DNA of 64,000 bases from an uncultured Bacilli bacterium (lineage in GTDB: Bacteria > Bacillota_I > Bacilli_A > RF39 > UBA660), in assembly GCA_934090735.1 (NCBI GenBank), contig CAKOJR010000002.1, positions 22,337 through 86,336 on the forward strand, written 5' to 3'. Of this stretch, positions 1-64,000 are shown piece by piece; position 1 is the stretch's first letter, and every line of letters begins with the position of its first letter. A model generated the notes under the pieces. That model searched no databases and was not told the origin of the DNA. It saw only the letters and a list, made by a program, of their open reading frames with translations. Position numbers and translations under genes: made by a program.

Positions 1-1
1 T

Positions 2-703
2 TATAAATGGATTAATCGTTTTATCAAATTGATCAACCACATTTCTAAATTCTCTTCCAAAAGAAGTTTCCTTTTCATTTTCAATCGTTTTTAAATATTT
101 TTCACCGTTTTCTTTATCTGCTGCCATCCATTCAGTAGATGTTATGCAAGGATTTACTTTTTTTAAAATACTACCCATTATAGTACTCATTATTTCATCA
201 TATCTTTGAACTTCCGTTTCAGGTAGTCCCTTTTTTCTAGCGCAATAATCCTTTAATTCAGTTAAAAAAATAATTAGTTCTTCCTTTGAATCAATACAAT
301 ACTCTTCAATATATTTATCTTCATTTGGTCTATTTAACATATCACTTCTTATTTTTTTTAATCTTTCATTATACTCATAGTCATCCTTATCAAGACGTTC
401 TCTTAATAATTTACGTACCTCTTTACCACATTGTTCATCAGTTGCTTGTTCTATCGGAATATATCCTACTCCACCATTAATTCTCATTTTCTGATGGCTT
501 TCTGGATACTTATTATAAAGAATATTTGCAAATTCTAAAGGAATATTGCCTTTAATTATCGCATGATCTGTACCGCTAAAACATATTAAAAGATTATTCC
601 AAAAATATACTTCCTGTTCTAAACCATTTGCTCCTCTAGCATTTAATATATGATTATCAATACCAAGTGTGTCTAAAATTTCATAAAATTCTAATCTTGT
701 CAT
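2..703 (-). CDS. hypothetical protein, 3' end runs off left window edge (>=234 codons)
   Basis: Absent from the ORF track because it is edge-truncated. I read the - strand frame codon by codon. ATG is at 703-701 (MTRLEFYEILDTLGIDNHILNARG...), with no in-frame stop down to position 2 and a weak GAAAGG SD upstream. No family recognised. Confidence 0.55.
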   Translation of the reverse strand, partial: MTRLEFYEILDTLGIDNHILNARGANGLEQEVYFWNNLLICFSGTDHAIIKGNIPLEFANILYNKYPESHQKMRINGGVGYIPIEQATDEQCGKEVRKLLRERLDKDDYEYNERLKKIRSDMLNRPNEDKYIEEYCIDSKEELIIFLTELKDYCARKKGLPETEVQRYDEIMSTIMGSILKKVNPCITSTEWMAADKENGEKYLKTIENEKETSFGREFRNVVDQFDKTINPFI

Positions 704-780
704 AAGTTAAACCTTTCTTTGATATTTGTATATTATAACATAATTCTTTCTTTTGGATTATAAAATTTCGTTAAAAATTT

Positions 781-806
781 AAAAAAGTATTGAACTTAGT
801 CAATAC
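781..806 (-). terminator. rho-independent terminator after parE
   Basis: On the - strand: GTATTGA-ctaagt-TCAATAC hairpin followed by TTTTTT, immediately 3' of the 812 stop. Confidence 0.6.
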
Positions 807-811
807 CCTTT

Positions 812-2716
812 TTAAATCTTATAATCATCTTCTAATGAGAACTCAACATTTTCATTAATCCATTCTTTACGAGGTTCTACTACATCACCCATTAGAACAC
901 TAACTCTCTTTTCAGCAAGAACGGCATCATTAATACTTACCTTAATTAAATTACGTCTATCAGGGTCCATTGTTGTTTCCCAAAGTGGCTCTGGGTTCAT
1001 TTCACCTAAACCTTTATATCTTTGAACTTTATAGTTTTCTTTATTTTTAGTTACTGCTTTTAGTTCTTCATTTGTCCAGCAGTAGATATGATTTTTACCA
1101 AAGTCTACTTTATATAGAGGTGGCATTGCAATGTATAGGTGTCCCTCTTCAATTAGAGGTTTCATGAAACGATAGAAGAATGTTAGAAGTAAGCACTGAA
1201 TGTGCGCTCCATCATCATCGGCATCAGTCATAATAATTATTTTATCATAATTAATGTCTTTTATTTGGAAGTCACTTCCATAGCCTGCACCAATGCAGTG
1301 AATCATAGTATTAATTTCTTCGTTTTTAAAGATGTCTGCACTTGTTGCTTTTTCAGTATTAATTATTTTACCTCTAAGTGGAAGAATTGCTTGAAATTTA
1401 CGATCTCTACTCTTTTTAGCAGTTCCACCAGCTGAGTTTCCCTCTACGATGAATAATTCATTTATTTTAGGGTTTCTTGCTTGTGCTGGAGTAAGTTTAC
1501 CACTTAAGCTTCTTGCTTCACTTTTTTTGCTTTTACCATTACGAACATCTTCTCTAGCTTTTCTTGCTGCTTCTCTAGCACTTTTACTTTTTAACATTTT
1601 ATCTAGGATAGCAACAGCACTTTCTTTAGTTTCTTCTAGGTAATATTTTAGAGAATCTGTTACGATAGCTTCTACTACACTTCTTGCTTCTGGTGTACCT
1701 AATTTACCCTTAGTCTGTCCTTCAAATTGTAATAGATTTTCAGGTATCTTCATATTAATAACAGCAGTTAATCCTTCTCTTACGTCTGTACCTTCTAAGT
1801 TATTGTCCTTAGTTTTTAACATACCATTATTACGAGCATAGTCATTAAATACTTTAGTAATAGCAGTTTTAAAACCTACTTCATGAGTTCCGCCATCACC
1901 TGTTTTAACATTATTAACAAATGAGATAATGTTTTCACTATATTCATCTGTGTACTGAAGCGCTATATCTACTTCCATACCACTCTTTTCTCCATGAATA
2001 GGAACTACTTTATGAAGTACTCCTTTTCCTTCGTTAATGTACTCGACAAATGAAGTAATGCCATTTTCATAGTGATATGTAACTTTTTTCTCGTCAGCTA
2101 CGTCTTCTACTTCACATGTTAAATTTTTAAGTAAGAAGGCACTTTCTTGCATTCTTTCACAGATAGTTGTATAACTGAAATTTAAGTTTTTAAATATTTC
2201 ATGATTAGGCATGAATGTTACAATAGTACCTGTTTTATTAGTTGTACCAACTTTATGAAGTGGGATATCTACTTTACCACCATCTTTAAATCTTATTTGA
2301 TGAATAGCTCCATCTCTTAGGATAGTTACTTCCATCCACTCTGATAAGGCGTTAACTACACTTGCGCCTACTCCGTGAAGTCCACCAGATACTTTATATC
2401 CGTTAGTTTCAAATTTACCACCAGCATGAAGTATTGTATAAATAACCTCTGGAGTGCTTTTACCACTTTTATGCATACCAGTTGGTACACCACGACCATT
2501 GTCTGCTACAGTTAAACTATTATCTTTATTTATTTTTACAGTAATTTTATTACCGAAACCATTAATTATTTCATCTACGCAGTTATCGATAATTTCCCAA
2601 GCAAGATGATGTAATCCTCTTTTATCTGTACTACCTATGTACATACCCGGTCTTTTTCTAACTGCCTCTAATCCTTCTAATATGGTTATTGAACTTTCAT
2701 CATACTTATTATTCAT
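812..2716 (-). CDS. parE: type IIA topoisomerase ATPase subunit B, ParE-like (topoisomerase IV subunit B)
   Basis: 634 aa. GHKL N-terminus LEGLEAVRKRPGMYIGS, Toprim EGNSAGG..DRKFQAILPLRGKIINTEKA, IIMTDADDDGAHIQ. The C-terminal motifs DIFKNEEINT and KRVSVLMGDVVEPRKEWI resemble staphylococcal/Bacillus ParE more than GyrB, judged from memory. No gyrA or parC is adjacent. Confidence 0.65.
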   Translation of the reverse strand: MNNKYDESSITILEGLEAVRKRPGMYIGSTDKRGLHHLAWEIIDNCVDEIINGFGNKITVKINKDNSLTVADNGRGVPTGMHKSGKSTPEVIYTILHAGGKFETNGYKVSGGLHGVGASVVNALSEWMEVTILRDGAIHQIRFKDGGKVDIPLHKVGTTNKTGTIVTFMPNHEIFKNLNFSYTTICERMQESAFLLKNLTCEVEDVADEKKVTYHYENGITSFVEYINEGKGVLHKVVPIHGEKSGMEVDIALQYTDEYSENIISFVNNVKTGDGGTHEVGFKTAITKVFNDYARNNGMLKTKDNNLEGTDVREGLTAVINMKIPENLLQFEGQTKGKLGTPEARSVVEAIVTDSLKYYLEETKESAVAILDKMLKSKSAREAARKAREDVRNGKSKKSEARSLSGKLTPAQARNPKINELFIVEGNSAGGTAKKSRDRKFQAILPLRGKIINTEKATSADIFKNEEINTMIHCIGAGYGSDFQIKDINYDKIIIMTDADDDGAHIQCLLLTFFYRFMKPLIEEGHLYIAMPPLYKVDFGKNHIYCWTNEELKAVTKNKENYKVQRYKGLGEMNPEPLWETTMDPDRRNLIKVSINDAVLAEKRVSVLMGDVVEPRKEWINENVEFSLEDDYKI

Positions 2717-2765
2717 CTTGTATCACCACAATAAATTATACCAAATCCCTTATAAAAAGACAAAT

Positions 2766-2801
2766 AAAAACTCGGGTAGACGTATGCAAGACCTACCCGA
2801 G
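2766..2801 (-). terminator. rho-independent terminator after surface paralog P1
   Basis: 9-bp stem CTCGGGTAG/CTACCCGAG followed on the - strand by TTTTTATTT. Confidence 0.7.
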
Positions 2802-2815
2802 AGTATGTTTAAAAC

Positions 2816-4999
2816 TTAATTAACAACGTATGGATCTTCTGACGTGCCAGTTCCACCAGAAATTTTAATAATTGAAACTAAACTTATAGCTGGACGAAGA
2901 GCCGAACTGGCATATCCAACAGTACCACCCGTGTAGAACAAATCACCGGCACTTATACCCCAAACAGAAGCTTGCGTATCATCTCCAAGTTTAATAGGTG
3001 TTAAAGTCCACCAATAAGTAGAACTATAACAATTGCCAGCATTTTCTTGTAAATAAGCAACACAATTATTATAAAAAGCAATAGATCCGGAAAATGCTGC
3101 TTCATCTGCGGTTAATAGTCCTATTTTATAGGTTAAATTACCATTATCGTTTGTAGTATCATCAACAGTAAACTTAGATAACTTACCACCATTATTATCG
3201 CTTGGGCATTTTAATGTCGGCTGTTTAGTAGAATTCAATCTATTATACGCAGCGTAATCTGTTACATTTGTTCCATAACCAAGTCCTCCACTTACTGTAC
3301 TCTTATCATTACACCATATTGTATCTGCTAGTTTACTTTCATATGATGCTAAATTATTTGTATACCATGTTTCTAAATTAGTTAAAATTGTGCTTTTATT
3401 TATATTTGCATGTGTATTTGCGTAATCACTAGAACCGGCTTTTCCATACATAAAACCGATATAGGCATTATCATTATCGTTTGAATTAAATGTTGTATTA
3501 AAAGTACTTCCGGAATACCTTGCGAATGCTGCTGAAAAACTGTTATTTGATGATGCGCATGGATTTATAACTTTATTAATATTATCGTTATGAAGAATAA
3601 GCTTTATTGAACCATCTCCAGTTATTCTTACTATTCGCCAGCATTTATTCGCGAACTGGACATAATTATTTTTTACAGTGCCTCTATAATAATAAGATGT
3701 GCCGTAATCATCTTCTGTACTTGCTAAGAGTGCCTCTGTTGTATTTTTATTTGAAGTTATTGCTTTGTAAACAAAACTACTTGACGTTGCACTTACTATA
3801 TAAGCTACCATTTCTAAATCAGTTGTATCCTTCATAGTTCCTGCCGTGTTTGAACCAGCCTGGAAAACACTAAGAGACCCATATTTTAATGGTAAAAATT
3901 TGCCAACTAAGTCCGAATAAGAATTTATGTATGTATCATTCGTTACAGTGGCACCAGTTAAATTAAACTTTGTACCATTCGCTTCATATCCCGTTCCATA
4001 AGTAAAATAATATGCTTGATATGTAGAAGATACACTTTTAGTTTCGGTATATGTTATATCATCTTTTGTATATGCGCTAACTTCTTTTCCTGGCGTTGTA
4101 ATTGGAGATTTTAATTCGTTGTTTTCTCTTAATGCTGCAAGTAATGTTCCGCTTTCTGCATCATACCACCCATCCGGTGCCGGTGCAAATGGTTCGAATG
4201 TAGCATTACATCTTACATTACCATCTGTTATAGATGAAGTTAAAACCCATTTTGAACCATTCCATTTTATACTTTCGTTGGCATCTATCTTCTTACCATT
4301 TTTAGTGCATTCCACAGATGCTGTGTATTTATTTGTCGTTGGAAAGCTTGTGCTTGCTTCTCCATCAATGAATGCGACTACATACAAGTCATCGGGTGGC
4401 CTTGTTTTAACAGTGCCTACCACTGATATTTTTACCTCGTAATCTTTATTCTCTACTTCTTCACTGGTCCAAATATCTTTATTGTTACCATCTAACCACA
4501 TTCTAAAGTTAAATGTACGAGATTCATCTTTTGTGATGCCATCGCCTTTTTTAAGGATATAGTTTTCTGTTATATTATATTTAGATAAGCTTTGAGGTGT
4601 TGATATAGACTCTAGGGTATTTATTATTGTTCCATTTAAGTCATTATCTCCAAGTAAAGATACTTTTACATATTTTGAGTCTACTTTATTAGTTGTACTT
4701 ATTACTGATGCGATAACATAATACTCGATGTAGTTATCACAGTTATTCTTAATTGTGAATGTGTATGGTGTTTGTTCTAAGGCTTCACCATCACTTATTG
4801 GATAGGTATTAAGTAAATTTATTTCATTTTGGCCATTATATTCTAGATCCATACATGATGCTGCTAAGGTATTTGCATCATTTTGACTTGTATAATTTGT
4901 AAATATAGCGTAACTATCGCCGTTTGTCAGAAGAACAACTGCCAGCATCACACATAAAATTAACATTCTCTTTTTATATCTACGGATATTCTGGTTCAT
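2816..4999 (-). CDS. large secreted protein, paralog P1 (SipW/TasA-type signal; CWRIVRI core; WWTLTP..LRPAISL; GTGTSEDPY tail)
   Basis: 727 aa. N-terminus has a K/R-rich n-region, a hydrophobic h-region and SYAIFTN..NTLAASCMDL, comparable to TasA AAFND..ATFASGTLDL. Long identical blocks are shared with 48160-50076 and 57054-58637. Confidence 0.8.
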   Translation of the reverse strand: MNQNIRRYKKRMLILCVMLAVVLLTNGDSYAIFTNYTSQNDANTLAASCMDLEYNGQNEINLLNTYPISDGEALEQTPYTFTIKNNCDNYIEYYVIASVISTTNKVDSKYVKVSLLGDNDLNGTIINTLESISTPQSLSKYNITENYILKKGDGITKDESRTFNFRMWLDGNNKDIWTSEEVENKDYEVKISVVGTVKTRPPDDLYVVAFIDGEASTSFPTTNKYTASVECTKNGKKIDANESIKWNGSKWVLTSSITDGNVRCNATFEPFAPAPDGWYDAESGTLLAALRENNELKSPITTPGKEVSAYTKDDITYTETKSVSSTYQAYYFTYGTGYEANGTKFNLTGATVTNDTYINSYSDLVGKFLPLKYGSLSVFQAGSNTAGTMKDTTDLEMVAYIVSATSSSFVYKAITSNKNTTEALLASTEDDYGTSYYYRGTVKNNYVQFANKCWRIVRITGDGSIKLILHNDNINKVINPCASSNNSFSAAFARYSGSTFNTTFNSNDNDNAYIGFMYGKAGSSDYANTHANINKSTILTNLETWYTNNLASYESKLADTIWCNDKSTVSGGLGYGTNVTDYAAYNRLNSTKQPTLKCPSDNNGGKLSKFTVDDTTNDNGNLTYKIGLLTADEAAFSGSIAFYNNCVAYLQENAGNCYSSTYWWTLTPIKLGDDTQASVWGISAGDLFYTGGTVGYASSALRPAISLVSIIKISGGTGTSEDPYVVN

Positions 5000-5118
5000 A
5001 TTATACCTCTACTATTCTATGGATATTATATAACAACCCCGTGTCCAGTTAATTTTTGCATTTTTTTGCTCTATTAACGTTTTTTTGGATTTTGCCAAGA
5101 AAAAAAGCCTTTTGGGCT

Positions 5119-5829
5119 TTACTTATGTCTTATGTTATTTAGTCTATTTCTTAAATCGTCTAGTGATTGAGTTTGCTCGATTTTAGGTTCTTCTAGATTT
5201 GGCTCTTCGGCAAGAAGTTCTGATATTGGTGCATCTGTTATAACTTCTGGTTCTGCATCACTATTTATTAGTTTACTTATATCATCTTCACTAGATTCAT
5301 TTATTTTTGGTAGTTCTATTTCTGGAAGTTCTTCTGTAACTGAAACTACTGGTTCTTCTTTGATTGTTTCAACTGCTGGTTCGATAACTGGTTCAATTAC
5401 AGGCTCTACAATATTTTCTGCTTGAACTTCAACTTGTTCAGTTTTAATTTCTGGAGTTTCTTCTACTGCTGGAGTTATTTCTGATTTATATGCAGGCTCT
5501 TCTTTTACTGATTCGATAGCAGGAGGCTCAGTTATTACCGGTTCTACTACACTTTCTTCTTTTTGAATTTCAACTGGTTCTGGTTTAACTTCAGCTTGTG
5601 AAGGCTCAACTACTGGTGTTACCTCTGTTTTGGGAGTACCAGTTTCAACTAGAACTTCATCACTCTTATTAATTTTCTTTTGAGTTCTCTTAATTCTAAT
5701 GCTAGTTATAATAATTAATAAGATTAAGAATGCTGCTATAGTTCCTAGAACTATATAGAAGTATAACATCGATTCCTCATTTGTGTATAGTTTATCAAAT
5801 ACACCATTTAATTTGTCTAAAAATTTCAT
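5119..5829 (-). CDS. membrane-anchored acidic E/P/V-rich low-complexity protein
   Basis: 236 aa with one TM helix (YFYIVLGTIAAFLILLIIITSI), followed by EPVIEPVIEP-type acidic repeats. A hairpin plus T-run overlaps the stop (about 5100-5120). Confidence 0.6.
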   Translation of the reverse strand: MKFLDKLNGVFDKLYTNEESMLYFYIVLGTIAAFLILLIIITSIRIKRTQKKINKSDEVLVETGTPKTEVTPVVEPSQAEVKPEPVEIQKEESVVEPVITEPPAIESVKEEPAYKSEITPAVEETPEIKTEQVEVQAENIVEPVIEPVIEPAVETIKEEPVVSVTEELPEIELPKINESSEDDISKLINSDAEPEVITDAPISELLAEEPNLEEPKIEQTQSLDDLRNRLNNIRHK

Positions 5830-5890
5830 TTTATATCACCTTTTTATTCTATAAATATAATATAACAAAACTCTTTAAAAAATGCAAATC

Positions 5891-6949
5891 TTATTTGAAA
5901 AGTCTTAAAATATCCTGGAATGTTATGTAAAGCATTAAGAGCATTAGTAGAGCAAAACCAATCATATGAATGTATCCTTCAACTTTTTGGTCTATTTTCT
6001 TTCCTCTTATCCACTCAATTAAGATGAAGAATACTCTACCACCGTCAAATGCTGGGAATGGTAAAGCATTAATTACTGCTAGGTTAATGCTTAAGTAGGC
6101 AGTTAAATATAGAACGTTTACTAATCCTACTTTCATAGTTTCACCTACTATAGAGTACATTCCGACTGGGCCTGCTAGATTATTTAATGATAATTTACCT
6201 GTAAATAGTGAGCCTAACGTTAGCCACATGCTTGATACAATTGATCCAAGTTTAACAAATGTGTATTTAATTGCACTAAAGAAGCCTTTGTGAACTTCAG
6301 AACTTGCTCCGATACCGAAGACTTTTGTTTCTGTTCCGTCTTCAGCTTTTACGGTTTTTGGTATTATTTTATATTCTTTAATATCACCATTTTGTTTTTT
6401 TACAGTGAATGTGTATGTATCTTCTTTATGTTTTAAGTTTAGGACAATTGTAAGTTTATCCCAAGTGTTTACATGGTAACCATTTACTTTTGTTACTATG
6501 TCACCTACTTCGATACCGGCTTCACTTACTGGGTATCCTTCTGGAGCATTACCAACGATGGATTTTTGCTCAGTGCTACCCCAAATTAGTCCTTGAAAAA
6601 ATAGAATAATAAGGGCAAGAATAATGTTGTTTGTAACACCAGCGATAAGAATAAGAAATCTTTCCCATTTGCTTCGATTGCACATGTACTGATTCTTTTT
6701 AAGTTTTAATTCGCCAGCGTCTTCTTCATTTTCACCAGCCATTGCACAGAAGCCACCGATTGGCAGTAGTCTTATTGAGTAGACTGTTGGATCTTTTTTA
6801 TTTTTTCTTTTGAATGAGAAAATTCTTGGCCCCATTCCAATTGCAAATTCGTGAACGTATACACCAATCATTTTAGCTGCAATGAAGTGACCTAGTTCAT
6901 GAACAAATACAAGTACTCCTAGAATTAAAATTAATACAATTATTGTCAT
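5891..6949 (-). CDS. rseP: RIP (site-2) zinc metalloprotease, M50 family with PDZ domain
   Basis: HELGHF zinc motif at the N-terminus, a central PDZ-like segment, a C-terminal LPFPAFDGGR motif, and the uppS-cdsA-rseP context. Confidence 0.9.
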   Translation of the reverse strand: MTIIVLILILGVLVFVHELGHFIAAKMIGVYVHEFAIGMGPRIFSFKRKNKKDPTVYSIRLLPIGGFCAMAGENEEDAGELKLKKNQYMCNRSKWERFLILIAGVTNNIILALIILFFQGLIWGSTEQKSIVGNAPEGYPVSEAGIEVGDIVTKVNGYHVNTWDKLTIVLNLKHKEDTYTFTVKKQNGDIKEYKIIPKTVKAEDGTETKVFGIGASSEVHKGFFSAIKYTFVKLGSIVSSMWLTLGSLFTGKLSLNNLAGPVGMYSIVGETMKVGLVNVLYLTAYLSINLAVINALPFPAFDGGRVFFILIEWIRGKKIDQKVEGYIHMIGFALLMLLMLYITFQDILRLFK

Positions 6950-6955
6950 TTCTAC

Positions 6956-7741
6956 CTATAACCTTTCTATAAATATCATAAATATAATTGCAACAAATAT
7001 TAAACTGTCTAGTCTATCTAATACTCCGCCATGGCCTGGGATAAGATTACTAAAATCTTTAATATTATGTTTTCTTTTAATTGCACTGAAGAATAAGTCG
7101 CCTATTTGACCTACAACTGTCATAAAAAAGATGATTAAGATTACTGGCAGTAGTTTGGCTTGCATGTTTATAAAGTTAAAATAATACATGCTCATCATAA
7201 ATGTTCCCATTAGTGAACCTACTGTGTAACCTTCCCAAGTTTTGTTAGGGCTTAACTTTGTTACTTTATGTTTACCAATAAGTTTTCCACCAACGTATGC
7301 AAATGTATCTGTTATGATTGGGGTTAGTACCATTAGCATAAAGTATTTTAAGCTGTATGCTCTAATTAGGATAAAGTAGTTAAGTCCTAGCCCTATTAGT
7401 AGTATGAAACCTAACATTTTAAAGGCATCTTCTGTTGAATATTTATCTTTTACTTGATAAAAGATAATAGGGGTTAGTACTAAAAGCATTACTATGCCAA
7501 TAATTTTATAGTTTAAACCTAAGAAAATATTGTTAGCATCAAAGTTACTATATACTAGTGTTAAAAGGGCGATAAATCCAGTTATTTTTACTGGAAGTGG
7601 ATAATCGTATAGATCACTCATTTCTTTAAAGGCCATAACACTTACTAAACCTACAAAGATAGCAAATGGTATTTTACCAATTATTACTAGGGGTAAGATG
7701 ATTGCTATCATAATAGCTGCACTAATTACTCTTTTTTTCAT
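6956..7741 (-). CDS. cdsA: phosphatidate cytidylyltransferase
   Basis: Polytopic protein with the C-terminal signature SAIKRKHNIKDFSNLIPGHGGVLDRLDS. I moved the start to the ATG at 7741 (GGAGG 8 nt upstream), because the track's TTG at 7756 lies inside that SD. Confidence 0.9.
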   Translation of the reverse strand: MKKRVISAAIMIAIILPLVIIGKIPFAIFVGLVSVMAFKEMSDLYDYPLPVKITGFIALLTLVYSNFDANNIFLGLNYKIIGIVMLLVLTPIIFYQVKDKYSTEDAFKMLGFILLIGLGLNYFILIRAYSLKYFMLMVLTPIITDTFAYVGGKLIGKHKVTKLSPNKTWEGYTVGSLMGTFMMSMYYFNFINMQAKLLPVILIIFFMTVVGQIGDLFFSAIKRKHNIKDFSNLIPGHGGVLDRLDSLIFVAIIFMIFIERL

Positions 7742-7742
7742 A

Positions 7743-8426
7743 TTAATTTCCTCCAAATCTTCTATTTCTATTATTGTATATTTCTAGAGCTTTATCAAAT
7801 TCTTTTTCGTCAAAGTCAGGAAAATATACTTTGGGAAAGTAAAATTCTGCATAACTTATTTGCCATAGCATGAAGTTTGATATTCTCTCTTCCCCACTTG
7901 TTCTTATAACGTAATCTAAATCTGGTAAGTCATTGTATAAGTATTTACCAAATGTTTCCTCTGTTACGGTTATGTTTGCTTCTTTTATTTTGTTTACTGC
8001 ATCAACTATTTCTCTTCTTCCACCATAGTTAAGGCATACGTTTAGAACGCCACCTGTATTATCTTTTGTTAGGTCTACAACGTTATCAATACATTTTAGA
8101 ACTTCTTTACTTAGATTATCTCTTAAGCCAGATACTACTATTTTAATGTTATAGTCGTGCAGTTCGTTTACTCTTTCATTAAAAAACTTTATTATTAGTC
8201 CCATTAAGTAACTAACTTCTTCAGCACTTCGGTTAAAGTTTTCGGTTGAAAAAGCATAGATACTTAAATATTTTACGCCTTTATCAAAGATATATTTAGC
8301 TAGGCTGATTATTCTGTTTGCTCCGGCTAAGTGTCCTTCGATAGTTTTTTTATTTTTTTCTTTAGCCCATCTTCGGTTACCATCCATAATGATGCCGATA
8401 TGATTAGGTACTATTATATTATTCAT
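7743..8426 (-). CDS. uppS: isoprenyl transferase (undecaprenyl-diphosphate synthase)
   Basis: HIGIIMDGNRRWA, ..FSTENFNRS.., RTSGEERISNFMLWQ motifs. Confidence 0.92.
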   Translation of the reverse strand: MNNIIVPNHIGIIMDGNRRWAKEKNKKTIEGHLAGANRIISLAKYIFDKGVKYLSIYAFSTENFNRSAEEVSYLMGLIIKFFNERVNELHDYNIKIVVSGLRDNLSKEVLKCIDNVVDLTKDNTGGVLNVCLNYGGRREIVDAVNKIKEANITVTEETFGKYLYNDLPDLDYVIRTSGEERISNFMLWQISYAEFYFPKVYFPDFDEKEFDKALEIYNNRNRRFGGN

Positions 8427-8492
8427 AAATCCACCCTAATATCAATTTTACTAAAATACTTGTTAAAAGTCTATAGTTTATCTTTTTCTATG

Positions 8493-11327
8493 TTATATTT
8501 TTATAATTTCTATTTTGTTAATTATTATTTGGTATCTATCTAGTCTTTTTTTGACATGACCATTTATTTTTAGAAGGTCTCCTTCTTTTATTTGATTAAT
8601 ATATATTATTCTATTTGGAAAGATAGTTGCAGATGCAGTTCCGGTTTCATCAGTAAGGTCTAAAAATGCCATAGTATCGCCTTTTTTGGTTTTGATTGTT
8701 TTAACTTTTTCTAGAAGACCATAGGCTTCAATATTTTTATCAAAATATTCTTTGATGCAGTTGAATTTTACGCCATTATATTTACTTGCTGGGTGATTAC
8801 TAACGTAGAAACCAAATAATTCAATTTCTTTTTGCATTAGAGTGCTTAGCGCTAGTTCTTCTTCTTTGATTAATTCAGGTTTAGATACTAGAGCATCACC
8901 TACTCCACTAACAAGTTCAGCATATATTAGAACGTTTTTAAGACTTGTTAAAAGGGTATTTCTAGTTTCTCCCATTTCATCAAATGTGCCTGCATAGATT
9001 AAGTTTTCAATTGTTTTATTATTTATCCCTTTGTTATAGATTCTTGATACAAAATCGGTAAAATCAGTAAATGCGCCTTTTTTTCGTTCTTCAGTTATTT
9101 CTTTGATAGCAACGGGGCCAATGTTTTTAATAATTGTTAGAGGCATTCTGATGCCACTTTCTTCAAAGGTGTATACGTCAGTGCTTTTATTTATTTCAGG
9201 TTTTAATATTTTTAATCCTAGAGTTTTGGCTTCATCAATGTATTCTTTGGTTTTAGTTGTGTTTATATTGATTGTTAGTAAAGATGCATAGAACTCTTTT
9301 GGATAGTTTATTTTTAAGTACATCATTTCGTATGCAAGCATGGCATAAGCTACTGAGTGTGATTTGTTAAAACCGTAACTAGCAAATTTCATGATAAGAT
9401 CATATATTTTTTCAGCATTTTCTTTTTTATAACCGTTATTTACAGATTTAGTAATAAATTTTTCTTTTTCATTTATAATGATATCTTCTTTTTTCTTGGA
9501 GATTGCTCTTCTTATAAGGTCAGCTTCTGCATATGTGTATGATGCTAGTTTATTAAATATTTGCATTATTTGTTCTTGATAGATGATGATGCCGTAAGTT
9601 TCTTTTAGGATGCTTTCTAAATCTTTTTCAATGTAGGTTACTTCTTCTTTGCCATTTCTTCTATTTATAAAAGAGTCAATGCTTTGCATAGGTCCTGGTC
9701 TATATAAAGCTAGAGCTAGGCTTAGGTCAGTGAATGTGCTTGGTTTTAGTCTTCTTAAGAAACTTTTCATGCCTTCACTTTCAAACTGAAAGATACCAAC
9801 TGTTTGAGCATTACTGAAAGCGTTAAATACTTTTTCATCATTTAAACTAATTTTATTAATATTTATTTTAGGATTAATGCTTTCTAGAATATTAGATATT
9901 GTTGTTAAATCCTTGATTGCTAGGAAGTCCATTTTAAGCAAGCCTAGACTTTCTAAATAGTTCATGGTGTAGCCTGTTAAGTAGTTATCACCACTTTTAA
10001 TTATGGGAATTACTTCGTCAAGAGCTTTACTTGAGATTACGACACCTGCGGCATGCGTACTAATATGTTTTTTTAGTCCTTCGATTTTAGTTGCTTCGTA
10101 GTATACTTTTTTGGTGTCTTCGTTATTATTTAATACGTTTATTACTTCTTTAGTTAAATTTTCTTTTAGAGTTTTTTTGGCATCTATTAATGGTGAAAGC
10201 ATGCTTATATCGACATTTAGGATTTTAGATACCGAAAGTAACGCTTGTTTAGATGCAAATGTTCCATAAGTCATTATAGGCATGGCGTTAGATGAACCAT
10301 ATCTTTCTTTGACATATGTAATCATTTCTCCTCTTTTTTCAGCGTCGAAGTCGATGTCAATATCTGGCATGGTGATTCTTCCTGGATTAAGGAAACGCTC
10401 AAAAAGAAGGCCATATTTAATGGGGTCTATTTGGGTTATTCCTAGAGAGTATGTTACTAGGGAGCCCGCTGCAGATCCTCTTCCTGGACCAACTAAAATA
10501 TTATGAGTAATTGCATATTTTACATAGTCATAAACAATAAGAAAGTAATCGGTAAAACCCATCTTTTTAATTACCGATAGTTCATAGATAAGTCTTTGTT
10601 TATAGTTATCTGGTACGTTGCCATTTAATCTTTTGGTTAAGCCTTTAACTGATAAGCTTTCTAGAAATTTATAGCTATCTTTAATATTGATATCATAGTG
10701 AGGAATTAGATTTTCTTCTCTTTCTATTTCAATATTAATAAGGTTAGTAAAATGTTTGTTATTTGCTAATATTAGGTAATCGTTTTTATATAAGTCCAAA
10801 TTTTCTTTAGAGTCATCATCTATTTCTCTTAAGTAAGATAGATATTTAGTATCTTCTTTTTTTATAGTTCTAGCTATATTGAAGATGACTTTATTTTTAA
10901 TTTCTGGGTGAGCATCCATATTTTGAACTCCTAAGAAAATATTTTGAGTAATTTTTAGTAGTTCATTATAAAGATTAAGATTTGTAGTTACTAGGTAAGC
11001 ATTTATAATGTATTTTTTTAGGATTTCTAAAGTCAGTTTATTATCTAATAAGTATGTATTTAGTTTAAATAAATCTTTTAGTCCTTGATAGTTTTTAGCA
11101 TATATATAGATATGGTCTTCAAGTGTTACATCTAAGGCGATTAAGGGTTTAATATTGTTTTTTTTACATTCTTCGTAAAACTCGATAGATGATGATAAAT
11201 TATCATCAATAATACCAAGTGTATCTATGTTATTAGCTTTAGCATATGTGATAAGCTCTTTAATCTTGATGAGACTTTTTAAAACTTCATAGTCTGTTTT
11301 GATACTTATTGCGTCCAACTTTATCAC
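8493..11327 (-). CDS. dnaE: DNA polymerase III alpha subunit, DnaE type (short form, degenerate PHP)
   Basis: 944 aa with GSAAGSLV, MPDIDIDF, FNKSHSVAYA and a C-terminal OB fold. The track start is GTG; a TTG three codons downstream (11318) has better spacing to the AGAGGTGAT SD, so the start is uncertain by 3 codons. Confidence 0.88.
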   Translation of the reverse strand: MIKLDAISIKTDYEVLKSLIKIKELITYAKANNIDTLGIIDDNLSSSIEFYEECKKNNIKPLIALDVTLEDHIYIYAKNYQGLKDLFKLNTYLLDNKLTLEILKKYIINAYLVTTNLNLYNELLKITQNIFLGVQNMDAHPEIKNKVIFNIARTIKKEDTKYLSYLREIDDDSKENLDLYKNDYLILANNKHFTNLINIEIEREENLIPHYDINIKDSYKFLESLSVKGLTKRLNGNVPDNYKQRLIYELSVIKKMGFTDYFLIVYDYVKYAITHNILVGPGRGSAAGSLVTYSLGITQIDPIKYGLLFERFLNPGRITMPDIDIDFDAEKRGEMITYVKERYGSSNAMPIMTYGTFASKQALLSVSKILNVDISMLSPLIDAKKTLKENLTKEVINVLNNNEDTKKVYYEATKIEGLKKHISTHAAGVVISSKALDEVIPIIKSGDNYLTGYTMNYLESLGLLKMDFLAIKDLTTISNILESINPKININKISLNDEKVFNAFSNAQTVGIFQFESEGMKSFLRRLKPSTFTDLSLALALYRPGPMQSIDSFINRRNGKEEVTYIEKDLESILKETYGIIIYQEQIMQIFNKLASYTYAEADLIRRAISKKKEDIIINEKEKFITKSVNNGYKKENAEKIYDLIMKFASYGFNKSHSVAYAMLAYEMMYLKINYPKEFYASLLTININTTKTKEYIDEAKTLGLKILKPEINKSTDVYTFEESGIRMPLTIIKNIGPVAIKEITEERKKGAFTDFTDFVSRIYNKGINNKTIENLIYAGTFDEMGETRNTLLTSLKNVLIYAELVSGVGDALVSKPELIKEEELALSTLMQKEIELFGFYVSNHPASKYNGVKFNCIKEYFDKNIEAYGLLEKVKTIKTKKGDTMAFLDLTDETGTASATIFPNRIIYINQIKEGDLLKINGHVKKRLDRYQIIINKIEIIKI

Positions 11328-11378
11328 CTCTTTCTTTTTGATTATATCATTTTTATTTTAAAGTTACCATAAAAGAGT

Positions 11379-11407
11379 TTGACAGGTAGCTTATTTTATG
11401 ATAAAAT
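11379..11407 (+). promoter_or_regulatory. sigma-A type promoter for rpmB
   Basis: TTGACA-17 nt-TAAAAT, with a TGn extended -10 (TGaTAAAAT). Confidence 0.6.
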
Positions 11408-11438
11408 CTAGAAGAATTCGAATTAAGGAGGAAATATA

Positions 11439-11606
11439 ATGGCAAAGAAAATTTCTAATAAAAAACCTTTATCTGGAAACTTAGTATCTCATGCTGAAAA
11501 TAGAACAAGAACTAAACAAAATCCTAATTTACAAACTTATAAAATTAATGGAGTTAAAGTTAGACTTACAGCAAGAGAAGCAAGAACTTTAAAGAAAGCT
11601 GCATAA
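11439..11606 (+). CDS. rpmB: 50S ribosomal protein L28
   Basis: 55 aa, below the ORF-track size cutoff. MAKKISNKKPLSGNLVSHAENRTRTKQNPNLQTYKINGVKVRLTAREARTLKKAA, with an AAGGAGG SD upstream. Confidence 0.85.
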   Translation: MAKKISNKKPLSGNLVSHAENRTRTKQNPNLQTYKINGVKVRLTAREARTLKKAA

Positions 11607-11631
11607 GTATCAGGTGATTGATACTTTTTTT
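11607..11631 (+). terminator. rho-independent terminator after rpmB
   Basis: GTATCA-ggtgat-TGATAC followed by T7. Confidence 0.65.
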
Positions 11632-11638
11632 ATGCAAG

Positions 11639-11660
11639 AAAAAACTGAGAAGATTCTCAG
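11639..11660 (-). terminator. rho-independent terminator after HerA-like gene
   Basis: On the - strand: CTGAGA-atct-TCTCAG followed by T6. Confidence 0.6.
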
Positions 11661-13409
11661 TTAAAACCATCTTGATGCGATATCGACGCTTGTTGACTCT
11701 GGCATAGGGTTTGGTAATTCTAGTTTAGATATTAATGGTATTTTAAAGGCTGTTCCAAATGTTATGGCAGTTCCCGGTGTTAAATTTTTTAGTTTTTCAA
11801 TTGTTTCATCACTTACAGAACTGGTGATGTTTTTTATTATTTTAATATCTTCTGGGTGGAACATTCTAAAAGCGATAAAGTTAGAACATTGTGATAATGC
11901 TGTATTTGATAGTTCACTTGGTCTTTGTGTAATAAGGCCTAGAATAACACCATATTTTCTTCCTTCTTTAGTAATGCGGTCAAATATATTATATCCTAAA
12001 ACGTTTATGTCATTATCATTTTGAACATATCTATGGGCTTCTTCTAAGATTATATGAATCGGATAACTTGCTCTTTCTTCTAGCTCTGTTGCAAAGTCAA
12101 AGAACATTTTAGCAAAGATTTTAGTTAAGGTTTTAGCAAAGCGCTCATCGATATAGTTTAAGTTCATATTGATAATCTGGTATCTACCTAGGTGGTTATT
12201 AAATAGATTTTTTATATAGGTTTCTTTAGTTATTCTCGTTTCTCCTACTTCAAAGAATTTTTTATTTTCACTGTTGATTATTTGTTGTAGTCTTACTTTT
12301 AGTTCATTATATTCATCATAGGCTTTATCACTTTTTAGGACGCCTTCACTTATTAGAGCAAACTCTAGAGCATAATATAAATCGTCTAAACTATAAGCAA
12401 TATCTTTTGATACTTCTAGAGAGCTTAAATCTAGTTTTTGATATTTTTCTAGGAAGTCAACTACAGACTGAACAGCGTTCATTTTACCTTGATTATCGAT
12501 GTTTAAGCACTGACGGATTGTTCTTGAATAGCCTGGTTGGTAAATCTCAGTTTCAGCATTTAAATCTTCTGTGTTATATCTCGAAAGAATTGCTAGGACT
12601 TGGTCTCTTATTTGGGTACTGTTACGCCCACTTGATAAGATATCTAGTAAGCATGAAGCAATAATATCATTTTTATAAGAAATCATTTTTTCATCCTGAC
12701 TTTTGAAGATATAAACCAGTTTGATTGCTTTTTCTAAGATAGGAAGTGATGAAGAGTTTGTTACGTGTAATAGTAGTGCTAGGTCATCTACTTCTAGGAA
12801 GTATGCGGGAATGTTTATTATTTCACCATCGCTTAAGTCTAATTTTGTTGTTAAATTTTTATAACCCATTCCATCAATATCATTTAAGTGTGATAGAGCA
12901 TTTTTATATTCTCCGTAGACATCAAATAAAACGATATGGGAGTTTACTGGCATGGATTCTTTGTTACTGTAAAGATTTTGAAGAATTCTTGCTACACCGC
13001 ATGATTTACCAGAACCAGTATTTCCTATAATTGCAAAGTGATTAGCAAAAAAAGCGTTTAAGTCAGCACAGATATTAAATCCTTCATAAGTATTTGATTT
13101 ACCAATATATACGCATCTTTTACCTTCCCCGCATCCTAGAAATAGTTCAGCTTCATTTTTGTATACTAATCTGGGGATTGATGAAAAATGTGGCTTTTTT
13201 AGAACACCTGAAGTAAATACACCATTTTTAATTTCACCAACTAGAAAGATTTTAATTTCATTTTCATCTATACCGACTATTTCACCTACTACGCCTCTAT
13301 TTTTTTCGGGAAATACTACGTGATAGTTTAAGTAGTTAACTTCTAATTTTTCACTTATATTTTCAACTATAACATAATTAGTTTCGATTGATTTGATTTT
13401 TCCAAACAT
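11661..13409 (-). CDS. HerA/DUF87-like P-loop ATPase (FtsK-HerA superfamily)
   Basis: N-terminal barrel-like region, Walker A GNTGSGKS, Walker B IILEEAHRY, and ITQRPSELS..SQCSNFIAFRM. Start moved to the ATG at 13409 (GGTG SD 8 nt upstream); the track start is GTG. Confidence 0.75.
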   Translation of the reverse strand: MFGKIKSIETNYVIVENISEKLEVNYLNYHVVFPEKNRGVVGEIVGIDENEIKIFLVGEIKNGVFTSGVLKKPHFSSIPRLVYKNEAELFLGCGEGKRCVYIGKSNTYEGFNICADLNAFFANHFAIIGNTGSGKSCGVARILQNLYSNKESMPVNSHIVLFDVYGEYKNALSHLNDIDGMGYKNLTTKLDLSDGEIINIPAYFLEVDDLALLLHVTNSSSLPILEKAIKLVYIFKSQDEKMISYKNDIIASCLLDILSSGRNSTQIRDQVLAILSRYNTEDLNAETEIYQPGYSRTIRQCLNIDNQGKMNAVQSVVDFLEKYQKLDLSSLEVSKDIAYSLDDLYYALEFALISEGVLKSDKAYDEYNELKVRLQQIINSENKKFFEVGETRITKETYIKNLFNNHLGRYQIINMNLNYIDERFAKTLTKIFAKMFFDFATELEERASYPIHIILEEAHRYVQNDNDINVLGYNIFDRITKEGRKYGVILGLITQRPSELSNTALSQCSNFIAFRMFHPEDIKIIKNITSSVSDETIEKLKNLTPGTAITFGTAFKIPLISKLELPNPMPESTSVDIASRWF

Positions 13410-13488
13410 TATTATCACACCTATTCTATAGATAATTTTACTAGAGTTATTTAAAAAAGTCCACTAAAAAAAGAGGCAAAGCTCTTTA

Positions 13489-13590
13489 TTAGATGAAAAC
13501 TGCTCCAAGGATTATTGCTAAAAGAATAAATAAGACTAAGACAATAAATGCTTCGCTTGCAAATCCTTGGTTTTCATTATTTTTGCACAT
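13489..13590 (-). CDS. tiny transmembrane protein, YjcZ-like
   Basis: 33 aa, MCKNNENQGFASEAFIVLVLFILLAIILGAVFI, with an AAGGAGG SD. Not in the ORF track because of its size. Confidence 0.6.
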   Translation of the reverse strand: MCKNNENQGFASEAFIVLVLFILLAIILGAVFI

Positions 13591-13605
13591 AGTAACCTCC
13601 TTTAC

Positions 13606-13710
13606 TTAAATAACTGCGGCACCTACAATGATTACTAATAGAATAAATAATACTAAAATGAAAGCTGCTCCGCTTATTCCGTAATTGTTATTTCCACAAC
13701 AACCGTTCAT
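13606..13710 (-). CDS. tiny transmembrane protein, YjcZ-like
   Basis: 34 aa, MNGCCGNNNYGISGAAFILVLFILLVIIVGAAVI, with an AAGGAGGG SD. It shares the FILVLFILL core with 13489-13590 and 38876-39073. Confidence 0.6.
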   Translation of the reverse strand: MNGCCGNNNYGISGAAFILVLFILLVIIVGAAVI

Positions 13711-13767
13711 AGTCTCCCTCCTTTTCATTACTCACTTTATTGTACGCGAAAAGTCTTAATTGTGTTC

Positions 13768-13796
13768 TTGTATTTTGGTTTAAGGACGTGTATAAT
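13768..13796 (+). promoter_or_regulatory. sigma-A type promoter for prsA
   Basis: TTGTAT-17 nt-TATAAT, with a TGn extended -10 (gTGTATAAT). Confidence 0.55.
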
Positions 13797-13814
13797 AGAT
13801 AACTAGGAGGATTT

Positions 13815-14834
13815 ATGAAGAAGAAAATTATAATGGCTTTAGTAATACTTGGATTTGCTACTGGATGTGGTAAAGTTCCTGTAATGAAAGATGGCGACCA
13901 AGCAGTTGTTACTTTTGAAAAGGAAGGCTTAAATATTAGTGCTACAAATCTTTATGAGAAGATCAAAGTTAATTATGCTTTATCTAATTTAATTGATATG
14001 GTTGATACTAAGATATTTAGTGAAAAGTATGCTGATAAGACTAGTGAAGCTGAAAAGAGCGCAGAAAAACAGCTAGAACAAATTAAAACTTACTATGTTG
14101 ATGATAATGGTAAATATGATGAAAGTGCCCTTCTAAAAGCATTAAACTCTTATTATGGAATTAATTCTATAAAAGATTTTAAAGAAACGCTTAAACTAAG
14201 TTTCTATCGTGATTTAGCAGTTGATGATTATGCTAAAGAAAGCATTACTGATAAAGAGATTGAAAAGTATTATAAAGAAAAGACCGTTGGAGATATTTCT
14301 TGTAGTCATATTTTAATTTCACCAAAAACTACTGATAGTATGACAGATGATGAAAAGAAAAAGGCTGAAGAAGAAGCATTAAATAAAGCTAAAGAAGTTA
14401 TTAAGAAGCTTAATGATGGAGCTGATTTTGCTGAGCTTGCTAAAGAATACTCTGATGATAGTTCTAATGCTAGCAAAGGCGGAGATTTAGGATACTTCAA
14501 TACCGGTGATATGGTTGAGGAGTTTGAAACTGCTGCGTATAAGTTAAAACTTAATGAGTATACTAAAGATCCTGTTAAGACTAAGTTTGGTTATCATATC
14601 ATTTTAAAAACTGGCGAAAAAGAAAAACCAAGTTTAGATGATTCTAAAGAGTCTATTATTGAAAAGTTAGCTAGTGAAAAAATTGATAGTGATAAAACAT
14701 TATCTATTAATGCTTTAGTTGAACTTCGTAAGAGTTATGGCATGACTATTGAAGATTCTGAACTTAAGAGTCAATATGAAAAGTATATTAGTAATCAATT
14801 ACTAAATGCTAATACTACTACAAGTAATAATTAA
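13815..14834 (+). CDS. prsA: foldase lipoprotein PrsA (parvulin-type peptidyl-prolyl isomerase)
   Basis: Lipobox LGFATGC, plus a parvulin domain with SHILI..GGDLGYF..FGYHII. Confidence 0.85.
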   Translation: MKKKIIMALVILGFATGCGKVPVMKDGDQAVVTFEKEGLNISATNLYEKIKVNYALSNLIDMVDTKIFSEKYADKTSEAEKSAEKQLEQIKTYYVDDNGKYDESALLKALNSYYGINSIKDFKETLKLSFYRDLAVDDYAKESITDKEIEKYYKEKTVGDISCSHILISPKTTDSMTDDEKKKAEEEALNKAKEVIKKLNDGADFAELAKEYSDDSSNASKGGDLGYFNTGDMVEEFETAAYKLKLNEYTKDPVKTKFGYHIILKTGEKEKPSLDDSKESIIEKLASEKIDSDKTLSINALVELRKSYGMTIEDSELKSQYEKYISNQLLNANTTTSNN

Positions 14835-14859
14835 TACGCTTATATTAGCGTATTTTTTT
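14833..14859 (+). terminator. rho-independent terminator after prsA
   Basis: AATACGCT-tatatt-AGCGTATT followed by a T-run. A second hairpin (AAAATCCT..AGGATTTT, 14862-14888) serves the convergent miaA. Confidence 0.65.
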
Positions 14860-14871
14860 ATAAAAAAAATC

Positions 14872-15738
14872 CTATTTTTTAGGATTTTCGTCTATATATT
14901 TGATAACTTCTTCGACTGTTTTATTAAAGTCTTGATAATTTGTTTCAAACCATTTAATATTCATTTGGTTATTAAACCATGTATATTGTCTTTTTGCATA
15001 GTGTCTACTATTTTTCTTTATTAAGTCTATTGCTTCTTCTAAAGATATTTCTTTATCAAAGTATTTATATAATTCTTTATAACCAATACCAGTCATAATT
15101 GCTTTTGATTTAATCCCCTTATCATAAAGAGCTTTTACTTCTTCTAGCAAACCATCACGAACCATAACATCTACTCTATCGTCGATTCTTTTATATAAAT
15201 TATCTCTATCTGTTGTTAGTCCTATAAAAATGGCTGGATAAAGAAGATTATTGCCAGATGTGTCATATTCACTTTCTTTATTTAAAGCGCGAACTAGTCT
15301 TTTACGATTATTTTCATGAATATCATTTTGAGGATATTTTTCATCGACTAGTTTTTTTAGTTCTTCATTTGAGTAGTTATCATATGCATCATTATTTTTT
15401 TCTTCTTCAGTAAATTTATAATCATATAAGCCAGCTTTAATGTATAAGCCAGTGCCACCAACGATGATATAGTTTTTATCTTTATTATTATCTAAAATAT
15501 TTCTTAGATCTTTTTGGTAGTCGTAAACTGTGTAGAGCTCATCCGGTTCTTTGATATCAAATAAGTGGTGAGGAACATTCTCTTTTTCTGTTTCAGTTAC
15601 TTTAGCTGTACCAATGTTTAGATCTTTATACACTTGCATAGAGTCAGCATTAATTACTTCAGCATTATATTTTTTAGCGAGTTCGACACTTAAACGAGTT
15701 TTGCCAACACCGGTTGGACCAGCTACAACAATTATCAT
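14872..15738 (-). CDS. miaA: tRNA dimethylallyltransferase
   Basis: P-loop AGPTGVGKT at the N-terminus, family-typical length, and an ATGA overlap with the upstream gene. Confidence 0.9.
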   Translation of the reverse strand: MIIVVAGPTGVGKTRLSVELAKKYNAEVINADSMQVYKDLNIGTAKVTETEKENVPHHLFDIKEPDELYTVYDYQKDLRNILDNNKDKNYIIVGGTGLYIKAGLYDYKFTEEEKNNDAYDNYSNEELKKLVDEKYPQNDIHENNRKRLVRALNKESEYDTSGNNLLYPAIFIGLTTDRDNLYKRIDDRVDVMVRDGLLEEVKALYDKGIKSKAIMTGIGYKELYKYFDKEISLEEAIDLIKKNSRHYAKRQYTWFNNQMNIKWFETNYQDFNKTVEEVIKYIDENPKK

Positions 15739-16076
15739 TTTAATACCTTTTCTATTTCAATAGCAATGCAACCATATTTTTTAATTTCTTCTTTTGAGTA
15801 GTATTCTTCCATGTCTTCTGGTTTAGCATCATCTTCTTCATTATAACCCATAGCTACTTTAGAATATTTTTCGTAGATAGGTTCAAAGCTATCTGCTTTA
15901 AATAAGTTTGTAATTACAACATCGATTTTTTCATTGTTAGCTCTATTTGTAAAGATTATTTTATCACCTACTCTTAAAGCTTTTCTTTTTTCGTCTAATA
16001 GTCTTAATTCAACTGTTTTTGTTCCTCCTTTAATTTTGTTAAAAGGTTCGTTATTTAAACGCATTTCATGAATCAT
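15735..16076 (-). CDS. ASCH-domain protein
   Basis: 113 aa. The pattern MRLNNEPFNKIKGGTKTVELRL..VGDKIIF is typical of ASCH/PUA-like domains. Strong AAGGAGG SD. Confidence 0.55.
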   Translation of the reverse strand: MIHEMRLNNEPFNKIKGGTKTVELRLLDEKRKALRVGDKIIFTNRANNEKIDVVITNLFKADSFEPIYEKYSKVAMGYNEEDDAKPEDMEEYYSKEEIKKYGCIAIEIEKVLK

Positions 16077-16088
16077 TTTATCTCCTCC

Positions 16089-17867
16089 TTAATTCATTAC
16101 TCTTTTAAACATTCTTTCTAGTTCATATCTAGTAAATGAGATTATTGTTGGCCTACCATGTGGGCAGTTATAAGGGTTATCACATTTTACTAAATCGTTA
16201 AGTAAGTTTTCGGCTTGCTCAGTAGTAGTGGCTTCGTTTCCTTTAACACTCATCTTGCAGGCAGCTGTAGCAGCTAAGTGGTCTTGGAATTTAGCTCTTT
16301 CAAAGGTTGTTGGGGTATTTATTAGAAAATCAATTATTTTTCTTATTTGTTCTTCTTCATAACCTGTTATTAGCCATGTTGGGTGTGATTTTACAATAAT
16401 TGTATTGATACCAAATTCTTCAAAGTTAAATCCAAGTTCTTTAAATGTTTCTTCTTTCTCCTTAAAAGCTAGATAATCACTTGGTGAAAGCTCAACACTT
16501 ACTGGGAATAATAAATCAGTTATAGTTATCTTTTCTTCTCTTAGAGCTTTTAATACTTTTTCATAATTGATTCTTTCTTGAGCCGCATGCTGGTCAATTA
16601 AGTACATGCTTTCTTCATTTTGTGCTACTATATATGTACCAAAAACTAAGCCGCATGGGTAAAGCTCTAAGTGTTTTACTTCTTCATTTTTTTCATTTAG
16701 CTTAAAGTCCATTTGAGTTTCTTCTGGTTTAGGTTCATTAAAAGTTGCTACTAAATCATTATTTGCAAATAATTCTTCTGAATAATCAATGGTTGGAGTT
16801 TGAAACTCAGTAATTTGCTGGTAATTTTGCATAGGTGCTTCAGCATTTTCTTCTGGTTTAGTTATTTCAATTTTGGGTATTAAAAGTGAATTATATAGAG
16901 CATTTTTAATTAGTTCTGTTGTTAAATTAATAAGCGTATCTATTTTACTAAATTTAATATCTTGTTTTGTCGGATGGATGTTAACGTCGATTAAGGTTGG
17001 GTCGGTTTCTATTTTGATTACGACAACTGGATACCTTATATCTGGTTTATATGTATGATATGCATCATTTATAGCTTTATTAAGTTCAGCATTTCTTACT
17101 ACTCTACCATTAACAATTGTAGTCATGTAGTTACGATTACTTTTTAACACTACAGGTTTGCAGATATAACCATAAACGTCATAATCATCACTGGTACCTT
17201 TTATCTCAAGCATGTTTTTACTTACCGTTTGACCATAAAGTTCATGGATACATTTTAGAAGGTTACCACTACCAGTTGTTTTAATTATAGTTGTGTCATT
17301 ATTAGTTAAAGTAAATGATATTTCTGGGTAAGATAGAGCTAACTTCTCCATATACTGAGTTGTATTAGATAATTCTGTTTGCTCACTTTTTAGATATTTT
17401 AGTCTTGCTGGTGTGTTATAAAATAAATCATTTACTTTAATAACAGTTCCTTTTCTTGCAGCACACTTGGTGTTCTCGATTAGCTTTCCGCCTTCAATTA
17501 CTATTTTTGTGCCAACGTCTCCTTCACTGGTTTCTAAAGTTACTTTTGATACGCTTGCAATTGAGGGAAGAGCTTCACCACGGAAACCTAAAGTGTTTAT
17601 GAAAAATAAGTCTTCTGGTTTATATATCTTACTTGTAGCGTGTCTTTTGAAGGCATTTAGAGCATCATTTGGGTCCATGCCTATTCCATTATCCATTACT
17701 TTAATTTCTTTACTTCCAGCATTTTCTAAAGAGACAGCTATTTCTGTACTTTGGGCATCAATACTGTTTTCAGTAAGTTCTTTAATAACGTTAGCAATGC
17801 GCTCTACTACTTCTCCGGCTGCTATTTTGTTGCTTAAGTCTTCACTCATTATTTTTATGCGATCCAT
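16089..17867 (-). CDS. mutL: DNA mismatch repair protein MutL
   Basis: IAAGEVVERIANVIKELTENSIDA, DNGIGM, GFRGEAL, and a C-terminal endonuclease-type region (DQHAAQERINYE). Confidence 0.9.
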   Translation of the reverse strand: MDRIKIMSEDLSNKIAAGEVVERIANVIKELTENSIDAQSTEIAVSLENAGSKEIKVMDNGIGMDPNDALNAFKRHATSKIYKPEDLFFINTLGFRGEALPSIASVSKVTLETSEGDVGTKIVIEGGKLIENTKCAARKGTVIKVNDLFYNTPARLKYLKSEQTELSNTTQYMEKLALSYPEISFTLTNNDTTIIKTTGSGNLLKCIHELYGQTVSKNMLEIKGTSDDYDVYGYICKPVVLKSNRNYMTTIVNGRVVRNAELNKAINDAYHTYKPDIRYPVVVIKIETDPTLIDVNIHPTKQDIKFSKIDTLINLTTELIKNALYNSLLIPKIEITKPEENAEAPMQNYQQITEFQTPTIDYSEELFANNDLVATFNEPKPEETQMDFKLNEKNEEVKHLELYPCGLVFGTYIVAQNEESMYLIDQHAAQERINYEKVLKALREEKITITDLLFPVSVELSPSDYLAFKEKEETFKELGFNFEEFGINTIIVKSHPTWLITGYEEEQIRKIIDFLINTPTTFERAKFQDHLAATAACKMSVKGNEATTTEQAENLLNDLVKCDNPYNCPHGRPTIISFTRYELERMFKRVMN

Positions 17868-17881
17868 AAAGCACTTCCTTT

Positions 17882-18832
17882 CTATTTAAAGATGCTTGGT
17901 CTAACTTCTAAATATTTTTTATCGATGTTAAAGATATTTATTTGGGTCTCATTTTTGATATTGATAAAACCTGTGCCAATAATGATTAGGTCACTATTTG
18001 CTGGAACTTGGATGTCATAAGAGAAAGCTTTTTGCTTGTAGTCTTTGTGACTTTTTACATTGTTTGGAATATATAATGTTGCGCTTGTTTCTGTTTCAAA
18101 GTTGATATATCTTTCATCAATTATATTTAAGGTTTCTCTTTTACGCATTTGATATGTTCTAGGTTTTATCGCATATTTAAATGTGTCTTTAGTGTTTTCA
18201 CTTAAACTAATATTAGCAAAGCCTGGTGAATCAATTACGAGTAAGTTATTAGCTAGTTCCAATCTTATAAAGTCTTTAGTCGTATTTGTTTTATGGCTTG
18301 TTACTACTTCATTTAGTTTAGAGTTTGTTTCTTTAATAAGGTTGTTTACTAAAGTTGATTTACCACTTCCACTGATGCCTAGAAGATATGTTTTATGAAT
18401 ATTATTTTTTTCTAGATAATTAATTATCTTTTTAGCACTTCCAAGAGATTTATTTATAAAGATAATATTGTCATTAATTTCATAGTATTCTTTGATAAAT
18501 TCTCTGATGTTTTCCCATTTAACTGATTTAGGTAAGATATCACATTTACTTATTACGAGTGTTTTACTTCCTTTTATTTTTTTATAGATGTTTAGTGAGT
18601 AGTTATTAATATTATAAAAGTCTGTTAAAAATAATGTATGAGCAGTTTCTTTATTAATAGCATTTATTATAACGTTTTCATCTTTTGGTAAGTTATCATC
18701 TTTGTGCACACCATAGTGCATTTGTTTAAAACAGTTTTGGCAATATATGCTTCCTTCTTTAGGAGTGTAACCAGCTTTAGATGAGTCTTCCATTTGGAGT
18801 TTTACTCCACATCCGTAACATATTTTATTCAT
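17882..18832 (-). CDS. yqeH: ribosome biogenesis GTPase YqeH (circularly permuted)
   Basis: N-terminal zinc finger CYGCG..CQNC, with G4 (SKCD) preceding G1 (GISGSGKST). It overlaps yqeG as in Bacillus. Confidence 0.8.
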   Translation of the reverse strand: MNKICYGCGVKLQMEDSSKAGYTPKEGSIYCQNCFKQMHYGVHKDDNLPKDENVIINAINKETAHTLFLTDFYNINNYSLNIYKKIKGSKTLVISKCDILPKSVKWENIREFIKEYYEINDNIIFINKSLGSAKKIINYLEKNNIHKTYLLGISGSGKSTLVNNLIKETNSKLNEVVTSHKTNTTKDFIRLELANNLLVIDSPGFANISLSENTKDTFKYAIKPRTYQMRKRETLNIIDERYINFETETSATLYIPNNVKSHKDYKQKAFSYDIQVPANSDLIIIGTGFINIKNETQINIFNIDKKYLEVRPSIFK

Positions 18833-19358
18833 AATATCTTCCTTTTTTTAGTAAATCTTGTTTTTTTAATTTATCATAAATTGATGTTTCAATAAATCTA
18901 TTTAGTTTTGTTAAGGTAAAGTCAGTTTTACCAATTGGGTTTACAAGAATGCTAGTAAAATCCATGCGGTTTGCTCCCCATATGTCGGTTAGAAGCTGAT
19001 CACCAATACAAGCAATTTCTTCTTTTTTGTAATTATAAGATTTTAAGATTTTATTATATTTTCTTTTAAGTGGCTTAAATGAAAAGTACGCTGAATCAGT
19101 ACATAAGTAATCTTTAAATGGTGCTACTCTTTTTTTAGGAGAGTTACTAGCAATTATTAGTTTAAAGCCTTTTCTTTTTAAATCTTCGAAGAGGTCACTA
19201 ACTTTTTTAGTTGGTTTTTTTACAGTAACCGGAACAAGTGTATTGTCTAAATCAAATATTAGACACTTGATTCCTCTTTTCTTTAAGGTATTATAATTTA
19301 TATCATAAATGCTTTTTTGATAAATATCAGGCACGAATTTTTCTAACACTTCAATCAC
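18825..19358 (-). CDS. yqeG: YqeG-family HAD phosphatase
   Basis: DLDNTL motif, ..SNS.., GDQLLTDI, and the yqeG-yqeH arrangement. The GTG start is uncertain by a few codons. Confidence 0.8.
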   Translation of the reverse strand: MIEVLEKFVPDIYQKSIYDINYNTLKKRGIKCLIFDLDNTLVPVTVKKPTKKVSDLFEDLKRKGFKLIIASNSPKKRVAPFKDYLCTDSAYFSFKPLKRKYNKILKSYNYKKEEIACIGDQLLTDIWGANRMDFTSILVNPIGKTDFTLTKLNRFIETSIYDKLKKQDLLKKGRYYE

Positions 19359-19424
19359 CTAATTAATTATATCAAAATTTTTAGTTTTAATATATAGAGA
19401 AAAAGAAAAATGATAAGCTAGTTA

Positions 19425-21014
19425 TCATTTAAAAACTTTTTTCTTTAAAATTATAACAATTGTGATTATTCCGAGTGATGATGCACTTATGATTACATTT
19501 TTTATTATATTATCACCAGTTGCTGGGTTAACTATTTCTGGAGTTTCAGATTTATCATTATCCTTTTTTGATGCTAAGGCATATGTACTAAAGTGATTTG
19601 TTTTGAATTTAGCATATTTTTTATCATCTTTTGCAATAATTATGCCTTTTAGAGTCTCACTAGTTTTACCATCTTCTTTTATATAATATATTTCTACTTC
19701 TTCATTTTCTTTGTAATTATCGTTTACTGGTAAAAGAACTTCTATGCCATTTTTTATTTGAGTTATTAGTTTATTATCAAACATTTTACTTAAGTTAATA
19801 TCATAAGCAACTTCAATGTTTAATTTGCTTTCGTCACCAGCTTTTTTAACGTATTCATTATCAGTTACATTTTGTGCTTTAACTTTTGCGTCTAGTGGAA
19901 CTTCATAACTATTTGTGCTTACCATAACTCCACTATCAATATCTTTTGAGGTAACATTATAGCTGTCTAGTTTATCTTTAGGTATTTCGACAATTACTAT
20001 ATGATTGCTTGTATTACCAATTTTGATTTCTGCAAAATGACCCACATAATGTTCAGATTTGGTTCCTAAATTTTTATTTATAATTTCATTTATTTTATCG
20101 CCATCTAATTTCCAAGTTTGCGAGCCATCTATTTTAACCAAAACCGCATTTTTAAAATATTCGTTTAATCTTCTTTCGGCTTTTTCAAAAACTGTACCTG
20201 TTTCATTTTTATCTACGTAAACGATATTATATTCTTTAAAAAAGATTTCTTTTGTATCGTATAGGATACCATCTTTCATTACACCTACAGCACTTGAAAA
20301 TGTTGCATAGTATGGAGCACCACCTCCACCTAAAAAATAATTTACAAACTTATATTCTTTTTCATTTTCAAATATTTCTTTAACATTACCATATCTAGCG
20401 ATTAAAGCATCATTTAAATAGGCATCTTCATTTGTAAGACCATAATGATACACTGAATTTATAACATTTAAACCAAACATTGAATATTCATTACTGAAAA
20501 CTTTTAGTTTTGCTTTTGCTACGTTATAATTTTCCGAGTCTTTAATAAACTTAATTTTAAGAGGGTTTTCCATTGGCGTATTTTCACCATTCTCATCTGT
20601 ATAACTAAGTCTTACTGACATTTCATTATCGAATAGAAAGTCATCAATCATATATCCACTTGAATTGTCGTTAAACTCATAACCTAAGTTTTTTAAATAT
20701 ATACCAAGTGTTCTAGACATGATACTATTTTTACATGCACTTATTCTTTCTTCAATCCATTTTTCACTGGTTATTCCTGCTATTTCAAAGTACCCCGGGT
20801 CTTTACTATCTTCTTTTTGATAATCTTCTTCGGTAAAAACACATTCTTTAGCTAGTTTTTCTGTTGGGTCTACTATTTTAGTGTTTAAATATTTTTCACT
20901 ATTTTCTTCTATGATTGGAAGTTCATTTAATTTAGCAAGTCTTTCTTCATTTGTTAAAGCACTTACACCTAAGGGAATATTTAAGCAAGTTATTAAAATT
21001 AAGAATCTTTTCAT
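19425..21014 (-). CDS. cell-wall-sorted surface protein with NPATG sorting signal
   Basis: N-terminal signal peptide. C-terminus is VNPATGDN, then a hydrophobic segment, then KKKVFK. Confidence 0.7.
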   Translation of the reverse strand: MKRFLILITCLNIPLGVSALTNEERLAKLNELPIIEENSEKYLNTKIVDPTEKLAKECVFTEEDYQKEDSKDPGYFEIAGITSEKWIEERISACKNSIMSRTLGIYLKNLGYEFNDNSSGYMIDDFLFDNEMSVRLSYTDENGENTPMENPLKIKFIKDSENYNVAKAKLKVFSNEYSMFGLNVINSVYHYGLTNEDAYLNDALIARYGNVKEIFENEKEYKFVNYFLGGGGAPYYATFSSAVGVMKDGILYDTKEIFFKEYNIVYVDKNETGTVFEKAERRLNEYFKNAVLVKIDGSQTWKLDGDKINEIINKNLGTKSEHYVGHFAEIKIGNTSNHIVIVEIPKDKLDSYNVTSKDIDSGVMVSTNSYEVPLDAKVKAQNVTDNEYVKKAGDESKLNIEVAYDINLSKMFDNKLITQIKNGIEVLLPVNDNYKENEEVEIYYIKEDGKTSETLKGIIIAKDDKKYAKFKTNHFSTYALASKKDNDKSETPEIVNPATGDNIIKNVIISASSLGIITIVIILKKKVFK

Positions 21015-21075
21015 ATCATCACCTAGTGTAATTATAGCATATACTTTGTAATTACAAAAGAAAAAGTAAGAAAAT

Positions 21076-22821
21076 TTAATCTCTTACTTTAATATGTAGT
21101 TCTCTTAATTGTTTTTCTTCTAGTTCAATTGGTCCACCCATTAGTAAGTCAACACCAGATACGTTTGGTGGGAAGATTTGAACTTCTCTTAAGTTTTCTT
21201 CACCAGTTAGAAGCATTATAATACGGTCGATTCCAGGAGCCATACCTGCATGAGGAGGAGCACCAAATTGGAACGCTGTATATAGTGATCTAAATTTATT
21301 TTTAATAACTTCTTCATCATATCCAGCAATTTCAAAAGCTTTTTTCATGATTTCAATATCATGATTACGAACTGCACCAGAGCTCATTTCATATCCGTTA
21401 CATACGAAGTCATACTGAATAGCAGTTATATTTAGTGGATCTTCATTATTTAATGCTTCAAGTCCACCTTTTGGCATACTAAATGGATTGTGTCCAAAAT
21501 CAATTGCACCTGTTTCTTCATTTTCTTCATACATTGGGAAGTCATTTATGATGCAGAACTCAAATTTATCTTTATTTATTAAGTTTAATTCTTCACCTAG
21601 ATGAGTTCTAAGGATACCGGTTAATTTAGGACACTTTTTAGGTTCATCGGCTAAAATAAACAAGGCATCTCCAGCTTTTAATTCATATTCATCTTTTAAT
21701 TCAGTACGGATTTCATCAGTCATGAATTTATCTAGTGATGATTTAAATGTGCCATCCTCAGCTACTTTTATAGTTGCTAGACCACTAGCACCTTTACCTT
21801 TAATGAACTCTTCCACTTGTTTATACCAAGAGTTTGATTTATCCATATTTTCAGTTTTAATTACTCTAATCATTTTGCCGTTAAATGGAGCAAAGTCCAT
21901 TTTACTTAAAATACTAGTTGCATCTTTAATGATTAATGGATTTCTTAAATCTGGTTTATCAGAGCCATAATTTAACATGGCATCTTTATAAGCAATTCTC
22001 CTAAATGGATATGGAGATACTTCTTTACCACCAAATGTTTTAAAGACATTATAGAATACTTTTTCACCTACTGCATATACGTCTTCTTCGGTAGCAAAAC
22101 TCATTTCTAAGTCTAATTGGTAGAATTCTAAAGTTCTATCTGCACGGCAATCTTCATCTCTAAAACATGGAGCAATTTGAAAGTATTTGTTAAAACCACT
22201 AACCATAAGAAGTTGTTTATAAATTTGTGGTGCTTGAGGAAGAGCATAGAACTTTCCTTTATAATTACGTGATGGAATAACAAAGTCTCTTGCTCCTTCT
22301 GGACTACTTGTAGTAATAATTGGTGTTGCTATTTCAGTAAAGCCCATTTCTTTCATTAGTGAGCGAATATAGTCAATTACTTTAGATCTAAATAAAACTG
22401 TATTATGATGTTTTTCGTTTCTTAAGTCTAAGTATCTATATTTTAGTCTTGTTTCCTCACTAGCATTTTCTGGGTGATTGATTTCAAACGGAAGATTGCT
22501 TGCACATTTTCCTAAGATTTCAAATGATGTAAGCTCAAGCTCAATATCACCTGTTTTCATGTTAGGATTAATCATTTCTTTTGTTCTTTTAGCAATTTTA
22601 CCAGATAGTGTGATAGTGCTTTCCCTAGTTACTCCATTGAATTTTTCAGGATTATTACAGATAACTTGAACCGTACCAGTTTCATCTCTGATAAGTAGGA
22701 ACATAAGGTTTGTTCCTAAATTTCTTATTTGTTCTATCCAACCAGCAATACGAATTTCTTTTCCTTCTAGCTCGCTAGATAATTCACCTATATATAGGTC
22801 TCTATAAATGTTTCCTTTCAT
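21076..22821 (-). CDS. aspS: aspartate--tRNA ligase
   Basis: 581 aa class IIb aaRS with FRDEDCRADR and GAPPHAGMAPGIDR. A T-box leader lies upstream. Confidence 0.93.
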   Translation of the reverse strand: MKGNIYRDLYIGELSSELEGKEIRIAGWIEQIRNLGTNLMFLLIRDETGTVQVICNNPEKFNGVTRESTITLSGKIAKRTKEMINPNMKTGDIELELTSFEILGKCASNLPFEINHPENASEETRLKYRYLDLRNEKHHNTVLFRSKVIDYIRSLMKEMGFTEIATPIITTSSPEGARDFVIPSRNYKGKFYALPQAPQIYKQLLMVSGFNKYFQIAPCFRDEDCRADRTLEFYQLDLEMSFATEEDVYAVGEKVFYNVFKTFGGKEVSPYPFRRIAYKDAMLNYGSDKPDLRNPLIIKDATSILSKMDFAPFNGKMIRVIKTENMDKSNSWYKQVEEFIKGKGASGLATIKVAEDGTFKSSLDKFMTDEIRTELKDEYELKAGDALFILADEPKKCPKLTGILRTHLGEELNLINKDKFEFCIINDFPMYEENEETGAIDFGHNPFSMPKGGLEALNNEDPLNITAIQYDFVCNGYEMSSGAVRNHDIEIMKKAFEIAGYDEEVIKNKFRSLYTAFQFGAPPHAGMAPGIDRIIMLLTGEENLREVQIFPPNVSGVDLLMGGPIELEEKQLRELHIKVRD

Positions 22822-22840
22822 ATTTATTCCTTCTTTCTAT

Positions 22841-23030
22841 AAAAAAACAGTGAACATCCTTACAAAGGACGAATCACTGTTAATCCGCGGTACCACCTTA
22901 ATTACTTAATAGTCTCTCTTTAAGGATAACGGTCTATAGCCGGCTTAGTCTACTTAATTCTTTAAGCACTCATGGTGTCTAAAAGGTTAGCTCTATATTA
23001 ACTTCCACCATATGTTAACTCTCTATAATA
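22841..23030 (-). promoter_or_regulatory. T-box leader (tRNA-sensing riboswitch) of aspS
   Basis: On the - strand: AGAGAG box, then the T-box core GGTGGTACCGCGG (22897-22885), then the terminator ACAGTGATTCGTCC..GGATGTTCACTGT plus T7 (22880-22841). The candidate specifier is GAC followed by A at 22979-22976. Confidence 0.8.
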
Positions 23031-23112
23031 TTACTAATCTTCCTTTTCCAATCAACGTTTATACATATATTTATAATACTTTTTTTATTTAAAATCAAGT
23101 GTTTTTAGTTAT

Positions 23113-24195
23113 TTAGTCAATTTTGTATGGGTCTTCTGAGGTGCCAGTTCCAGAAACTGATACGGATGGTGCTAAACTAATTGATGGTCTAATTACGTAG
23201 CTACCACCTACTCCACCATTTCCTAAAAGGCCTGAACTAATAGCCCAAATGAAAGCTGAACTGCCATTATAGTTAGTTGGTTTCATAGTCGTCTTCTTTA
23301 CTTGCAATTAGAGCTTCTGTACTGTTTTTACTCGAGGTAATTCTTTTTGTTGTGTAGCTTGATGATGTGGCACTAACTACATAATATATTGTTGTTAAAT
23401 TGGTTGTTGTTTTCTTTGAGCCAGCTGTACTTGAGCTATTGTTAGCTGGAGATGAACTAACTAAATACTTACCAACTAAACCAGAATATGAGTTTGCATA
23501 GGTGGCTGTTGTTACTCCAGTTCCTAGTAGATTAAAATTAATATCATTTGCTTCCTTTCCTGGTGTTGATAGTGGTGTTTTTACTTCGTTGTTTGCAAGA
23601 ATAACATCTTTAAATATAGGAGCAATATCTGCACTTGCTTCTGCAACAACTTTTCCTTTATATTTTTTACTAGTTCCTTGTTCTTTGGTCATGCTTTCGT
23701 CAAACCATAATCTTAAATCATAAGTTTTTGATGATTTAGCTGAGAGATTATCTGTTAAAAGTGCGTAGGTATTTCCATTATTTTGGGATTCCATTATTTT
23801 ACCAGAAGATATGATTATTGCTGAAGTTGGAGTTACTCCATTTTTTATAATTACACCTTTAATTAAAGATGCAGGTATTTCACTTGTGTTTAGCGTTTCA
23901 ACGCCTATGTTAAGTGTTAAATACTGATTACAGTTATTAGTTATTTTAAATGTATAATGATTTCTTTGCAGTCCTTCTTTATCCGGAACTAGATAATTAT
24001 TTGCTAGATTTAAGGCATTAGTAACGTCCCCCGAAGGTTATACTAAAGCAATCGGCTGCACTTAAATTATTGCTACTACTTTGTCTTGTAAAATTTTGTA
24101 ATAGGGCAAATTATGTGCCAATTAGAACAACGATTATAAGCATTAAGTATAATGAAGCAAGTTGTTTTTTATATTGCTTAAGCTGTTGCTGCATT
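23113..24195 (-). pseudogene. decayed copy of the secreted-protein paralog family
   Basis: The ATG at 24195 is out of frame with the signal-peptide region (..KQYKKQLASLYLMLIIVVLIGT). There is an in-frame TAA at 24113-24111 and a frameshift at a C5/G5 run (24028-24032). The frame ends ..EDDYETN* at 23273. The tail (..IRPSISL..GTGTSEDPYKID) is in another frame, and the roughly 250-300-codon CWRIVRI core is missing. Confidence 0.85.
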
Positions 24196-24288
24196 GCAAT
24201 CCCCTATCTTTCTATATAAAGAATTGCAAAATAACGGCACTATTATGTCAAGTTAATAAGCTATTTTATTTTATCTATTTAAAGTTAA

Positions 24289-25608
24289 TTATTTAAGACT
24301 TTCCTTGATATTTAGAATCGCTTCTTTACGGTAATTATCAAGGATTTGATGAGCTACTTCTATAGCAATTTCTCTTTGTGTTTTTTTTGTTGTATCAAAA
24401 ACATAGGCTTTGTTTTCAAACATTTTTAACGTGTTTTCTAGTGATACATTGTATTCATTAACATTTTCTTCATTTAGGAAGTTTCTTTTTTCTAGAGAAA
24501 GGTTTGCTGTGTAGTCTCTTTTAAGAGAGGTTATTGCATCTGTTTTTAAAGCAATTATGATGTCAATTTTTTCATTTACTAATGGGATATATGTATTTAG
24601 ATAATTTTGATATTCAGCTTCTTCCATCCCACCTTTAAGATACAATCTATTTACCCAAATGATACGATCGAAAAGTGATCTATCAATTAGAACTATATCT
24701 AAATCTTTTTGCATTTCTTCTTCTAAATCTTTTAATACATATTTTGGTATTTCAGTATTTACTACGTTTTTATATTCGTTTTTTAGTTTAGGATAAATTT
24801 GTTCTTTATATTTTTTAGAGGTGGTAAATTCTTCTAAAATTGATGTTTTAAATTTACCTTTTTTAAAGAAGTCATATAAATTGTTTATTAAGGTTGTTTT
24901 ACCTGTTCTAGGTGTTCCGGTAAATTCAATAACATACTTATTAATATTAAATAGTCTTTTTAATTTTGCTAATTCCCATTTTTTAGCATCTAGTTTTTTT
25001 AATTCTAAGTATTCATCTTCTTTATTTTTGAAGATTGTATTTTTTAAAAATTCGTCTTCTTTATTATTAAAAATTTCATCAATTAGAGATTTTAATCTTT
25101 TAAAGTATTCTTTTTCTTCATCTTCGTTTAGAATAAGACTTTGATATAAGCTTTCAAAATACCATTTTTGTTCTTCAAAACCTTGATTAAATGCTGAAAA
25201 GTCTTTCTTACCTAATTTATTAAAATATATTAGCATGTCTTCTAAATTGCTTATTTTATCTGCGATGACGATAGACTTGTGTCTTATGTCTAAATATTTA
25301 ACTTCATTTACTGTTATAGTTTTTCTTTCTTTCCAAGATAAAGATTTATCTATTTCGGTATCACCTATAATTAAAGATAAAATATCTTCATTAAAGTTAT
25401 TTAAAATATCTTCTTTAGTTGTTTTAGTGTCCTCAAGTGTGTCATGAAGAAAACCAGCTGCAATAACATTATCGTCAAATCCATATAATTTTAAAATACT
25501 TGCTACGTCAAAAAGGTGCACTATCATAGGTTTATCTTTTTCGGTTTTTCTAACTTGACCATCGTGGGCTTTAATTGCAAATTCTTTTGCTTTATCTACT
25601 ACATTCAT
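24289..25608 (-). CDS. fusion protein: RelA/SpoT-type HD (ppGpp-hydrolase-like) domain + P-loop nucleoside/nucleotide-kinase-like domain
   Basis: N-terminal half: AHDGQVRK..PMIVHLFDVA..GFLHDTLEDT. C-terminal half: Walker A GTPRTGKTT and a DRS-type motif LIDRSLFDRIIW. Start moved to the ATG at 25608 (GGTGA SD); the track start is TTG. Confidence 0.65.
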   Translation of the reverse strand: MNVVDKAKEFAIKAHDGQVRKTEKDKPMIVHLFDVASILKLYGFDDNVIAAGFLHDTLEDTKTTKEDILNNFNEDILSLIIGDTEIDKSLSWKERKTITVNEVKYLDIRHKSIVIADKISNLEDMLIYFNKLGKKDFSAFNQGFEEQKWYFESLYQSLILNEDEEKEYFKRLKSLIDEIFNNKEDEFLKNTIFKNKEDEYLELKKLDAKKWELAKLKRLFNINKYVIEFTGTPRTGKTTLINNLYDFFKKGKFKTSILEEFTTSKKYKEQIYPKLKNEYKNVVNTEIPKYVLKDLEEEMQKDLDIVLIDRSLFDRIIWVNRLYLKGGMEEAEYQNYLNTYIPLVNEKIDIIIALKTDAITSLKRDYTANLSLEKRNFLNEENVNEYNVSLENTLKMFENKAYVFDTTKKTQREIAIEVAHQILDNYRKEAILNIKESLK

Positions 25609-25645
25609 TTTATCACCAATCTTATTATATAAAATATTAGGCAAA

Positions 25646-25846
25646 TTAAAAAGACCTTGTTGGTCTTTTTAGAAGTATGTCTTTTACTAGGTATAATCCT
25701 AGAAATAGTATAAGCGTTTCGATGTGAGTTAGGCAGTATATTAGATAATCTATGATATTTTTATCTATTGTTAGTAAGTTTAAATTTATTATCCAAAAGA
25801 CTAAGGAATAGCTTGTTAGGATAATACCTATAAATATTTTTATCAT
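25646..25846 (-). CDS. small hydrophobic protein (2 predicted TM)
   Basis: 66-aa ORF with no clear SD, followed by an AAGACC..GGTCTT hairpin terminator. Coding status is uncertain. Confidence 0.35.
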   Translation of the reverse strand: MIKIFIGIILTSYSLVFWIINLNLLTIDKNIIDYLIYCLTHIETLILFLGLYLVKDILLKRPTRSF

Positions 25847-25865
25847 ACTTAATTATATGTTTAAT

Positions 25866-26867
25866 TTATTTTTTTAGTAATTTAATCATTGTTCTAAGCA
25901 TTTGGCAAGTGTAACCTAATTCATTATCATACCAAGCAATGACTTTTACTAAGTGTTTATTAGAGTCTAAAACTTTAGTGGCTGATCCATCTACTAGAGA
26001 ACCGCATCTATTACCAATAACATCACTTGATACTACTGGGTCATCTGTATATTTTAATACAACATTTGTGTTAGACTTAAATGCATTATTAATCATTTCT
26101 TTAGTTACTTCTATTTTTAAATTAAGAGTTAGATCAACGCATGAACCGTCTACTACTGGAACTCTAAAAGCTAAGCCATCAAGTTTCCCATCTAAATTAG
26201 GTAATACTTTACCTACAGCAGAAGCTGCTCCAGTTGATGTTGGAATAATATTGTTTACTGCGGCTCTTCCTCTTCTACTCGTAATACCCTTCTTGTGAGA
26301 ACCATCTAAAATATTTTGGTCATTTGTTAGAGCATGAATTGTTGACATAAAGCCTGATTCAATGCCAAAGTAATGATCAATTACTCTTAATACTGGAGTT
26401 AAACAGTTTGTTGTACATGATGCAGCTGAGATTATTTCCTCATCACCAGTAAGTTCGTTATCATTTACACCAAAGACGATTGTTTTCATATCTCCTTTAC
26501 CAGGTGCTGAAATTACAACGTGTTTTGCTCCTGCTTTAATGTGTTTATATGCTCCTTCATATTTAGTAAATGCTCCTGTACATTCTAGGACACAGTCTAC
26601 ATCCAATTCTTTCCAAGGACACTCTTCGGGGTCATCAAATTGGTATGTTCTAATTAGTTCATCTTCAAAGATAATACCTTCATCTGTAAAAGATACTGAT
26701 GATTCTTCAAATCCTCCTTGTGCTGAGTCATATTTAAGAAGATAAGCCATCTCTTCACTTGATCCTCTTCCATTGATTGCAACTACTTTATATTCTTTAC
26801 TTCCAATAAGTTCTCTAAATGCTAAACGGCCAATACGACCAAAGCCATTAATTACTATTTTTTTCAT
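25866..26867 (-). CDS. gap: type I glyceraldehyde-3-phosphate dehydrogenase
   Basis: NGFGRIGR, and the active site SCTTNCLTP. Start moved to MKKIVINGFGRIGR (ATG at 26867, AAAGGGA SD), which removes the overlap with the upstream gene. Confidence 0.92.
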   Translation of the reverse strand: MKKIVINGFGRIGRLAFRELIGSKEYKVVAINGRGSSEEMAYLLKYDSAQGGFEESSVSFTDEGIIFEDELIRTYQFDDPEECPWKELDVDCVLECTGAFTKYEGAYKHIKAGAKHVVISAPGKGDMKTIVFGVNDNELTGDEEIISAASCTTNCLTPVLRVIDHYFGIESGFMSTIHALTNDQNILDGSHKKGITSRRGRAAVNNIIPTSTGAASAVGKVLPNLDGKLDGLAFRVPVVDGSCVDLTLNLKIEVTKEMINNAFKSNTNVVLKYTDDPVVSSDVIGNRCGSLVDGSATKVLDSNKHLVKVIAWYDNELGYTCQMLRTMIKLLKK

Positions 26868-26880
26868 ATTATATCCCTTT

Positions 26881-27894
26881 CTATATCTTTTTAAATATTT
26901 GTTTTTTTCTTGTGATAGCAAGCATTATAACACCTACTATAAGTGAAGTTCCTAAAACTAAGTAGTTATCTTTAATTCCAGTTTTAGGGTTTGTTTCTTC
27001 ATTACCTGTACTTTTAGTTTGTTCAGTTGTACTGTCTGATATGCTAGTATCTTTTGAGTCTGCTTCTTTATCATCTTTGGTATCGGATGGTTCTTTATTT
27101 GGCACGTCTATATCCGGTGTGTCAGAGATTTTATCTGCAAAGCCAATAAGTTTAGAAAAGTCGGCATTTGGGTTAATAGTTAATTCACCTATTATATAAA
27201 ATTCGTCTTCTTTTTGAGTAAGACCAGGAATTTTACTTAAATCGTTACTATAACCATATGAGTAAGAATTAATCATACCTTCTTGATCATCTTTTAGCAC
27301 TTGTTTATTAAATGAATCAGCATATTGTTTTTTTGCTAAATCAAGAGAGTATTGGCCAAATTCGCTTTCTTTAATAACTTGTACTCCTTCATCTGCTGTA
27401 GTTTCTTGATCATCTGGAACCACTATAAATGATGGTTTTGATGTTCCTGTGCCAGTTGAAGAGCCTAAAACAAATTGTAAAATGCTAAACCCATAATAGA
27501 TCATTGAATCTTCTAATTCGATTTTATTTATCTGTGATATGATGCCATACTCTATCATTCCCAAGGATAAACCTATGTCAGCATTTTTGTACTCTTCATA
27601 TGTCATTCCTTTATAAAATCTTCCGGATGTAATAAATGTAATAGTGTTATCATCATTTATTTTGTAATATGATTTTAATGTTTCGTCATTAACAGTAATA
27701 ATCAATTGTTTATTTGTTCTGTCTAAAGTGATTATAATATCTCCGGAGTCTTGCTCTTCACTATTATTTTTTAAACTTTCCATAAGACTTTTTATTCCCT
27801 GTTCTAATACGTCATCTGTAAGCGTTATTTCAGCATTTACAATTACTGGAAATAGTGCTAAAACTACTAATACTATTTTTACAATATTTTTCAT
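26881..27894 (-). CDS. cell-wall-sorted surface protein with NPKTG sorting signal
   Basis: Signal peptide MKNIVKIVLVVLALFPVIVNA. C-terminus is ETNPKTG, then a hydrophobic segment, then RKKQIFKKI. Confidence 0.7.
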   Translation of the reverse strand: MKNIVKIVLVVLALFPVIVNAEITLTDDVLEQGIKSLMESLKNNSEEQDSGDIIITLDRTNKQLIITVNDETLKSYYKINDDNTITFITSGRFYKGMTYEEYKNADIGLSLGMIEYGIISQINKIELEDSMIYYGFSILQFVLGSSTGTGTSKPSFIVVPDDQETTADEGVQVIKESEFGQYSLDLAKKQYADSFNKQVLKDDQEGMINSYSYGYSNDLSKIPGLTQKEDEFYIIGELTINPNADFSKLIGFADKISDTPDIDVPNKEPSDTKDDKEADSKDTSISDSTTEQTKSTGNEETNPKTGIKDNYLVLGTSLIVGVIMLAITRKKQIFKKI

Positions 27895-27899
27895 ATTAC

Positions 27900-29366
27900 T
27901 TACCTTTCTTCAAAATAACTTCCACCAATGAATTCTCTTAAAACATTTGTGTCAGTGATATATTCACTTGGAATTGGGAAAAACATTTGAAGTTCGTTGA
28001 TAAGTCTTTTGGCTTCTCTGTAAAATTTTGAGTTCATTGGAATGCTATATAAAAGTGGTTCTATATATACACGAAGAACTCCAAGTTCATAAATATATGC
28101 AGTATTTATGATCATGTCAGCATCTTTAGTAAATGGGAAGATATATTTTGTTTCACCATTTCTTACGCTTTCCCATGCTTCTAAAGTTTTGGTTATGTCA
28201 TAACCTCGTGTTCGGTTATCTCTTACTATTCTTCTGATAAGTCTCATATCTACCGTTGATAGATGGTTATGTCTATCAATATTTAGCGGGATAAATGGAC
28301 TTAAATATACTTTCATTTTATCTTTACTATCGATGTGACTTGTAAGAGTTTCATTTAAGCAGTGCAATCCTTCAATAAGCAAGATGTCATTTTCTTTCAT
28401 AGTAATTTCTTTGCCTTTATATTCTTTAGTACCAGTTATAAAGTTAAATGTTGGAATGCTTACTGTTTTACCTGCAAGTAGGTCTGTTACCTGATTATTA
28501 AATAGTTCTAAATCAATTGCTTCTAAACATTCGAAATTGTAGGAGCCATCTTCATTTTTAGGATTGTTTTTACGTTCTACAAAGTAGTCATCTAAACTTA
28601 AATATATTGGATTAAGTCCTAGAGCAGATAAGTATAGTGATAGCTTTCTGGTAGTAGTTGTTTTTCCACTTGATGATGGACCACCAAGTAGGATTAGTCT
28701 TTTACCTTCGTGTTTAATTACACTAGCTGCTTCACTTAAAGTACTATCCATTATAATATCGTTCTTTTTAATAAATGATTTAATTTCACTATTTGAGATT
28801 ATTCTGTTTAGGTCAGCTACATATTTAATATTTTGTTTATTCATCCAAGAAGTGTACTCAGCAAAACTTTTTATAATAAGGTCTTGAGGAACATACTCTG
28901 GAACTACTTCAGTATCTTCTACTGGTATAGATAGAACTACCATATTATTTCCTAGGTAAGTTAACCTATAGTTTTTAAGTTCTCCAGTAGTTTTTGGCAT
29001 GTCACTCATAAAATAATTATAGTAACCATCTAATTCGTATAGAGTTACAGTTTTGGTATTCAAATTTTGAATATTACCAGCTTTTTCATATAATGCTTTT
29101 TTTATATAATAGTTATAAGCATCGGTTTTTGTTACTACCTTTTTAGTTATTTTTAAATTTTTATTTATAAGTTCATTTATATAGTTTTTTATTTTTTCGA
29201 TATCTTCATCTGTTAAGGTTTTTGTTGCAATGATTTGTGAGTATAGTCCTTTATCGATACTGTGCAGGTAATTAATATCTATATATCCTAAATGTTTTAT
29301 AGCAACATATAAAAGAAATTTCATACCAGATTGATATTTCTTTTGGTCAGCTCTATCTAACAACAT
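27900..29366 (-). CDS. uridine-kinase/phosphoribulokinase-family nucleoside kinase with long N-terminal domain
   Basis: Walker A GGPSSSGKTTT, LLIEGLHCLNE, and a family-typical C-terminus. Start moved to the ATG at 29366 (GGAGTGAT SD). Confidence 0.7.
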   Translation of the reverse strand: MLLDRADQKKYQSGMKFLLYVAIKHLGYIDINYLHSIDKGLYSQIIATKTLTDEDIEKIKNYINELINKNLKITKKVVTKTDAYNYYIKKALYEKAGNIQNLNTKTVTLYELDGYYNYFMSDMPKTTGELKNYRLTYLGNNMVVLSIPVEDTEVVPEYVPQDLIIKSFAEYTSWMNKQNIKYVADLNRIISNSEIKSFIKKNDIIMDSTLSEAASVIKHEGKRLILLGGPSSSGKTTTTRKLSLYLSALGLNPIYLSLDDYFVERKNNPKNEDGSYNFECLEAIDLELFNNQVTDLLAGKTVSIPTFNFITGTKEYKGKEITMKENDILLIEGLHCLNETLTSHIDSKDKMKVYLSPFIPLNIDRHNHLSTVDMRLIRRIVRDNRTRGYDITKTLEAWESVRNGETKYIFPFTKDADMIINTAYIYELGVLRVYIEPLLYSIPMNSKFYREAKRLINELQMFFPIPSEYITDTNVLREFIGGSYFEER

Positions 29367-29483
29367 CTTTATCACTCCTCGTTATTCTATAGTTAAGTAT
29401 ATCAAAATTTGTCTTAAAAAAAAACTATTTTTAATGTATATTTTGCTTTTATTTTATTTAAAATAGTATTAGGTGAAAAAATA

Positions 29484-30056
29484 ATGGTCTTAATTCCAAA
29501 TATTATTGAGAAAAGTATTAGTGGTGAGAAGATTTATGATATTTATACGAAGTTACTTAGTAGTCGTATTATTTTTTTAAATGGAGAGATTGATGACAAT
29601 ATGGCTGGATTGATTATTTCGGAGCTTCTTTATTTAGATTCAATTAATCACGATGATATTTATATTTATATTAGTAGTCCAGGTGGTTCGGTTACTAGTG
29701 GAATGAGTATTTTCGATACAATGAATTATGTTAAGAGTGATGTTTCAACAGTGGCTTGCGGGATGTGTGCCAGTATGGCAGCAATTATTCTTGCTAATGG
29801 TGCTAAAGGTAAAAGGCTAATCTTGCCTAATTCTGAGGTGATGATTCATCAAGTTTTAGGTGGAACTCAAGGGCAAGCAACTGAAATAAAGATACAAGCA
29901 GAAAGAATTCTTAATTTAAAGAAGAGGCTTAATAATATTTTAGCTAATCTTACTGGTCAAAGTATAAAAAAAATAGATAATGATACAGAAAGAGATCATT
30001 ATCTAAGTAGTGCTGAAGCACTTGAGTATGGTATTGTGGATAAGGTGCTTAACTAA
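29484..30056 (+). CDS. clpP: ATP-dependent Clp protease proteolytic subunit
   Basis: 190 aa. IYDIYTKLLSSRIIFLNGEIDD, catalytic-Ser context CGMCASMAA, and MIHQ. Confidence 0.93.
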   Translation: MVLIPNIIEKSISGEKIYDIYTKLLSSRIIFLNGEIDDNMAGLIISELLYLDSINHDDIYIYISSPGGSVTSGMSIFDTMNYVKSDVSTVACGMCASMAAIILANGAKGKRLILPNSEVMIHQVLGGTQGQATEIKIQAERILNLKKRLNNILANLTGQSIKKIDNDTERDHYLSSAEALEYGIVDKVLN

Positions 30057-31179
30057 CCCAGTTTAGGTCAATTGCTTTACTTCTTGATGTGTTTCCAGAA
30101 GCATCTTTAGCCCAAATATAATAGGTTCCTTTTTTAGTGATTTGATAATTTAGTTTATCAAATTTTTTTGTGTTTTCAATTATTATCCAACTAGTCGGTT
30201 TAGAGATGGTTTTAGTAACAGCGTAAGCTACTACACCTGATGAAGCATCCGTTATTTCCCCTTTTATTATTTTATTTTCTTCGTCAAATTCATTTATATT
30301 TATTTCTGGCGCGATGTTATCAATGTTTGTAATATTTACTTCTTCTTTTGTCATGTTTCCAGATAAATCTTTAACGCAGATATACCATATGCCATTTTCA
30401 TCAATTGTAGCTTCAATTTTGTTTGCAGTTATATTTTGATAATTTTTGCATGTTTTGGAAATGCTGTATGAAGCAAGGCCGGAGTCTTCATCTGTAACAG
30501 TAGCGCTTATTATTATGCTGCTTGCATACTTTTCTTTATTGTAGGTTATGTCACTTATTATAGGAGCTTTATCATCTACAACAATTACATTAGTTTTATA
30601 TTCTTTATCTTTAAAGATATAGGTTATTTCATAAAGACCTATTTCATCTAGATTATACTCTTCTTTTAATTTAATATTTTTTAAGGTTAAATAATCACTT
30701 ATTATTTTTCCATTGTACGCAAATGAAAGAGATGGGGTATTTAAAATATCTTTTAAGTTTAATGATTTGTTGCTTAAGTTTTTAACAATATTTTTCGTAA
30801 AAAGACCACTATCATATTTTGAAGGATATGTTACTGATATATTTTCATATTCATCTAGAGTTATGCCTATTTTATCGTTTAGTGCAGATTTTTTAGTTTT
30901 GGGATTTTTAATATTTTTGCTTAAATATGAATCGTTTACTAAGTCCTCTACTTTCAAATTAATATAAGCATAGTCTTTTTTTAATTTATTAATAATATCT
31001 TTATGATTGTCTAGATATTTATATGTGCTTTCGGTTATTAACATTTCATAATCGTTATACTTTTTGATATTTTGTTTTTTAAAGTGATTCGTTATTATTA
31101 AAGTTATACTTAAGATTATTAATAAAGCTGTTACTATTATAGATATATATTCAATATATGAATGGTCTTTTGTTTTCAT
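30049..31179 (-). CDS. membrane-anchored protein with repeated Ig-like modules
   Basis: N-terminal TM helix. Two similar modules (..DEDSGLASYSISKT..VKDLSGN.. and ..DASSGVVAYAVTKT..AKDASGN..). There is an 8-bp convergent overlap with clpP. Confidence 0.55.
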   Translation of the reverse strand: MKTKDHSYIEYISIIVTALLIILSITLIITNHFKKQNIKKYNDYEMLITESTYKYLDNHKDIINKLKKDYAYINLKVEDLVNDSYLSKNIKNPKTKKSALNDKIGITLDEYENISVTYPSKYDSGLFTKNIVKNLSNKSLNLKDILNTPSLSFAYNGKIISDYLTLKNIKLKEEYNLDEIGLYEITYIFKDKEYKTNVIVVDDKAPIISDITYNKEKYASSIIISATVTDEDSGLASYSISKTCKNYQNITANKIEATIDENGIWYICVKDLSGNMTKEEVNITNIDNIAPEININEFDEENKIIKGEITDASSGVVAYAVTKTISKPTSWIIIENTKKFDKLNYQITKKGTYYIWAKDASGNTSRSKAIDLNWVS

Positions 31180-31181
31180 TA

Positions 31182-32601
<1,420 letters not shown>

Positions 32602-32610
32602 TCACTTCCT

Positions 32611-33636
32611 TTATTTGATTAACATGGCATCGCCAAAACTAAAGAAACGATATTTCATTTTTACGGCTTCGTTATAAGCGTTTAAAATATTTTCTTTGCT
32701 TGAAAATGCTGATACTAACATTACTAATGTACTTTTTGGTAAGTGGAAGTTAGTAATAAGGCCATCTATGCCTTTGAATTTAAATCCTGGGTAGATAAAA
32801 ATACTTGTGTCTCCACTTGTTGGAACAAATTTTTCGTTATTTTGCATAATTGTTTCCAGAGTTCTTACACTTGTTGTACCAACTGCATAGATCTTGCCAC
32901 CAGCTTTTCTAATCTCATTAAGAGCATCTGCTGCTTCTTTTGACATTATGTAGTGTTCTTTATGCATAACATGTTTTGTTACGTCTTCAACGTTTACTGG
33001 CCTAAATGTTCCTAGTCCGACATGCAAAGTAATATGAACTATTTTAATACCTTTTTCTTCTATTTTCTCTAGAAGTTCTTTAGTGAAGTGTAAGCCAGCA
33101 GTTGGCGCCGCAGCTGAACCATATTCTTTTGCATACACTGTTTGATACATGTCTTTATTTTCTAGTTTTTCATGAATATATGGAGGTAGTGGCATTGTTC
33201 CTAGTTTTTCTAGAATTTCCATTAGAATTCCATTGTAGATTAATTCTACTTCAGTTATTCCTTCTTCTTTAATCTTTATAACTTTTGCTTTTAGAGAGCC
33301 ATCACCAAAGGTAATAATAGTGCCTTCTTTTAGTCTTTTTTGAGGTTTTGCTAAACATTTCCAGATATCTTTTTCTTCAGGATTTAGGAGTAATAACTCA
33401 ATAACTGCTCCAGTTTCTTCTTTAATACCAATTATTCTTGCAGGGATTACTTTAGTATCATTTATTACTAAGGCATCACCTTTATTTAGATAATCTATAA
33501 CGTCATAAAAATATTTATGAGTAAGCTCTCCTGTTACTCTATCCATTACGAGAAGTCTACTTTCATCTCTTTTTTCTAGCGGAGTTTGAGCAATAAGTTC
33601 TTTTGGTAGGTAGTAATCAAATTCTTCTGTTTTCAT
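32611..33636 (-). CDS. queA: S-adenosylmethionine:tRNA ribosyltransferase-isomerase
   Basis: [35 protein letters not shown], and the queA-tgt context. Confidence 0.93.
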
Positions 33637-33997
33637 TTTTAGTTACACTTCTTTCTGATAATATTTGCAAAATTGTTTCGTAGTCTGGATAGTCAATTAC
33701 TTTCATGTACATAAGGGTTTCTGTTAATATTATTAATTCATTTATGCGAAATTTTAATATTTCCGGATCATAATAAGTACAAGCAAAAATAATTGTAAGT
33801 ATAGCGTCTTTTTGTTCATTTTTAGCAACTACTTCTAAGATATAATCAATGTAATCACGTAGTCTTGCAAGTTCTCTAAAGGTTAATGATGGTAATTTTT
33901 TTATTGATTCCATTTTTATTATGTCTTCATCATTTTCTGGTACTATCCAGCTGATTCTTCTTTTAATTGGATTTATAAGGTCGGTTTCTTTTGACAT
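33617..33997 (-). CDS. hypothetical protein
   Basis: 126 aa from the ATG at 33997 (AAAGGAG SD 7 nt upstream; the track's earlier ATG is part of the SD). It overlaps the queA start by 20 nt. No family recognised. Confidence 0.5.
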
Positions 33998-34041
33998 AAT
34001 GACTCCTTTCATAGATTATTATAAAACAAAAAGACCTTGTT

Positions 34042-34527
34042 TTAAAGCCTTTTCGTGTATTTCATGAATGTAAAGTTTATACCATCTTCAGTGCATTTTT
34101 TTATTTCTTCAGCAGTGTAATCTTCTTTATTAAATTCTGGAAAGAAAGTGTCTGCTTTTTTTTCAAGATCAACTAAGGTTAAGTAAAGATATTTACAGTA
34201 CGGAAGAAATTCTTTATAGATTTTAGCTCCACCTATTATGAAACATTCTTCATCTGTTTGTTTTATGTAGTTAAGTATTTCTTCTTTAGTGTGCATTATG
34301 ATAGCACCATCTACATTGTAGGACTCATTAGATGATAAGATAATGTGTTTCCTTCCTTTTAGGAGTCCAGGAAGTGATTCAAAAGTTTTTCTACCCATAA
34401 TAATAGTTTTGCTTGCCGTAGTTTCCCTAAAAAACTTCATATCTTCTTTTAGGTGCCATAGTAGATGATTATCAATTCCTAATTCATTATTTTTGCCGAT
34501 AGCAGCAATTAAAGATAAATTATTCAT
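34042..34527 (-). CDS. folA: dihydrofolate reductase
   Basis: LIAAIGKNNELG..LLWHLKEDMKFFRETT..IIMGRKTFESL, and the thyA-folA pair. ATG at 34527 is preferred over the track's TTG at 34542. Confidence 0.88.
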   Translation of the reverse strand: MNNLSLIAAIGKNNELGIDNHLLWHLKEDMKFFRETTASKTIIMGRKTFESLPGLLKGRKHIILSSNESYNVDGAIIMHTKEEILNYIKQTDEECFIIGGAKIYKEFLPYCKYLYLTLVDLEKKADTFFPEFNKEDYTAEEIKKCTEDGINFTFMKYTKRL

Positions 34528-34531
34528 AATA

Positions 34532-35431
34532 TTACTGCGCAATTGGGAATTTAATTGATCCCATATGCTTGTATCCTTCTATTTTAATATCTTTTAAATC
34601 TTTACTATTATCAAATTTGAAGAAATCAGTTACTTCTGGATTAATCCATAGCGTTGGTGCTTTAATGTCTTCACTAGTTTTTGATCTTTCAATCTGCTCT
34701 TTGATACCATCTATTTGATTTACGTATATGTGTGCATCTTTTAAACTCCAGTCAATTGTTCCTGGTTTTAATCCGGTTACGTGAGCAATTAATGATAAAA
34801 GCACTGCATACTGAGTAACATTAAATGGCAAGCCTAGTGGTACATCACAGCTTCTTTGATGAACCCAAAGATTTAGTTTACCATCTGTTACATCCCATTC
34901 ACTAGACCATACACATGATGGCAATACTGCAGTTTCTAGATAATCATTTTGCCATAAACTCATTACCATACGGCGGTCTGTTGAATTGTTTTTTATTGTG
35001 TCTATTAGATTTTGAGTAAGCTTAAATTTATTTGTAATATATCCGTAAGCTGTACCAATTGTATGAGCATATTCTTTAGGAAATTTTCTTATTACTTCTT
35101 TTTTTACGTACTCGCCGTTTTCAACAACATTTTGAGTTGCTTTCCATAATCCTTCTTCATCAATTTCCCATTCGTCCCAGATATGGACATTACGTTCTTG
35201 AAGCCATCTTACGTCATTGGACTGTGCTTGATAAATCCATAACATTTCAAGTATTGCTTGTCTAAAGAAAAGCTGTTTAGAAGCTAGGACAGGAAACTCT
35301 TCACTTAAATCAAAATGCAAGTGATAAGATGGTATTTTAATTGTGTCTATTCCAGTTCTATTTTGCACTCTTACTCCTTCATCTAATATTTTTGTGCATA
35401 GTTTGATATACTCTTTATCCCATTTAGTCAT
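34532..35431 (-). CDS. thyA: thymidylate synthase (ThyA type)
   Basis: DRTGIDT-like NRTGIDT, the catalytic region LPSCVWSSEWDV (Cys-containing), and the VHQRSCDVPLGLPFN motif. Confidence 0.9.
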   Translation of the reverse strand: MTKWDKEYIKLCTKILDEGVRVQNRTGIDTIKIPSYHLHFDLSEEFPVLASKQLFFRQAILEMLWIYQAQSNDVRWLQERNVHIWDEWEIDEEGLWKATQNVVENGEYVKKEVIRKFPKEYAHTIGTAYGYITNKFKLTQNLIDTIKNNSTDRRMVMSLWQNDYLETAVLPSCVWSSEWDVTDGKLNLWVHQRSCDVPLGLPFNVTQYAVLLSLIAHVTGLKPGTIDWSLKDAHIYVNQIDGIKEQIERSKTSEDIKAPTLWINPEVTDFFKFDNSKDLKDIKIEGYKHMGSIKFPIAQ

Positions 35432-35432
35432 G

Positions 35433-36665
35433 TTATACTCCCTTTCTATATAGTGGATGACTACTTGTTAACCTTAATACTTGTTTTCTTAAATTATCTA
35501 AAATTTCTTCATTATCCCTATTTCTTAGAGCCTCAATAATTATGATACCAACTTCTTCGAAGTCTTCTTCATTAAATCCTCTTGTAGTCATAGCTGGAGT
35601 ACCAATTCTTAGGCCTGATGTTTTAAATGGACTTTCAGTATCGTTTGGAATAGTATTTTTATTGGTTGTAATGTTTATCTTGTCTAGAATGGTTTCAGCT
35701 TCTTTACCAGTGATACCGAATGATGATTTAACATCGATAAGCATTAAGTGATTATCAGTTCCACCAGAAATAACTTTAACGCCATTATCCATAAACGTTT
35801 TGCTTAGCGCTTTAGCATTCTTAATTATGTTTGTAGCGTACTCTTTAAAACTAGGCTCCATTGCTTCATAGAAACACTGGGCTTTAGCTGCAATAACGTG
35901 CATTAATGGTCCGCCTTGAATTCCTGGGAAGATTGTTTTATTTATTTTAGTTATGATTTCTTCATTATTTGTTAGGATAAGTCCACCTCTAGGTCCTCTT
36001 AGAGTTTTATGAGTTGTTGTAGTTATAACGTCTGCATATGGTGCTGGTGATGGATGAAGGCCAGTAGCAACAAGTCCAGCAATATGAGCCATATCTACCA
36101 TTAGATATGCTCCTACTTCGTTAGCTATTTCTCTAAATTTAGCAAAGTCGATCATTCTTGAGTAAGCACTAGCTCCGGCAATAATCATTTTAGGTTTGCT
36201 TTCTAGAGCTATGTTTCTTAATTCGTTATAGTCAATGATGCCACTATCTTTATCAACTGTGTATGATACGATATTGTATTCTTTGCCACTAAAGCTCATT
36301 GGGTGTCCGTGAGTTAGATGCCCACCATTAGATAGGTCCATGCCTAAAACAGTATCACCAATGTTAAGAAGTGCTTTATAGACTGCCATGTTTGCGGATG
36401 ATCCAGAGTGTGGCTGAACGTTAGCATATTTAACATGAAATAACTTGCATGCATAATCAATTGCTAAATTTTCAATTTCATCTATATAGGTGCATCCTCC
36501 ATAATATTTTTTGCCTGGGTAACCTTCAGCATATTTATTTGTTAGAATACTTCCTTGAAGTTTTAAAATATCTTTTGATACATAGTTTTCACTTGCAATA
36601 AGTTCAATATTTTCTTCTTGTCTTTGAGTTTCTTTTCTTAATAAGCTTGATATTTTTCTATCCAT
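35433..36665 (-). CDS. glyA: serine hydroxymethyltransferase
   Basis: [18 protein letters not shown], and the PLP-lysine region [14 protein letters not shown]. Confidence 0.94.
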
Positions 36666-37660
36666 TATAATAATCCTCCTTTAATGTGATTGTAACTTTT
36701 ATCAGTAGCCATTCTTCCTCTAGGTGTTCTTTTTAAAAATCCTTCTTGCATTAGATATGGCTCAACAACATCTTCTAGGGTTGAAACTTCTTCGCCAATT
36801 GATGATGCGATTGTTTCAACTCCTACTGGACCCCCATTGAATTTATAAATTAAACTTTCTAAGTATTCGATATCTATTTGATCCAGACCGTAGTTATCTA
36901 CTTTTAGTCTGTCTAAGGCTTCCATCGTTGTTTCTAAGTCGATTTCATCTAAACCTTTTACTTGAGCAAAGTCTCTAACTCTTTTAAATAATCTATTAGC
37001 GATTCTTGGTGTTTTACGGCTTCTTTTAGATAATTCTGCAGCTGCTTCTTTATTTATTTTCATGTTTAGTACGCGGCTTGTTCTTTCAATTATTTTTTGT
37101 AGTTCTTCATCTGTGTAGTAGTTTAGTTTTGAGACGATACCAAATCTATCTCTTAAAGGTGCAGAAATATCTCCTGCTCTAGTTGTTGCACCAACTAAGG
37201 TAAATGGTGGAAGATCTATTTTGATGCTTCTACTACTTCCTTCACTACCAACAACAATATCAAGTTCAAAGTCTTCCATTGCTGGATATAAAATTTCTTC
37301 AATAAATTTAGGAATGCGGTGAATTTCGTCTATGAATAAGACGTCACCTGGTTCTAGCGTACTTAAAACAGCGGCCAAGTCACCACTCTTTTCTAGAGAT
37401 GGCCCTGTGGTCGTTTTAATATTTGTGCCAAGCTCATTAGCAATGATATGAGCTAAAGTTGTTTTACCTAGTCCTGGAGGGCCATAAAGTAAAACGTGAT
37501 CTAAAGCTTCATCTCTCATTTTGGCTGCCTCAACAAAAACGCGAATATTTTCTTTTACTTCATTTTGTCCAATATATTCATCTAAAACTTGGGGTCTTAA
37601 TGTTTCTTCTAAATTATTATCACTAGGTAATTCTTCGTTTGTTATTACTCTTTCTTCCAT
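36665..37660 (-). CDS. ruvB: Holliday junction branch migration helicase RuvB
   Basis: Walker [10 protein letters not shown], Walker B LFIDEIHR, and the family C-terminus. Confidence 0.94.
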
Positions 37661-38194
37661 TTAATTACTTCTTTCTATTATGTAGTTTGCTATATCTAGC
37701 CAGTTACTAAAAATTAAATGTTTGCTCTCTTTCTTTTCGTTTGTATACCAAATTGTTTGAATTCCATATTCTTTTACTTCATCAAGAATTTTTTCTTTAT
37801 CATCAATGAAGTATGATACATTTAATTCTTTAGCTGTTTTTCCCTTTTTATTTTGTTTATAATAGATTTCATCGTATGGTAAATCATATTTTTCTAGCAT
37901 TTCAACGCTTGCTTTTTCGTATTCGTAATTTAAATCATAACCACGAGCTGTAATAATAACAATCTTATAACCATGTTCTTTAAGCATGGTAAGAGCTTCT
38001 TTTACAAATGGTTTTAATGTAAGATTTTTTTGGATATTGTAAGCATGTACTTCTAGAAATGCTTTAACATCTTTATTTTTAATATCATCACAGTAGTCGT
38101 TAAATTTTAAGTTTGGGGCATATTTTTTTACATATTTTAAAGCTTCATCGTGAGTATTTGTGATTGTTTCATCTATATCTATACCAATTACCAT
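37661..38194 (-). CDS. HAD-superfamily hydrolase (NT5C-like nucleotidase?) inserted between ruvA and ruvB
   Basis: DIDETITN (DxDxT) at the N-terminus, ..ITAR.., ..YFIDDK... Substrate unknown. Confidence 0.55.
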   Translation of the reverse strand: MVIGIDIDETITNTHDEALKYVKKYAPNLKFNDYCDDIKNKDVKAFLEVHAYNIQKNLTLKPFVKEALTMLKEHGYKIVIITARGYDLNYEYEKASVEMLEKYDLPYDEIYYKQNKKGKTAKELNVSYFIDDKEKILDEVKEYGIQTIWYTNEKKESKHLIFSNWLDIANYIIERSN

Positions 38195-38197
38195 AGG

Positions 38198-38746
38198 TTA
38201 CCTCAACATTAATTTTAATGCTTCCTTTATTTGATTTTCGATGCTTAATTCAGAATCAACTTTTGGCAGAATCTTCTTGATGTCTGCACTTTTATATCCA
38301 AGGTTAAGTAGTACCTCAACAAGCTCTTCATTACTGCTTGTACTTGTAACTTCAATATTAATTTTTCCTTTTAAATCTAGAATAATTTGTCTTGCGAGTT
38401 TATCTCCAACTTTAGGAAATTTAGTTAAATAAAGGATATTTTCTCTATCTATTGCATCAATGATTCCACTTACTGAACCAGAGGCAAACATTGGTAAAGC
38501 TGTTTTTGGACCTAATCCTTTTACTGCTATTAGTCTTAAAAATAATTCTTTTTCATCCATACTTTTGAATCCATATAATGAGTTTTCGTTTTCTGTTATA
38601 TTTTGATAAGTATAGACTGTGTATTCTTTACCTATTTCATATGCGTATGGGTTTGCGACAAAGATAATATAACCAATGCCATTATTTTCAAGAACTATAT
38701 GATTACTTGTTAAATATTTTACGCTTCCTATTATGTATCCGAACAT
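38198..38746 (-). CDS. ruvA: Holliday junction DNA-binding protein RuvA
   Basis: 182 aa with an OB N-terminus, LYGF, and HhH region LIAVKGLGPKTA. Confidence 0.9.
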   Translation of the reverse strand: MFGYIIGSVKYLTSNHIVLENNGIGYIIFVANPYAYEIGKEYTVYTYQNITENENSLYGFKSMDEKELFLRLIAVKGLGPKTALPMFASGSVSGIIDAIDRENILYLTKFPKVGDKLARQIILDLKGKINIEVTSTSSNEELVEVLLNLGYKSADIKKILPKVDSELSIENQIKEALKLMLR

Positions 38747-38875
38747 TGTTTATCACCTTTTTAATTATAACATGATGCTTATCTTTAACCAAGAATATTT
38801 AGAAAGTTTTAAAAATTTATTAACAACTTTGAATACTTTTGAGTAAACTATAGTAGATACAAAGGAGGTATTAAC

Positions 38876-39073
38876 ATGTATTACTACGGATACAATGGTG
38901 GTTATAATGGAATGAATACTCCATATAACCCTTGTTACAATACTGGTTATGTTGGAAACACTAATGGTGGATACGGACTAGGTGCTGCTTTATGGATCGT
39001 ATTATTTATTCTTTTAGTAATTATTATTGGTGCTGGATGGTCTTGGGGAAACAACAATAACGGAAACATCTAA
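38876..39073 (+). CDS. small Gly/Asn/Tyr-rich protein with YjcZ-like TM core
   Basis: 65 aa, MYYYGYNGGYNG...GAALWIVLFILLVIIIGAGW..., with an AAGGAGG SD. Confidence 0.6.
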   Translation: MYYYGYNGGYNGMNTPYNPCYNTGYVGNTNGGYGLGAALWIVLFILLVIIIGAGWSWGNNNNGNI

Positions 39074-39099
39074 AAAAGGAAGCCTTCGTGGTTTCCTTT

Positions 39100-40818
39100 T
39101 TATATTTTATCTGGAACATCTATTGCTAGGATGTCTAGTAGATATTTATTTGTTTCATAAACTAATTTTGTTAAAACTAGTAAGCTTTCTTTTGTTTCTG
39201 CATCTTTTTCAGTAAGAACTTCGCAGTTAGAGTATAGAGCATTAAATGAGCTTGTTAATCTGTATAAGTACTCACATATTTCATTTAATGAGCGTGATGC
39301 GAAAGACTTTTCTAAAGTGTTTCTTAAGTTTATGATATTCATAATAATATTTCTTTCATATGCACTAGATATTTTATGATATGTTTTGTAGTCTGTATCG
39401 CATTTATTTAGTAAGGACTTCATTCTTACTGTGCTATAAAGTAAGTATGTACCAGTTTTACCATTAATATCACTAAATTTTACAGGATCAAAGATATAGT
39501 CACTTGTTCTATTTGGAAGAAGGTCGGCATATTTGATTGCAGCAATTGCTAGATTGCAAGCAAGCTCGTCTTTATCTTCTTCTTTAATATTATCTTTAAT
39601 TACTTTTCTAGTTTCTTCTTTAACTAAATCAATTAGTTTTCTTAGTGGCATTACTCCGCCATCTCTGGTCTTAAATGGTTTTCCATCAGGGCCATTCATT
39701 GTTCCAAAACCAAACCATTCTAAGCTTACATCTTTTGGTACTAAGTTAGTTTTGTACGCTGCTCTAAAGGCTTGAACAAAGTGTAGTTCTTGACGAATAT
39801 CTGTTAGATAGAAATATTTTTGAGCATTAAATCTTTTAATTCTTGAGTAAAGAGTAGCTAGCTCTGTTGTATCATATAATACTCCACCATTACTTTTAAT
39901 AAGAATAACTGGTGGCATTTCTTTTTTATCAGTTTCTTCTTTAACATCAATTATAGTTGCTCCATCGCTAATCTCGGTGTAGTTTCCTTTTTTAAAGTAA
40001 TCTAGAAGTTCTGGAATGTACTCGTCAGCATCTTTCTCACCTTCATATAAATCGAATGTTGCATTAAGCATATGATAGATATCTTTGATGTCATCAATAG
40101 CTATACTTGTAAAGGCTTCATATAGTTCATAGATGCCTTTTTCTTTACTTTGAAGTTTTCTAGTATATTCACGTGCTTCTTCCATGTAAGCTTCATCCTC
40201 TTTAGCTTTAGAGCTTGCTAATGGATAGATGTCGTATAAGTCTTCTAAACTTACTGGGCTTTCTTTTGGATAGCTTTCTAAATTAGGATTAAAGAAGTCT
40301 AAATCTGGATATCTATGTTTAATTTCACAAATGATAAGTCCCATGGGTCTACCCCAGTCACCAAAGTGAACATCACTGATAGTTTTGTAACCTACTGCTT
40401 CACATAGTCTTTTTAGAGCTTCACCAATATTTGGACTACGTAGGTGTCCAGCGTGAAGTGCTTTTGCCACATTAGCTCCACCATAATCTAAGAAGATAGT
40501 TTCGTCAGTATCAATTTTATATGTATTTATATCAAAATTATTATTTACTTCATTCATGTAATTAACAAGGAATTCATCACTTAAAGTTAAGTTTACGAAG
40601 CCATTTGCATTTGTTACATTTTTAAAGTTTTTGTTGTCTTTTAGTTTTTCAACTATTTCGTCTGCAATCATTACTGGGCTTTTATGATATACCCGTGCTA
40701 GATTGAAAGCTCCATTAAACTGGTAATCGCCTAAATCTGGTCTATTACTTACAGTTACCTTAGCGTTTTCATATCCTAAATCACTAAGGATTTTTTCAAT
40801 CTCTAATATTATATTCAT
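39100..40818 (-). CDS. argS: arginine--tRNA ligase
   Basis: 572 aa class I aaRS with a HIGH-type motif (ANVAKALHAGHLRS), the anticodon-binding DALR-type C-terminus, and family-typical length. Confidence 0.9.
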   Translation of the reverse strand: MNIILEIEKILSDLGYENAKVTVSNRPDLGDYQFNGAFNLARVYHKSPVMIADEIVEKLKDNKNFKNVTNANGFVNLTLSDEFLVNYMNEVNNNFDINTYKIDTDETIFLDYGGANVAKALHAGHLRSPNIGEALKRLCEAVGYKTISDVHFGDWGRPMGLIICEIKHRYPDLDFFNPNLESYPKESPVSLEDLYDIYPLASSKAKEDEAYMEEAREYTRKLQSKEKGIYELYEAFTSIAIDDIKDIYHMLNATFDLYEGEKDADEYIPELLDYFKKGNYTEISDGATIIDVKEETDKKEMPPVILIKSNGGVLYDTTELATLYSRIKRFNAQKYFYLTDIRQELHFVQAFRAAYKTNLVPKDVSLEWFGFGTMNGPDGKPFKTRDGGVMPLRKLIDLVKEETRKVIKDNIKEEDKDELACNLAIAAIKYADLLPNRTSDYIFDPVKFSDINGKTGTYLLYSTVRMKSLLNKCDTDYKTYHKISSAYERNIIMNIINLRNTLEKSFASRSLNEICEYLYRLTSSFNALYSNCEVLTEKDAETKESLLVLTKLVYETNKYLLDILAIDVPDKI

Positions 40819-40936
40819 AAAAATCCCTTCCTTAAAGATATGATATCATACTTTTATTATAAAGCAAACCAAAAGTGTGTTTTTTTCTAGATTTTTCGCA
40901 GATTTTAAAAGTCTGGAAGCTAGGTAAATAAAGGGA

Positions 40937-40965
40937 TTGCAATGGTTTTATGAATGTACTATTAT
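40937..40965 (+). promoter_or_regulatory. sigma-A type promoter of candidate toxin mRNA
   Basis: TTGCAA-17 nt-TATTAT. Confidence 0.5.
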
Positions 40966-40973
40966 ACCTACTT

Positions 40974-40998
40974 GAAGAGTACTATGTTAGGCTTCTCC
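40974..40998 (+). repeat. left arm of 25-nt inverted repeat (5' UTR of toxin mRNA)
   Basis: GAAGAGTACTATGTTAGGCTTCTCC. Its reverse complement matches 41176-41188 (13/13) and 41199-41209 (11/11), split by a 10-nt insertion (41189-41198) in place of a single A. Confidence 0.8.
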
Positions 40999-41025
40999 CC
41001 TCTTAAAAAGAAGGGAGTGATGTAT

Positions 41026-41115
41026 ATGAAACAGTTAAAATCTATTTTAGATAAGTTAATGTCCATAATCATCCTTTTAATTATTTTAAAAGTTATAGTT
41101 ATAATTTTTAGATAA
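41026..41115 (+). CDS. 29-aa hydrophobic peptide, candidate type I toxin
   Basis: MKQLKSILDKLMSIIILLIILKVIVIIFR. The GAAGGGAG SD lies 8 nt upstream and can pair with the upstream CTCCCCTC (a possible SD-sequestering hairpin). Confidence 0.45.
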   Translation: MKQLKSILDKLMSIIILLIILKVIVIIFR

Positions 41116-41211
41116 AAAAAAGAAGCTACCTAACATTTTAATGCCTTGTTTAAGTAGCTTCATCAAGAAATACTTGGAGAAGCCTAACTTTCAGGGGTTA
41201 GTACTCTTCCT
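41114..41211 (-). ncRNA. candidate cis-antisense antitoxin sRNA (~100 nt)
   Basis: - strand promoter TTGTAT(41247-41242)-18 nt-TATAAT(41223-41218). - strand terminator GAAGCTAC..GTAGCTTC (41161-41122) plus T8 (41121-41114), which abuts the peptide stop codon. Confidence 0.4.
41176..41209 (+). repeat. right arm of inverted repeat (3' UTR of toxin mRNA / 5' end of antisense RNA)
   Basis: GGAGAAGCCTAAC-tttcaggggt-TAGTACTCTTC. Confidence 0.8.
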
Positions 41212-41259
41212 AAATTTATTATACTACAAAGTATTTATTTTATACAAGTACTTTTCTTT

Positions 41260-42138
41260 TTAGTCAATGTTTATAAGTTCATACTCTCTAGATCCTATGC
41301 CACGTTTTTCAGCTTCTTCTATAGTATGTAATCCGTTTCGGCTATTTACTCTTTCCATAAAGTGTTCTTTTCCTGGATCTTCTGAATTTCTTACTAAATC
41401 AATAGATGCTTCATCGATAGCAGCTGGATCTAAACTTGCTAGAATACCTATATCTTTTAAACAAGGGTCTTCAGCAACAGCACAGCAGTCACAGTCAACG
41501 CTCATGTTACATAGTACATTAATAAATGCCATGTTACCATTAAAATAATTTACAACACTTGATGCAGCATCAACCATTGATTCTAGAAATAAATTTTGTT
41601 CTGGAACATTATCCCATAGTTCTTCTTGTTTAGTTGTTTTGCCAGCAGTATGAATATAAGCTTTACCAGATGAAGAAGCCACACCGATTGATAATTGTTT
41701 TAAGGCTCCACCGTAGCCACCCATAGGATGACCTTTAAAGTGTGATAAAACAAGCATACTATCGTACTTTTCAATATCTTTACCTACATAATTTTTATGA
41801 ATTACTTTACCATTTGGTATGTTTAGTTCAGTGTCACTTTCAGCATCCATAATGTCAACGTCAAAATACTTATTCCATCCATGTTTTTCCATTAAAGCTT
41901 TATGTTTTTCTGTAGTGTTTCTTGCACCATTATATGCAGTATTGCATTCTACGACTGTCCCATGAACGTGATTAATTAATTCACGAACAAATTCTGGTTT
42001 TAAATAGTTTTGATTTCCGTCTTCTCCAGAATGAAGTTTAACTGCTACGTTACCTTTTAATTCTTTGCCTAACTCTTCGTAGATTTTAACTAAACTTTCT
42101 GGACTTAGGTTTTTTGTAAACAATACTTTTGATTTCAT
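41260..42138 (-). CDS. DUF362-domain protein (putative Fe-S binding)
   Basis: 292 aa. The N-terminal pattern LKGNVAVKLHSGE, the Cys cluster CNMSVDCDCCAV, and the overall length match my memory of DUF362 proteins. Confidence 0.55.
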   Translation of the reverse strand: MKSKVLFTKNLSPESLVKIYEELGKELKGNVAVKLHSGEDGNQNYLKPEFVRELINHVHGTVVECNTAYNGARNTTEKHKALMEKHGWNKYFDVDIMDAESDTELNIPNGKVIHKNYVGKDIEKYDSMLVLSHFKGHPMGGYGGALKQLSIGVASSSGKAYIHTAGKTTKQEELWDNVPEQNLFLESMVDAASSVVNYFNGNMAFINVLCNMSVDCDCCAVAEDPCLKDIGILASLDPAAIDEASIDLVRNSEDPGKEHFMERVNSRNGLHTIEEAEKRGIGSREYELINID

Positions 42139-42142
42139 ATAA

Positions 42143-43174
42143 TCACCTTTCTAATTTTTTTATTAATTTTTTTACCATTTTAGGATTTTTATAATTTGTT
42201 TTGTCTCTTTTTAAGTTTGTGATGTCTTCACCATAGGCTAGTCCAACACCTCGTTCAGCAGTAATGCCTACTGCACCATAATATAGGTAATATGTGTCAT
42301 CTAAATAGATCATACTTGATCGGTAAATACCACTATTGTCCCAGTTAAGCGTTCCTCTTTCTGGTTCTAATATTTTGATTGCATCTTTAAAGTCTGTTCC
42401 ATTTTCACTTATGGTATAGTATAGGTCCATTTTATTATGATGTTTCCATTTATCATAAGCTACGGTTATCATTTCATAACCTTTTTCCGTTTTGATAACA
42501 TCTAAATGCCATGTATCTAGCTTGGTAGGATATCCAAATTTTATTTTGCTTTTATCGGTCCACTTCATTCCATCCTTGCTTTCAGCATAGGTTATCGTGT
42601 TACATATGTTAACGTACCACATTTTGTATATTCCATTATCATAAATGATTGCAGGACTAACATAATCTTTTTTATGTCTGTTTTTAGAAAATAAAACTTT
42701 CTCCTTATCTGTCCATGTTATACCATCACTGGTCTCCCTTTTATAAATTGTAACACTACCAGTAACATCATCAACATAGCGCCAATAGCAAATTATAATA
42801 TCCTTATCTTTATTATACACTATATGAGCGTCAGAATTATATCTTTTTTTCTTATATTTATTTTTAACTTCATCTAGACTTTTATTCTGGCCTTTTGGAG
42901 CATACCAATTTATTAGGTCGTTAGATACTGCTATATGAGGATTTTCGTAGCCAGAATTACCTCCTGGGTAAGGGGTGTAACTCATCCAGTATTTATAACC
43001 GTTCCACTTTTTATCGAAAGTAATTACTTTTGGATGATATGCCTCATTATCTCCATAAGAACTAATTATTTCAAGTTTATATGTTCTTTTTTCATGGTCA
43101 AAAATTAGGCCATAGCCTAGTACTAATATTAGAATAATAATTATAATAATATAATATTTTACAAGCCTTCTCAT
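42143..43174 (-). CDS. membrane-anchored beta-propeller-like protein (possible glycoside-hydrolase-like fold)
   Basis: N-terminal TM, W/Y/D-rich repeats, and the motif YHPKV..WNGYKYWMSYTPYP..ENPHIAVSND..W. Translationally coupled to DUF362 (the SD overlaps the stop). Confidence 0.35.
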   Translation of the reverse strand: MRRLVKYYIIIIIILILVLGYGLIFDHEKRTYKLEIISSYGDNEAYHPKVITFDKKWNGYKYWMSYTPYPGGNSGYENPHIAVSNDLINWYAPKGQNKSLDEVKNKYKKKRYNSDAHIVYNKDKDIIICYWRYVDDVTGSVTIYKRETSDGITWTDKEKVLFSKNRHKKDYVSPAIIYDNGIYKMWYVNICNTITYAESKDGMKWTDKSKIKFGYPTKLDTWHLDVIKTEKGYEMITVAYDKWKHHNKMDLYYTISENGTDFKDAIKILEPERGTLNWDNSGIYRSSMIYLDDTYYLYYGAVGITAERGVGLAYGEDITNLKRDKTNYKNPKMVKKLIKKLER

Positions 43175-43222
43175 TTTTTCACCATGTTTTTCTTCGCTTA
43201 AGATTATAGCACATAAGATATT

Positions 43223-43250
43223 AAAACAAAAGCACTTCTCGAGTGCTTTT
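43223..43250 (-). terminator. rho-independent terminator ending the rSAM operon
   Basis: AAAAGCACT-cgaga-AGTGCTTTT hairpin followed by a T-rich run on the - strand. Confidence 0.65.
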
Positions 43251-43262
43251 TAATAATTATAT

Positions 43263-44273
43263 TTAATTATCTATTATCCATTCGTTAAGTGGTTCTATTT
43301 GCGTACCACAATATCCACATTTTCCTTTTGTAGCGTCTACTGATGCACCACAATTTTGACATTTAATGAAATTTATACCATTTTTTAGTTCAAAAATGTC
43401 CATGTTTACTCTTTTCATATTGTAAGTATCAACTTTATATTCAGATTTTATGTTTCCATTATTGTATCTTACTATTCTCACATATGCTTTTACTTCAACA
43501 TTTAATATGGAGTTATTATTGTTTTCAGTAAACTCGTCATAATCTAAGATATCATAGTCGATGATATCTTCCTGATTGTAGTATTTTTTTGCCACTTCGT
43601 AATTTAGATTATTAAAGAATTTCTTTTTATCAATTTTGGTTCTTTCCCAAAAGGCTTCTTGAACGGCTTTTTGATTATCTTTATATTTTTTTATTGGTCC
43701 TAATACTATGTAACCATCAATTACATAAAAGAAGTAGTATAGAATTGCAGATAAGATAAAACCATAAATAAAGATTTTAGAAATATCGTAGGCGTTAAAG
43801 GTTCTTGAAGTTGACCTTATAAAGCTTTCTGCTAATATTAAGCTGAATATTAAATCGATAATACCAGTTATAATACGGTATTTATTACTTCTTAGAATTC
43901 GGTCATAGTGGTACTTACTTCCTAAATCTTTTTCAGTGTAGTCTAAATTATAATATGTTCCACAGTATGGACAACCATCAATAAAATTTTGGAGATTAGC
44001 TTGCATACCACAGTTAGGACATGTATATGTTTTATCTTCATCTACTGTTATGAATGTGTATTCTATTCTTGAATCAAACTGGCTTTCTGTTTTTACTAGT
44101 TTATCCTTAATGTAATATTCTTTTTGACATCTAATTCCGTTTCTTATATTATCGTTGTGACTGTTATTAGTGTTTTTTTCTAAAATTTTATCGCCAACGA
44201 TGTATTTTGTTTTGATGTTTATGCCATACTTTTTTAATTTATTGTTTTGACTATTATCAGAAATTAAAGGCAT
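43263..44273 (-). CDS. membrane protein with two Cys4 zinc ribbons flanking two TM helices
   Basis: CPNCG..CPYCG and CQNCG..CGYCG, with TM helices at about residues 145-190. Its SD overlaps the stop of the upstream gene. Confidence 0.6.
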   Translation of the reverse strand: MPLISDNSQNNKLKKYGINIKTKYIVGDKILEKNTNNSHNDNIRNGIRCQKEYYIKDKLVKTESQFDSRIEYTFITVDEDKTYTCPNCGMQANLQNFIDGCPYCGTYYNLDYTEKDLGSKYHYDRILRSNKYRIITGIIDLIFSLILAESFIRSTSRTFNAYDISKIFIYGFILSAILYYFFYVIDGYIVLGPIKKYKDNQKAVQEAFWERTKIDKKKFFNNLNYEVAKKYYNQEDIIDYDILDYDEFTENNNNSILNVEVKAYVRIVRYNNGNIKSEYKVDTYNMKRVNMDIFELKNGINFIKCQNCGASVDATKGKCGYCGTQIEPLNEWIIDN

Positions 44274-44284
44274 AACTGCACTTC

Positions 44285-44659
44285 CTATCTATTATTATTG
44301 TTGTTATTGTTATTGTTATTATTATTTGATGATGAGCCCCCATGGTAACCGCCACCTCCAGAGCCTCTTACAACAGGATTATAATGAGGTATAACTGAAA
44401 AATAAGTATTAGTTAATTTAACCCCATCAATTGTGCTGTCGGTGCATATAGCAGGCATTATTTCTGGAGTTATTCCATCTTGATAATTTAATTTAAGTGT
44501 TAAGCCATTTTTGTTTCCAATAACAATTCCATTTTCATTGTTAGCAAGATAATTATATATTTTATTTAGATTTTCTTCTGATAGTTGATAATATTTCGTT
44601 AAATCGATGCATCTTTTATATCTTATTAACTCTTCATAGGTTTCTGGTTCTTTATTCAT
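44285..44659 (-). CDS. 124-aa soluble protein with Gly-rich/poly-Asn C-terminal tail (candidate rSAM substrate or partner)
   Basis: Ends ..NPVVRGSGGGGYHGGSSSNNNNNNNNNNNNR. Its ATG overlaps the rSAM TGA (ATGA at 44659-44656). Confidence 0.6.
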   Translation of the reverse strand: MNKEPETYEELIRYKRCIDLTKYYQLSEENLNKIYNYLANNENGIVIGNKNGLTLKLNYQDGITPEIMPAICTDSTIDGVKLTNTYFSVIPHYNPVVRGSGGGGYHGGSSSNNNNNNNNNNNNR

Positions 44660-46392
44660 TTTTTAAACTCCTTATCTAAATAGTAGAATTCTATATTTTG
44701 AAACGGTAGATTTATTGCTTCGATGTGATAATAAGCGTTATTTTTTTGCTTTAGGTAATGATAATCTCTTAGTGATGAAGTTGTGAAAAATATATTATTT
44801 GGGTTTTCTTCAGAATAGTATTTCTTATATTCTGCAAGCATATTTGTTAAGTTAATTACATAATAATCTTTTGAAACGTTATCATCTAATATACCCTTAT
44901 ATATTTGATTAGTTGCTAAGTGTCTTTGCTTGGTGCGTCCTTCATCTCCATAAGTAACTAGATTACCACTAAGAAGCATTATGTATAATGAGTTATTTTC
45001 TTGGTAGTCACAAACTTCTTCAATTAAATGTTTTTTCATCAGCAATTCTACTTTATTTTCTGGTGTTATATAAATTATCTCTCTAGATTTTTTAGTTATT
45101 TGAGATGCTAGTTTGTATTCTTTTTCATCAATTTTTAGAATGAAGCTGTCATTATCATATATATATTTAAGATTAGCATCTTTACTTATTATTTCTTCTA
45201 AAGATGGATAATCATTTTTGTTTCTAGTTGGAACATATTTGTCTTTATCATCAAGTCGCATATTTTTTACATATTCGTAAACAAATTCATCATTATATTC
45301 ATCTTTTTCATAACCACGGTCTTGATACATTTGTTGTTGTAGTTTGCAGGTGTAACTTTTATTTGTATGGTATGTATTTTTTACAAATGGACAACCAGTT
45401 TTGCATAAATAAAGGTATCCACATTTGGTACATTCGTCGTTAAGTGGTTCTTTATTGTGATTTAGAAAAATTTTATTCTTGGCAGTTGTTAAAATTTCTT
45501 CGACTGAATTATCATAGATATTGCCATAATAGTAGTCAGGATTTTTTTGGCCTCTTACGCAGGAATATATGTCACCATTTTTTTCAAGAAGGAAAAACTT
45601 CTCACCACAGTTATCACAGTTAGTGCAATATTCCGGGCCGAATTCGTCAAACCATGGTCCGTTTACGCCTTGATCTAGGTCTGTGCCATCAAACTCTTCA
45701 TGCATTTTTTTATAAAGCTCTAATTGTTCTTCTTCAGTAAGATGGTGTAGCATACCATTTGAATTATAATCAAAACCAATCATAAAATTAAAATCGTTCA
45801 TATCAAGACAAGTATTTTCATGTAAAAATTTTATATCTTTAATCATATCGTCAAGATGAGCAAAATGTTCTTTAAAAATTGTTGCAGATACTTTCTTTTT
45901 GTTAGGAATATCTTTTAATAATTCAATATTTTTTAATATTTTATCTAATGTTTTTTGATTTCCTTTTGTTACTCTATATTTGTCGTGAAGTATTAGGGGC
46001 AAATCTAAACTGCCTGATATAGATACATTAAACTCTTTTATTGTTTCTATGTGTTCTTCTAAGTTATACATGTTAGTTTTAATGTGAGGACTACTAATTT
46101 TAAATCCAGCATTAGTAATTATATCTTTATTTACATTGTAGTAGTTGTCTATATATTTAATTAATTCATGAAATTCATTTTTAGATAATGTTGTAACTTC
46201 TCCACCGTGTAAGGAAATATTAAAAGGAATTACGTTGCTTTCCCGAAATTTATCAATAGCAAATTTAAGAGTATTAAGTGAGTTTTTGTCTGTTTTTTCA
46301 TCTATCGTATTATCTTCTAAATAGCAATACTTGCATCCCATATTGCAGGCCATTGTTGGAACATATAGTAAATGTATAAATTTATAATTCAT
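44656..46392 (-). CDS. radical SAM enzyme with SPASM-like auxiliary Cys clusters and ~200-aa C-terminal extension
   Basis: CNMGCKYC (CX3CX2C) at residues 16-23. Later clusters are CTNCDNCG..YSC and CTKCGYLYLCKTGCPF. 578 aa. Confidence 0.8.
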   Translation of the reverse strand: MNYKFIHLLYVPTMACNMGCKYCYLEDNTIDEKTDKNSLNTLKFAIDKFRESNVIPFNISLHGGEVTTLSKNEFHELIKYIDNYYNVNKDIITNAGFKISSPHIKTNMYNLEEHIETIKEFNVSISGSLDLPLILHDKYRVTKGNQKTLDKILKNIELLKDIPNKKKVSATIFKEHFAHLDDMIKDIKFLHENTCLDMNDFNFMIGFDYNSNGMLHHLTEEEQLELYKKMHEEFDGTDLDQGVNGPWFDEFGPEYCTNCDNCGEKFFLLEKNGDIYSCVRGQKNPDYYYGNIYDNSVEEILTTAKNKIFLNHNKEPLNDECTKCGYLYLCKTGCPFVKNTYHTNKSYTCKLQQQMYQDRGYEKDEYNDEFVYEYVKNMRLDDKDKYVPTRNKNDYPSLEEIISKDANLKYIYDNDSFILKIDEKEYKLASQITKKSREIIYITPENKVELLMKKHLIEEVCDYQENNSLYIMLLSGNLVTYGDEGRTKQRHLATNQIYKGILDDNVSKDYYVINLTNMLAEYKKYYSEENPNNIFFTTSSLRDYHYLKQKNNAYYHIEAINLPFQNIEFYYLDKEFKK

Positions 46393-46400
46393 GTTGCACC

Positions 46401-48047
46401 TCAGTATCTAGGGTATACTTTTGTAATATTTGTTGGGCTTTCTTTAAAAGCACGCTCGTTTACATATGTTATTGATGGGATTGATATATTGTATAAACTA
46501 TAGCATCTTCTAAAAGCAGATGAGCCTATTTCTTGTAAATTACTTCTTTCACTTATAATAACTTCAGAAAGGCTTGAAGCTTCATAAAAAGCATGAGCTC
46601 CTATTCTTTTTACTTTGTCTGGAATTGTTATACTTTTTAGTGAACTGCAATATTCAAAGGTGTCCCCTCTTATTTCTGTTAAGTTTTCTGACAATTTAAT
46701 GGTTTCTAATGAAGTGGCTCCGTAAAAAGATTCACCGCCTAAGAATGTTAAAGTATCTGGTAACTCAATTTCTTTTATTTTGCTAGCATTATAAAATGCT
46801 CCACCGCCAAGATATTCTAACTCTTTTGGTATATTTACAGAAACTAAATTTTTGCAGTTTTTAAATGCTTGCCCTCTTATTTCTTTGATGGTATCTGGGA
46901 GTTTAATACTTTCTAGAAATATCATGTTTGAAAAAGTATTACCTCTTAAGCTGATAACTTTTTTATTGTTATGAGTTTCTGGAATTGTTGCAGTTTTGAA
47001 GTTTGTTAAACCATATGCGTAGAATCTAACACCATAACCATCTTCAGTTTTTTCGTAAAGAATTTTTGGCGTAGAAAATATTATTAGTGGGAAGATAATT
47101 GCTATTAGGATGCTAATTACAAAAGATAGCCTGCTATTATCAGTTGTTAAATTACTTTTTTCTAGCATTATTATATTTGATATTTTTTCTTCTGGTCTAG
47201 CTTTTACTTGCTTTATAAGATATTTCATGAAGTTATATTTTCTTGAAAGTTTAAAGAAGATAAAGAGAAGGATAATTCCAATAATATATGTGCTTAAAGG
47301 AAAGTGAAAAAAGATTATTGTAATGTAGAAACAAAGTAATACAGAAAAAATAATATTTAATACTTTTTTCCTTTTTAAAACTTCATTTGGTATTAATTTA
47401 TTTGGCTCTTTGACTCCTAAATTGGCCATTTGTCTGCGTATAAATTCTTCAACGACCTCTTCTTCTGATAAAAGATACATTGGGTCAAAGTCAGTTATCT
47501 TTTTTATTGTTTGAGATAAATCTTTAGCAACAGCATTTGATAATGTCTTTTGGGCATCAAATGGTTCCCCGCAGTTTGTACAAAAATGATCAGTTATAAG
47601 TAGCGTTGTACCGCATTTGCTACACTTTAATTCTAAATTTTGTGGTTTTGTTTGAGCAGCTAGTTCGGCAAATTTTATAGCTTCTCTCTTTTTAAGTTTT
47701 CCAGATATGAAATAACAAATTGGAACAATAATAAAAGCTCCTATAAATACACTTATAAAATCTACTATAGCGATGCTTGTCGTAACAAAAAAGTCAAAAA
47801 ATAGTAATATTGCAGCTCTTATTGCAAACAAGATCCAGAAAAGTTTCTTACTATTTACCGGCGAAAATGCTTTAGCTATTGGTAGTAAGACAAAAATTGA
47901 CATATGTATAGAAACAAATGCTTCAATAAATAATGCAGATTTTATATCAAAATCGCCATTACTAGGCATGGTATAGGCATAAACTAGACTTGGATAAAGT
48001 AATAAACTATATATCAACATTATTTTAACAATTTTTTTAAACTTCAT
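46401..48047 (-). CDS. polytopic membrane protein with internal zinc ribbon and C-terminal BspA-type leucine-rich repeats
   Basis: Several TM helices, CSKCG..CTNCG, and repeats of the type LESIKLPDTIKEIRGQAFKNCKNLVSVNIP (LRR_5-like). Confidence 0.65.
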   Translation of the reverse strand: MKFKKIVKIMLIYSLLLYPSLVYAYTMPSNGDFDIKSALFIEAFVSIHMSIFVLLPIAKAFSPVNSKKLFWILFAIRAAILLFFDFFVTTSIAIVDFISVFIGAFIIVPICYFISGKLKKREAIKFAELAAQTKPQNLELKCSKCGTTLLITDHFCTNCGEPFDAQKTLSNAVAKDLSQTIKKITDFDPMYLLSEEEVVEEFIRRQMANLGVKEPNKLIPNEVLKRKKVLNIIFSVLLCFYITIIFFHFPLSTYIIGIILLFIFFKLSRKYNFMKYLIKQVKARPEEKISNIIMLEKSNLTTDNSRLSFVISILIAIIFPLIIFSTPKILYEKTEDGYGVRFYAYGLTNFKTATIPETHNNKKVISLRGNTFSNMIFLESIKLPDTIKEIRGQAFKNCKNLVSVNIPKELEYLGGGAFYNASKIKEIELPDTLTFLGGESFYGATSLETIKLSENLTEIRGDTFEYCSSLKSITIPDKVKRIGAHAFYEASSLSEVIISERSNLQEIGSSAFRRCYSLYNISIPSITYVNERAFKESPTNITKVYPRY

Positions 48048-48136
48048 AATACCACCTTACAATACATTTTATATTATAAATATTATAACATAACTTAATA
48101 TATTATTTGTATATTTTTTTGTGTGATTTATATAAC

Positions 48137-48161
48137 AAAAAAGATAGGTGTTAAACCTATC
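48137..48161 (-). terminator. rho-independent terminator after surface paralog P2
   Basis: GATAGGT-ttaac-ACCTATC followed by T6 on the - strand. Confidence 0.7.
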
Positions 48162-50076
48162 AATTAACAATGTAAGGGTCTTCTGAAGTGCCTGTGCCAC
48201 CTGAAATTGTTGTTGAGGATATAAGACTTATCGAAGGTCGAAGTCCAGTACCATCTTCAATGTCGCCTCGCACATTAAAATTATTAAATTCACCACTAGC
48301 CTTGACACCATAAATGAGAGAAATATAACCATCGTTATTTTGAGGTGACAAAGTCCACCAAGATGACCCACTTGCATTTTCGAGTAAGTAATAATTAGGA
48401 TTAAATCCTCCATTAAATCCACCTGCAAAAGAAATTTCATCAGCTGTTAATAATCCTATTTTATAAGTTAAATTACCATTACCATTTGTCGTATCACTTA
48501 CAGTAAATTTAGATAACTTGCCACCATTGTTGTCATTAGGACATTTTAGTGTTGGCTGTTTAGTTGAATCTATTCTATTATATGCACCATAATAGGTAAT
48601 ATTTTTGGCATAACCAAGCCCACTTGAAATACTTTTATCATTACACCATATTGTATCTGCTAATTTACTTTCATATTCAGTTAAATTATTTTTATACCAT
48701 GTTTCTAAATTTGTTAGTATTGTACTTTTATTTGTATTTGCATGCGTGCTTGCATAATCACTCGATCCGACCGTTCCATACATAAATCCAATGCTTGCAT
48801 TATCATAATAGTTATCATTAAATGCGGTTGTGTATGAACTTCCAGAATATCTTGCAAAGGTTGCTGTATTACTATTATTAGCAGATGAACATGGGTTAGA
48901 AACTTTATTTATATTATCATTATGTAAAATTAATTTTATTGAACCATCACCAGTTATTCTAACTATTCTCCAGCATTTACCCGCAAACTGCACATAATTA
49001 TTTTTTACAGCACCCCTAAAATAATACGACGTTCCATAATCATCTTCTGTGCTTGCTAAAATTGCTTCAGTTGTATTTTTATTTGATGATATTATTTTAT
49101 AAGTAAAACTATCTTTAGTTGCACTGACTATATAATATACCCTGCCTAAATTAGTTGCAGGTTGCATTGTACCTGCGGTACTTGATCCAGCATAATATAA
49201 AGAACTATCCGTCAAATATTTACCAACTAAACTAGAGTACGAATTTGCATATGTATCACTAGTTACTGCTGTTCCAGTTAAATTAAATTTTGTTCCATTT
49301 GCTGTCCATCCCGTTCCATACGTAATATAATGATTTTGAGCACTCGTTGATACACTTACTGTTTTACTCTCAGCGTCATCTAAAGTATAGGCACTCACTT
49401 CTTTACCAGGTACTGTGATTGCTTGTTTAACTTCATTGTTTTCACTCAATGTTGCAATAAATGTTCCACTATTTGCTTCATACCATCCTGATGGAGCTTG
49501 GGTAGCAAGGTTGCCTTTTTCATCTGTAATTTCAACATGAGCATTGAATGTCGCTCCTTGATTACTGTTTTGGTCTATGTCTTTTAATGGATAATATATT
49601 TTTAACTGATATGTATGAACTGCACTATCTGCTTTTAGAAAGTTACCTTTACCTAGTTCTAGTGAAGTACCTGTTAAATTAGTTTTTGATATAGTTGGCA
49701 CTACTTTCCCATTATCACTTGTATTAATACTTACTAATTCATATTGTAATGGATCAGAAGTAATAAATGTATTAGAGTCTACTACTAAAGTAAGTTTATA
49801 ATACATCTCAGCATCTGTATTATTATTACCAGTTACAGTTATTATTTTAGTAGCCCATACTTCATCTCTTGGGTATACTCCACTTAAACTTATTGTATTA
49901 CCACCATTATAGTTTATTTTCATAGTACCACCTTCAGCGGTTACTGTTGTTTCATCTTCCGAAGTTATACCTGAGGTAAAGTAAGCATAAGAAGCCCCTA
50001 CTGCTAGTACTATACATAATAGCATTACATAAACCATAACTTTTTTCTGTTTCTTTTGGATATCTTCTAGGTTCAT
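48160..50076 (-). CDS. large secreted protein, paralog P2
   Basis: 638 aa from the ATG at 50076 (MNLEDIQKKQKK..LAVGASYAYFTS). It shares the CWRIVRITGDGSIKLILHNDNINK block and the GTGTSEDPYIVN tail. The track's extra 16 codons run into the promoter. Confidence 0.8.
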   Translation of the reverse strand: MNLEDIQKKQKKVMVYVMLLCIVLAVGASYAYFTSGITSEDETTVTAEGGTMKINYNGGNTISLSGVYPRDEVWATKIITVTGNNNTDAEMYYKLTLVVDSNTFITSDPLQYELVSINTSDNGKVVPTISKTNLTGTSLELGKGNFLKADSAVHTYQLKIYYPLKDIDQNSNQGATFNAHVEITDEKGNLATQAPSGWYEANSGTFIATLSENNEVKQAITVPGKEVSAYTLDDAESKTVSVSTSAQNHYITYGTGWTANGTKFNLTGTAVTSDTYANSYSSLVGKYLTDSSLYYAGSSTAGTMQPATNLGRVYYIVSATKDSFTYKIISSNKNTTEAILASTEDDYGTSYYFRGAVKNNYVQFAGKCWRIVRITGDGSIKLILHNDNINKVSNPCSSANNSNTATFARYSGSSYTTAFNDNYYDNASIGFMYGTVGSSDYASTHANTNKSTILTNLETWYKNNLTEYESKLADTIWCNDKSISSGLGYAKNITYYGAYNRIDSTKQPTLKCPNDNNGGKLSKFTVSDTTNGNGNLTYKIGLLTADEISFAGGFNGGFNPNYYLLENASGSSWWTLSPQNNDGYISLIYGVKASGEFNNFNVRGDIEDGTGLRPSISLISSTTISGGTGTSEDPYIVN

Positions 50077-50101
50077 ATTATATCTACTTCTTTCTATTAT
50101 T

Positions 50102-50129
50102 AGTATATAATACACCCCCCCCATGTCAA
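50102..50129 (-). promoter_or_regulatory. promoter of P2 with G8 tract in the spacer
   Basis: - strand TTGACA(50129-50124)-16 nt-TATACT(50107-50102). The spacer contains G8 (C8 on the + strand, 50115-50122). Confidence 0.55.
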
Positions 50130-50212
50130 GTTAATATTTGGCTGATTTTGTTCTATGGCTTGCATTTTATTTAATATAAATAATCAGCTGTAAAACTGAT
50201 TTATTTCTTTAG

Positions 50213-50289
50213 TGGCGTCCTTGGGCAGATTCGAACTGCCGACCTATCGCTTAGGAGGCGATTGCACTATCCTACTGTGCTACAAGGAC
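50213..50289 (-). tRNA. tRNA-Arg (anticodon CCU)
   Basis: 77-nt cloverleaf GTCCTTG..ATCGC-CTCCTAA-GCGAT..GGCAG-TTCGAAT-CTGCC-CAAGGAC-G-CCA. Confidence 0.9.
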
Positions 50290-50337
50290 ATATTAAGATT
50301 ATACCACAATAAGCATAAAAAAAATAGGAATTTCTTC

Positions 50338-50796
50338 CTATTTGTCTGTTGAACCAAATCCACCAGTACGTTTACCAGTTGCGTTATCATTATCAGTAAT
50401 TAAATATTTTTGAAAGATAACTTGACCGATAACGTCGCCTTTTTTAATAGTAATATCTTCATTAAAGAAGTTATAATAAGCAAACATAAAGTGTCCATCG
50501 TTATCTGGGTTATTATAGTAATCACTGTCAATTACACCAATACTATTTGCCATTACTAGTCCTTTTTTAAATGGGTTTGAACTTCTATTAGCAAGCATGA
50601 ACCATTCGTCACTTTGGCAGTATGCTTTTAGTCCTGTTGGTATAAGGGTCGGCTTGTCTCCTAATTTAAATGGATGAATTACAACGTCTTCAGCAGCTTC
50701 TACGTCATAACCGGCGGAATTTGCTGTTTTTCTAATTGGAATATTTATATTTTTATCTTCCCAGCCTTTTGCTACTTCAAAACCTCTTAACTTCAT
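50338..50796 (-). CDS. dut: dUTP diphosphatase (trimeric dUTPase family)
   Basis: SAGYDV, GVIDSDYYN, RTGGFGSTDK. Confidence 0.85.
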   Translation of the reverse strand: MKLRGFEVAKGWEDKNINIPIRKTANSAGYDVEAAEDVVIHPFKLGDKPTLIPTGLKAYCQSDEWFMLANRSSNPFKKGLVMANSIGVIDSDYYNNPDNDGHFMFAYYNFFNEDITIKKGDVIGQVIFQKYLITDNDNATGKRTGGFGSTDK

Positions 50797-51293
50797 AAAT
50801 TTTTCTCCTCTACTACTTTGCCTTTTTTCATTGTTTTTTTTACATTAATAACTCTTTGATTGCTTGAGCCAGAATATAAAAGTTTGGGATTTTTATTTTC
50901 TTCTTCAAACTGGCCATCTACAATGAAATCGGCGTATTTTGTTATTTCTTTATCCATAACATAATCTTCAAAATTAAAGCCGGTCCATATCCAAATGCTT
51001 TTATCAGGATATTTTTCTTTAAAGGCTTTTGCTAGCTTTGTAGTGGCTTCAATATTTTTATTATGAAGTGGCTCACCACCTAAAATAGATAGACCTACTA
51101 TGTAACTGTTACTTGCAAGTGATAATATTTCATTTATAGTATCGTCAGTGAATTCTTTGCCACCATTAAAGTCATGGGTTTCTGGGTTAAAACAATTTTT
51201 ACAGTTAAATGTACAACCTTGCATGAATATGGAAACTCTAACGCCAGGGCCATTAGAGATATCCATTTTTCTTATTTTATTAAACCTAGCCAT
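50793..51293 (-). CDS. nrdG: anaerobic ribonucleoside-triphosphate reductase activating protein
   Basis: GPGVRVSIFMQGCTFNCKNCFNPET radical-SAM motif. It overlaps the nrdD stop. Confidence 0.9.
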   Translation of the reverse strand: MARFNKIRKMDISNGPGVRVSIFMQGCTFNCKNCFNPETHDFNGGKEFTDDTINEILSLASNSYIVGLSILGGEPLHNKNIEATTKLAKAFKEKYPDKSIWIWTGFNFEDYVMDKEITKYADFIVDGQFEEENKNPKLLYSGSSNQRVINVKKTMKKGKVVEEKNL

Positions 51294-53446
51294 TATGCAT
51301 CCTTATTGTCTAAGTGTAAAACTCTTTCTTTAATTTCTTGAGTTCGTCCTTTATTCCAGAATTTGGTACCAATGTAACCACATGTTCTTCTGGCTACATT
51401 AAGTGTGTCATGGTCTTTGTTTCCACAGTTTGGGCAGTACCATTCTAAATCATCATTAATTAAGATTTCTCCATCATATCCACATTTTTGGCAGTAGTCA
51501 CTTTTAGTGTTTAATTCAGCATACATAATATTGTCATAAATGAATTTAATAACTTCGATAACAGCTGGAATATTATTTTGTAAGTTAGGTGTTTCAATGT
51601 ATGAGATTGCTCCACCTGGGGATAATTTTTGGAATTCACTTTCAAGTGATAATTTTGTAAAGGCATCTATTTCTTCAAATACTGGTACATGATAAGAGTT
51701 AGTAATATAGTTGCGGTCAGTGATTCCTTTAATAATGCCAAAACGTTCTTTTAAGCATTTAGCAAATTTATATGTAGTGCTTTCAATTGGAGTTCCGTAA
51801 ACACTGTAGTCCATGTTTTCAGCTTCTTTCCACTCTTTACATTTATCATTTAATTTTTGCATTACTTCTAAGGCAAATTCTTTTCCTTTTCCATTATCTG
51901 TGTGTGAGTGTCCTGTCATAAATTTAACACATTCATATAGGCCGGCATAACCTAAACTGATTGTTGAGTATCCGCCATGTAATAGTTCATGAATGCTTTC
52001 ACCTTTACCTAATCTAGCAAGAGCACCATGTTGCCATAATATAGGAGCTACATCACTTGTTGCTTTAGCTAGACGTTTATGTCTAATTTGAAGAGCTCTA
52101 TGACATAGTTCTAGTCTTTCATCAAAGATTTTCCAGAATAGTTCTTCGTCTTTGTCTGCGGATAGTGCCACGTCAACTAAATTGATAGTAACAACACCTT
52201 GATTAAATCTACCATAATATTTTGGTTTACCTTCTTTATCTAAATATGGTGTTAAGAAGCTTCTGCATCCCATGCATGGATAGCACTGGCCATCACCATT
52301 TTTATCAACTTTAAGCTTCTTCATCATTTTTTCTGAAATATAATCTGGTACCATTCTTTTTGCAGTACATTTAGCGGCTAACTCTGTTAGGTAATAGTAT
52401 TTACTATTTTCATGAATGTTATCTTCTTCTAATACGTATAGAAGTTTTGGAAATGCTGGAGTGATATAAACGCCTTTTTCATTTTTCATACCTTCAATTC
52501 TTTGATTTAAGAATTCTTCAATAATCATTGCTAGTTCTTCTTTATATTCTTTTGTTTCACCTAAATACATACAAACACTTAGAAATGGTGCTTGACCATT
52601 AGTGGTTGTCATTGAGTTAACTTGATATTGGAATGTTTGAACGCCAGCTGTTATTTCAGTTTTTAAATCTTCTTTTGCGTATTTTTCACAATCTTCTTTT
52701 GAGAATTTTCTATTTTTATAAATTTTTAAGTAGCGGTTATAACTATCTCTAACAAATGGGGCTAAGTGAGTAAGAGTTATTGTGCATCCACCATATTGGC
52801 TAGAAGATACTGCAGTTATAATTTGTGTTGCAATAGTTACTGCTGTTAAGAATTTATGTGGCTTTTCAATCATCACGCCATTGATATTTGTTCCATTTTG
52901 AAGCATGTCTTCTAAATTGATAAGGTCACAGTTGTGAAGTGCATTTTGGGCAAAATAATCTGCATCATGGAAGTGAATAATTCCTGCGTCGTGAGCTTCA
53001 ACAATTTCTTCTGGTAATAAGAATCTTCTTGTAATATCTGTACTTGTAATACCAGCTAGATAGTCTCTTTGGGTTGTTACGATTTTAGCATTTTTATTTG
53101 AGTTTTCAGTGTTCCAGTATTCATTTTCACCGTCGATAAGTTCTTTAATTGCTAAATCAGTTGTATTACTTCTTCTAACTAGTTCTCTAGTGTATCGATA
53201 TGTAATATACTTTTTAGCTAGTTGATATTTACCAATACTCATAAGTTTCATTTCAATAATATCTTGAATGTCTTCTACTAGAATTCTTTTCTTACCTAAA
53301 GACTCAATATATTTAATAATATTTTTTATTTGAGTGTTGCTTGCTTGCTCGCTTTCCTCAACTTCTTTGTTAGCTTTTAAAATAGCTTCTTCAATTTTTT
53401 CTGGACAATAATCCACCATATGTCCGTCTCGTTTAATTACTTTCAT
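51293..53446 (-). CDS. nrdD: anaerobic ribonucleoside-triphosphate reductase
   Basis: 717 aa with an ATP-cone N-terminus, a C-terminal zinc ribbon CQKCG..CPNCG, and the glycyl-radical motif RRTCGYIG. Confidence 0.93.
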   Translation of the reverse strand: MKVIKRDGHMVDYCPEKIEEAILKANKEVEESEQASNTQIKNIIKYIESLGKKRILVEDIQDIIEMKLMSIGKYQLAKKYITYRYTRELVRRSNTTDLAIKELIDGENEYWNTENSNKNAKIVTTQRDYLAGITSTDITRRFLLPEEIVEAHDAGIIHFHDADYFAQNALHNCDLINLEDMLQNGTNINGVMIEKPHKFLTAVTIATQIITAVSSSQYGGCTITLTHLAPFVRDSYNRYLKIYKNRKFSKEDCEKYAKEDLKTEITAGVQTFQYQVNSMTTTNGQAPFLSVCMYLGETKEYKEELAMIIEEFLNQRIEGMKNEKGVYITPAFPKLLYVLEEDNIHENSKYYYLTELAAKCTAKRMVPDYISEKMMKKLKVDKNGDGQCYPCMGCRSFLTPYLDKEGKPKYYGRFNQGVVTINLVDVALSADKDEELFWKIFDERLELCHRALQIRHKRLAKATSDVAPILWQHGALARLGKGESIHELLHGGYSTISLGYAGLYECVKFMTGHSHTDNGKGKEFALEVMQKLNDKCKEWKEAENMDYSVYGTPIESTTYKFAKCLKERFGIIKGITDRNYITNSYHVPVFEEIDAFTKLSLESEFQKLSPGGAISYIETPNLQNNIPAVIEVIKFIYDNIMYAELNTKSDYCQKCGYDGEILINDDLEWYCPNCGNKDHDTLNVARRTCGYIGTKFWNKGRTQEIKERVLHLDNKDA

Positions 53447-53502
53447 TTTACTTCCTCCCTACATTGAACAACTTCATTATAACGTCTTAATAATAAATTC
53501 CA

Positions 53503-53520
53503 TTGTTGCAATTGCAACAA
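53503..53520. promoter_or_regulatory. 18-bp perfect palindrome, candidate operator between nrdD and the Crp/Fnr gene
   Basis: TTGTTGCAATTGCAACAA. The right half supplies the -35 (TTGCAA, 53512-53517) of the regulator promoter (17 nt to TGaTAAAAT, 53535-53540). Confidence 0.5.
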
Positions 53521-53558
53521 AATCGAAATAATGATAAAATTGTTTTGGGTGATAAAAA

Positions 53559-54200
53559 ATGAACGATCTTTTTAAAAATATTCATCCCAGTAAACAAGGT
53601 CTTTTACTAAAAATGTTGGAGTCAATCACTTTACATTTTAATGTAAATGAACTTATTTTGAGTAAAATTAAAATAGATGATTTTATCGCGATTATTACTG
53701 AAGGAGAAGCCAACCTTATAAAGACTGATAGTAATGGTAATAAGTTAATTATTGAAGAACTTGCAGAAGGTAATATCTTTGGTACTAATATTTCTAATTT
53801 AAATAATAAAGAGTATGAAATAGAATCAAAGTCTGATATTACTATTACATTTATTGAAATGCATTTTATTTTAAATCCTAAAAATACTACTTCACAAATC
53901 TATGCACAATTTTTGATGAATTTATTAGAACTTTTAAATAATAAGTATACAGAAGCAAGCCGAAGAATAGATATACTAACTAATAAAACTATAAGAAATA
54001 AGTTACTTGAATATTTTAAGAATTCATATCAAGAAACAAATGCCAGGGTATTATATTTAAAATCTAGTTTTACGGCTTTGGCAGATTATCTTGCCGTTGA
54101 TAGGAGTGCTATGACAAGAGAGCTTAAAAATCTTAAGGATGAGGGATTAATTGAAATAAAAAATAAAAAAATTAAACTATTGTATTTTCCACTTGACTAG
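53559..54200 (+). CDS. Crp/Fnr-family transcriptional regulator (no Cys residues)
   Basis: An N-terminal cNMP-binding-like beta-roll and a C-terminal HTH (LADYLAVDRSAMTRELKNLKDEGLI). The 213-aa sequence has no cysteine, so it is not an Fe-S FNR. Confidence 0.75.
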   Translation: MNDLFKNIHPSKQGLLLKMLESITLHFNVNELILSKIKIDDFIAIITEGEANLIKTDSNGNKLIIEELAEGNIFGTNISNLNNKEYEIESKSDITITFIEMHFILNPKNTTSQIYAQFLMNLLELLNNKYTEASRRIDILTNKTIRNKLLEYFKNSYQETNARVLYLKSSFTALADYLAVDRSAMTRELKNLKDEGLIEIKNKKIKLLYFPLD

Positions 54201-54220
54201 TGTTATAATTGACATGTACT

Positions 54221-54306
54221 GCTCGTATGGCGGAATTGGTAGACGCGATAGACTCAAAATCTATTTCCCACAAGGAGTATCGGTTCGACTCCGATTACGA
54301 GCACCA
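54221..54306 (+). tRNA. tRNA-Leu (anticodon CAA)
   Basis: 86 nt with a long variable arm, anticodon arm ATAGA-CTCAAAA-TCTAT, acceptor GCTCGTA/TACGAGC, and encoded CCA. The extended -10 TGTTATAAT at 54201-54209 is upstream. Confidence 0.9.
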
Positions 54307-54307
54307 G

Positions 54308-54383
54308 TGCCCAGTAGCCAAGCGGTAAGGCATTAGGCTCTGACCCTAACATTTCATAGGTTCGAATCCTATCTGGGCAGCCA
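54308..54383 (+). tRNA. tRNA-Gln (anticodon CUG)
   Basis: 76 nt with D arm GCCAAGCGGTAAGGC, anticodon arm TTAGG-CTCTGAC-CCTAA, and encoded CCA. Confidence 0.85.
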
Positions 54384-54393
54384 TAAAAAAATA

Positions 54394-54421
54394 ACAGACA
54401 CATTTAGTGCCTGTTTTTTTA
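54394..54421. terminator. bidirectional terminator (tRNA operon / convergent - strand operon)
   Basis: ACAGACAC-attta-GTGCCTGT, flanked by an A-run on the left and a T-run on the right. Confidence 0.6.
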
Positions 54422-54790
54422 TTGTAGTACATCTTGATAATAAAATTTTAAAACATATACTGCTTGTTGTGCATATAGTTTATCTTCTTCACTTAAGCCT
54501 TTGCTTGTGATAAGACTATCTAATTCACCATAATATTCAAGTTTGTTTCTATAGTGCATTTCCACTCCTGGTTTAAACATTCCAGTATAGCCTTCACTTT
54601 TAATGTATGGTGATGGTAATGTGTTAAATGTTCTTCTTAAAAAGTCGTTAGCACTAAAAACATAAGTTTTTACTACGTCTTTAAAAGCATTATATATTTT
54701 AGTGCATTCTTCTTTATCTTGTGCATTATTTATACTTGCATTGTATTTATCTAGATCAGCTTTAAACTCCCTTATATCCTTATTAATCAT
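54419..54790 (-). CDS. hypothetical protein downstream of scpB
   Basis: 123 aa from the ATG at 54790 (AAGGAGG SD). It overlaps the scpB stop by 8 nt. The track's longer form is rejected. Confidence 0.55.
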   Translation of the reverse strand: MINKDIREFKADLDKYNASINNAQDKEECTKIYNAFKDVVKTYVFSANDFLRRTFNTLPSPYIKSEGYTGMFKPGVEMHYRNKLEYYGELDSLITSKGLSEEDKLYAQQAVYVLKFYYQDVLQ

Positions 54791-55349
54791 TCTTATCCTC
54801 CTTATACATCGAATAATATAAATCGTCACTATCATTTGGATGAAGTGTGCTTTCTACTTTAGGTAAGTCGTTTAAACTTCCTAGGCCAAAAAAATCTAAA
54901 AAGTATTTTGATACCGAATATAGATTAGGTCTTCCTGCTAAATCACTTTTGCCACTTACATATATTAAATCCTTTGCTAGGAGTTTTCTTAAAGTATAAG
55001 ATGATGATACGCCTCTCATTTCATCTATTTCTAATCTAGTTAGTGGACCATTATATGCAATAATTGCTAAGGTTTCTAAGGCTGCATTACTAAGTTCATC
55101 ACTTTCAGGAGTTTCAATAAGTCTTTGATAATATTCTTTGTGTTCTCTTTTGGTTGTTAGTTTAAATCTCTCTCCTAAATAGCTTATTCTTAAACCAAAT
55201 TCATCACTTTCGTATCTTTTTTGAAGCATGCTAAGTAGATTTTTTGCTTCTGTTTCATTAATTTCTAAAATTGCTTTTATGTTTTCTATAGTAAGGCCTT
55301 CGTCTCCTACGGCAAATAGTAAGCCTTCTAAAATACCTAATTTATTCAT
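54783..55349 (-). CDS. scpB: segregation and condensation protein B
   Basis: LEGLLFAVGDEGLT, ..LETLAIIAYNGPLTRLEIDEMRG.., and the scpA-scpB context. Confidence 0.9.
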   Translation of the reverse strand: MNKLGILEGLLFAVGDEGLTIENIKAILEINETEAKNLLSMLQKRYESDEFGLRISYLGERFKLTTKREHKEYYQRLIETPESDELSNAALETLAIIAYNGPLTRLEIDEMRGVSSSYTLRKLLAKDLIYVSGKSDLAGRPNLYSVSKYFLDFFGLGSLNDLPKVESTLHPNDSDDLYYSMYKEDKND

Positions 55350-56071
55350 TATGATAACCTCTCTTCAATAAATATATCACCAAAATTATATTCCTGACTG
55401 ATTACTGCTTCTTTAGATTTTACTAGATTAAGAATTCCTAAAAAAGTTACAATTACATAAGGCTTGTCTACTTTATCAAATAGTTCTAGGAAGTTAACTT
55501 TTCCCCTATTATGAAGATAATTTTTAATACTAATGCATCTATCTTCTACGCTTAATTCTCTTTTAGTAACTGCTTTATTTACTGGTTCGTCTAGTTTTTT
55601 TCTATTTAAGTAGTCTTCAAATGCCTTAAGTAAATCATCTAGTGTTATGTCATTACTAAGTTTAATATTTTTATCTGCGTATTCATTTAGATTAGAAGGC
55701 ATTTTAGTTAATACTTCTTTTCTTTTATCTTCAAGTTCACTTAATTTATCGGCAGCTGCTTTTAACTTTTCATATTCAATTAGTCTATTTCTTAAATCGT
55801 CTTCCGTGTTAATTTCGTATTCTGCATCGTCTTCTTCGTCATTTTTATTAAGTAGTAGTTTACTTTTTAAATGGATAAGTTCTGATGCCATAACTAAATA
55901 CTCACTAGCTCCGTCGATAGTGAGTTCTTTGTGCTTGTTAATAAAGTTTAAATATTCTTTAGTTATCTTTTCTATGTTTATGTCATATATATCCATTTTG
56001 TGGGCTTTGATTAAATGCCATAATAAATCTAATGGCCCATCAAAATCGTTAATTTTTATATTCACTTGCAA
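55349..56071 (-). CDS. scpA: segregation and condensation protein A
   Basis: FDGPLDLLWHLIKAHKMDIYDI. The track start is TTG; a GTG two codons downstream (56065-56063) overlaps the upstream TGA (GTGA) and may be the real start. Confidence 0.88.
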   Translation of the reverse strand: MQVNIKINDFDGPLDLLWHLIKAHKMDIYDINIEKITKEYLNFINKHKELTIDGASEYLVMASELIHLKSKLLLNKNDEEDDAEYEINTEDDLRNRLIEYEKLKAAADKLSELEDKRKEVLTKMPSNLNEYADKNIKLSNDITLDDLLKAFEDYLNRKKLDEPVNKAVTKRELSVEDRCISIKNYLHNRGKVNFLELFDKVDKPYVIVTFLGILNLVKSKEAVISQEYNFGDIFIEERLS

Positions 56072-56967
56072 TCAAATCCTTTAGTTAACATATCATAGCT
56101 AACCTCTTTAAGTGGTGCATTCATATAGAAATAGTTATAGTCGTAGTCATCACTTAAAGTTTCCCTTATATTCTCTGAAAGTGTAATTTCCGCATTGAAA
56201 ACAAAGCCATCATTAGTTTCCTCTGTTGTGCTTATAATGCCATTATTGTTTAGTCTAGTTGATAATTCTTGATATGAATTAAATGAATTCATGTAGGCAG
56301 TAATATCTGAAGTATCGTTATTGGTAAATGTGGTTTTTACTGTTTTTAGGGTATTATTTTCAAAAGAATATATATATGTCTGATTATCAAGTTCGCAAGT
56401 TAAAGTGTTTGCTTCGCTTACTTCTGGATAATCATCGGTTGTAATATTTACAATTTTACCATAATAATTTTCACCAGTATTAATTGTTAATTTATATAAT
56501 GTAGTGCTTACGTTTGTTACTTCTTTATTGATATTACCTGTTAGTTTTACTCTTGTTAGTAAGTCTTTGGTCCCATAAATTTCTAAAAATAGTTTGTGCT
56601 CGTCTAAATTGAAATCTATATTTGATGACATATCAAAACTTATTTTATTTCCTTCTAAAGTAAAATTGGTAAGTTTGATATTTTGATAAGAAACCGCACT
56701 AGTTTTATTTAAAATTTGTCTATCTTCAGCAGGCACGTCTGGCTGTGGCGTTGGCTCTTCATCTTTAGTAAAGCTATTTAATATTTGTCTTACTAATACT
56801 GAAAAGGAATCATTGTTGTTGTTAATATAATCTTTAATATATGGAAGTCCAAAACAGGTTCCTAAAAGTAATATAAAGCAGAATAAAACAAAAAATGGTT
56901 TACTTGATTTTTCTTTTTTTAATACTCCTAATGTAATAGGTTCATTGTTTTCATTATCACTTTTCAT
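56062..56967 (-). CDS. membrane-anchored hypothetical protein
   Basis: 301 aa with one N-terminal TM (FFVLFCFILLLGTCFGL). No family recognised. Confidence 0.55.
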   Translation of the reverse strand: MKSDNENNEPITLGVLKKEKSSKPFFVLFCFILLLGTCFGLPYIKDYINNNNDSFSVLVRQILNSFTKDEEPTPQPDVPAEDRQILNKTSAVSYQNIKLTNFTLEGNKISFDMSSNIDFNLDEHKLFLEIYGTKDLLTRVKLTGNINKEVTNVSTTLYKLTINTGENYYGKIVNITTDDYPEVSEANTLTCELDNQTYIYSFENNTLKTVKTTFTNNDTSDITAYMNSFNSYQELSTRLNNNGIISTTEETNDGFVFNAEITLSENIRETLSDDYDYNYFYMNAPLKEVSYDMLTKGFDCK

Positions 56968-57012
56968 AACAAATCCCTTTCATTCTAAAAGTATTATATC
57001 AAAAACCAAAAT

Positions 57013-57039
57013 AAAAAAAAAGTAGTTAAGTTAAACTAC
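57013..57039 (-). terminator. rho-independent terminator after surface paralog P3
   Basis: GTAGTT-taactt-AACTAC followed by T9 on the - strand. Confidence 0.65.
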
Positions 57040-57053
57040 GTTGTATTTGAGTG

Positions 57054-58637
57054 TTAAACTACTTTATAAGGATTTTCTGGGGTACCGGCTCCAATAACAT
57101 TAACACTTGAAACTAAGCTTATTGATGGTCTGATGCCATATAAATTATCAACGTCATCGTAAACAAAGATTGTTTCATCATATGACTGATAAACAATCCA
57201 AACTATTGCTTTATAATTGTAATAAGCATAAGGCGACAAACTCCACCATTCGGTGTTTCCTGTATTTTCTTTTAAATATGTTAATTGATTATTTATATTG
57301 AATGCATAGCCTGCATAAGCTATTTCATCTGCTGATAATAGACCTATTTTACTTTGTACTTTATTTAGGGCTCCATTGCATTTTAAACTTGGGCCGGTTT
57401 CGTTATCATCATTCTGTCTTAATCTTTTTGTTGCTTCATAATAAGTCTCATTATCATTGTAACCAAGACCATTCATTTTCCAACCGTCGATACGGTAATC
57501 AGTATCAGTTACGTTTGTCTTATCTGTACACCATATTGTATCTGAGATATTTTCTTCGTATGAAGCTAAATTATTCGTATACCATGTTTCTAAATTAGTA
57601 AGTATTGTGCTTTTGGTTGTGTTAGCATGCGTGCTTGTGTAGTCATTTACCTCTGTTTCGCCATACATCAAACCAACATAGGCGTTGTCATCTACATTTG
57701 TATTAAAGGCACTTCTATATGTGCTTCCCGAATATCTTGCAAAGGCAGCGTCATTACTATTGTTAGTTGATGAGCATGGATTTATGCTCTGATTTATATT
57801 ATCATTGTGTAAAATTAGCTTTGTTGTCCCATCACCTGCTATTCTTACTATGCGCCAACATTTATTTGCAAACTCTAAATAGTTATTTTTTACGTTACCT
57901 CTAAAATAGTAAGAGATTCCGTAATCATCTTCTGCATCCGCCAGTAGTGCTTCACTAGCCAATGATATATCTGTTCCTGGAGTTGTTAGTGGAGTATTTA
58001 ATTTGTTATTATTGAGAATTGCTTTATTTAATAATATGGGAGATTGAATGGCACTGGTTATTACTACAATCTTGCCTGCCCATATTTTGTCTAGGCCTTG
58101 TTCTGTTGTGACCGCACTATCCATCCATATTCTTAAATCATAACTCTTTTCTTCATTTGAATTTAAGCCAGTATCTACTATTATATATCCTTTACTGTTA
58201 TTATCTAAATCTGTTAATGTTTGGCTTCCAAGTATTACTGAAGAATTTTTAGTAGTATCCTTTGGAGATATATTTACTTTAATATAGTTATCTTTTAGAT
58301 AAGCTGAGTCTGTGCTTGTTCTGTATGTGCTTTTAATTGTGATATATGCTTTTACGTAACTATCACAGTTATTCTTGATTATAAAAGTAAATGGTGTTTG
58401 TTTTAAACCATCTTTATCTTTTATTGGAAATGCATCTGTTAGTTCTATTTTAGAAGTATCTTCGGTTAGAGTTGTGCTAAAGCATGTTCTTGAAGCTAGT
58501 GTATTAGCTTCGCTTTGACTTAAATATAATCTAAACCAAGCAAAAGATACACCGATTATACAGATTACTGTAATTAGCAGACTATAATATATTTTTAGTT
58601 TTTTCTTTTTATTATCAATATTAACTTCTTGGTTCAT
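57054..58637 (-). CDS. large secreted protein, paralog P3 (short form)
   Basis: 527 aa with ..IIGVSFAWF..EANTLASRTCFSTTL, the CWRIVRIAGDGTTKLILHNDNINQ block, WWSLSP..YGIRPSISL, and the tail GAGTPENPYKVV. Confidence 0.8.
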   Translation of the reverse strand: MNQEVNIDNKKKKLKIYYSLLITVICIIGVSFAWFRLYLSQSEANTLASRTCFSTTLTEDTSKIELTDAFPIKDKDGLKQTPFTFIIKNNCDSYVKAYITIKSTYRTSTDSAYLKDNYIKVNISPKDTTKNSSVILGSQTLTDLDNNSKGYIIVDTGLNSNEEKSYDLRIWMDSAVTTEQGLDKIWAGKIVVITSAIQSPILLNKAILNNNKLNTPLTTPGTDISLASEALLADAEDDYGISYYFRGNVKNNYLEFANKCWRIVRIAGDGTTKLILHNDNINQSINPCSSTNNSNDAAFARYSGSTYRSAFNTNVDDNAYVGLMYGETEVNDYTSTHANTTKSTILTNLETWYTNNLASYEENISDTIWCTDKTNVTDTDYRIDGWKMNGLGYNDNETYYEATKRLRQNDDNETGPSLKCNGALNKVQSKIGLLSADEIAYAGYAFNINNQLTYLKENTGNTEWWSLSPYAYYNYKAIVWIVYQSYDETIFVYDDVDNLYGIRPSISLVSSVNVIGAGTPENPYKVV

Positions 58638-58661
58638 ATATACTCACTATCTTTCTATTAT

Positions 58662-58691
58662 TAGTATATAATACACGCCCCCCCATGTCAA
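58662..58691 (-). promoter_or_regulatory. promoter of P3 with G8 tract in the spacer
   Basis: - strand TTGACA(58691-58686)-18 nt-TATACT(58667-58662). The spacer contains G8 (C8 on the + strand, 58677-58684) plus an extra CG relative to the P2 promoter. Confidence 0.55.
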
Positions 58692-58825
58692 GTTAATATT
58701 TGGTTAATTTTATTCTGTGCCTGTAAAATTTGTACTGGTATTGTACTGATATACTTAAAGTGGATGACTCTGAAAGTTAAGTGAACAACTAAAATAATAA
58801 CGCAACAAAAAAGTTAAACTTAAAT

Positions 58826-60229
58826 TTAACTTTCTTTAATTCCGTCTAGACTAAAGCTTTTTGCTTCAGTAATTTTAACATTAATAATTTTACCAATATC
58901 TTCTTTAGGTGCATCAACATTAACTAACTTCATGTTTTCAGTGTAGCCACATACTTTAGTGTCATCTTTTTCACTTATTCCAGTTATAAGGACTTTTACG
59001 GTTTGATTTAGCATTTTCATATTGCTTTCTTTAGAATATTTATTAATTAATTCATTAAGTTCATGTAATCTATTTTCTTTTTCTTCTAAAGTTACGTCAT
59101 CTTTAAGTGTTGCTGCTGGGGTATTTTCTCTTGGTGAGAATATAAAAGTAAATGCTCCATCATATTTGCATTCATTAACAACTGCTAAGGTATCTTCAAA
59201 ATCTTCTCTAGTTTCTCCTGGGAAACCTACAATAATGTCTGTTGTAATACTAGCGTTTTTAACTTTGTTTCTAATCTTATTATATAAAGTTAAGTAATCA
59301 TCTTTACTGTAACGTCTACCCATTAATTTTAGTATTCTGCTTGAGCCACTTTGTAATGGTAAATGAATATATGGCATAATATTATCACGCTGTGCAATAA
59401 CATCTATCATTTCATCAGTAAAGTCCCAAGGATGACTAGTTACAAATCTAATTCTTGGAATTCCTGTGTCACTTACTAGTTCTAAAAGTCTTGCAAAAGT
59501 TACATCATCTAAATCTTTTCCATAAGCATTAACGTTTTGTCCTAGTAAGGTAATTTCTTGATATCCGGCTTCTTTTAATTCTTTAACTTCTTTGATTATG
59601 TCTTCTGACTTTCTACTTCTTTGTTTACCTCTTGTATAAGGAACAATACAGTAAGTACAGAATTTATCACAGCCATACATTATATTAACCCATGCAGATA
59701 TTTTTGAGTCTCTTTTGTAAAGGTTACCGAATTCAATGACGTCTCCTTCTTTGCTGTATACTTCGATATCTTGTTTTCCATAGTAATTAGTAAGCATTTT
59801 AGGTAAGTCATTCATGTTATGAGTACCAAATACAATATCTATGTATGGATGTTTTTCTCTAATTTCATTTACTACACTTTCTTCTTGAGCCATGCAGCCA
59901 CATAAACCAATAATAAGGTCTTTCTTTTCTTTTTTTAGATGCTTGCATCTTCCAAGAAAGCCGAATACTTTATCGTGAGCATTTTCTCTAATGGCACACG
60001 TGTTTAAAATTATAAAGTCAGCATTTTCCATCTCTTCTGTTTTAATATAACCTAAAGACTCAATTAAAGCACTTATTTCTTCAGAGTCATGAACGTTCAT
60101 CTGACAGCCATAAGTTTTAATAAAATATTTTTTTCCTTTAAATAGTTCATTATTTTCTCTATTTTCGTAAATATAATTAACTTTACTTTGATTTCTAATT
60201 TTTGCATCATTCATATTAGGTAAATGCAT
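58826..60229 (-). CDS. miaB: tRNA (i6A37) methylthiotransferase MiaB
   Basis: UPF0004 N-terminus FIKTYGCQMNVHDSE, radical-SAM motif GCDKFCTYCIVP, and a C-terminal TRAM domain. The start may be a few codons downstream. Confidence 0.85.
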   Translation of the reverse strand: MHLPNMNDAKIRNQSKVNYIYENRENNELFKGKKYFIKTYGCQMNVHDSEEISALIESLGYIKTEEMENADFIILNTCAIRENAHDKVFGFLGRCKHLKKEKKDLIIGLCGCMAQEESVVNEIREKHPYIDIVFGTHNMNDLPKMLTNYYGKQDIEVYSKEGDVIEFGNLYKRDSKISAWVNIMYGCDKFCTYCIVPYTRGKQRSRKSEDIIKEVKELKEAGYQEITLLGQNVNAYGKDLDDVTFARLLELVSDTGIPRIRFVTSHPWDFTDEMIDVIAQRDNIMPYIHLPLQSGSSRILKLMGRRYSKDDYLTLYNKIRNKVKNASITTDIIVGFPGETREDFEDTLAVVNECKYDGAFTFIFSPRENTPAATLKDDVTLEEKENRLHELNELINKYSKESNMKMLNQTVKVLITGISEKDDTKVCGYTENMKLVNVDAPKEDIGKIINVKITEAKSFSLDGIKES

Positions 60230-60309
60230 ATTATCACCACCACGAGTTAGATTATAACACGCGAGTGCTTAAAAGTAAATGAATTTATTTGATAGTCTTA
60301 AACAATTGT

Positions 60310-60338
60310 TTGACACGAACAAAAAATTGTGTTAATAT
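60310..60338 (+). promoter_or_regulatory. sigma-A type promoter of lexA
   Basis: TTGACA-17 nt-TAATAT. Confidence 0.55.
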
Positions 60339-60357
60339 ACAGCTAGGAGTTGAAATT

Positions 60358-60978
60358 ATGGAACAAAAACTAACTAAAAAGCAGGAAGAAGTTTTAACAT
60401 TTATTAAAAAGTATATTGTAAAATATGGGTTTCCACCTTCTGTAAGGGAGATATGTGCTGGGCTTAATTTATCTAGTCCTGCTACTGTTCATACTCATTT
60501 AAAACAATTGGAACTTAAGGGTGCGATAAGTAAAACAAAATCTAAATTCAGAACTATAGAGGTTACTGGTGAAAACGAGTATATGCCTAAAAATGAAGAG
60601 ATTGTTAAAGTTCCTTTACTTGGTAAAGTTACTGCAGGTATGCCTATTGAAGCAATTGAGCAACCAGATGAGTTTTTCTCACTACCCGCAGATATTCTTC
60701 CTAAAAAAGAAACTATTTTTACTTTAAAGGTATCTGGATTAAGTATGATTAATGCTGGCATATTAGATGGTGATATTGTTATTGTTCAAAAGCAAAAAAC
60801 TGCTAATAATGGTGATATAGTTGTTGCTATGACTGAAGAAAATGAAGTTACACTTAAACGTTTCTTTAAAGAGGAGGATCATATAAGATTACAACCGGAA
60901 AATGATTCAATGGATCCAATAATTCTACCTAATTGTACTATTTTAGGTAAAGCAATTGGCTTATACAGGAGATTTTAA
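60358..60978 (+). CDS. lexA: SOS repressor LexA (S24 peptidase)
   Basis: From the ATG at 60358 (AGGAG SD): MEQKLTKKQEEVLTFIKKYIVKYGFPPSVREI. Also VSGLSMINAGI (Ser) and VTLKRF (Lys). Confidence 0.9.
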   Translation: MEQKLTKKQEEVLTFIKKYIVKYGFPPSVREICAGLNLSSPATVHTHLKQLELKGAISKTKSKFRTIEVTGENEYMPKNEEIVKVPLLGKVTAGMPIEAIEQPDEFFSLPADILPKKETIFTLKVSGLSMINAGILDGDIVIVQKQKTANNGDIVVAMTEENEVTLKRFFKEEDHIRLQPENDSMDPIILPNCTILGKAIGLYRRF

Positions 60979-60980
60979 AA

Positions 60981-61006
60981 AAGTTATCCACGAGATAACT
61001 TTTTTT
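60981..61006. terminator. bidirectional terminator (lexA / convergent zinc-ribbon gene)
   Basis: AAGTTATC-cacga-GATAACTT with flanking A and T runs. Confidence 0.65.
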
Positions 61007-62255
61007 AGTCTTTGTTAGAATTTAATTTTTTATTTTTACTAGTACTAGAATGAGTATAAGAGTCTTTAATCTTATTTACTTCCGTTGTGTCTTCATTTAA
61101 ATAATCAAAGGCATAATACTCAGCATTAACTAACTTATACCTACTATGTAAAATAAAACCAAATATAATTACTGCAATAATGCTTACAAAAGCAGATGCA
61201 ACAAGTGCTCCATTTTCATTCATATCTGTATTATTTAAAAGAAAAAACAATCCTAAAAATAGAATTAAGAAAAAACTAACAATAGATAATGTATATCTAA
61301 TCTTACCAATCGGCAAATTACCAACTAACTTACCTGTTTGACCATTCATCGCAAAAGTATAAATCTTCTTTTTAAATGGAATATTAAGAATATATACTGG
61401 TAAATATATATGATAGGTCTTACTTTTATCAAACATTAAATTATCGCCTTCATAATATTCTTCATCATGAGGAGATTCTCTTCTAGCTACTGAAACGCAA
61501 GAATTTCTGGCACGTTCTTTGGCAATCCCATAAGACTCTTCTTTACTAACATCATATCTATCAGCTAAATATCCACATAAAAATGCATGATTATACTTAA
61601 CTAACTTATCTAACTCAAAAGGTGAAATACTATCCATTAAATCATCGTTAAAAAATCTACTTGCATCGCATAAAACTTTTTCATATTCATAGTGTCCTCT
61701 AACAACAACGTCATAGTATTCCCTTTTCTCATACTCGTACTCATCATCTTCCCACTTCTCTATATCAACGCCTTCAAAATTAATATCGCCATCACAAATA
61801 ATATCATAAGCCCAAAATGGAATGTATATTCCCCTTATTTTTTCACTCATCTTAGCTTTTCTGAATTTTCTTGGAAGAAGTCTCTTACCTTTTAATAATT
61901 CGTTATAAGCATTTTTAGCGTCCTCTTCTGTTTTTTTGAAGGGAATTATATAGTCTGGTGTATCTTCACTTTTTATTTTATCTTTAAGGATTGCAGTGCT
62001 TCCACAATAAACGCAGAATGTAGAAAAAGTATTTATGTCGGAAATTATTTCTGCTCCACAGTTATTGCATTTAAAAGATATTAATTCTTCTGTATTTTCA
62101 TTTTTTATTATTTTATTTCCTTGTGATGAAATAAGCTCTTCAGAGGTAAATTTTGATGAGCAGTATTCACATTTGAATTTTTCTATAGCTGGATCCCAAA
62201 TTATTTGAGCTCCGCATGAAGGACATTTACTATCTAATGCATTATATTTTTTCAT
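61005..62255 (-). CDS. double zinc-ribbon protein with C-terminal TM helices
   Basis: CPSCG..CEYC and CNNCG..CVYCG at the N-terminus, with two TM helices near the C-terminus. Confidence 0.6.
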   Translation of the reverse strand: MKKYNALDSKCPSCGAQIIWDPAIEKFKCEYCSSKFTSEELISSQGNKIIKNENTEELISFKCNNCGAEIISDINTFSTFCVYCGSTAILKDKIKSEDTPDYIIPFKKTEEDAKNAYNELLKGKRLLPRKFRKAKMSEKIRGIYIPFWAYDIICDGDINFEGVDIEKWEDDEYEYEKREYYDVVVRGHYEYEKVLCDASRFFNDDLMDSISPFELDKLVKYNHAFLCGYLADRYDVSKEESYGIAKERARNSCVSVARRESPHDEEYYEGDNLMFDKSKTYHIYLPVYILNIPFKKKIYTFAMNGQTGKLVGNLPIGKIRYTLSIVSFFLILFLGLFFLLNNTDMNENGALVASAFVSIIAVIIFGFILHSRYKLVNAEYYAFDYLNEDTTEVNKIKDSYTHSSTSKNKKLNSNKD

Positions 62256-62324
62256 GCTATCACCAATTTAATTATAAAATAATTACATAATAAAATAAAT
62301 AAAAAAGAGTTTTTAATAAAACTC

Positions 62325-63440
62325 CTATCTAAAAAATAATAAATAACTTAAGAATGCAAAATATATTATAAAGATTATCCAGCCATTTATTCTTGATGAT
62401 GTATCGTCTTTTTTGGATAGTCCTAAGGCCATAGAAATAAATAAGCCACCTACTAGTCCACCTATATGGGCTGCATTATCTATACCATTAAAGCTAAATC
62501 CTAAAAATAAGTTAAGCAAGATAACTGGTACTATTTGAGATAATAGAACTGTTCCTAAATATAATCTGTAATGATAGCCAAAGTATAGTAAGCATCCCAT
62601 TAAACCAAAGATAGCACCACTTGCTCCTAAGCTATAGCCTTGTGTAAGAATTGCAGATAGCATGGATGCTGTTATACCACTAACTAAATATATTATTAAG
62701 AACTTTATTTTACCAATAAAAGTTTCGACTTGATTACCAATAACATATAAAGCGTACATGTTAAAACCTAAATGGATAATACTCGCATGTAAGAATGTAC
62801 TTGTTAATAGCAAATAGATTTTGCCAGCCTTAACTGCTTGACCATCTAGAATAAACATTCTAACAAGATCTGGGTATATAGTGCATAAGATATACATAGC
62901 GATGTTTAAAGCAATAATTGCATTTGTAACGAAGTTTTTCTTTGGTTTAAATATTTTTTCATATTCTTTGTTATTTTCTTCTGTTTTTTCATTAATATCA
63001 TTAGTAATATTTACAATCATATCAATATCACTTTCTTTATTTAAACCGGCTGTTTTTAATTTTGGAAAAACTTCACCAATTGTATTTCTTACGTCTTTAA
63101 TTGTTTTAACATTATAAACGTCAATATTTTTGTCTGGGTCAATTTTTACATCGTCATTTAAATCTAAAAGAATATTCATTGTTTTCATTTTTAGTGAGAA
63201 TGTTTTCTTTTTGATCTGTTTAACGATATTTTTTATTTTAAATACGTCGAATTTATATTGTTCTTCATTATGTATGTAATTTGAATTGATTCTGATAACT
63301 TTATATGGAGCATCTAAATTTTCAAGCCATACTTCATTTTTTACGCCATTAACTAAAATGGGTTCATAGTCTTCTTCTGTAACAAAATAATGAACTAATT
63401 GCATTATAATTTCATCTTTATTACTAACTACTACGCTCAT
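62325..63440 (-). CDS. rhomboid-family intramembrane serine protease with N-terminal cytoplasmic domain
   Basis: The C-terminal half is polytopic, with GASGAIFGLMG (catalytic Ser) and AAHIGGLVGG (His). Confidence 0.8.
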   Translation of the reverse strand: MSVVVSNKDEIIMQLVHYFVTEEDYEPILVNGVKNEVWLENLDAPYKVIRINSNYIHNEEQYKFDVFKIKNIVKQIKKKTFSLKMKTMNILLDLNDDVKIDPDKNIDVYNVKTIKDVRNTIGEVFPKLKTAGLNKESDIDMIVNITNDINEKTEENNKEYEKIFKPKKNFVTNAIIALNIAMYILCTIYPDLVRMFILDGQAVKAGKIYLLLTSTFLHASIIHLGFNMYALYVIGNQVETFIGKIKFLIIYLVSGITASMLSAILTQGYSLGASGAIFGLMGCLLYFGYHYRLYLGTVLLSQIVPVILLNLFLGFSFNGIDNAAHIGGLVGGLFISMALGLSKKDDTSSRINGWIIFIIYFAFLSYLLFFR

Positions 63441-63502
63441 AATACTTCACCTCTTGCATATATATTTTATAACAAATAAAGTTTTTAGTAAAGGAGAATG
63501 CT

Positions 63503-63949
63503 ATGTCTAAAAAAATCATTTGTTTTCTTTTATTATTAGTTCCATGGTTTACTTCTGGTCTTTTATTTCCATTTGATCCTGGATTTTATAATTCTTTAAC
63601 TCTGCCTAATTTTACTCCGCCTAAATTATTCTTTATTATAATTTGGCCTGTTTTATTTATATTAATTACGATTACGGTTTATTGTATTTTAAAAAAAGAT
63701 AATCAAAATAATGACTATCTTTATATTCTGATTATGAATTTTATTGGTGTAGAGACTTATAATTTGTTTTTCTTTTATATGAATAATTTATTTTTATCTT
63801 TAGTAAGTACGGTTGTTACACTTGTAACTAGCATCTTTTTAACTCTTGAGACAAAAAAACTAGATGAGTTATGGCCGCTTCTAATACCATATAATATCTG
63901 GAATATTTATGCTTTTATTTTGATAACTTCTATTTATCTTACTAATTAA
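63503..63949 (+). CDS. tspO: TspO/MBR-family membrane protein (divergent)
   Basis: 148 aa with 5 TM helices. The motif YNSLTLPNFTPPKLFFIIIWPVLFILI resembles Y..L.kP.w.PP...F.vW..LY. Confidence 0.5.
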   Translation: MSKKIICFLLLLVPWFTSGLLFPFDPGFYNSLTLPNFTPPKLFFIIIWPVLFILITITVYCILKKDNQNNDYLYILIMNFIGVETYNLFFFYMNNLFLSLVSTVVTLVTSIFLTLETKKLDELWPLLIPYNIWNIYAFILITSIYLTN

Positions 63950-64000
63950 GTGTATCTAGAAAGTCTTTAAATTCTTTAGGAAGATCACACTCAAAATGAA

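What the first reader, a model, noticed from the sequence alone, without database searches (positions are those of the whole stretch)
58662..58691. Second G8 tract at the homologous position of the P3 promoter, but with an 18-nt spacer
The ~75-bp promoter/leader module (CTTTCTATTATTAGTATATAATACAC..CATGTCAAGTTAATATTTGG on the + strand) is duplicated upstream of P2 and P3. In P3 the spacer reads T-GGGGGGGG-CG-TGTAT (C8 at 58677-58684), which gives TTGACA-18 nt-TATACT. The two copies therefore sit at 16 and 18 nt, one step on either side of the 17-nt optimum. Single-nucleotide slippage could raise expression of either copy independently: gain of one G in P2, or loss of one G in P3.

P1 keeps the ATTAAC-TGGACA module but has only G4. 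There TGGACA is 11 nt from TATAAT, although TTAACT-16-TATAAT is an alternative register. The pseudogene has no G tract. This looks like a family in different states of a variable promoter.
Basis: partly seen in the sequence, partly recalled or inferred. Interest (0 to 1): 0.7.

Follow-up and report, generated by a model that had tools for sequence, protein, structure and literature searches.

The report
Slippery poly-G promoter, secreted-protein gene family
A run of G's between the two halves of this gene's promoter is real (seven G's and a 17-base gap, not eight and 18), and it belongs to a widespread, length-variable poly-G promoter that probably turns a large family of secreted-protein genes up and down in uncultured human-gut bacteria.

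Summary
On the gene (-) strand P3 reads TTGACA-T-GGGGGGG-C-G-TGTATTA-TATACT. That is G7 (58678-58684) interrupted by a C (58677), with a 17-nt spacer, not G8 and 18 nt.

The general idea holds up well. The same module (ATTAAC-T[TAG]GACA-[CT]-Gn-…-TATA[AC]T-…ATAGAAAG-ATGAAC) lies upstream of dozens of paralogs of a family with more than 6,400 members. These come from uncultured gut "Tenericutes"/Bacilli MAGs.

In 376 kb retrieved by protein similarity alone, all 23 G≥7 runs lie in this spacer, against 1.2 expected. Near-identical promoters from different samples differ by ±1-2 G, and the tract is often the only indel in 1-2.5 kb. The spacer length is what is conserved: mode 16 nt, range 14-18.

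The best explanation is a slipped-strand, spacer-length phase or "volume" switch, as in Neisseria porA, Treponema tp0126/tpr and Mycoplasma vlp. P3 here appears to sit at the canonical optimum, partly stabilised by the interrupting C. Its closest ortholog (L002) and a matching promoter (L108) carry G8 with 16 nt. P1's tract has collapsed to G4.

This is a new member of a known kind. No expression data or read-level data were available.

The parts
58686..58691 (-). P3 -35 hexamer TTGACA
   Evidence: 6/6 match
58669..58685 (-). P3 promoter spacer, 17 nt: T-G7-C-G-TGTATTA
58678..58684 (-). P3 poly-G tract, G7 (C7 on the + strand)
58676..58677 (-). The interrupting C (58677) and the trailing G (58676). 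The P3 ortholog L002, the matching promoter L108 and paralog P2 have plain G8 here.
   Evidence: alignment
58663..58668 (-). P3 -10 hexamer TATACT
   Evidence: 5/6 match
58638..58662 (-). P3 leader with the conserved ATAGAAAG box (58651-58658) and a GTGAG Shine-Dalgarno-like site
   Evidence: consensus of 60 non-redundant promoters
58713..58718 (-). Upstream ACAGAA box, the P3 variant of the family's conserved CATAGAATA box about 22 nt upstream of the -35
57054..58637 (-). P3 coding sequence, 527 aa. It has an N-terminal Lys-rich and hydrophobic signal/anchor and a conserved C-terminal domain.
57012..57039 (-). Likely intrinsic terminator of P3 (GTAGTT-TAACTT-AACTAC followed by T9). This would make P3 monocistronic.
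   Evidence: read directly. The consensus scan did not call it because the stem is AT-rich.
50102..50129 (-). P2 promoter: TTGACA (50124-50129), 16-nt spacer holding G8 (50115-50122), TATACT (50102-50107)
48160..50076 (-). P2 coding sequence, 638 aa, followed by a terminator at 48143-48161
5025..5047 (-). P1 promoter remnant: TGGACA (5042-5047), C, G4 (5037-5040), TTGTTA, TATAAT (5025-5030), 11-nt spacer. The tract has collapsed.
   Evidence: Orthologs next to parE carry G8 or G9.
2816..4999 (-). P1 coding sequence, 727 aa
23116..24251 (-). Family pseudogene with promoter remnant TTGACA (24246-24251)-17-TGCAAT, no G tract, and premature stops

Best explanation
The G run is the variable element of a sigma-70-type promoter whose -35 to -10 spacing is set by a slippage-prone poly-G tract. 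Replication slippage adds or removes a G, which changes the spacer by 1 nt and so changes promoter strength for one family member at a time. This is a phase or 'volume' switch.

The promoter is a conserved, portable module. It drives many paralogs of a very large family of probably secreted or surface proteins in uncultured human-gut 'Tenericutes'/Bacilli.

In this genome:
- P2 is in the family's usual state (G8, 16 nt).
- P3 has G7-C-G and 17 nt, the canonical optimum. Its run is shorter and interrupted, so it is probably expressed and comparatively stabilised.
- P1's tract has collapsed to G4 (11 nt).
- The pseudogene has lost the tract.

Shown: the anatomy, conservation, enrichment, and length polymorphism between samples. 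Inferred: slippage within a lineage, the effect of length on transcription, and which length is ON.
For: Anatomy:
- TTGACA-17-TATACT is the best promoter match in the region, and P2 is TTGACA-16-TATACT.
- The promoter lies about 25 nt upstream of a start codon with a Shine-Dalgarno-like site.

Conservation: the same module with G6 to G11 lies upstream of about 25 of 79 protein-retrieved loci from at least 6 MAG species, and in about 60 gut-metagenome contigs.

Enrichment and specificity:
- 23 of 23 G>=7 runs in 376 kb lie in this spacer, against 1.2 expected.
- 57 of 64 assessable poly-G promoters drive family genes. Three of the seven misses are a wrongly picked start codon, so probably 60 of 64.

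Length polymorphism between near-identical sequences:
- 31 of 76 pairwise promoter comparisons at >=95% identity differ in tract length.
- The tract is often the only indel. L118 and L141 have 891 bp with 0 mismatches but G9 vs G10. L141 and L169 have 2,506 bp with a single gap.
- Four promoters with identical flanks carry G10, G9, G10 and G9.
- One identical protein (P0102) seen in 8 samples has G9 six times and G8 twice.

Not random assembly noise: another locus is G9 in 10 of 10 samples.

The conserved quantity is the spacer:
- The mode is 16 nt in both the subfamily with a 6-nt -10-proximal segment (G9) and the one with a 7-nt segment (G8). The range is 14-18.
- Homologous modules with decayed tracts sit at 17 nt.

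P3 locus: the 96%-identical ortholog L002 and the matching promoter L108 both have G8 and 16 nt, and only this assembly has the extra C.

Precedent: poly-G between -35 and -10 with optimal transcription at 17 nt in T. pallidum tp0126 and N. meningitidis porA (PMC7864442). Spacer indels switch vlp, maa2 and vmm in mycoplasmas (PMC2268961).
Against: - There are no expression data and no read-level data. All tract lengths are assembly consensus calls, and homopolymers are error-prone. At least one variant contig may come from a long-read assembly (L205).
- A/T runs of 8 also differ in 12.5% of pairwise comparisons.
- The modal state is 16 nt rather than 17, so it is not clear which length is ON.
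- One locus was invariant in 10 samples.
- The window encodes MutL. The host is therefore probably mismatch-repair proficient, which should damp mononucleotide slippage.
- The interrupting C in P3 rests on a single assembly, because L001 is the same contig as the window.
- The protein's function and location are not established. There is no Pfam or NCBIfam hit, and the structure model failed.
Confidence: 0.7

Rival explanations
1. The poly-G run is a fixed cis-element, such as a regulator-binding or DNA-structure element in the spacer, and it does not switch. The length differences between contigs are sequencing or assembly errors, or slow neutral drift.
For: - G9 is strongly modal, and one locus is G9 in 10 of 10 samples.
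- A8/T8 runs also vary between near-identical contigs.
- MutL is present.
- Conserved ATAGAA boxes flank the promoter and could be regulator sites.
Against: - Variation rises steeply with tract length: 27% of comparisons differ at length 9, 62% at 10 and 100% at 11.
- It is seen in high-coverage Illumina contigs and is often the only indel in kilobases.
- Subfamilies with different tract lengths converge on the same spacer length. This points to spacing, not to a sequence-specific G-binding site.
- A fixed element would not need a homopolymer, and decayed versions keep the spacing but not the G's.
Confidence: 0.15
2. Tract length matters, but through the positioning of an activator or repressor bound at the conserved upstream box relative to RNA polymerase, not through -35/-10 spacing itself. 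Bordetella fim promoters and meningococcal opc work this way.
For: - A conserved CATAGAATA box lies about 22 nt upstream of the -35, and an ATAGAAAG box lies just after the -10, in nearly all members.
- The modal 16-nt spacer is sub-optimal for an unassisted promoter.
Against: - The tract lies between two near-consensus hexamers, so any length change must alter their spacing.
- No regulator has been identified.
- The distance from the upstream box to the -35 does not depend on the tract.
Confidence: 0.1
3. The switch is translational. An ATG overlapping the -35 (GACATGGGG) starts an N-terminally extended ORF, and the G tract shifts its frame.
For: In P2 this ATG is in frame with the gene, giving the 654-aa ORF 48160-50124.
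Against: - Most family promoters read GACAC-Gn and have no ATG there.
- There is no Shine-Dalgarno sequence before that ATG.
- The conserved start is ATGAAC, which has a Shine-Dalgarno-like site and encodes the signal-peptide N-terminus.
- In P3 the upstream ATG frame stops after about 16 codons, as read from the sequence.
Confidence: 0.02
4. The promoter is switched by inversion. An 11-nt perfect inverted repeat (58617-58627 / 58690-58700) brackets the P3 promoter and start codon.
For: The repeat exists. It recurs in P3-like paralogs, because both arms lie in conserved sequence.
Against: - Only 62 nt lie between the arms.
- The repeat is absent at P2.
- The flipped configuration was not found in any of 220 loci, and all 19 pattern matches have the normal orientation.
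- No recombinase gene lies nearby.
Confidence: 0.02

Closest known systems
Neisseria meningitidis porA promoter (poly-G between -35 and -10)
   Same: Both have a poly-G tract in the spacer of a sigma-70-type promoter for a surface protein. Expression is graded by spacer length and is best at 17 nt (as summarised in PMC7864442).
   Different: - porA is a single locus in a cultured Gram-negative pathogen.
- Here one module is shared by many paralogs in uncultured low-GC gut bacteria.
- The modal state here is 16 nt.
- The function has not been tested here.
Treponema pallidum tp0126 and tpr (E, G, J, F, I, L) poly-G promoters
   Same: - Both involve a paralogous family of putative surface proteins with a G7-G11 tract in the promoter.
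- tp0126 has the tract between -35 and -10, with optimal transcription at a 17-nt spacing.
- G9 is the predominant length for tprL (PMC7864442).
   Different: - In the tpr genes the tract lies just upstream of the transcription start, and 8 or fewer G's is the permissive state.
- The proteins and the lineage (spirochaete) are unrelated.
- Length variation within isolates and reporter effects were measured there but not here.
Mycoplasma hyorhinis vlp, M. arthritidis maa2 and M. mycoides vmm promoters
   Same: Indels in the -35/-10 spacer turn genes for variable surface proteins ON or OFF (PMC2268961). vlp is a multigene family in a reduced-genome relative of Bacilli.
   Different: - From my own knowledge, those tracts are poly-A, poly-T or TA repeats, and the products are lipoproteins.
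- Here the tract is poly-G in a 30%-GC genome.
- Here the proteins have a signal/anchor N-terminus and no lipobox.
- The host here appears to keep MutL.
Invertible promoters of gut Bacteroidales (invertons)
   Same: Functionally analogous: stochastic ON/OFF control of many surface-structure loci in gut commensals (mentioned in PMC11868660).
   Different: The mechanism is different: site-specific inversion between inverted repeats by a recombinase. No flipped form and no recombinase were found here.

Membership tests
Simple-sequence-repeat phase-variable promoters, spacer type (porA / tp0126 / vlp class) | A homopolymeric or short-repeat tract lies between recognisable -35 and -10 hexamers | tested here: met
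   P3 is TTGACA-[T G7 C G TGTATTA]-TATACT and P2 is TTGACA-[T G8 TGTATTA]-TATACT.
Simple-sequence-repeat phase-variable promoters, spacer type (porA / tp0126 / vlp class) | The tract is over-represented relative to base composition and is conserved as a tract while its flanks diverge | tested here: met
   23 of 23 G>=7 runs in 376 kb lie in this spacer, against 1.2 expected. The tract is present in at least 6 MAG species with diverged upstream sequence.
Simple-sequence-repeat phase-variable promoters, spacer type (porA / tp0126 / vlp class) | Tract length is polymorphic between closely related strains | tested here: met
   - 31 of 76 pairwise comparisons differ, and the tract is often the only indel.
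- Promoters with identical flanks carry G9 or G10.
- One identical protein has G9 or G8 in different samples.
- P3 itself is G7CG here and G8 in its ortholog.
- Caveat: all lengths are assembly consensus calls.
Simple-sequence-repeat phase-variable promoters, spacer type (porA / tp0126 / vlp class) | High-frequency, reversible length change within a clonal population | not testable with these tools
   This needs read-level data or culture. Only consensus contigs were available.
Simple-sequence-repeat phase-variable promoters, spacer type (porA / tp0126 / vlp class) | Tract length changes transcription of the downstream gene | not testable with these tools
   No transcriptome or reporter data. 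The effect is inferred from the canonical 17-nt spacing rule and from selection on spacer length.
Simple-sequence-repeat phase-variable promoters, spacer type (porA / tp0126 / vlp class) | The controlled gene encodes a surface or secreted determinant | tested here: inconclusive
   - The N-terminus has a Lys-rich region followed by about 20 hydrophobic residues.
- There is no Pfam or NCBIfam hit.
- 6 of 56 members give a weak DUF6273 hit.
- The structure model is unusable (pLDDT 40).
Invertible promoters (invertons) | Inverted repeats flank the promoter, both orientations are seen, and a recombinase is present | tested here: not met
   There is an 11-nt inverted repeat at P3 only, with 62 nt between the arms. 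No flipped orientation was found in 220 loci. The flanking genes encode no recombinase.
Translational (in-ORF) homopolymer phase variation | The tract lies inside the translated reading frame | tested here: not met
   The tract is 41 nt upstream of the conserved start codon. The upstream ATG exists only in the GACAT subfamily and is in frame only in P2.

The most novel reading that the evidence does not exclude
The poly-G promoter is a portable cassette bracketed by conserved ATAGAA boxes, and it has spread across a very large secreted-protein family. Several copies occur per genome: at least 3-7 in the MAGs sampled. Together they give prevalent, uncultured and apparently mismatch-repair-proficient gut commensals a multi-locus, combinatorial expression switch. 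Selection holds the default state one step below the optimal spacing (16 nt), so that gaining a single G turns a member fully on. This would be a contingency-locus 'phasome' outside the classical pathogens.
Probability: 0.35. Interest if true: 0.7.

Novelty: new member of a known kind. Interest (0 to 1): 0.5.

Why it matters
Repeat-driven, multi-locus phase variation is known mainly from pathogens such as Neisseria, Haemophilus, Campylobacter, Helicobacter, Treponema and mycoplasmas. A recent review asks whether that restriction is real or a database bias (PMC11868660).

Here a conserved, length-polymorphic poly-G promoter controls many members of a family with more than 6,400 proteins, in uncultured, genome-reduced gut bacteria. 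I found no paper linking these lineages to phase variation.

If the switch is real, these commensals vary their secreted or surface repertoire stochastically. That bears on immune (IgA) and phage pressure in the gut. It also means tract lengths should be read carefully in metagenomic assemblies. The idea is directly testable from existing metagenomic reads.

For this window, the practical result is a correction: P3 is at 17 nt with an interrupted G7, not at 18 nt with G8.

Tried and rejected
- **Structure of P3.** AlphaFold2 on a 56-sequence alignment gave mean pLDDT 40 and pTM 0.30. The model is unusable, so I ran no fold search.
- **Protein annotation.** A profile search against PDB sequences found nothing at E<=1. 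Pfam and NCBIfam gave nothing for P1-P3. Only 6 of 56 relatives gave a weak DUF6273 hit.
- **Viral contigs.** The promoter pattern had 0 hits, so this is not a phage element.
- **Rfam.** The region 56900-59000 had no match at E<=1, so the leader holds no known RNA element.
- **Other contigs with the identical P3 protein.** I tried to see the two other contigs that encode it. The tool collapses them as "similar places" even with a 200-nt flank. The interrupting C therefore could not be confirmed independently.
- **Inverton hypothesis.** Rejected.
- **Translational frameshift through the upstream ATG.** Rejected, because most promoters read GACAC.
- **Chance occurrence.** Rejected.
- **Metagenome pattern scan.** About half of the 120 hits were unrelated G5 matches in high-GC environmental contigs, and I excluded them with a GC filter.

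Full report
**1. What is in the sequence**

- The window is about 30% G+C chromosomal DNA. It carries parE, dnaE, mutL, aspS, argS, nrdD, scpA/scpB and tRNA genes.
- Three paralogous genes lie on the - strand: P1 (2816-4999, 727 aa), P2 (48160-50076, 638 aa) and P3 (57054-58637, 527 aa). A degraded fourth copy lies at about 23116-24022.
- On the gene strand the P3 upstream region reads ...AAATATTAAC-TTGACA-T-GGGGGGG-C-G-TGTATTA-TATACT-AATAATAGAAAGATAGTGAGTATAT-ATGAAC.
- The C run on the + strand is 58678-58684, which is seven bases. Base 58677 is G on the + strand.
- A G7 search finds one match here and two overlapping matches (that is, G8) at 50115-50122.
- The consensus scan calls TTGACA-17-TATACT (58691 to 58663, 11 of 12 matches) for P3 and TTGACA-16-TATACT (50129 to 50102) for P2. 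Each is the best promoter-like site in its region.
The real values are G7 interrupted by a C, and 17 nt.
- The rest of the description is correct:
  - the promoter/leader module is duplicated;
  - P2 is G8 with 16 nt;
  - P1 is G4 with TGGACA-11-TATAAT or TTAACT-16-TATAAT;
  - the pseudogene has no tract.
- These are the only G/C runs of 6 or more in the 64 kb.

**2. The gene and its unit**

- P3 starts with a Lys-rich stretch followed by about 20 hydrophobic residues (MNQEVNIDNKKKKLKIYYSLLITVICIIGVSFAWF...). P2 has ...VGASYAYFTS here.
- From memory this resembles SipW/TasA-type signal peptides. I did not test that.
- The three paralogs share a conserved C-terminal domain (DDYGTSYYFRG...KCWRIVRI...WW.LSP).
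- No Pfam or NCBIfam model hits them. Only 6 of 56 relatives reach a weak DUF6273 match. No PDB sequence relative exists, and the AlphaFold model was unusable.
- P3 is followed by an AT-rich hairpin plus T9 (57012-57039), and P2 by a terminator. Each promoter therefore appears to serve one gene.

**3. Relatives**

- P3 has more than 6,400 database relatives, almost all from metagenome assemblies.
- In species-representative genomes the family occurs as many paralogs per genome. The records are labelled uncultured Tenericutes (UMGS1021, UMGS1372), uncultured Bacilli (Hadza MAGs) and similar. These are the genome-reduced gut lineages discussed as RF39/RFN20 in PMC7301438. I did not place this window phylogenetically.
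- About 25 of the 79 loci retrieved by protein similarity carry the same module upstream of the start codon: ATTAAC-T[TAG]GACA-[CT]-G6-10-TTGTTA-TATA[AC]T-...ATAGAAAG...-ATGAAC.
- In this unbiased set plus the window (376 kb, 30.5% GC) there are 23 runs of G>=7. All 23 lie in that spacer, against 1.2 expected anywhere.
- A pattern scan of metagenome contigs added about 60 more family promoters from human-gut samples. The rest were chance G5 matches in unrelated DNA.
- Of 64 poly-G promoters with a readable downstream ORF, 57 hit the family profile. Three of the seven misses are a wrongly picked start codon, so the true figure is probably 60 of 64. Three others drive a second protein type.

**4. 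Does the tract vary?**

- I clustered promoters by their flanks, allowing at most 3 mismatches over about 100 nt. One group of ten has G7, G8 (twice), G9 (six times) and G10. A group of four with identical flanks has G10, G9, G10 and G9. Another pair has G10 and G11.
- Among contig pairs at least 95% identical, 31 of 76 promoter comparisons differ in tract length. The tract is often the only indel in the alignment. Examples:
  - L118/L141: 891 bp, 0 mismatches, G9 vs G10.
  - L141/L169: 2,506 bp, 1 gap.
  - L111/L169: 1,704 bp, 1 gap.
- Variability rises with length: 27% of comparisons differ for runs of 9, 62% for 10, and 5 of 5 for 11. For A/T runs it is 1.5% at length 7 and 12.5% at length 8.
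- One identical protein (P0102) found in eight samples has G9 six times and G8 twice, with as little as one substitution in the following 3.1 kb.
- As a control on random assembly error, another protein (P0096) has G9 in all ten samples.
- These are consensus calls, so slippage within a population is inferred, not seen.

**5. What is conserved is the spacing**

- Over 68 non-redundant promoters the spacer is 14 nt once, 15 nt 12 times, 16 nt 40 times, 17 nt 13 times and 18 nt twice.
- The subfamily with a 6-nt segment next to the -10 (TTGTTA) is modal at G9. The subfamilies with a 7-nt segment, including this window's TGTATTA, are modal at G8. Both give 16 nt.
- A purely mutational attractor on tract length would not produce this agreement, so selection seems to act on spacer length.
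- Homologous modules whose tract has decayed (L015, L018, L031) have 17 nt (4 of 6 against 10 of 57, Fisher p=0.02, small numbers).
- Tracts interrupted after the seventh G occur three times: this P3 (G7CG, 17 nt), L012 (G7AGG, 17 nt) and L150 (G7AGG, 18 nt).

**6. The P3 locus specifically**

- L002 comes from another sample and is 96% identical to the window over 2 kb. Its protein is 97% identical. L108 carries the same promoter and leader as L002, but its contig ends before the gene. P2 is the paralog in this window.
- All three read TTGACA-T-G8-TGTATTA-TATACT. Only the window, and L001 which is the same contig, has the extra C.
- The allele is either a C insertion into G8 or a G-to-C change in a G9. 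Either way it gives a 17-nt spacer with a shorter run.
- I could not confirm the C independently, because the two other contigs encoding the identical protein were not shown.
- At the P1 locus, syntenic orthologs next to parE have G8 or G9 (L105, L041, L065), whereas the window has G4. That tract has collapsed.

**7. Mechanism**

- The best-supported reading is a slipped-strand switch of promoter spacing.
- Under the canonical sigma-70 rule (17 nt optimal, 16 and 18 weaker, 15 poor) the predicted order in this genome is P3 > P2 >> P1 from this promoter. That order is an inference.
- The data leave one puzzle. Slippery promoters sit mostly at 16 nt, while non-slippery homologs sit at 17. This would fit a family kept mostly "low" and one step from "high". 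I cannot tell from sequence which length is ON.
- The window encodes MutL, and RF39 genomes are reported to keep mutSL (PMC7301438). Switching would therefore occur in a repair-proficient background, as in Neisseria, and not in a repair-deficient one, as in Campylobacter or mycoplasmas. That comparison is from my own knowledge.

**8. Alternatives**

- A static element plus assembly noise remains possible (about 0.15). It fits poorly with the length dependence, with the tract being the only indel, and with the convergence on spacing.
- A regulator-positioning variant is compatible with the conserved ATAGAA boxes on both sides of the promoter.
- A translational switch through the ATG in GACATGGGG is rejected, because most members read GACAC.
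- An inverton is rejected: the 11-nt inverted repeat is at P3 only, and no flipped form occurs in 220 loci.

**9. Comparison with known systems**

- It works like meningococcal porA and T. pallidum tp0126, which have poly-G between -35 and -10 and an optimum at 17 nt.
- It resembles the T. pallidum tpr family in coupling a G tract to paralogous putative surface proteins, with G9 predominant for tprL (PMC7864442).
- It also resembles the spacer switches of mycoplasma vlp, maa2 and vmm (PMC2268961).
- The structural, enrichment and between-strain polymorphism criteria for membership are met. High-frequency reversibility and an effect on transcription could not be tested.
- I found no paper describing phase variation in these gut lineages.
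- I classify it as a new member of a known kind.

**10. Verdict**

- Interest is moderate (0.5). The mechanism is familiar. Its family-wide use in prevalent, uncultured and apparently repair-proficient gut commensals is new, and it can be tested directly from existing reads.

Noticed in passing
window 58713-58718 and 58651-58658 (P3); the same layout at P2 and in nearly all family promoters (e.g. L016, L024, L087-L196): A conserved ATAGAA motif lies on both sides of the promoter: CATAGAATA about 22 nt upstream of the -35, and TATAGAAAG just after the -10. The two form a direct repeat about 60-65 nt apart. They could be regulator sites or the borders of a duplicated promoter cassette.
   Followed up: partly
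window 58617-58627 and 58690-58700: A perfect 11-nt inverted repeat (AATATTAACTT) brackets the P3 promoter and start codon, with 62 nt between the arms. It is absent at P2. No flipped configuration was found in 220 loci, so it is probably a coincidence of two conserved AT-rich segments.
   Followed up: yes
window 5025-5047 (P1 promoter) vs L105, L041, L065: P1's tract is G4 (11-nt spacer), whereas the syntenic orthologs next to parE in related genomes carry G8 or G9. This is a collapsed tract, probably a locked state.
   Followed up: partly
window 16089-17867 (-): This gene encodes MutL (MutL_C, DNA_mis_repair and HATPase domains). The host therefore probably has mismatch repair, unlike several classical organisms with homopolymer phase variation. 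No mutS gene lies next to it.
   Followed up: no
window 50122-50124 (ATG on the - strand); ORF 48160-50124: The ATG formed by the end of the -35 hexamer (GACATG) is in frame with P2 and would add 16 codons that run through the G tract. It is not in frame in P3, and it is absent from most of the family (GACAC).
   Followed up: yes
L004 1417-1422 vs L035 (loci syntenic with the window's P3 position, downstream of the MiaB-like gene): In another species the syntenic gene has a C6 run in the spacer (TTGCAA-ATACCCCCCAAATGTTA-TATACT). A related MAG has CCATCT at the same place.
   Followed up: no
L071, L095, L121 (and probably L109, L124, L145, L102, L150): A sister promoter type (GACTTTTT...ATATTAACTTGACAT-G7-9-TTATTTA/TTATTAG-TATAAT/TACAAT) drives a different protein (MNKYKEKIGNILNKVKGNKR...) that does not hit the family profile. 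The poly-G module is therefore not strictly tied to one gene family.
   Followed up: partly
L197 and L201: Two metagenome contigs from another context share TATTACAAATATTAAATAATTTAACTTGACAT-Gn-AGCTGCGGTGATAATCG and differ in the tract, G7 vs G10. I did not examine what lies downstream.
   Followed up: no
window 43263-48047 (-), downstream of P2: This block holds a BspA-type leucine-rich-repeat protein with a zinc ribbon (46401-48047), a radical-SAM/SPASM protein (44656-46392), a small ORF and another zinc-ribbon protein. It may be a peptide-maturation cassette next to the variable gene.
   Followed up: no
L093 (- strand) position 9772: This is the only G>=7 run found outside a promoter in 762 kb of low-GC loci. 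It is a G7 inside a family coding sequence, at the conserved YYFRGG motif.
   Followed up: no
aligned contig pairs among L003-L201: A/T runs of 8 differ in length in 12.5% of comparisons between contigs at least 95% identical. This is either real slippage or a baseline of homopolymer assembly error, and it should be kept in mind for the G-tract counts.
   Followed up: partly
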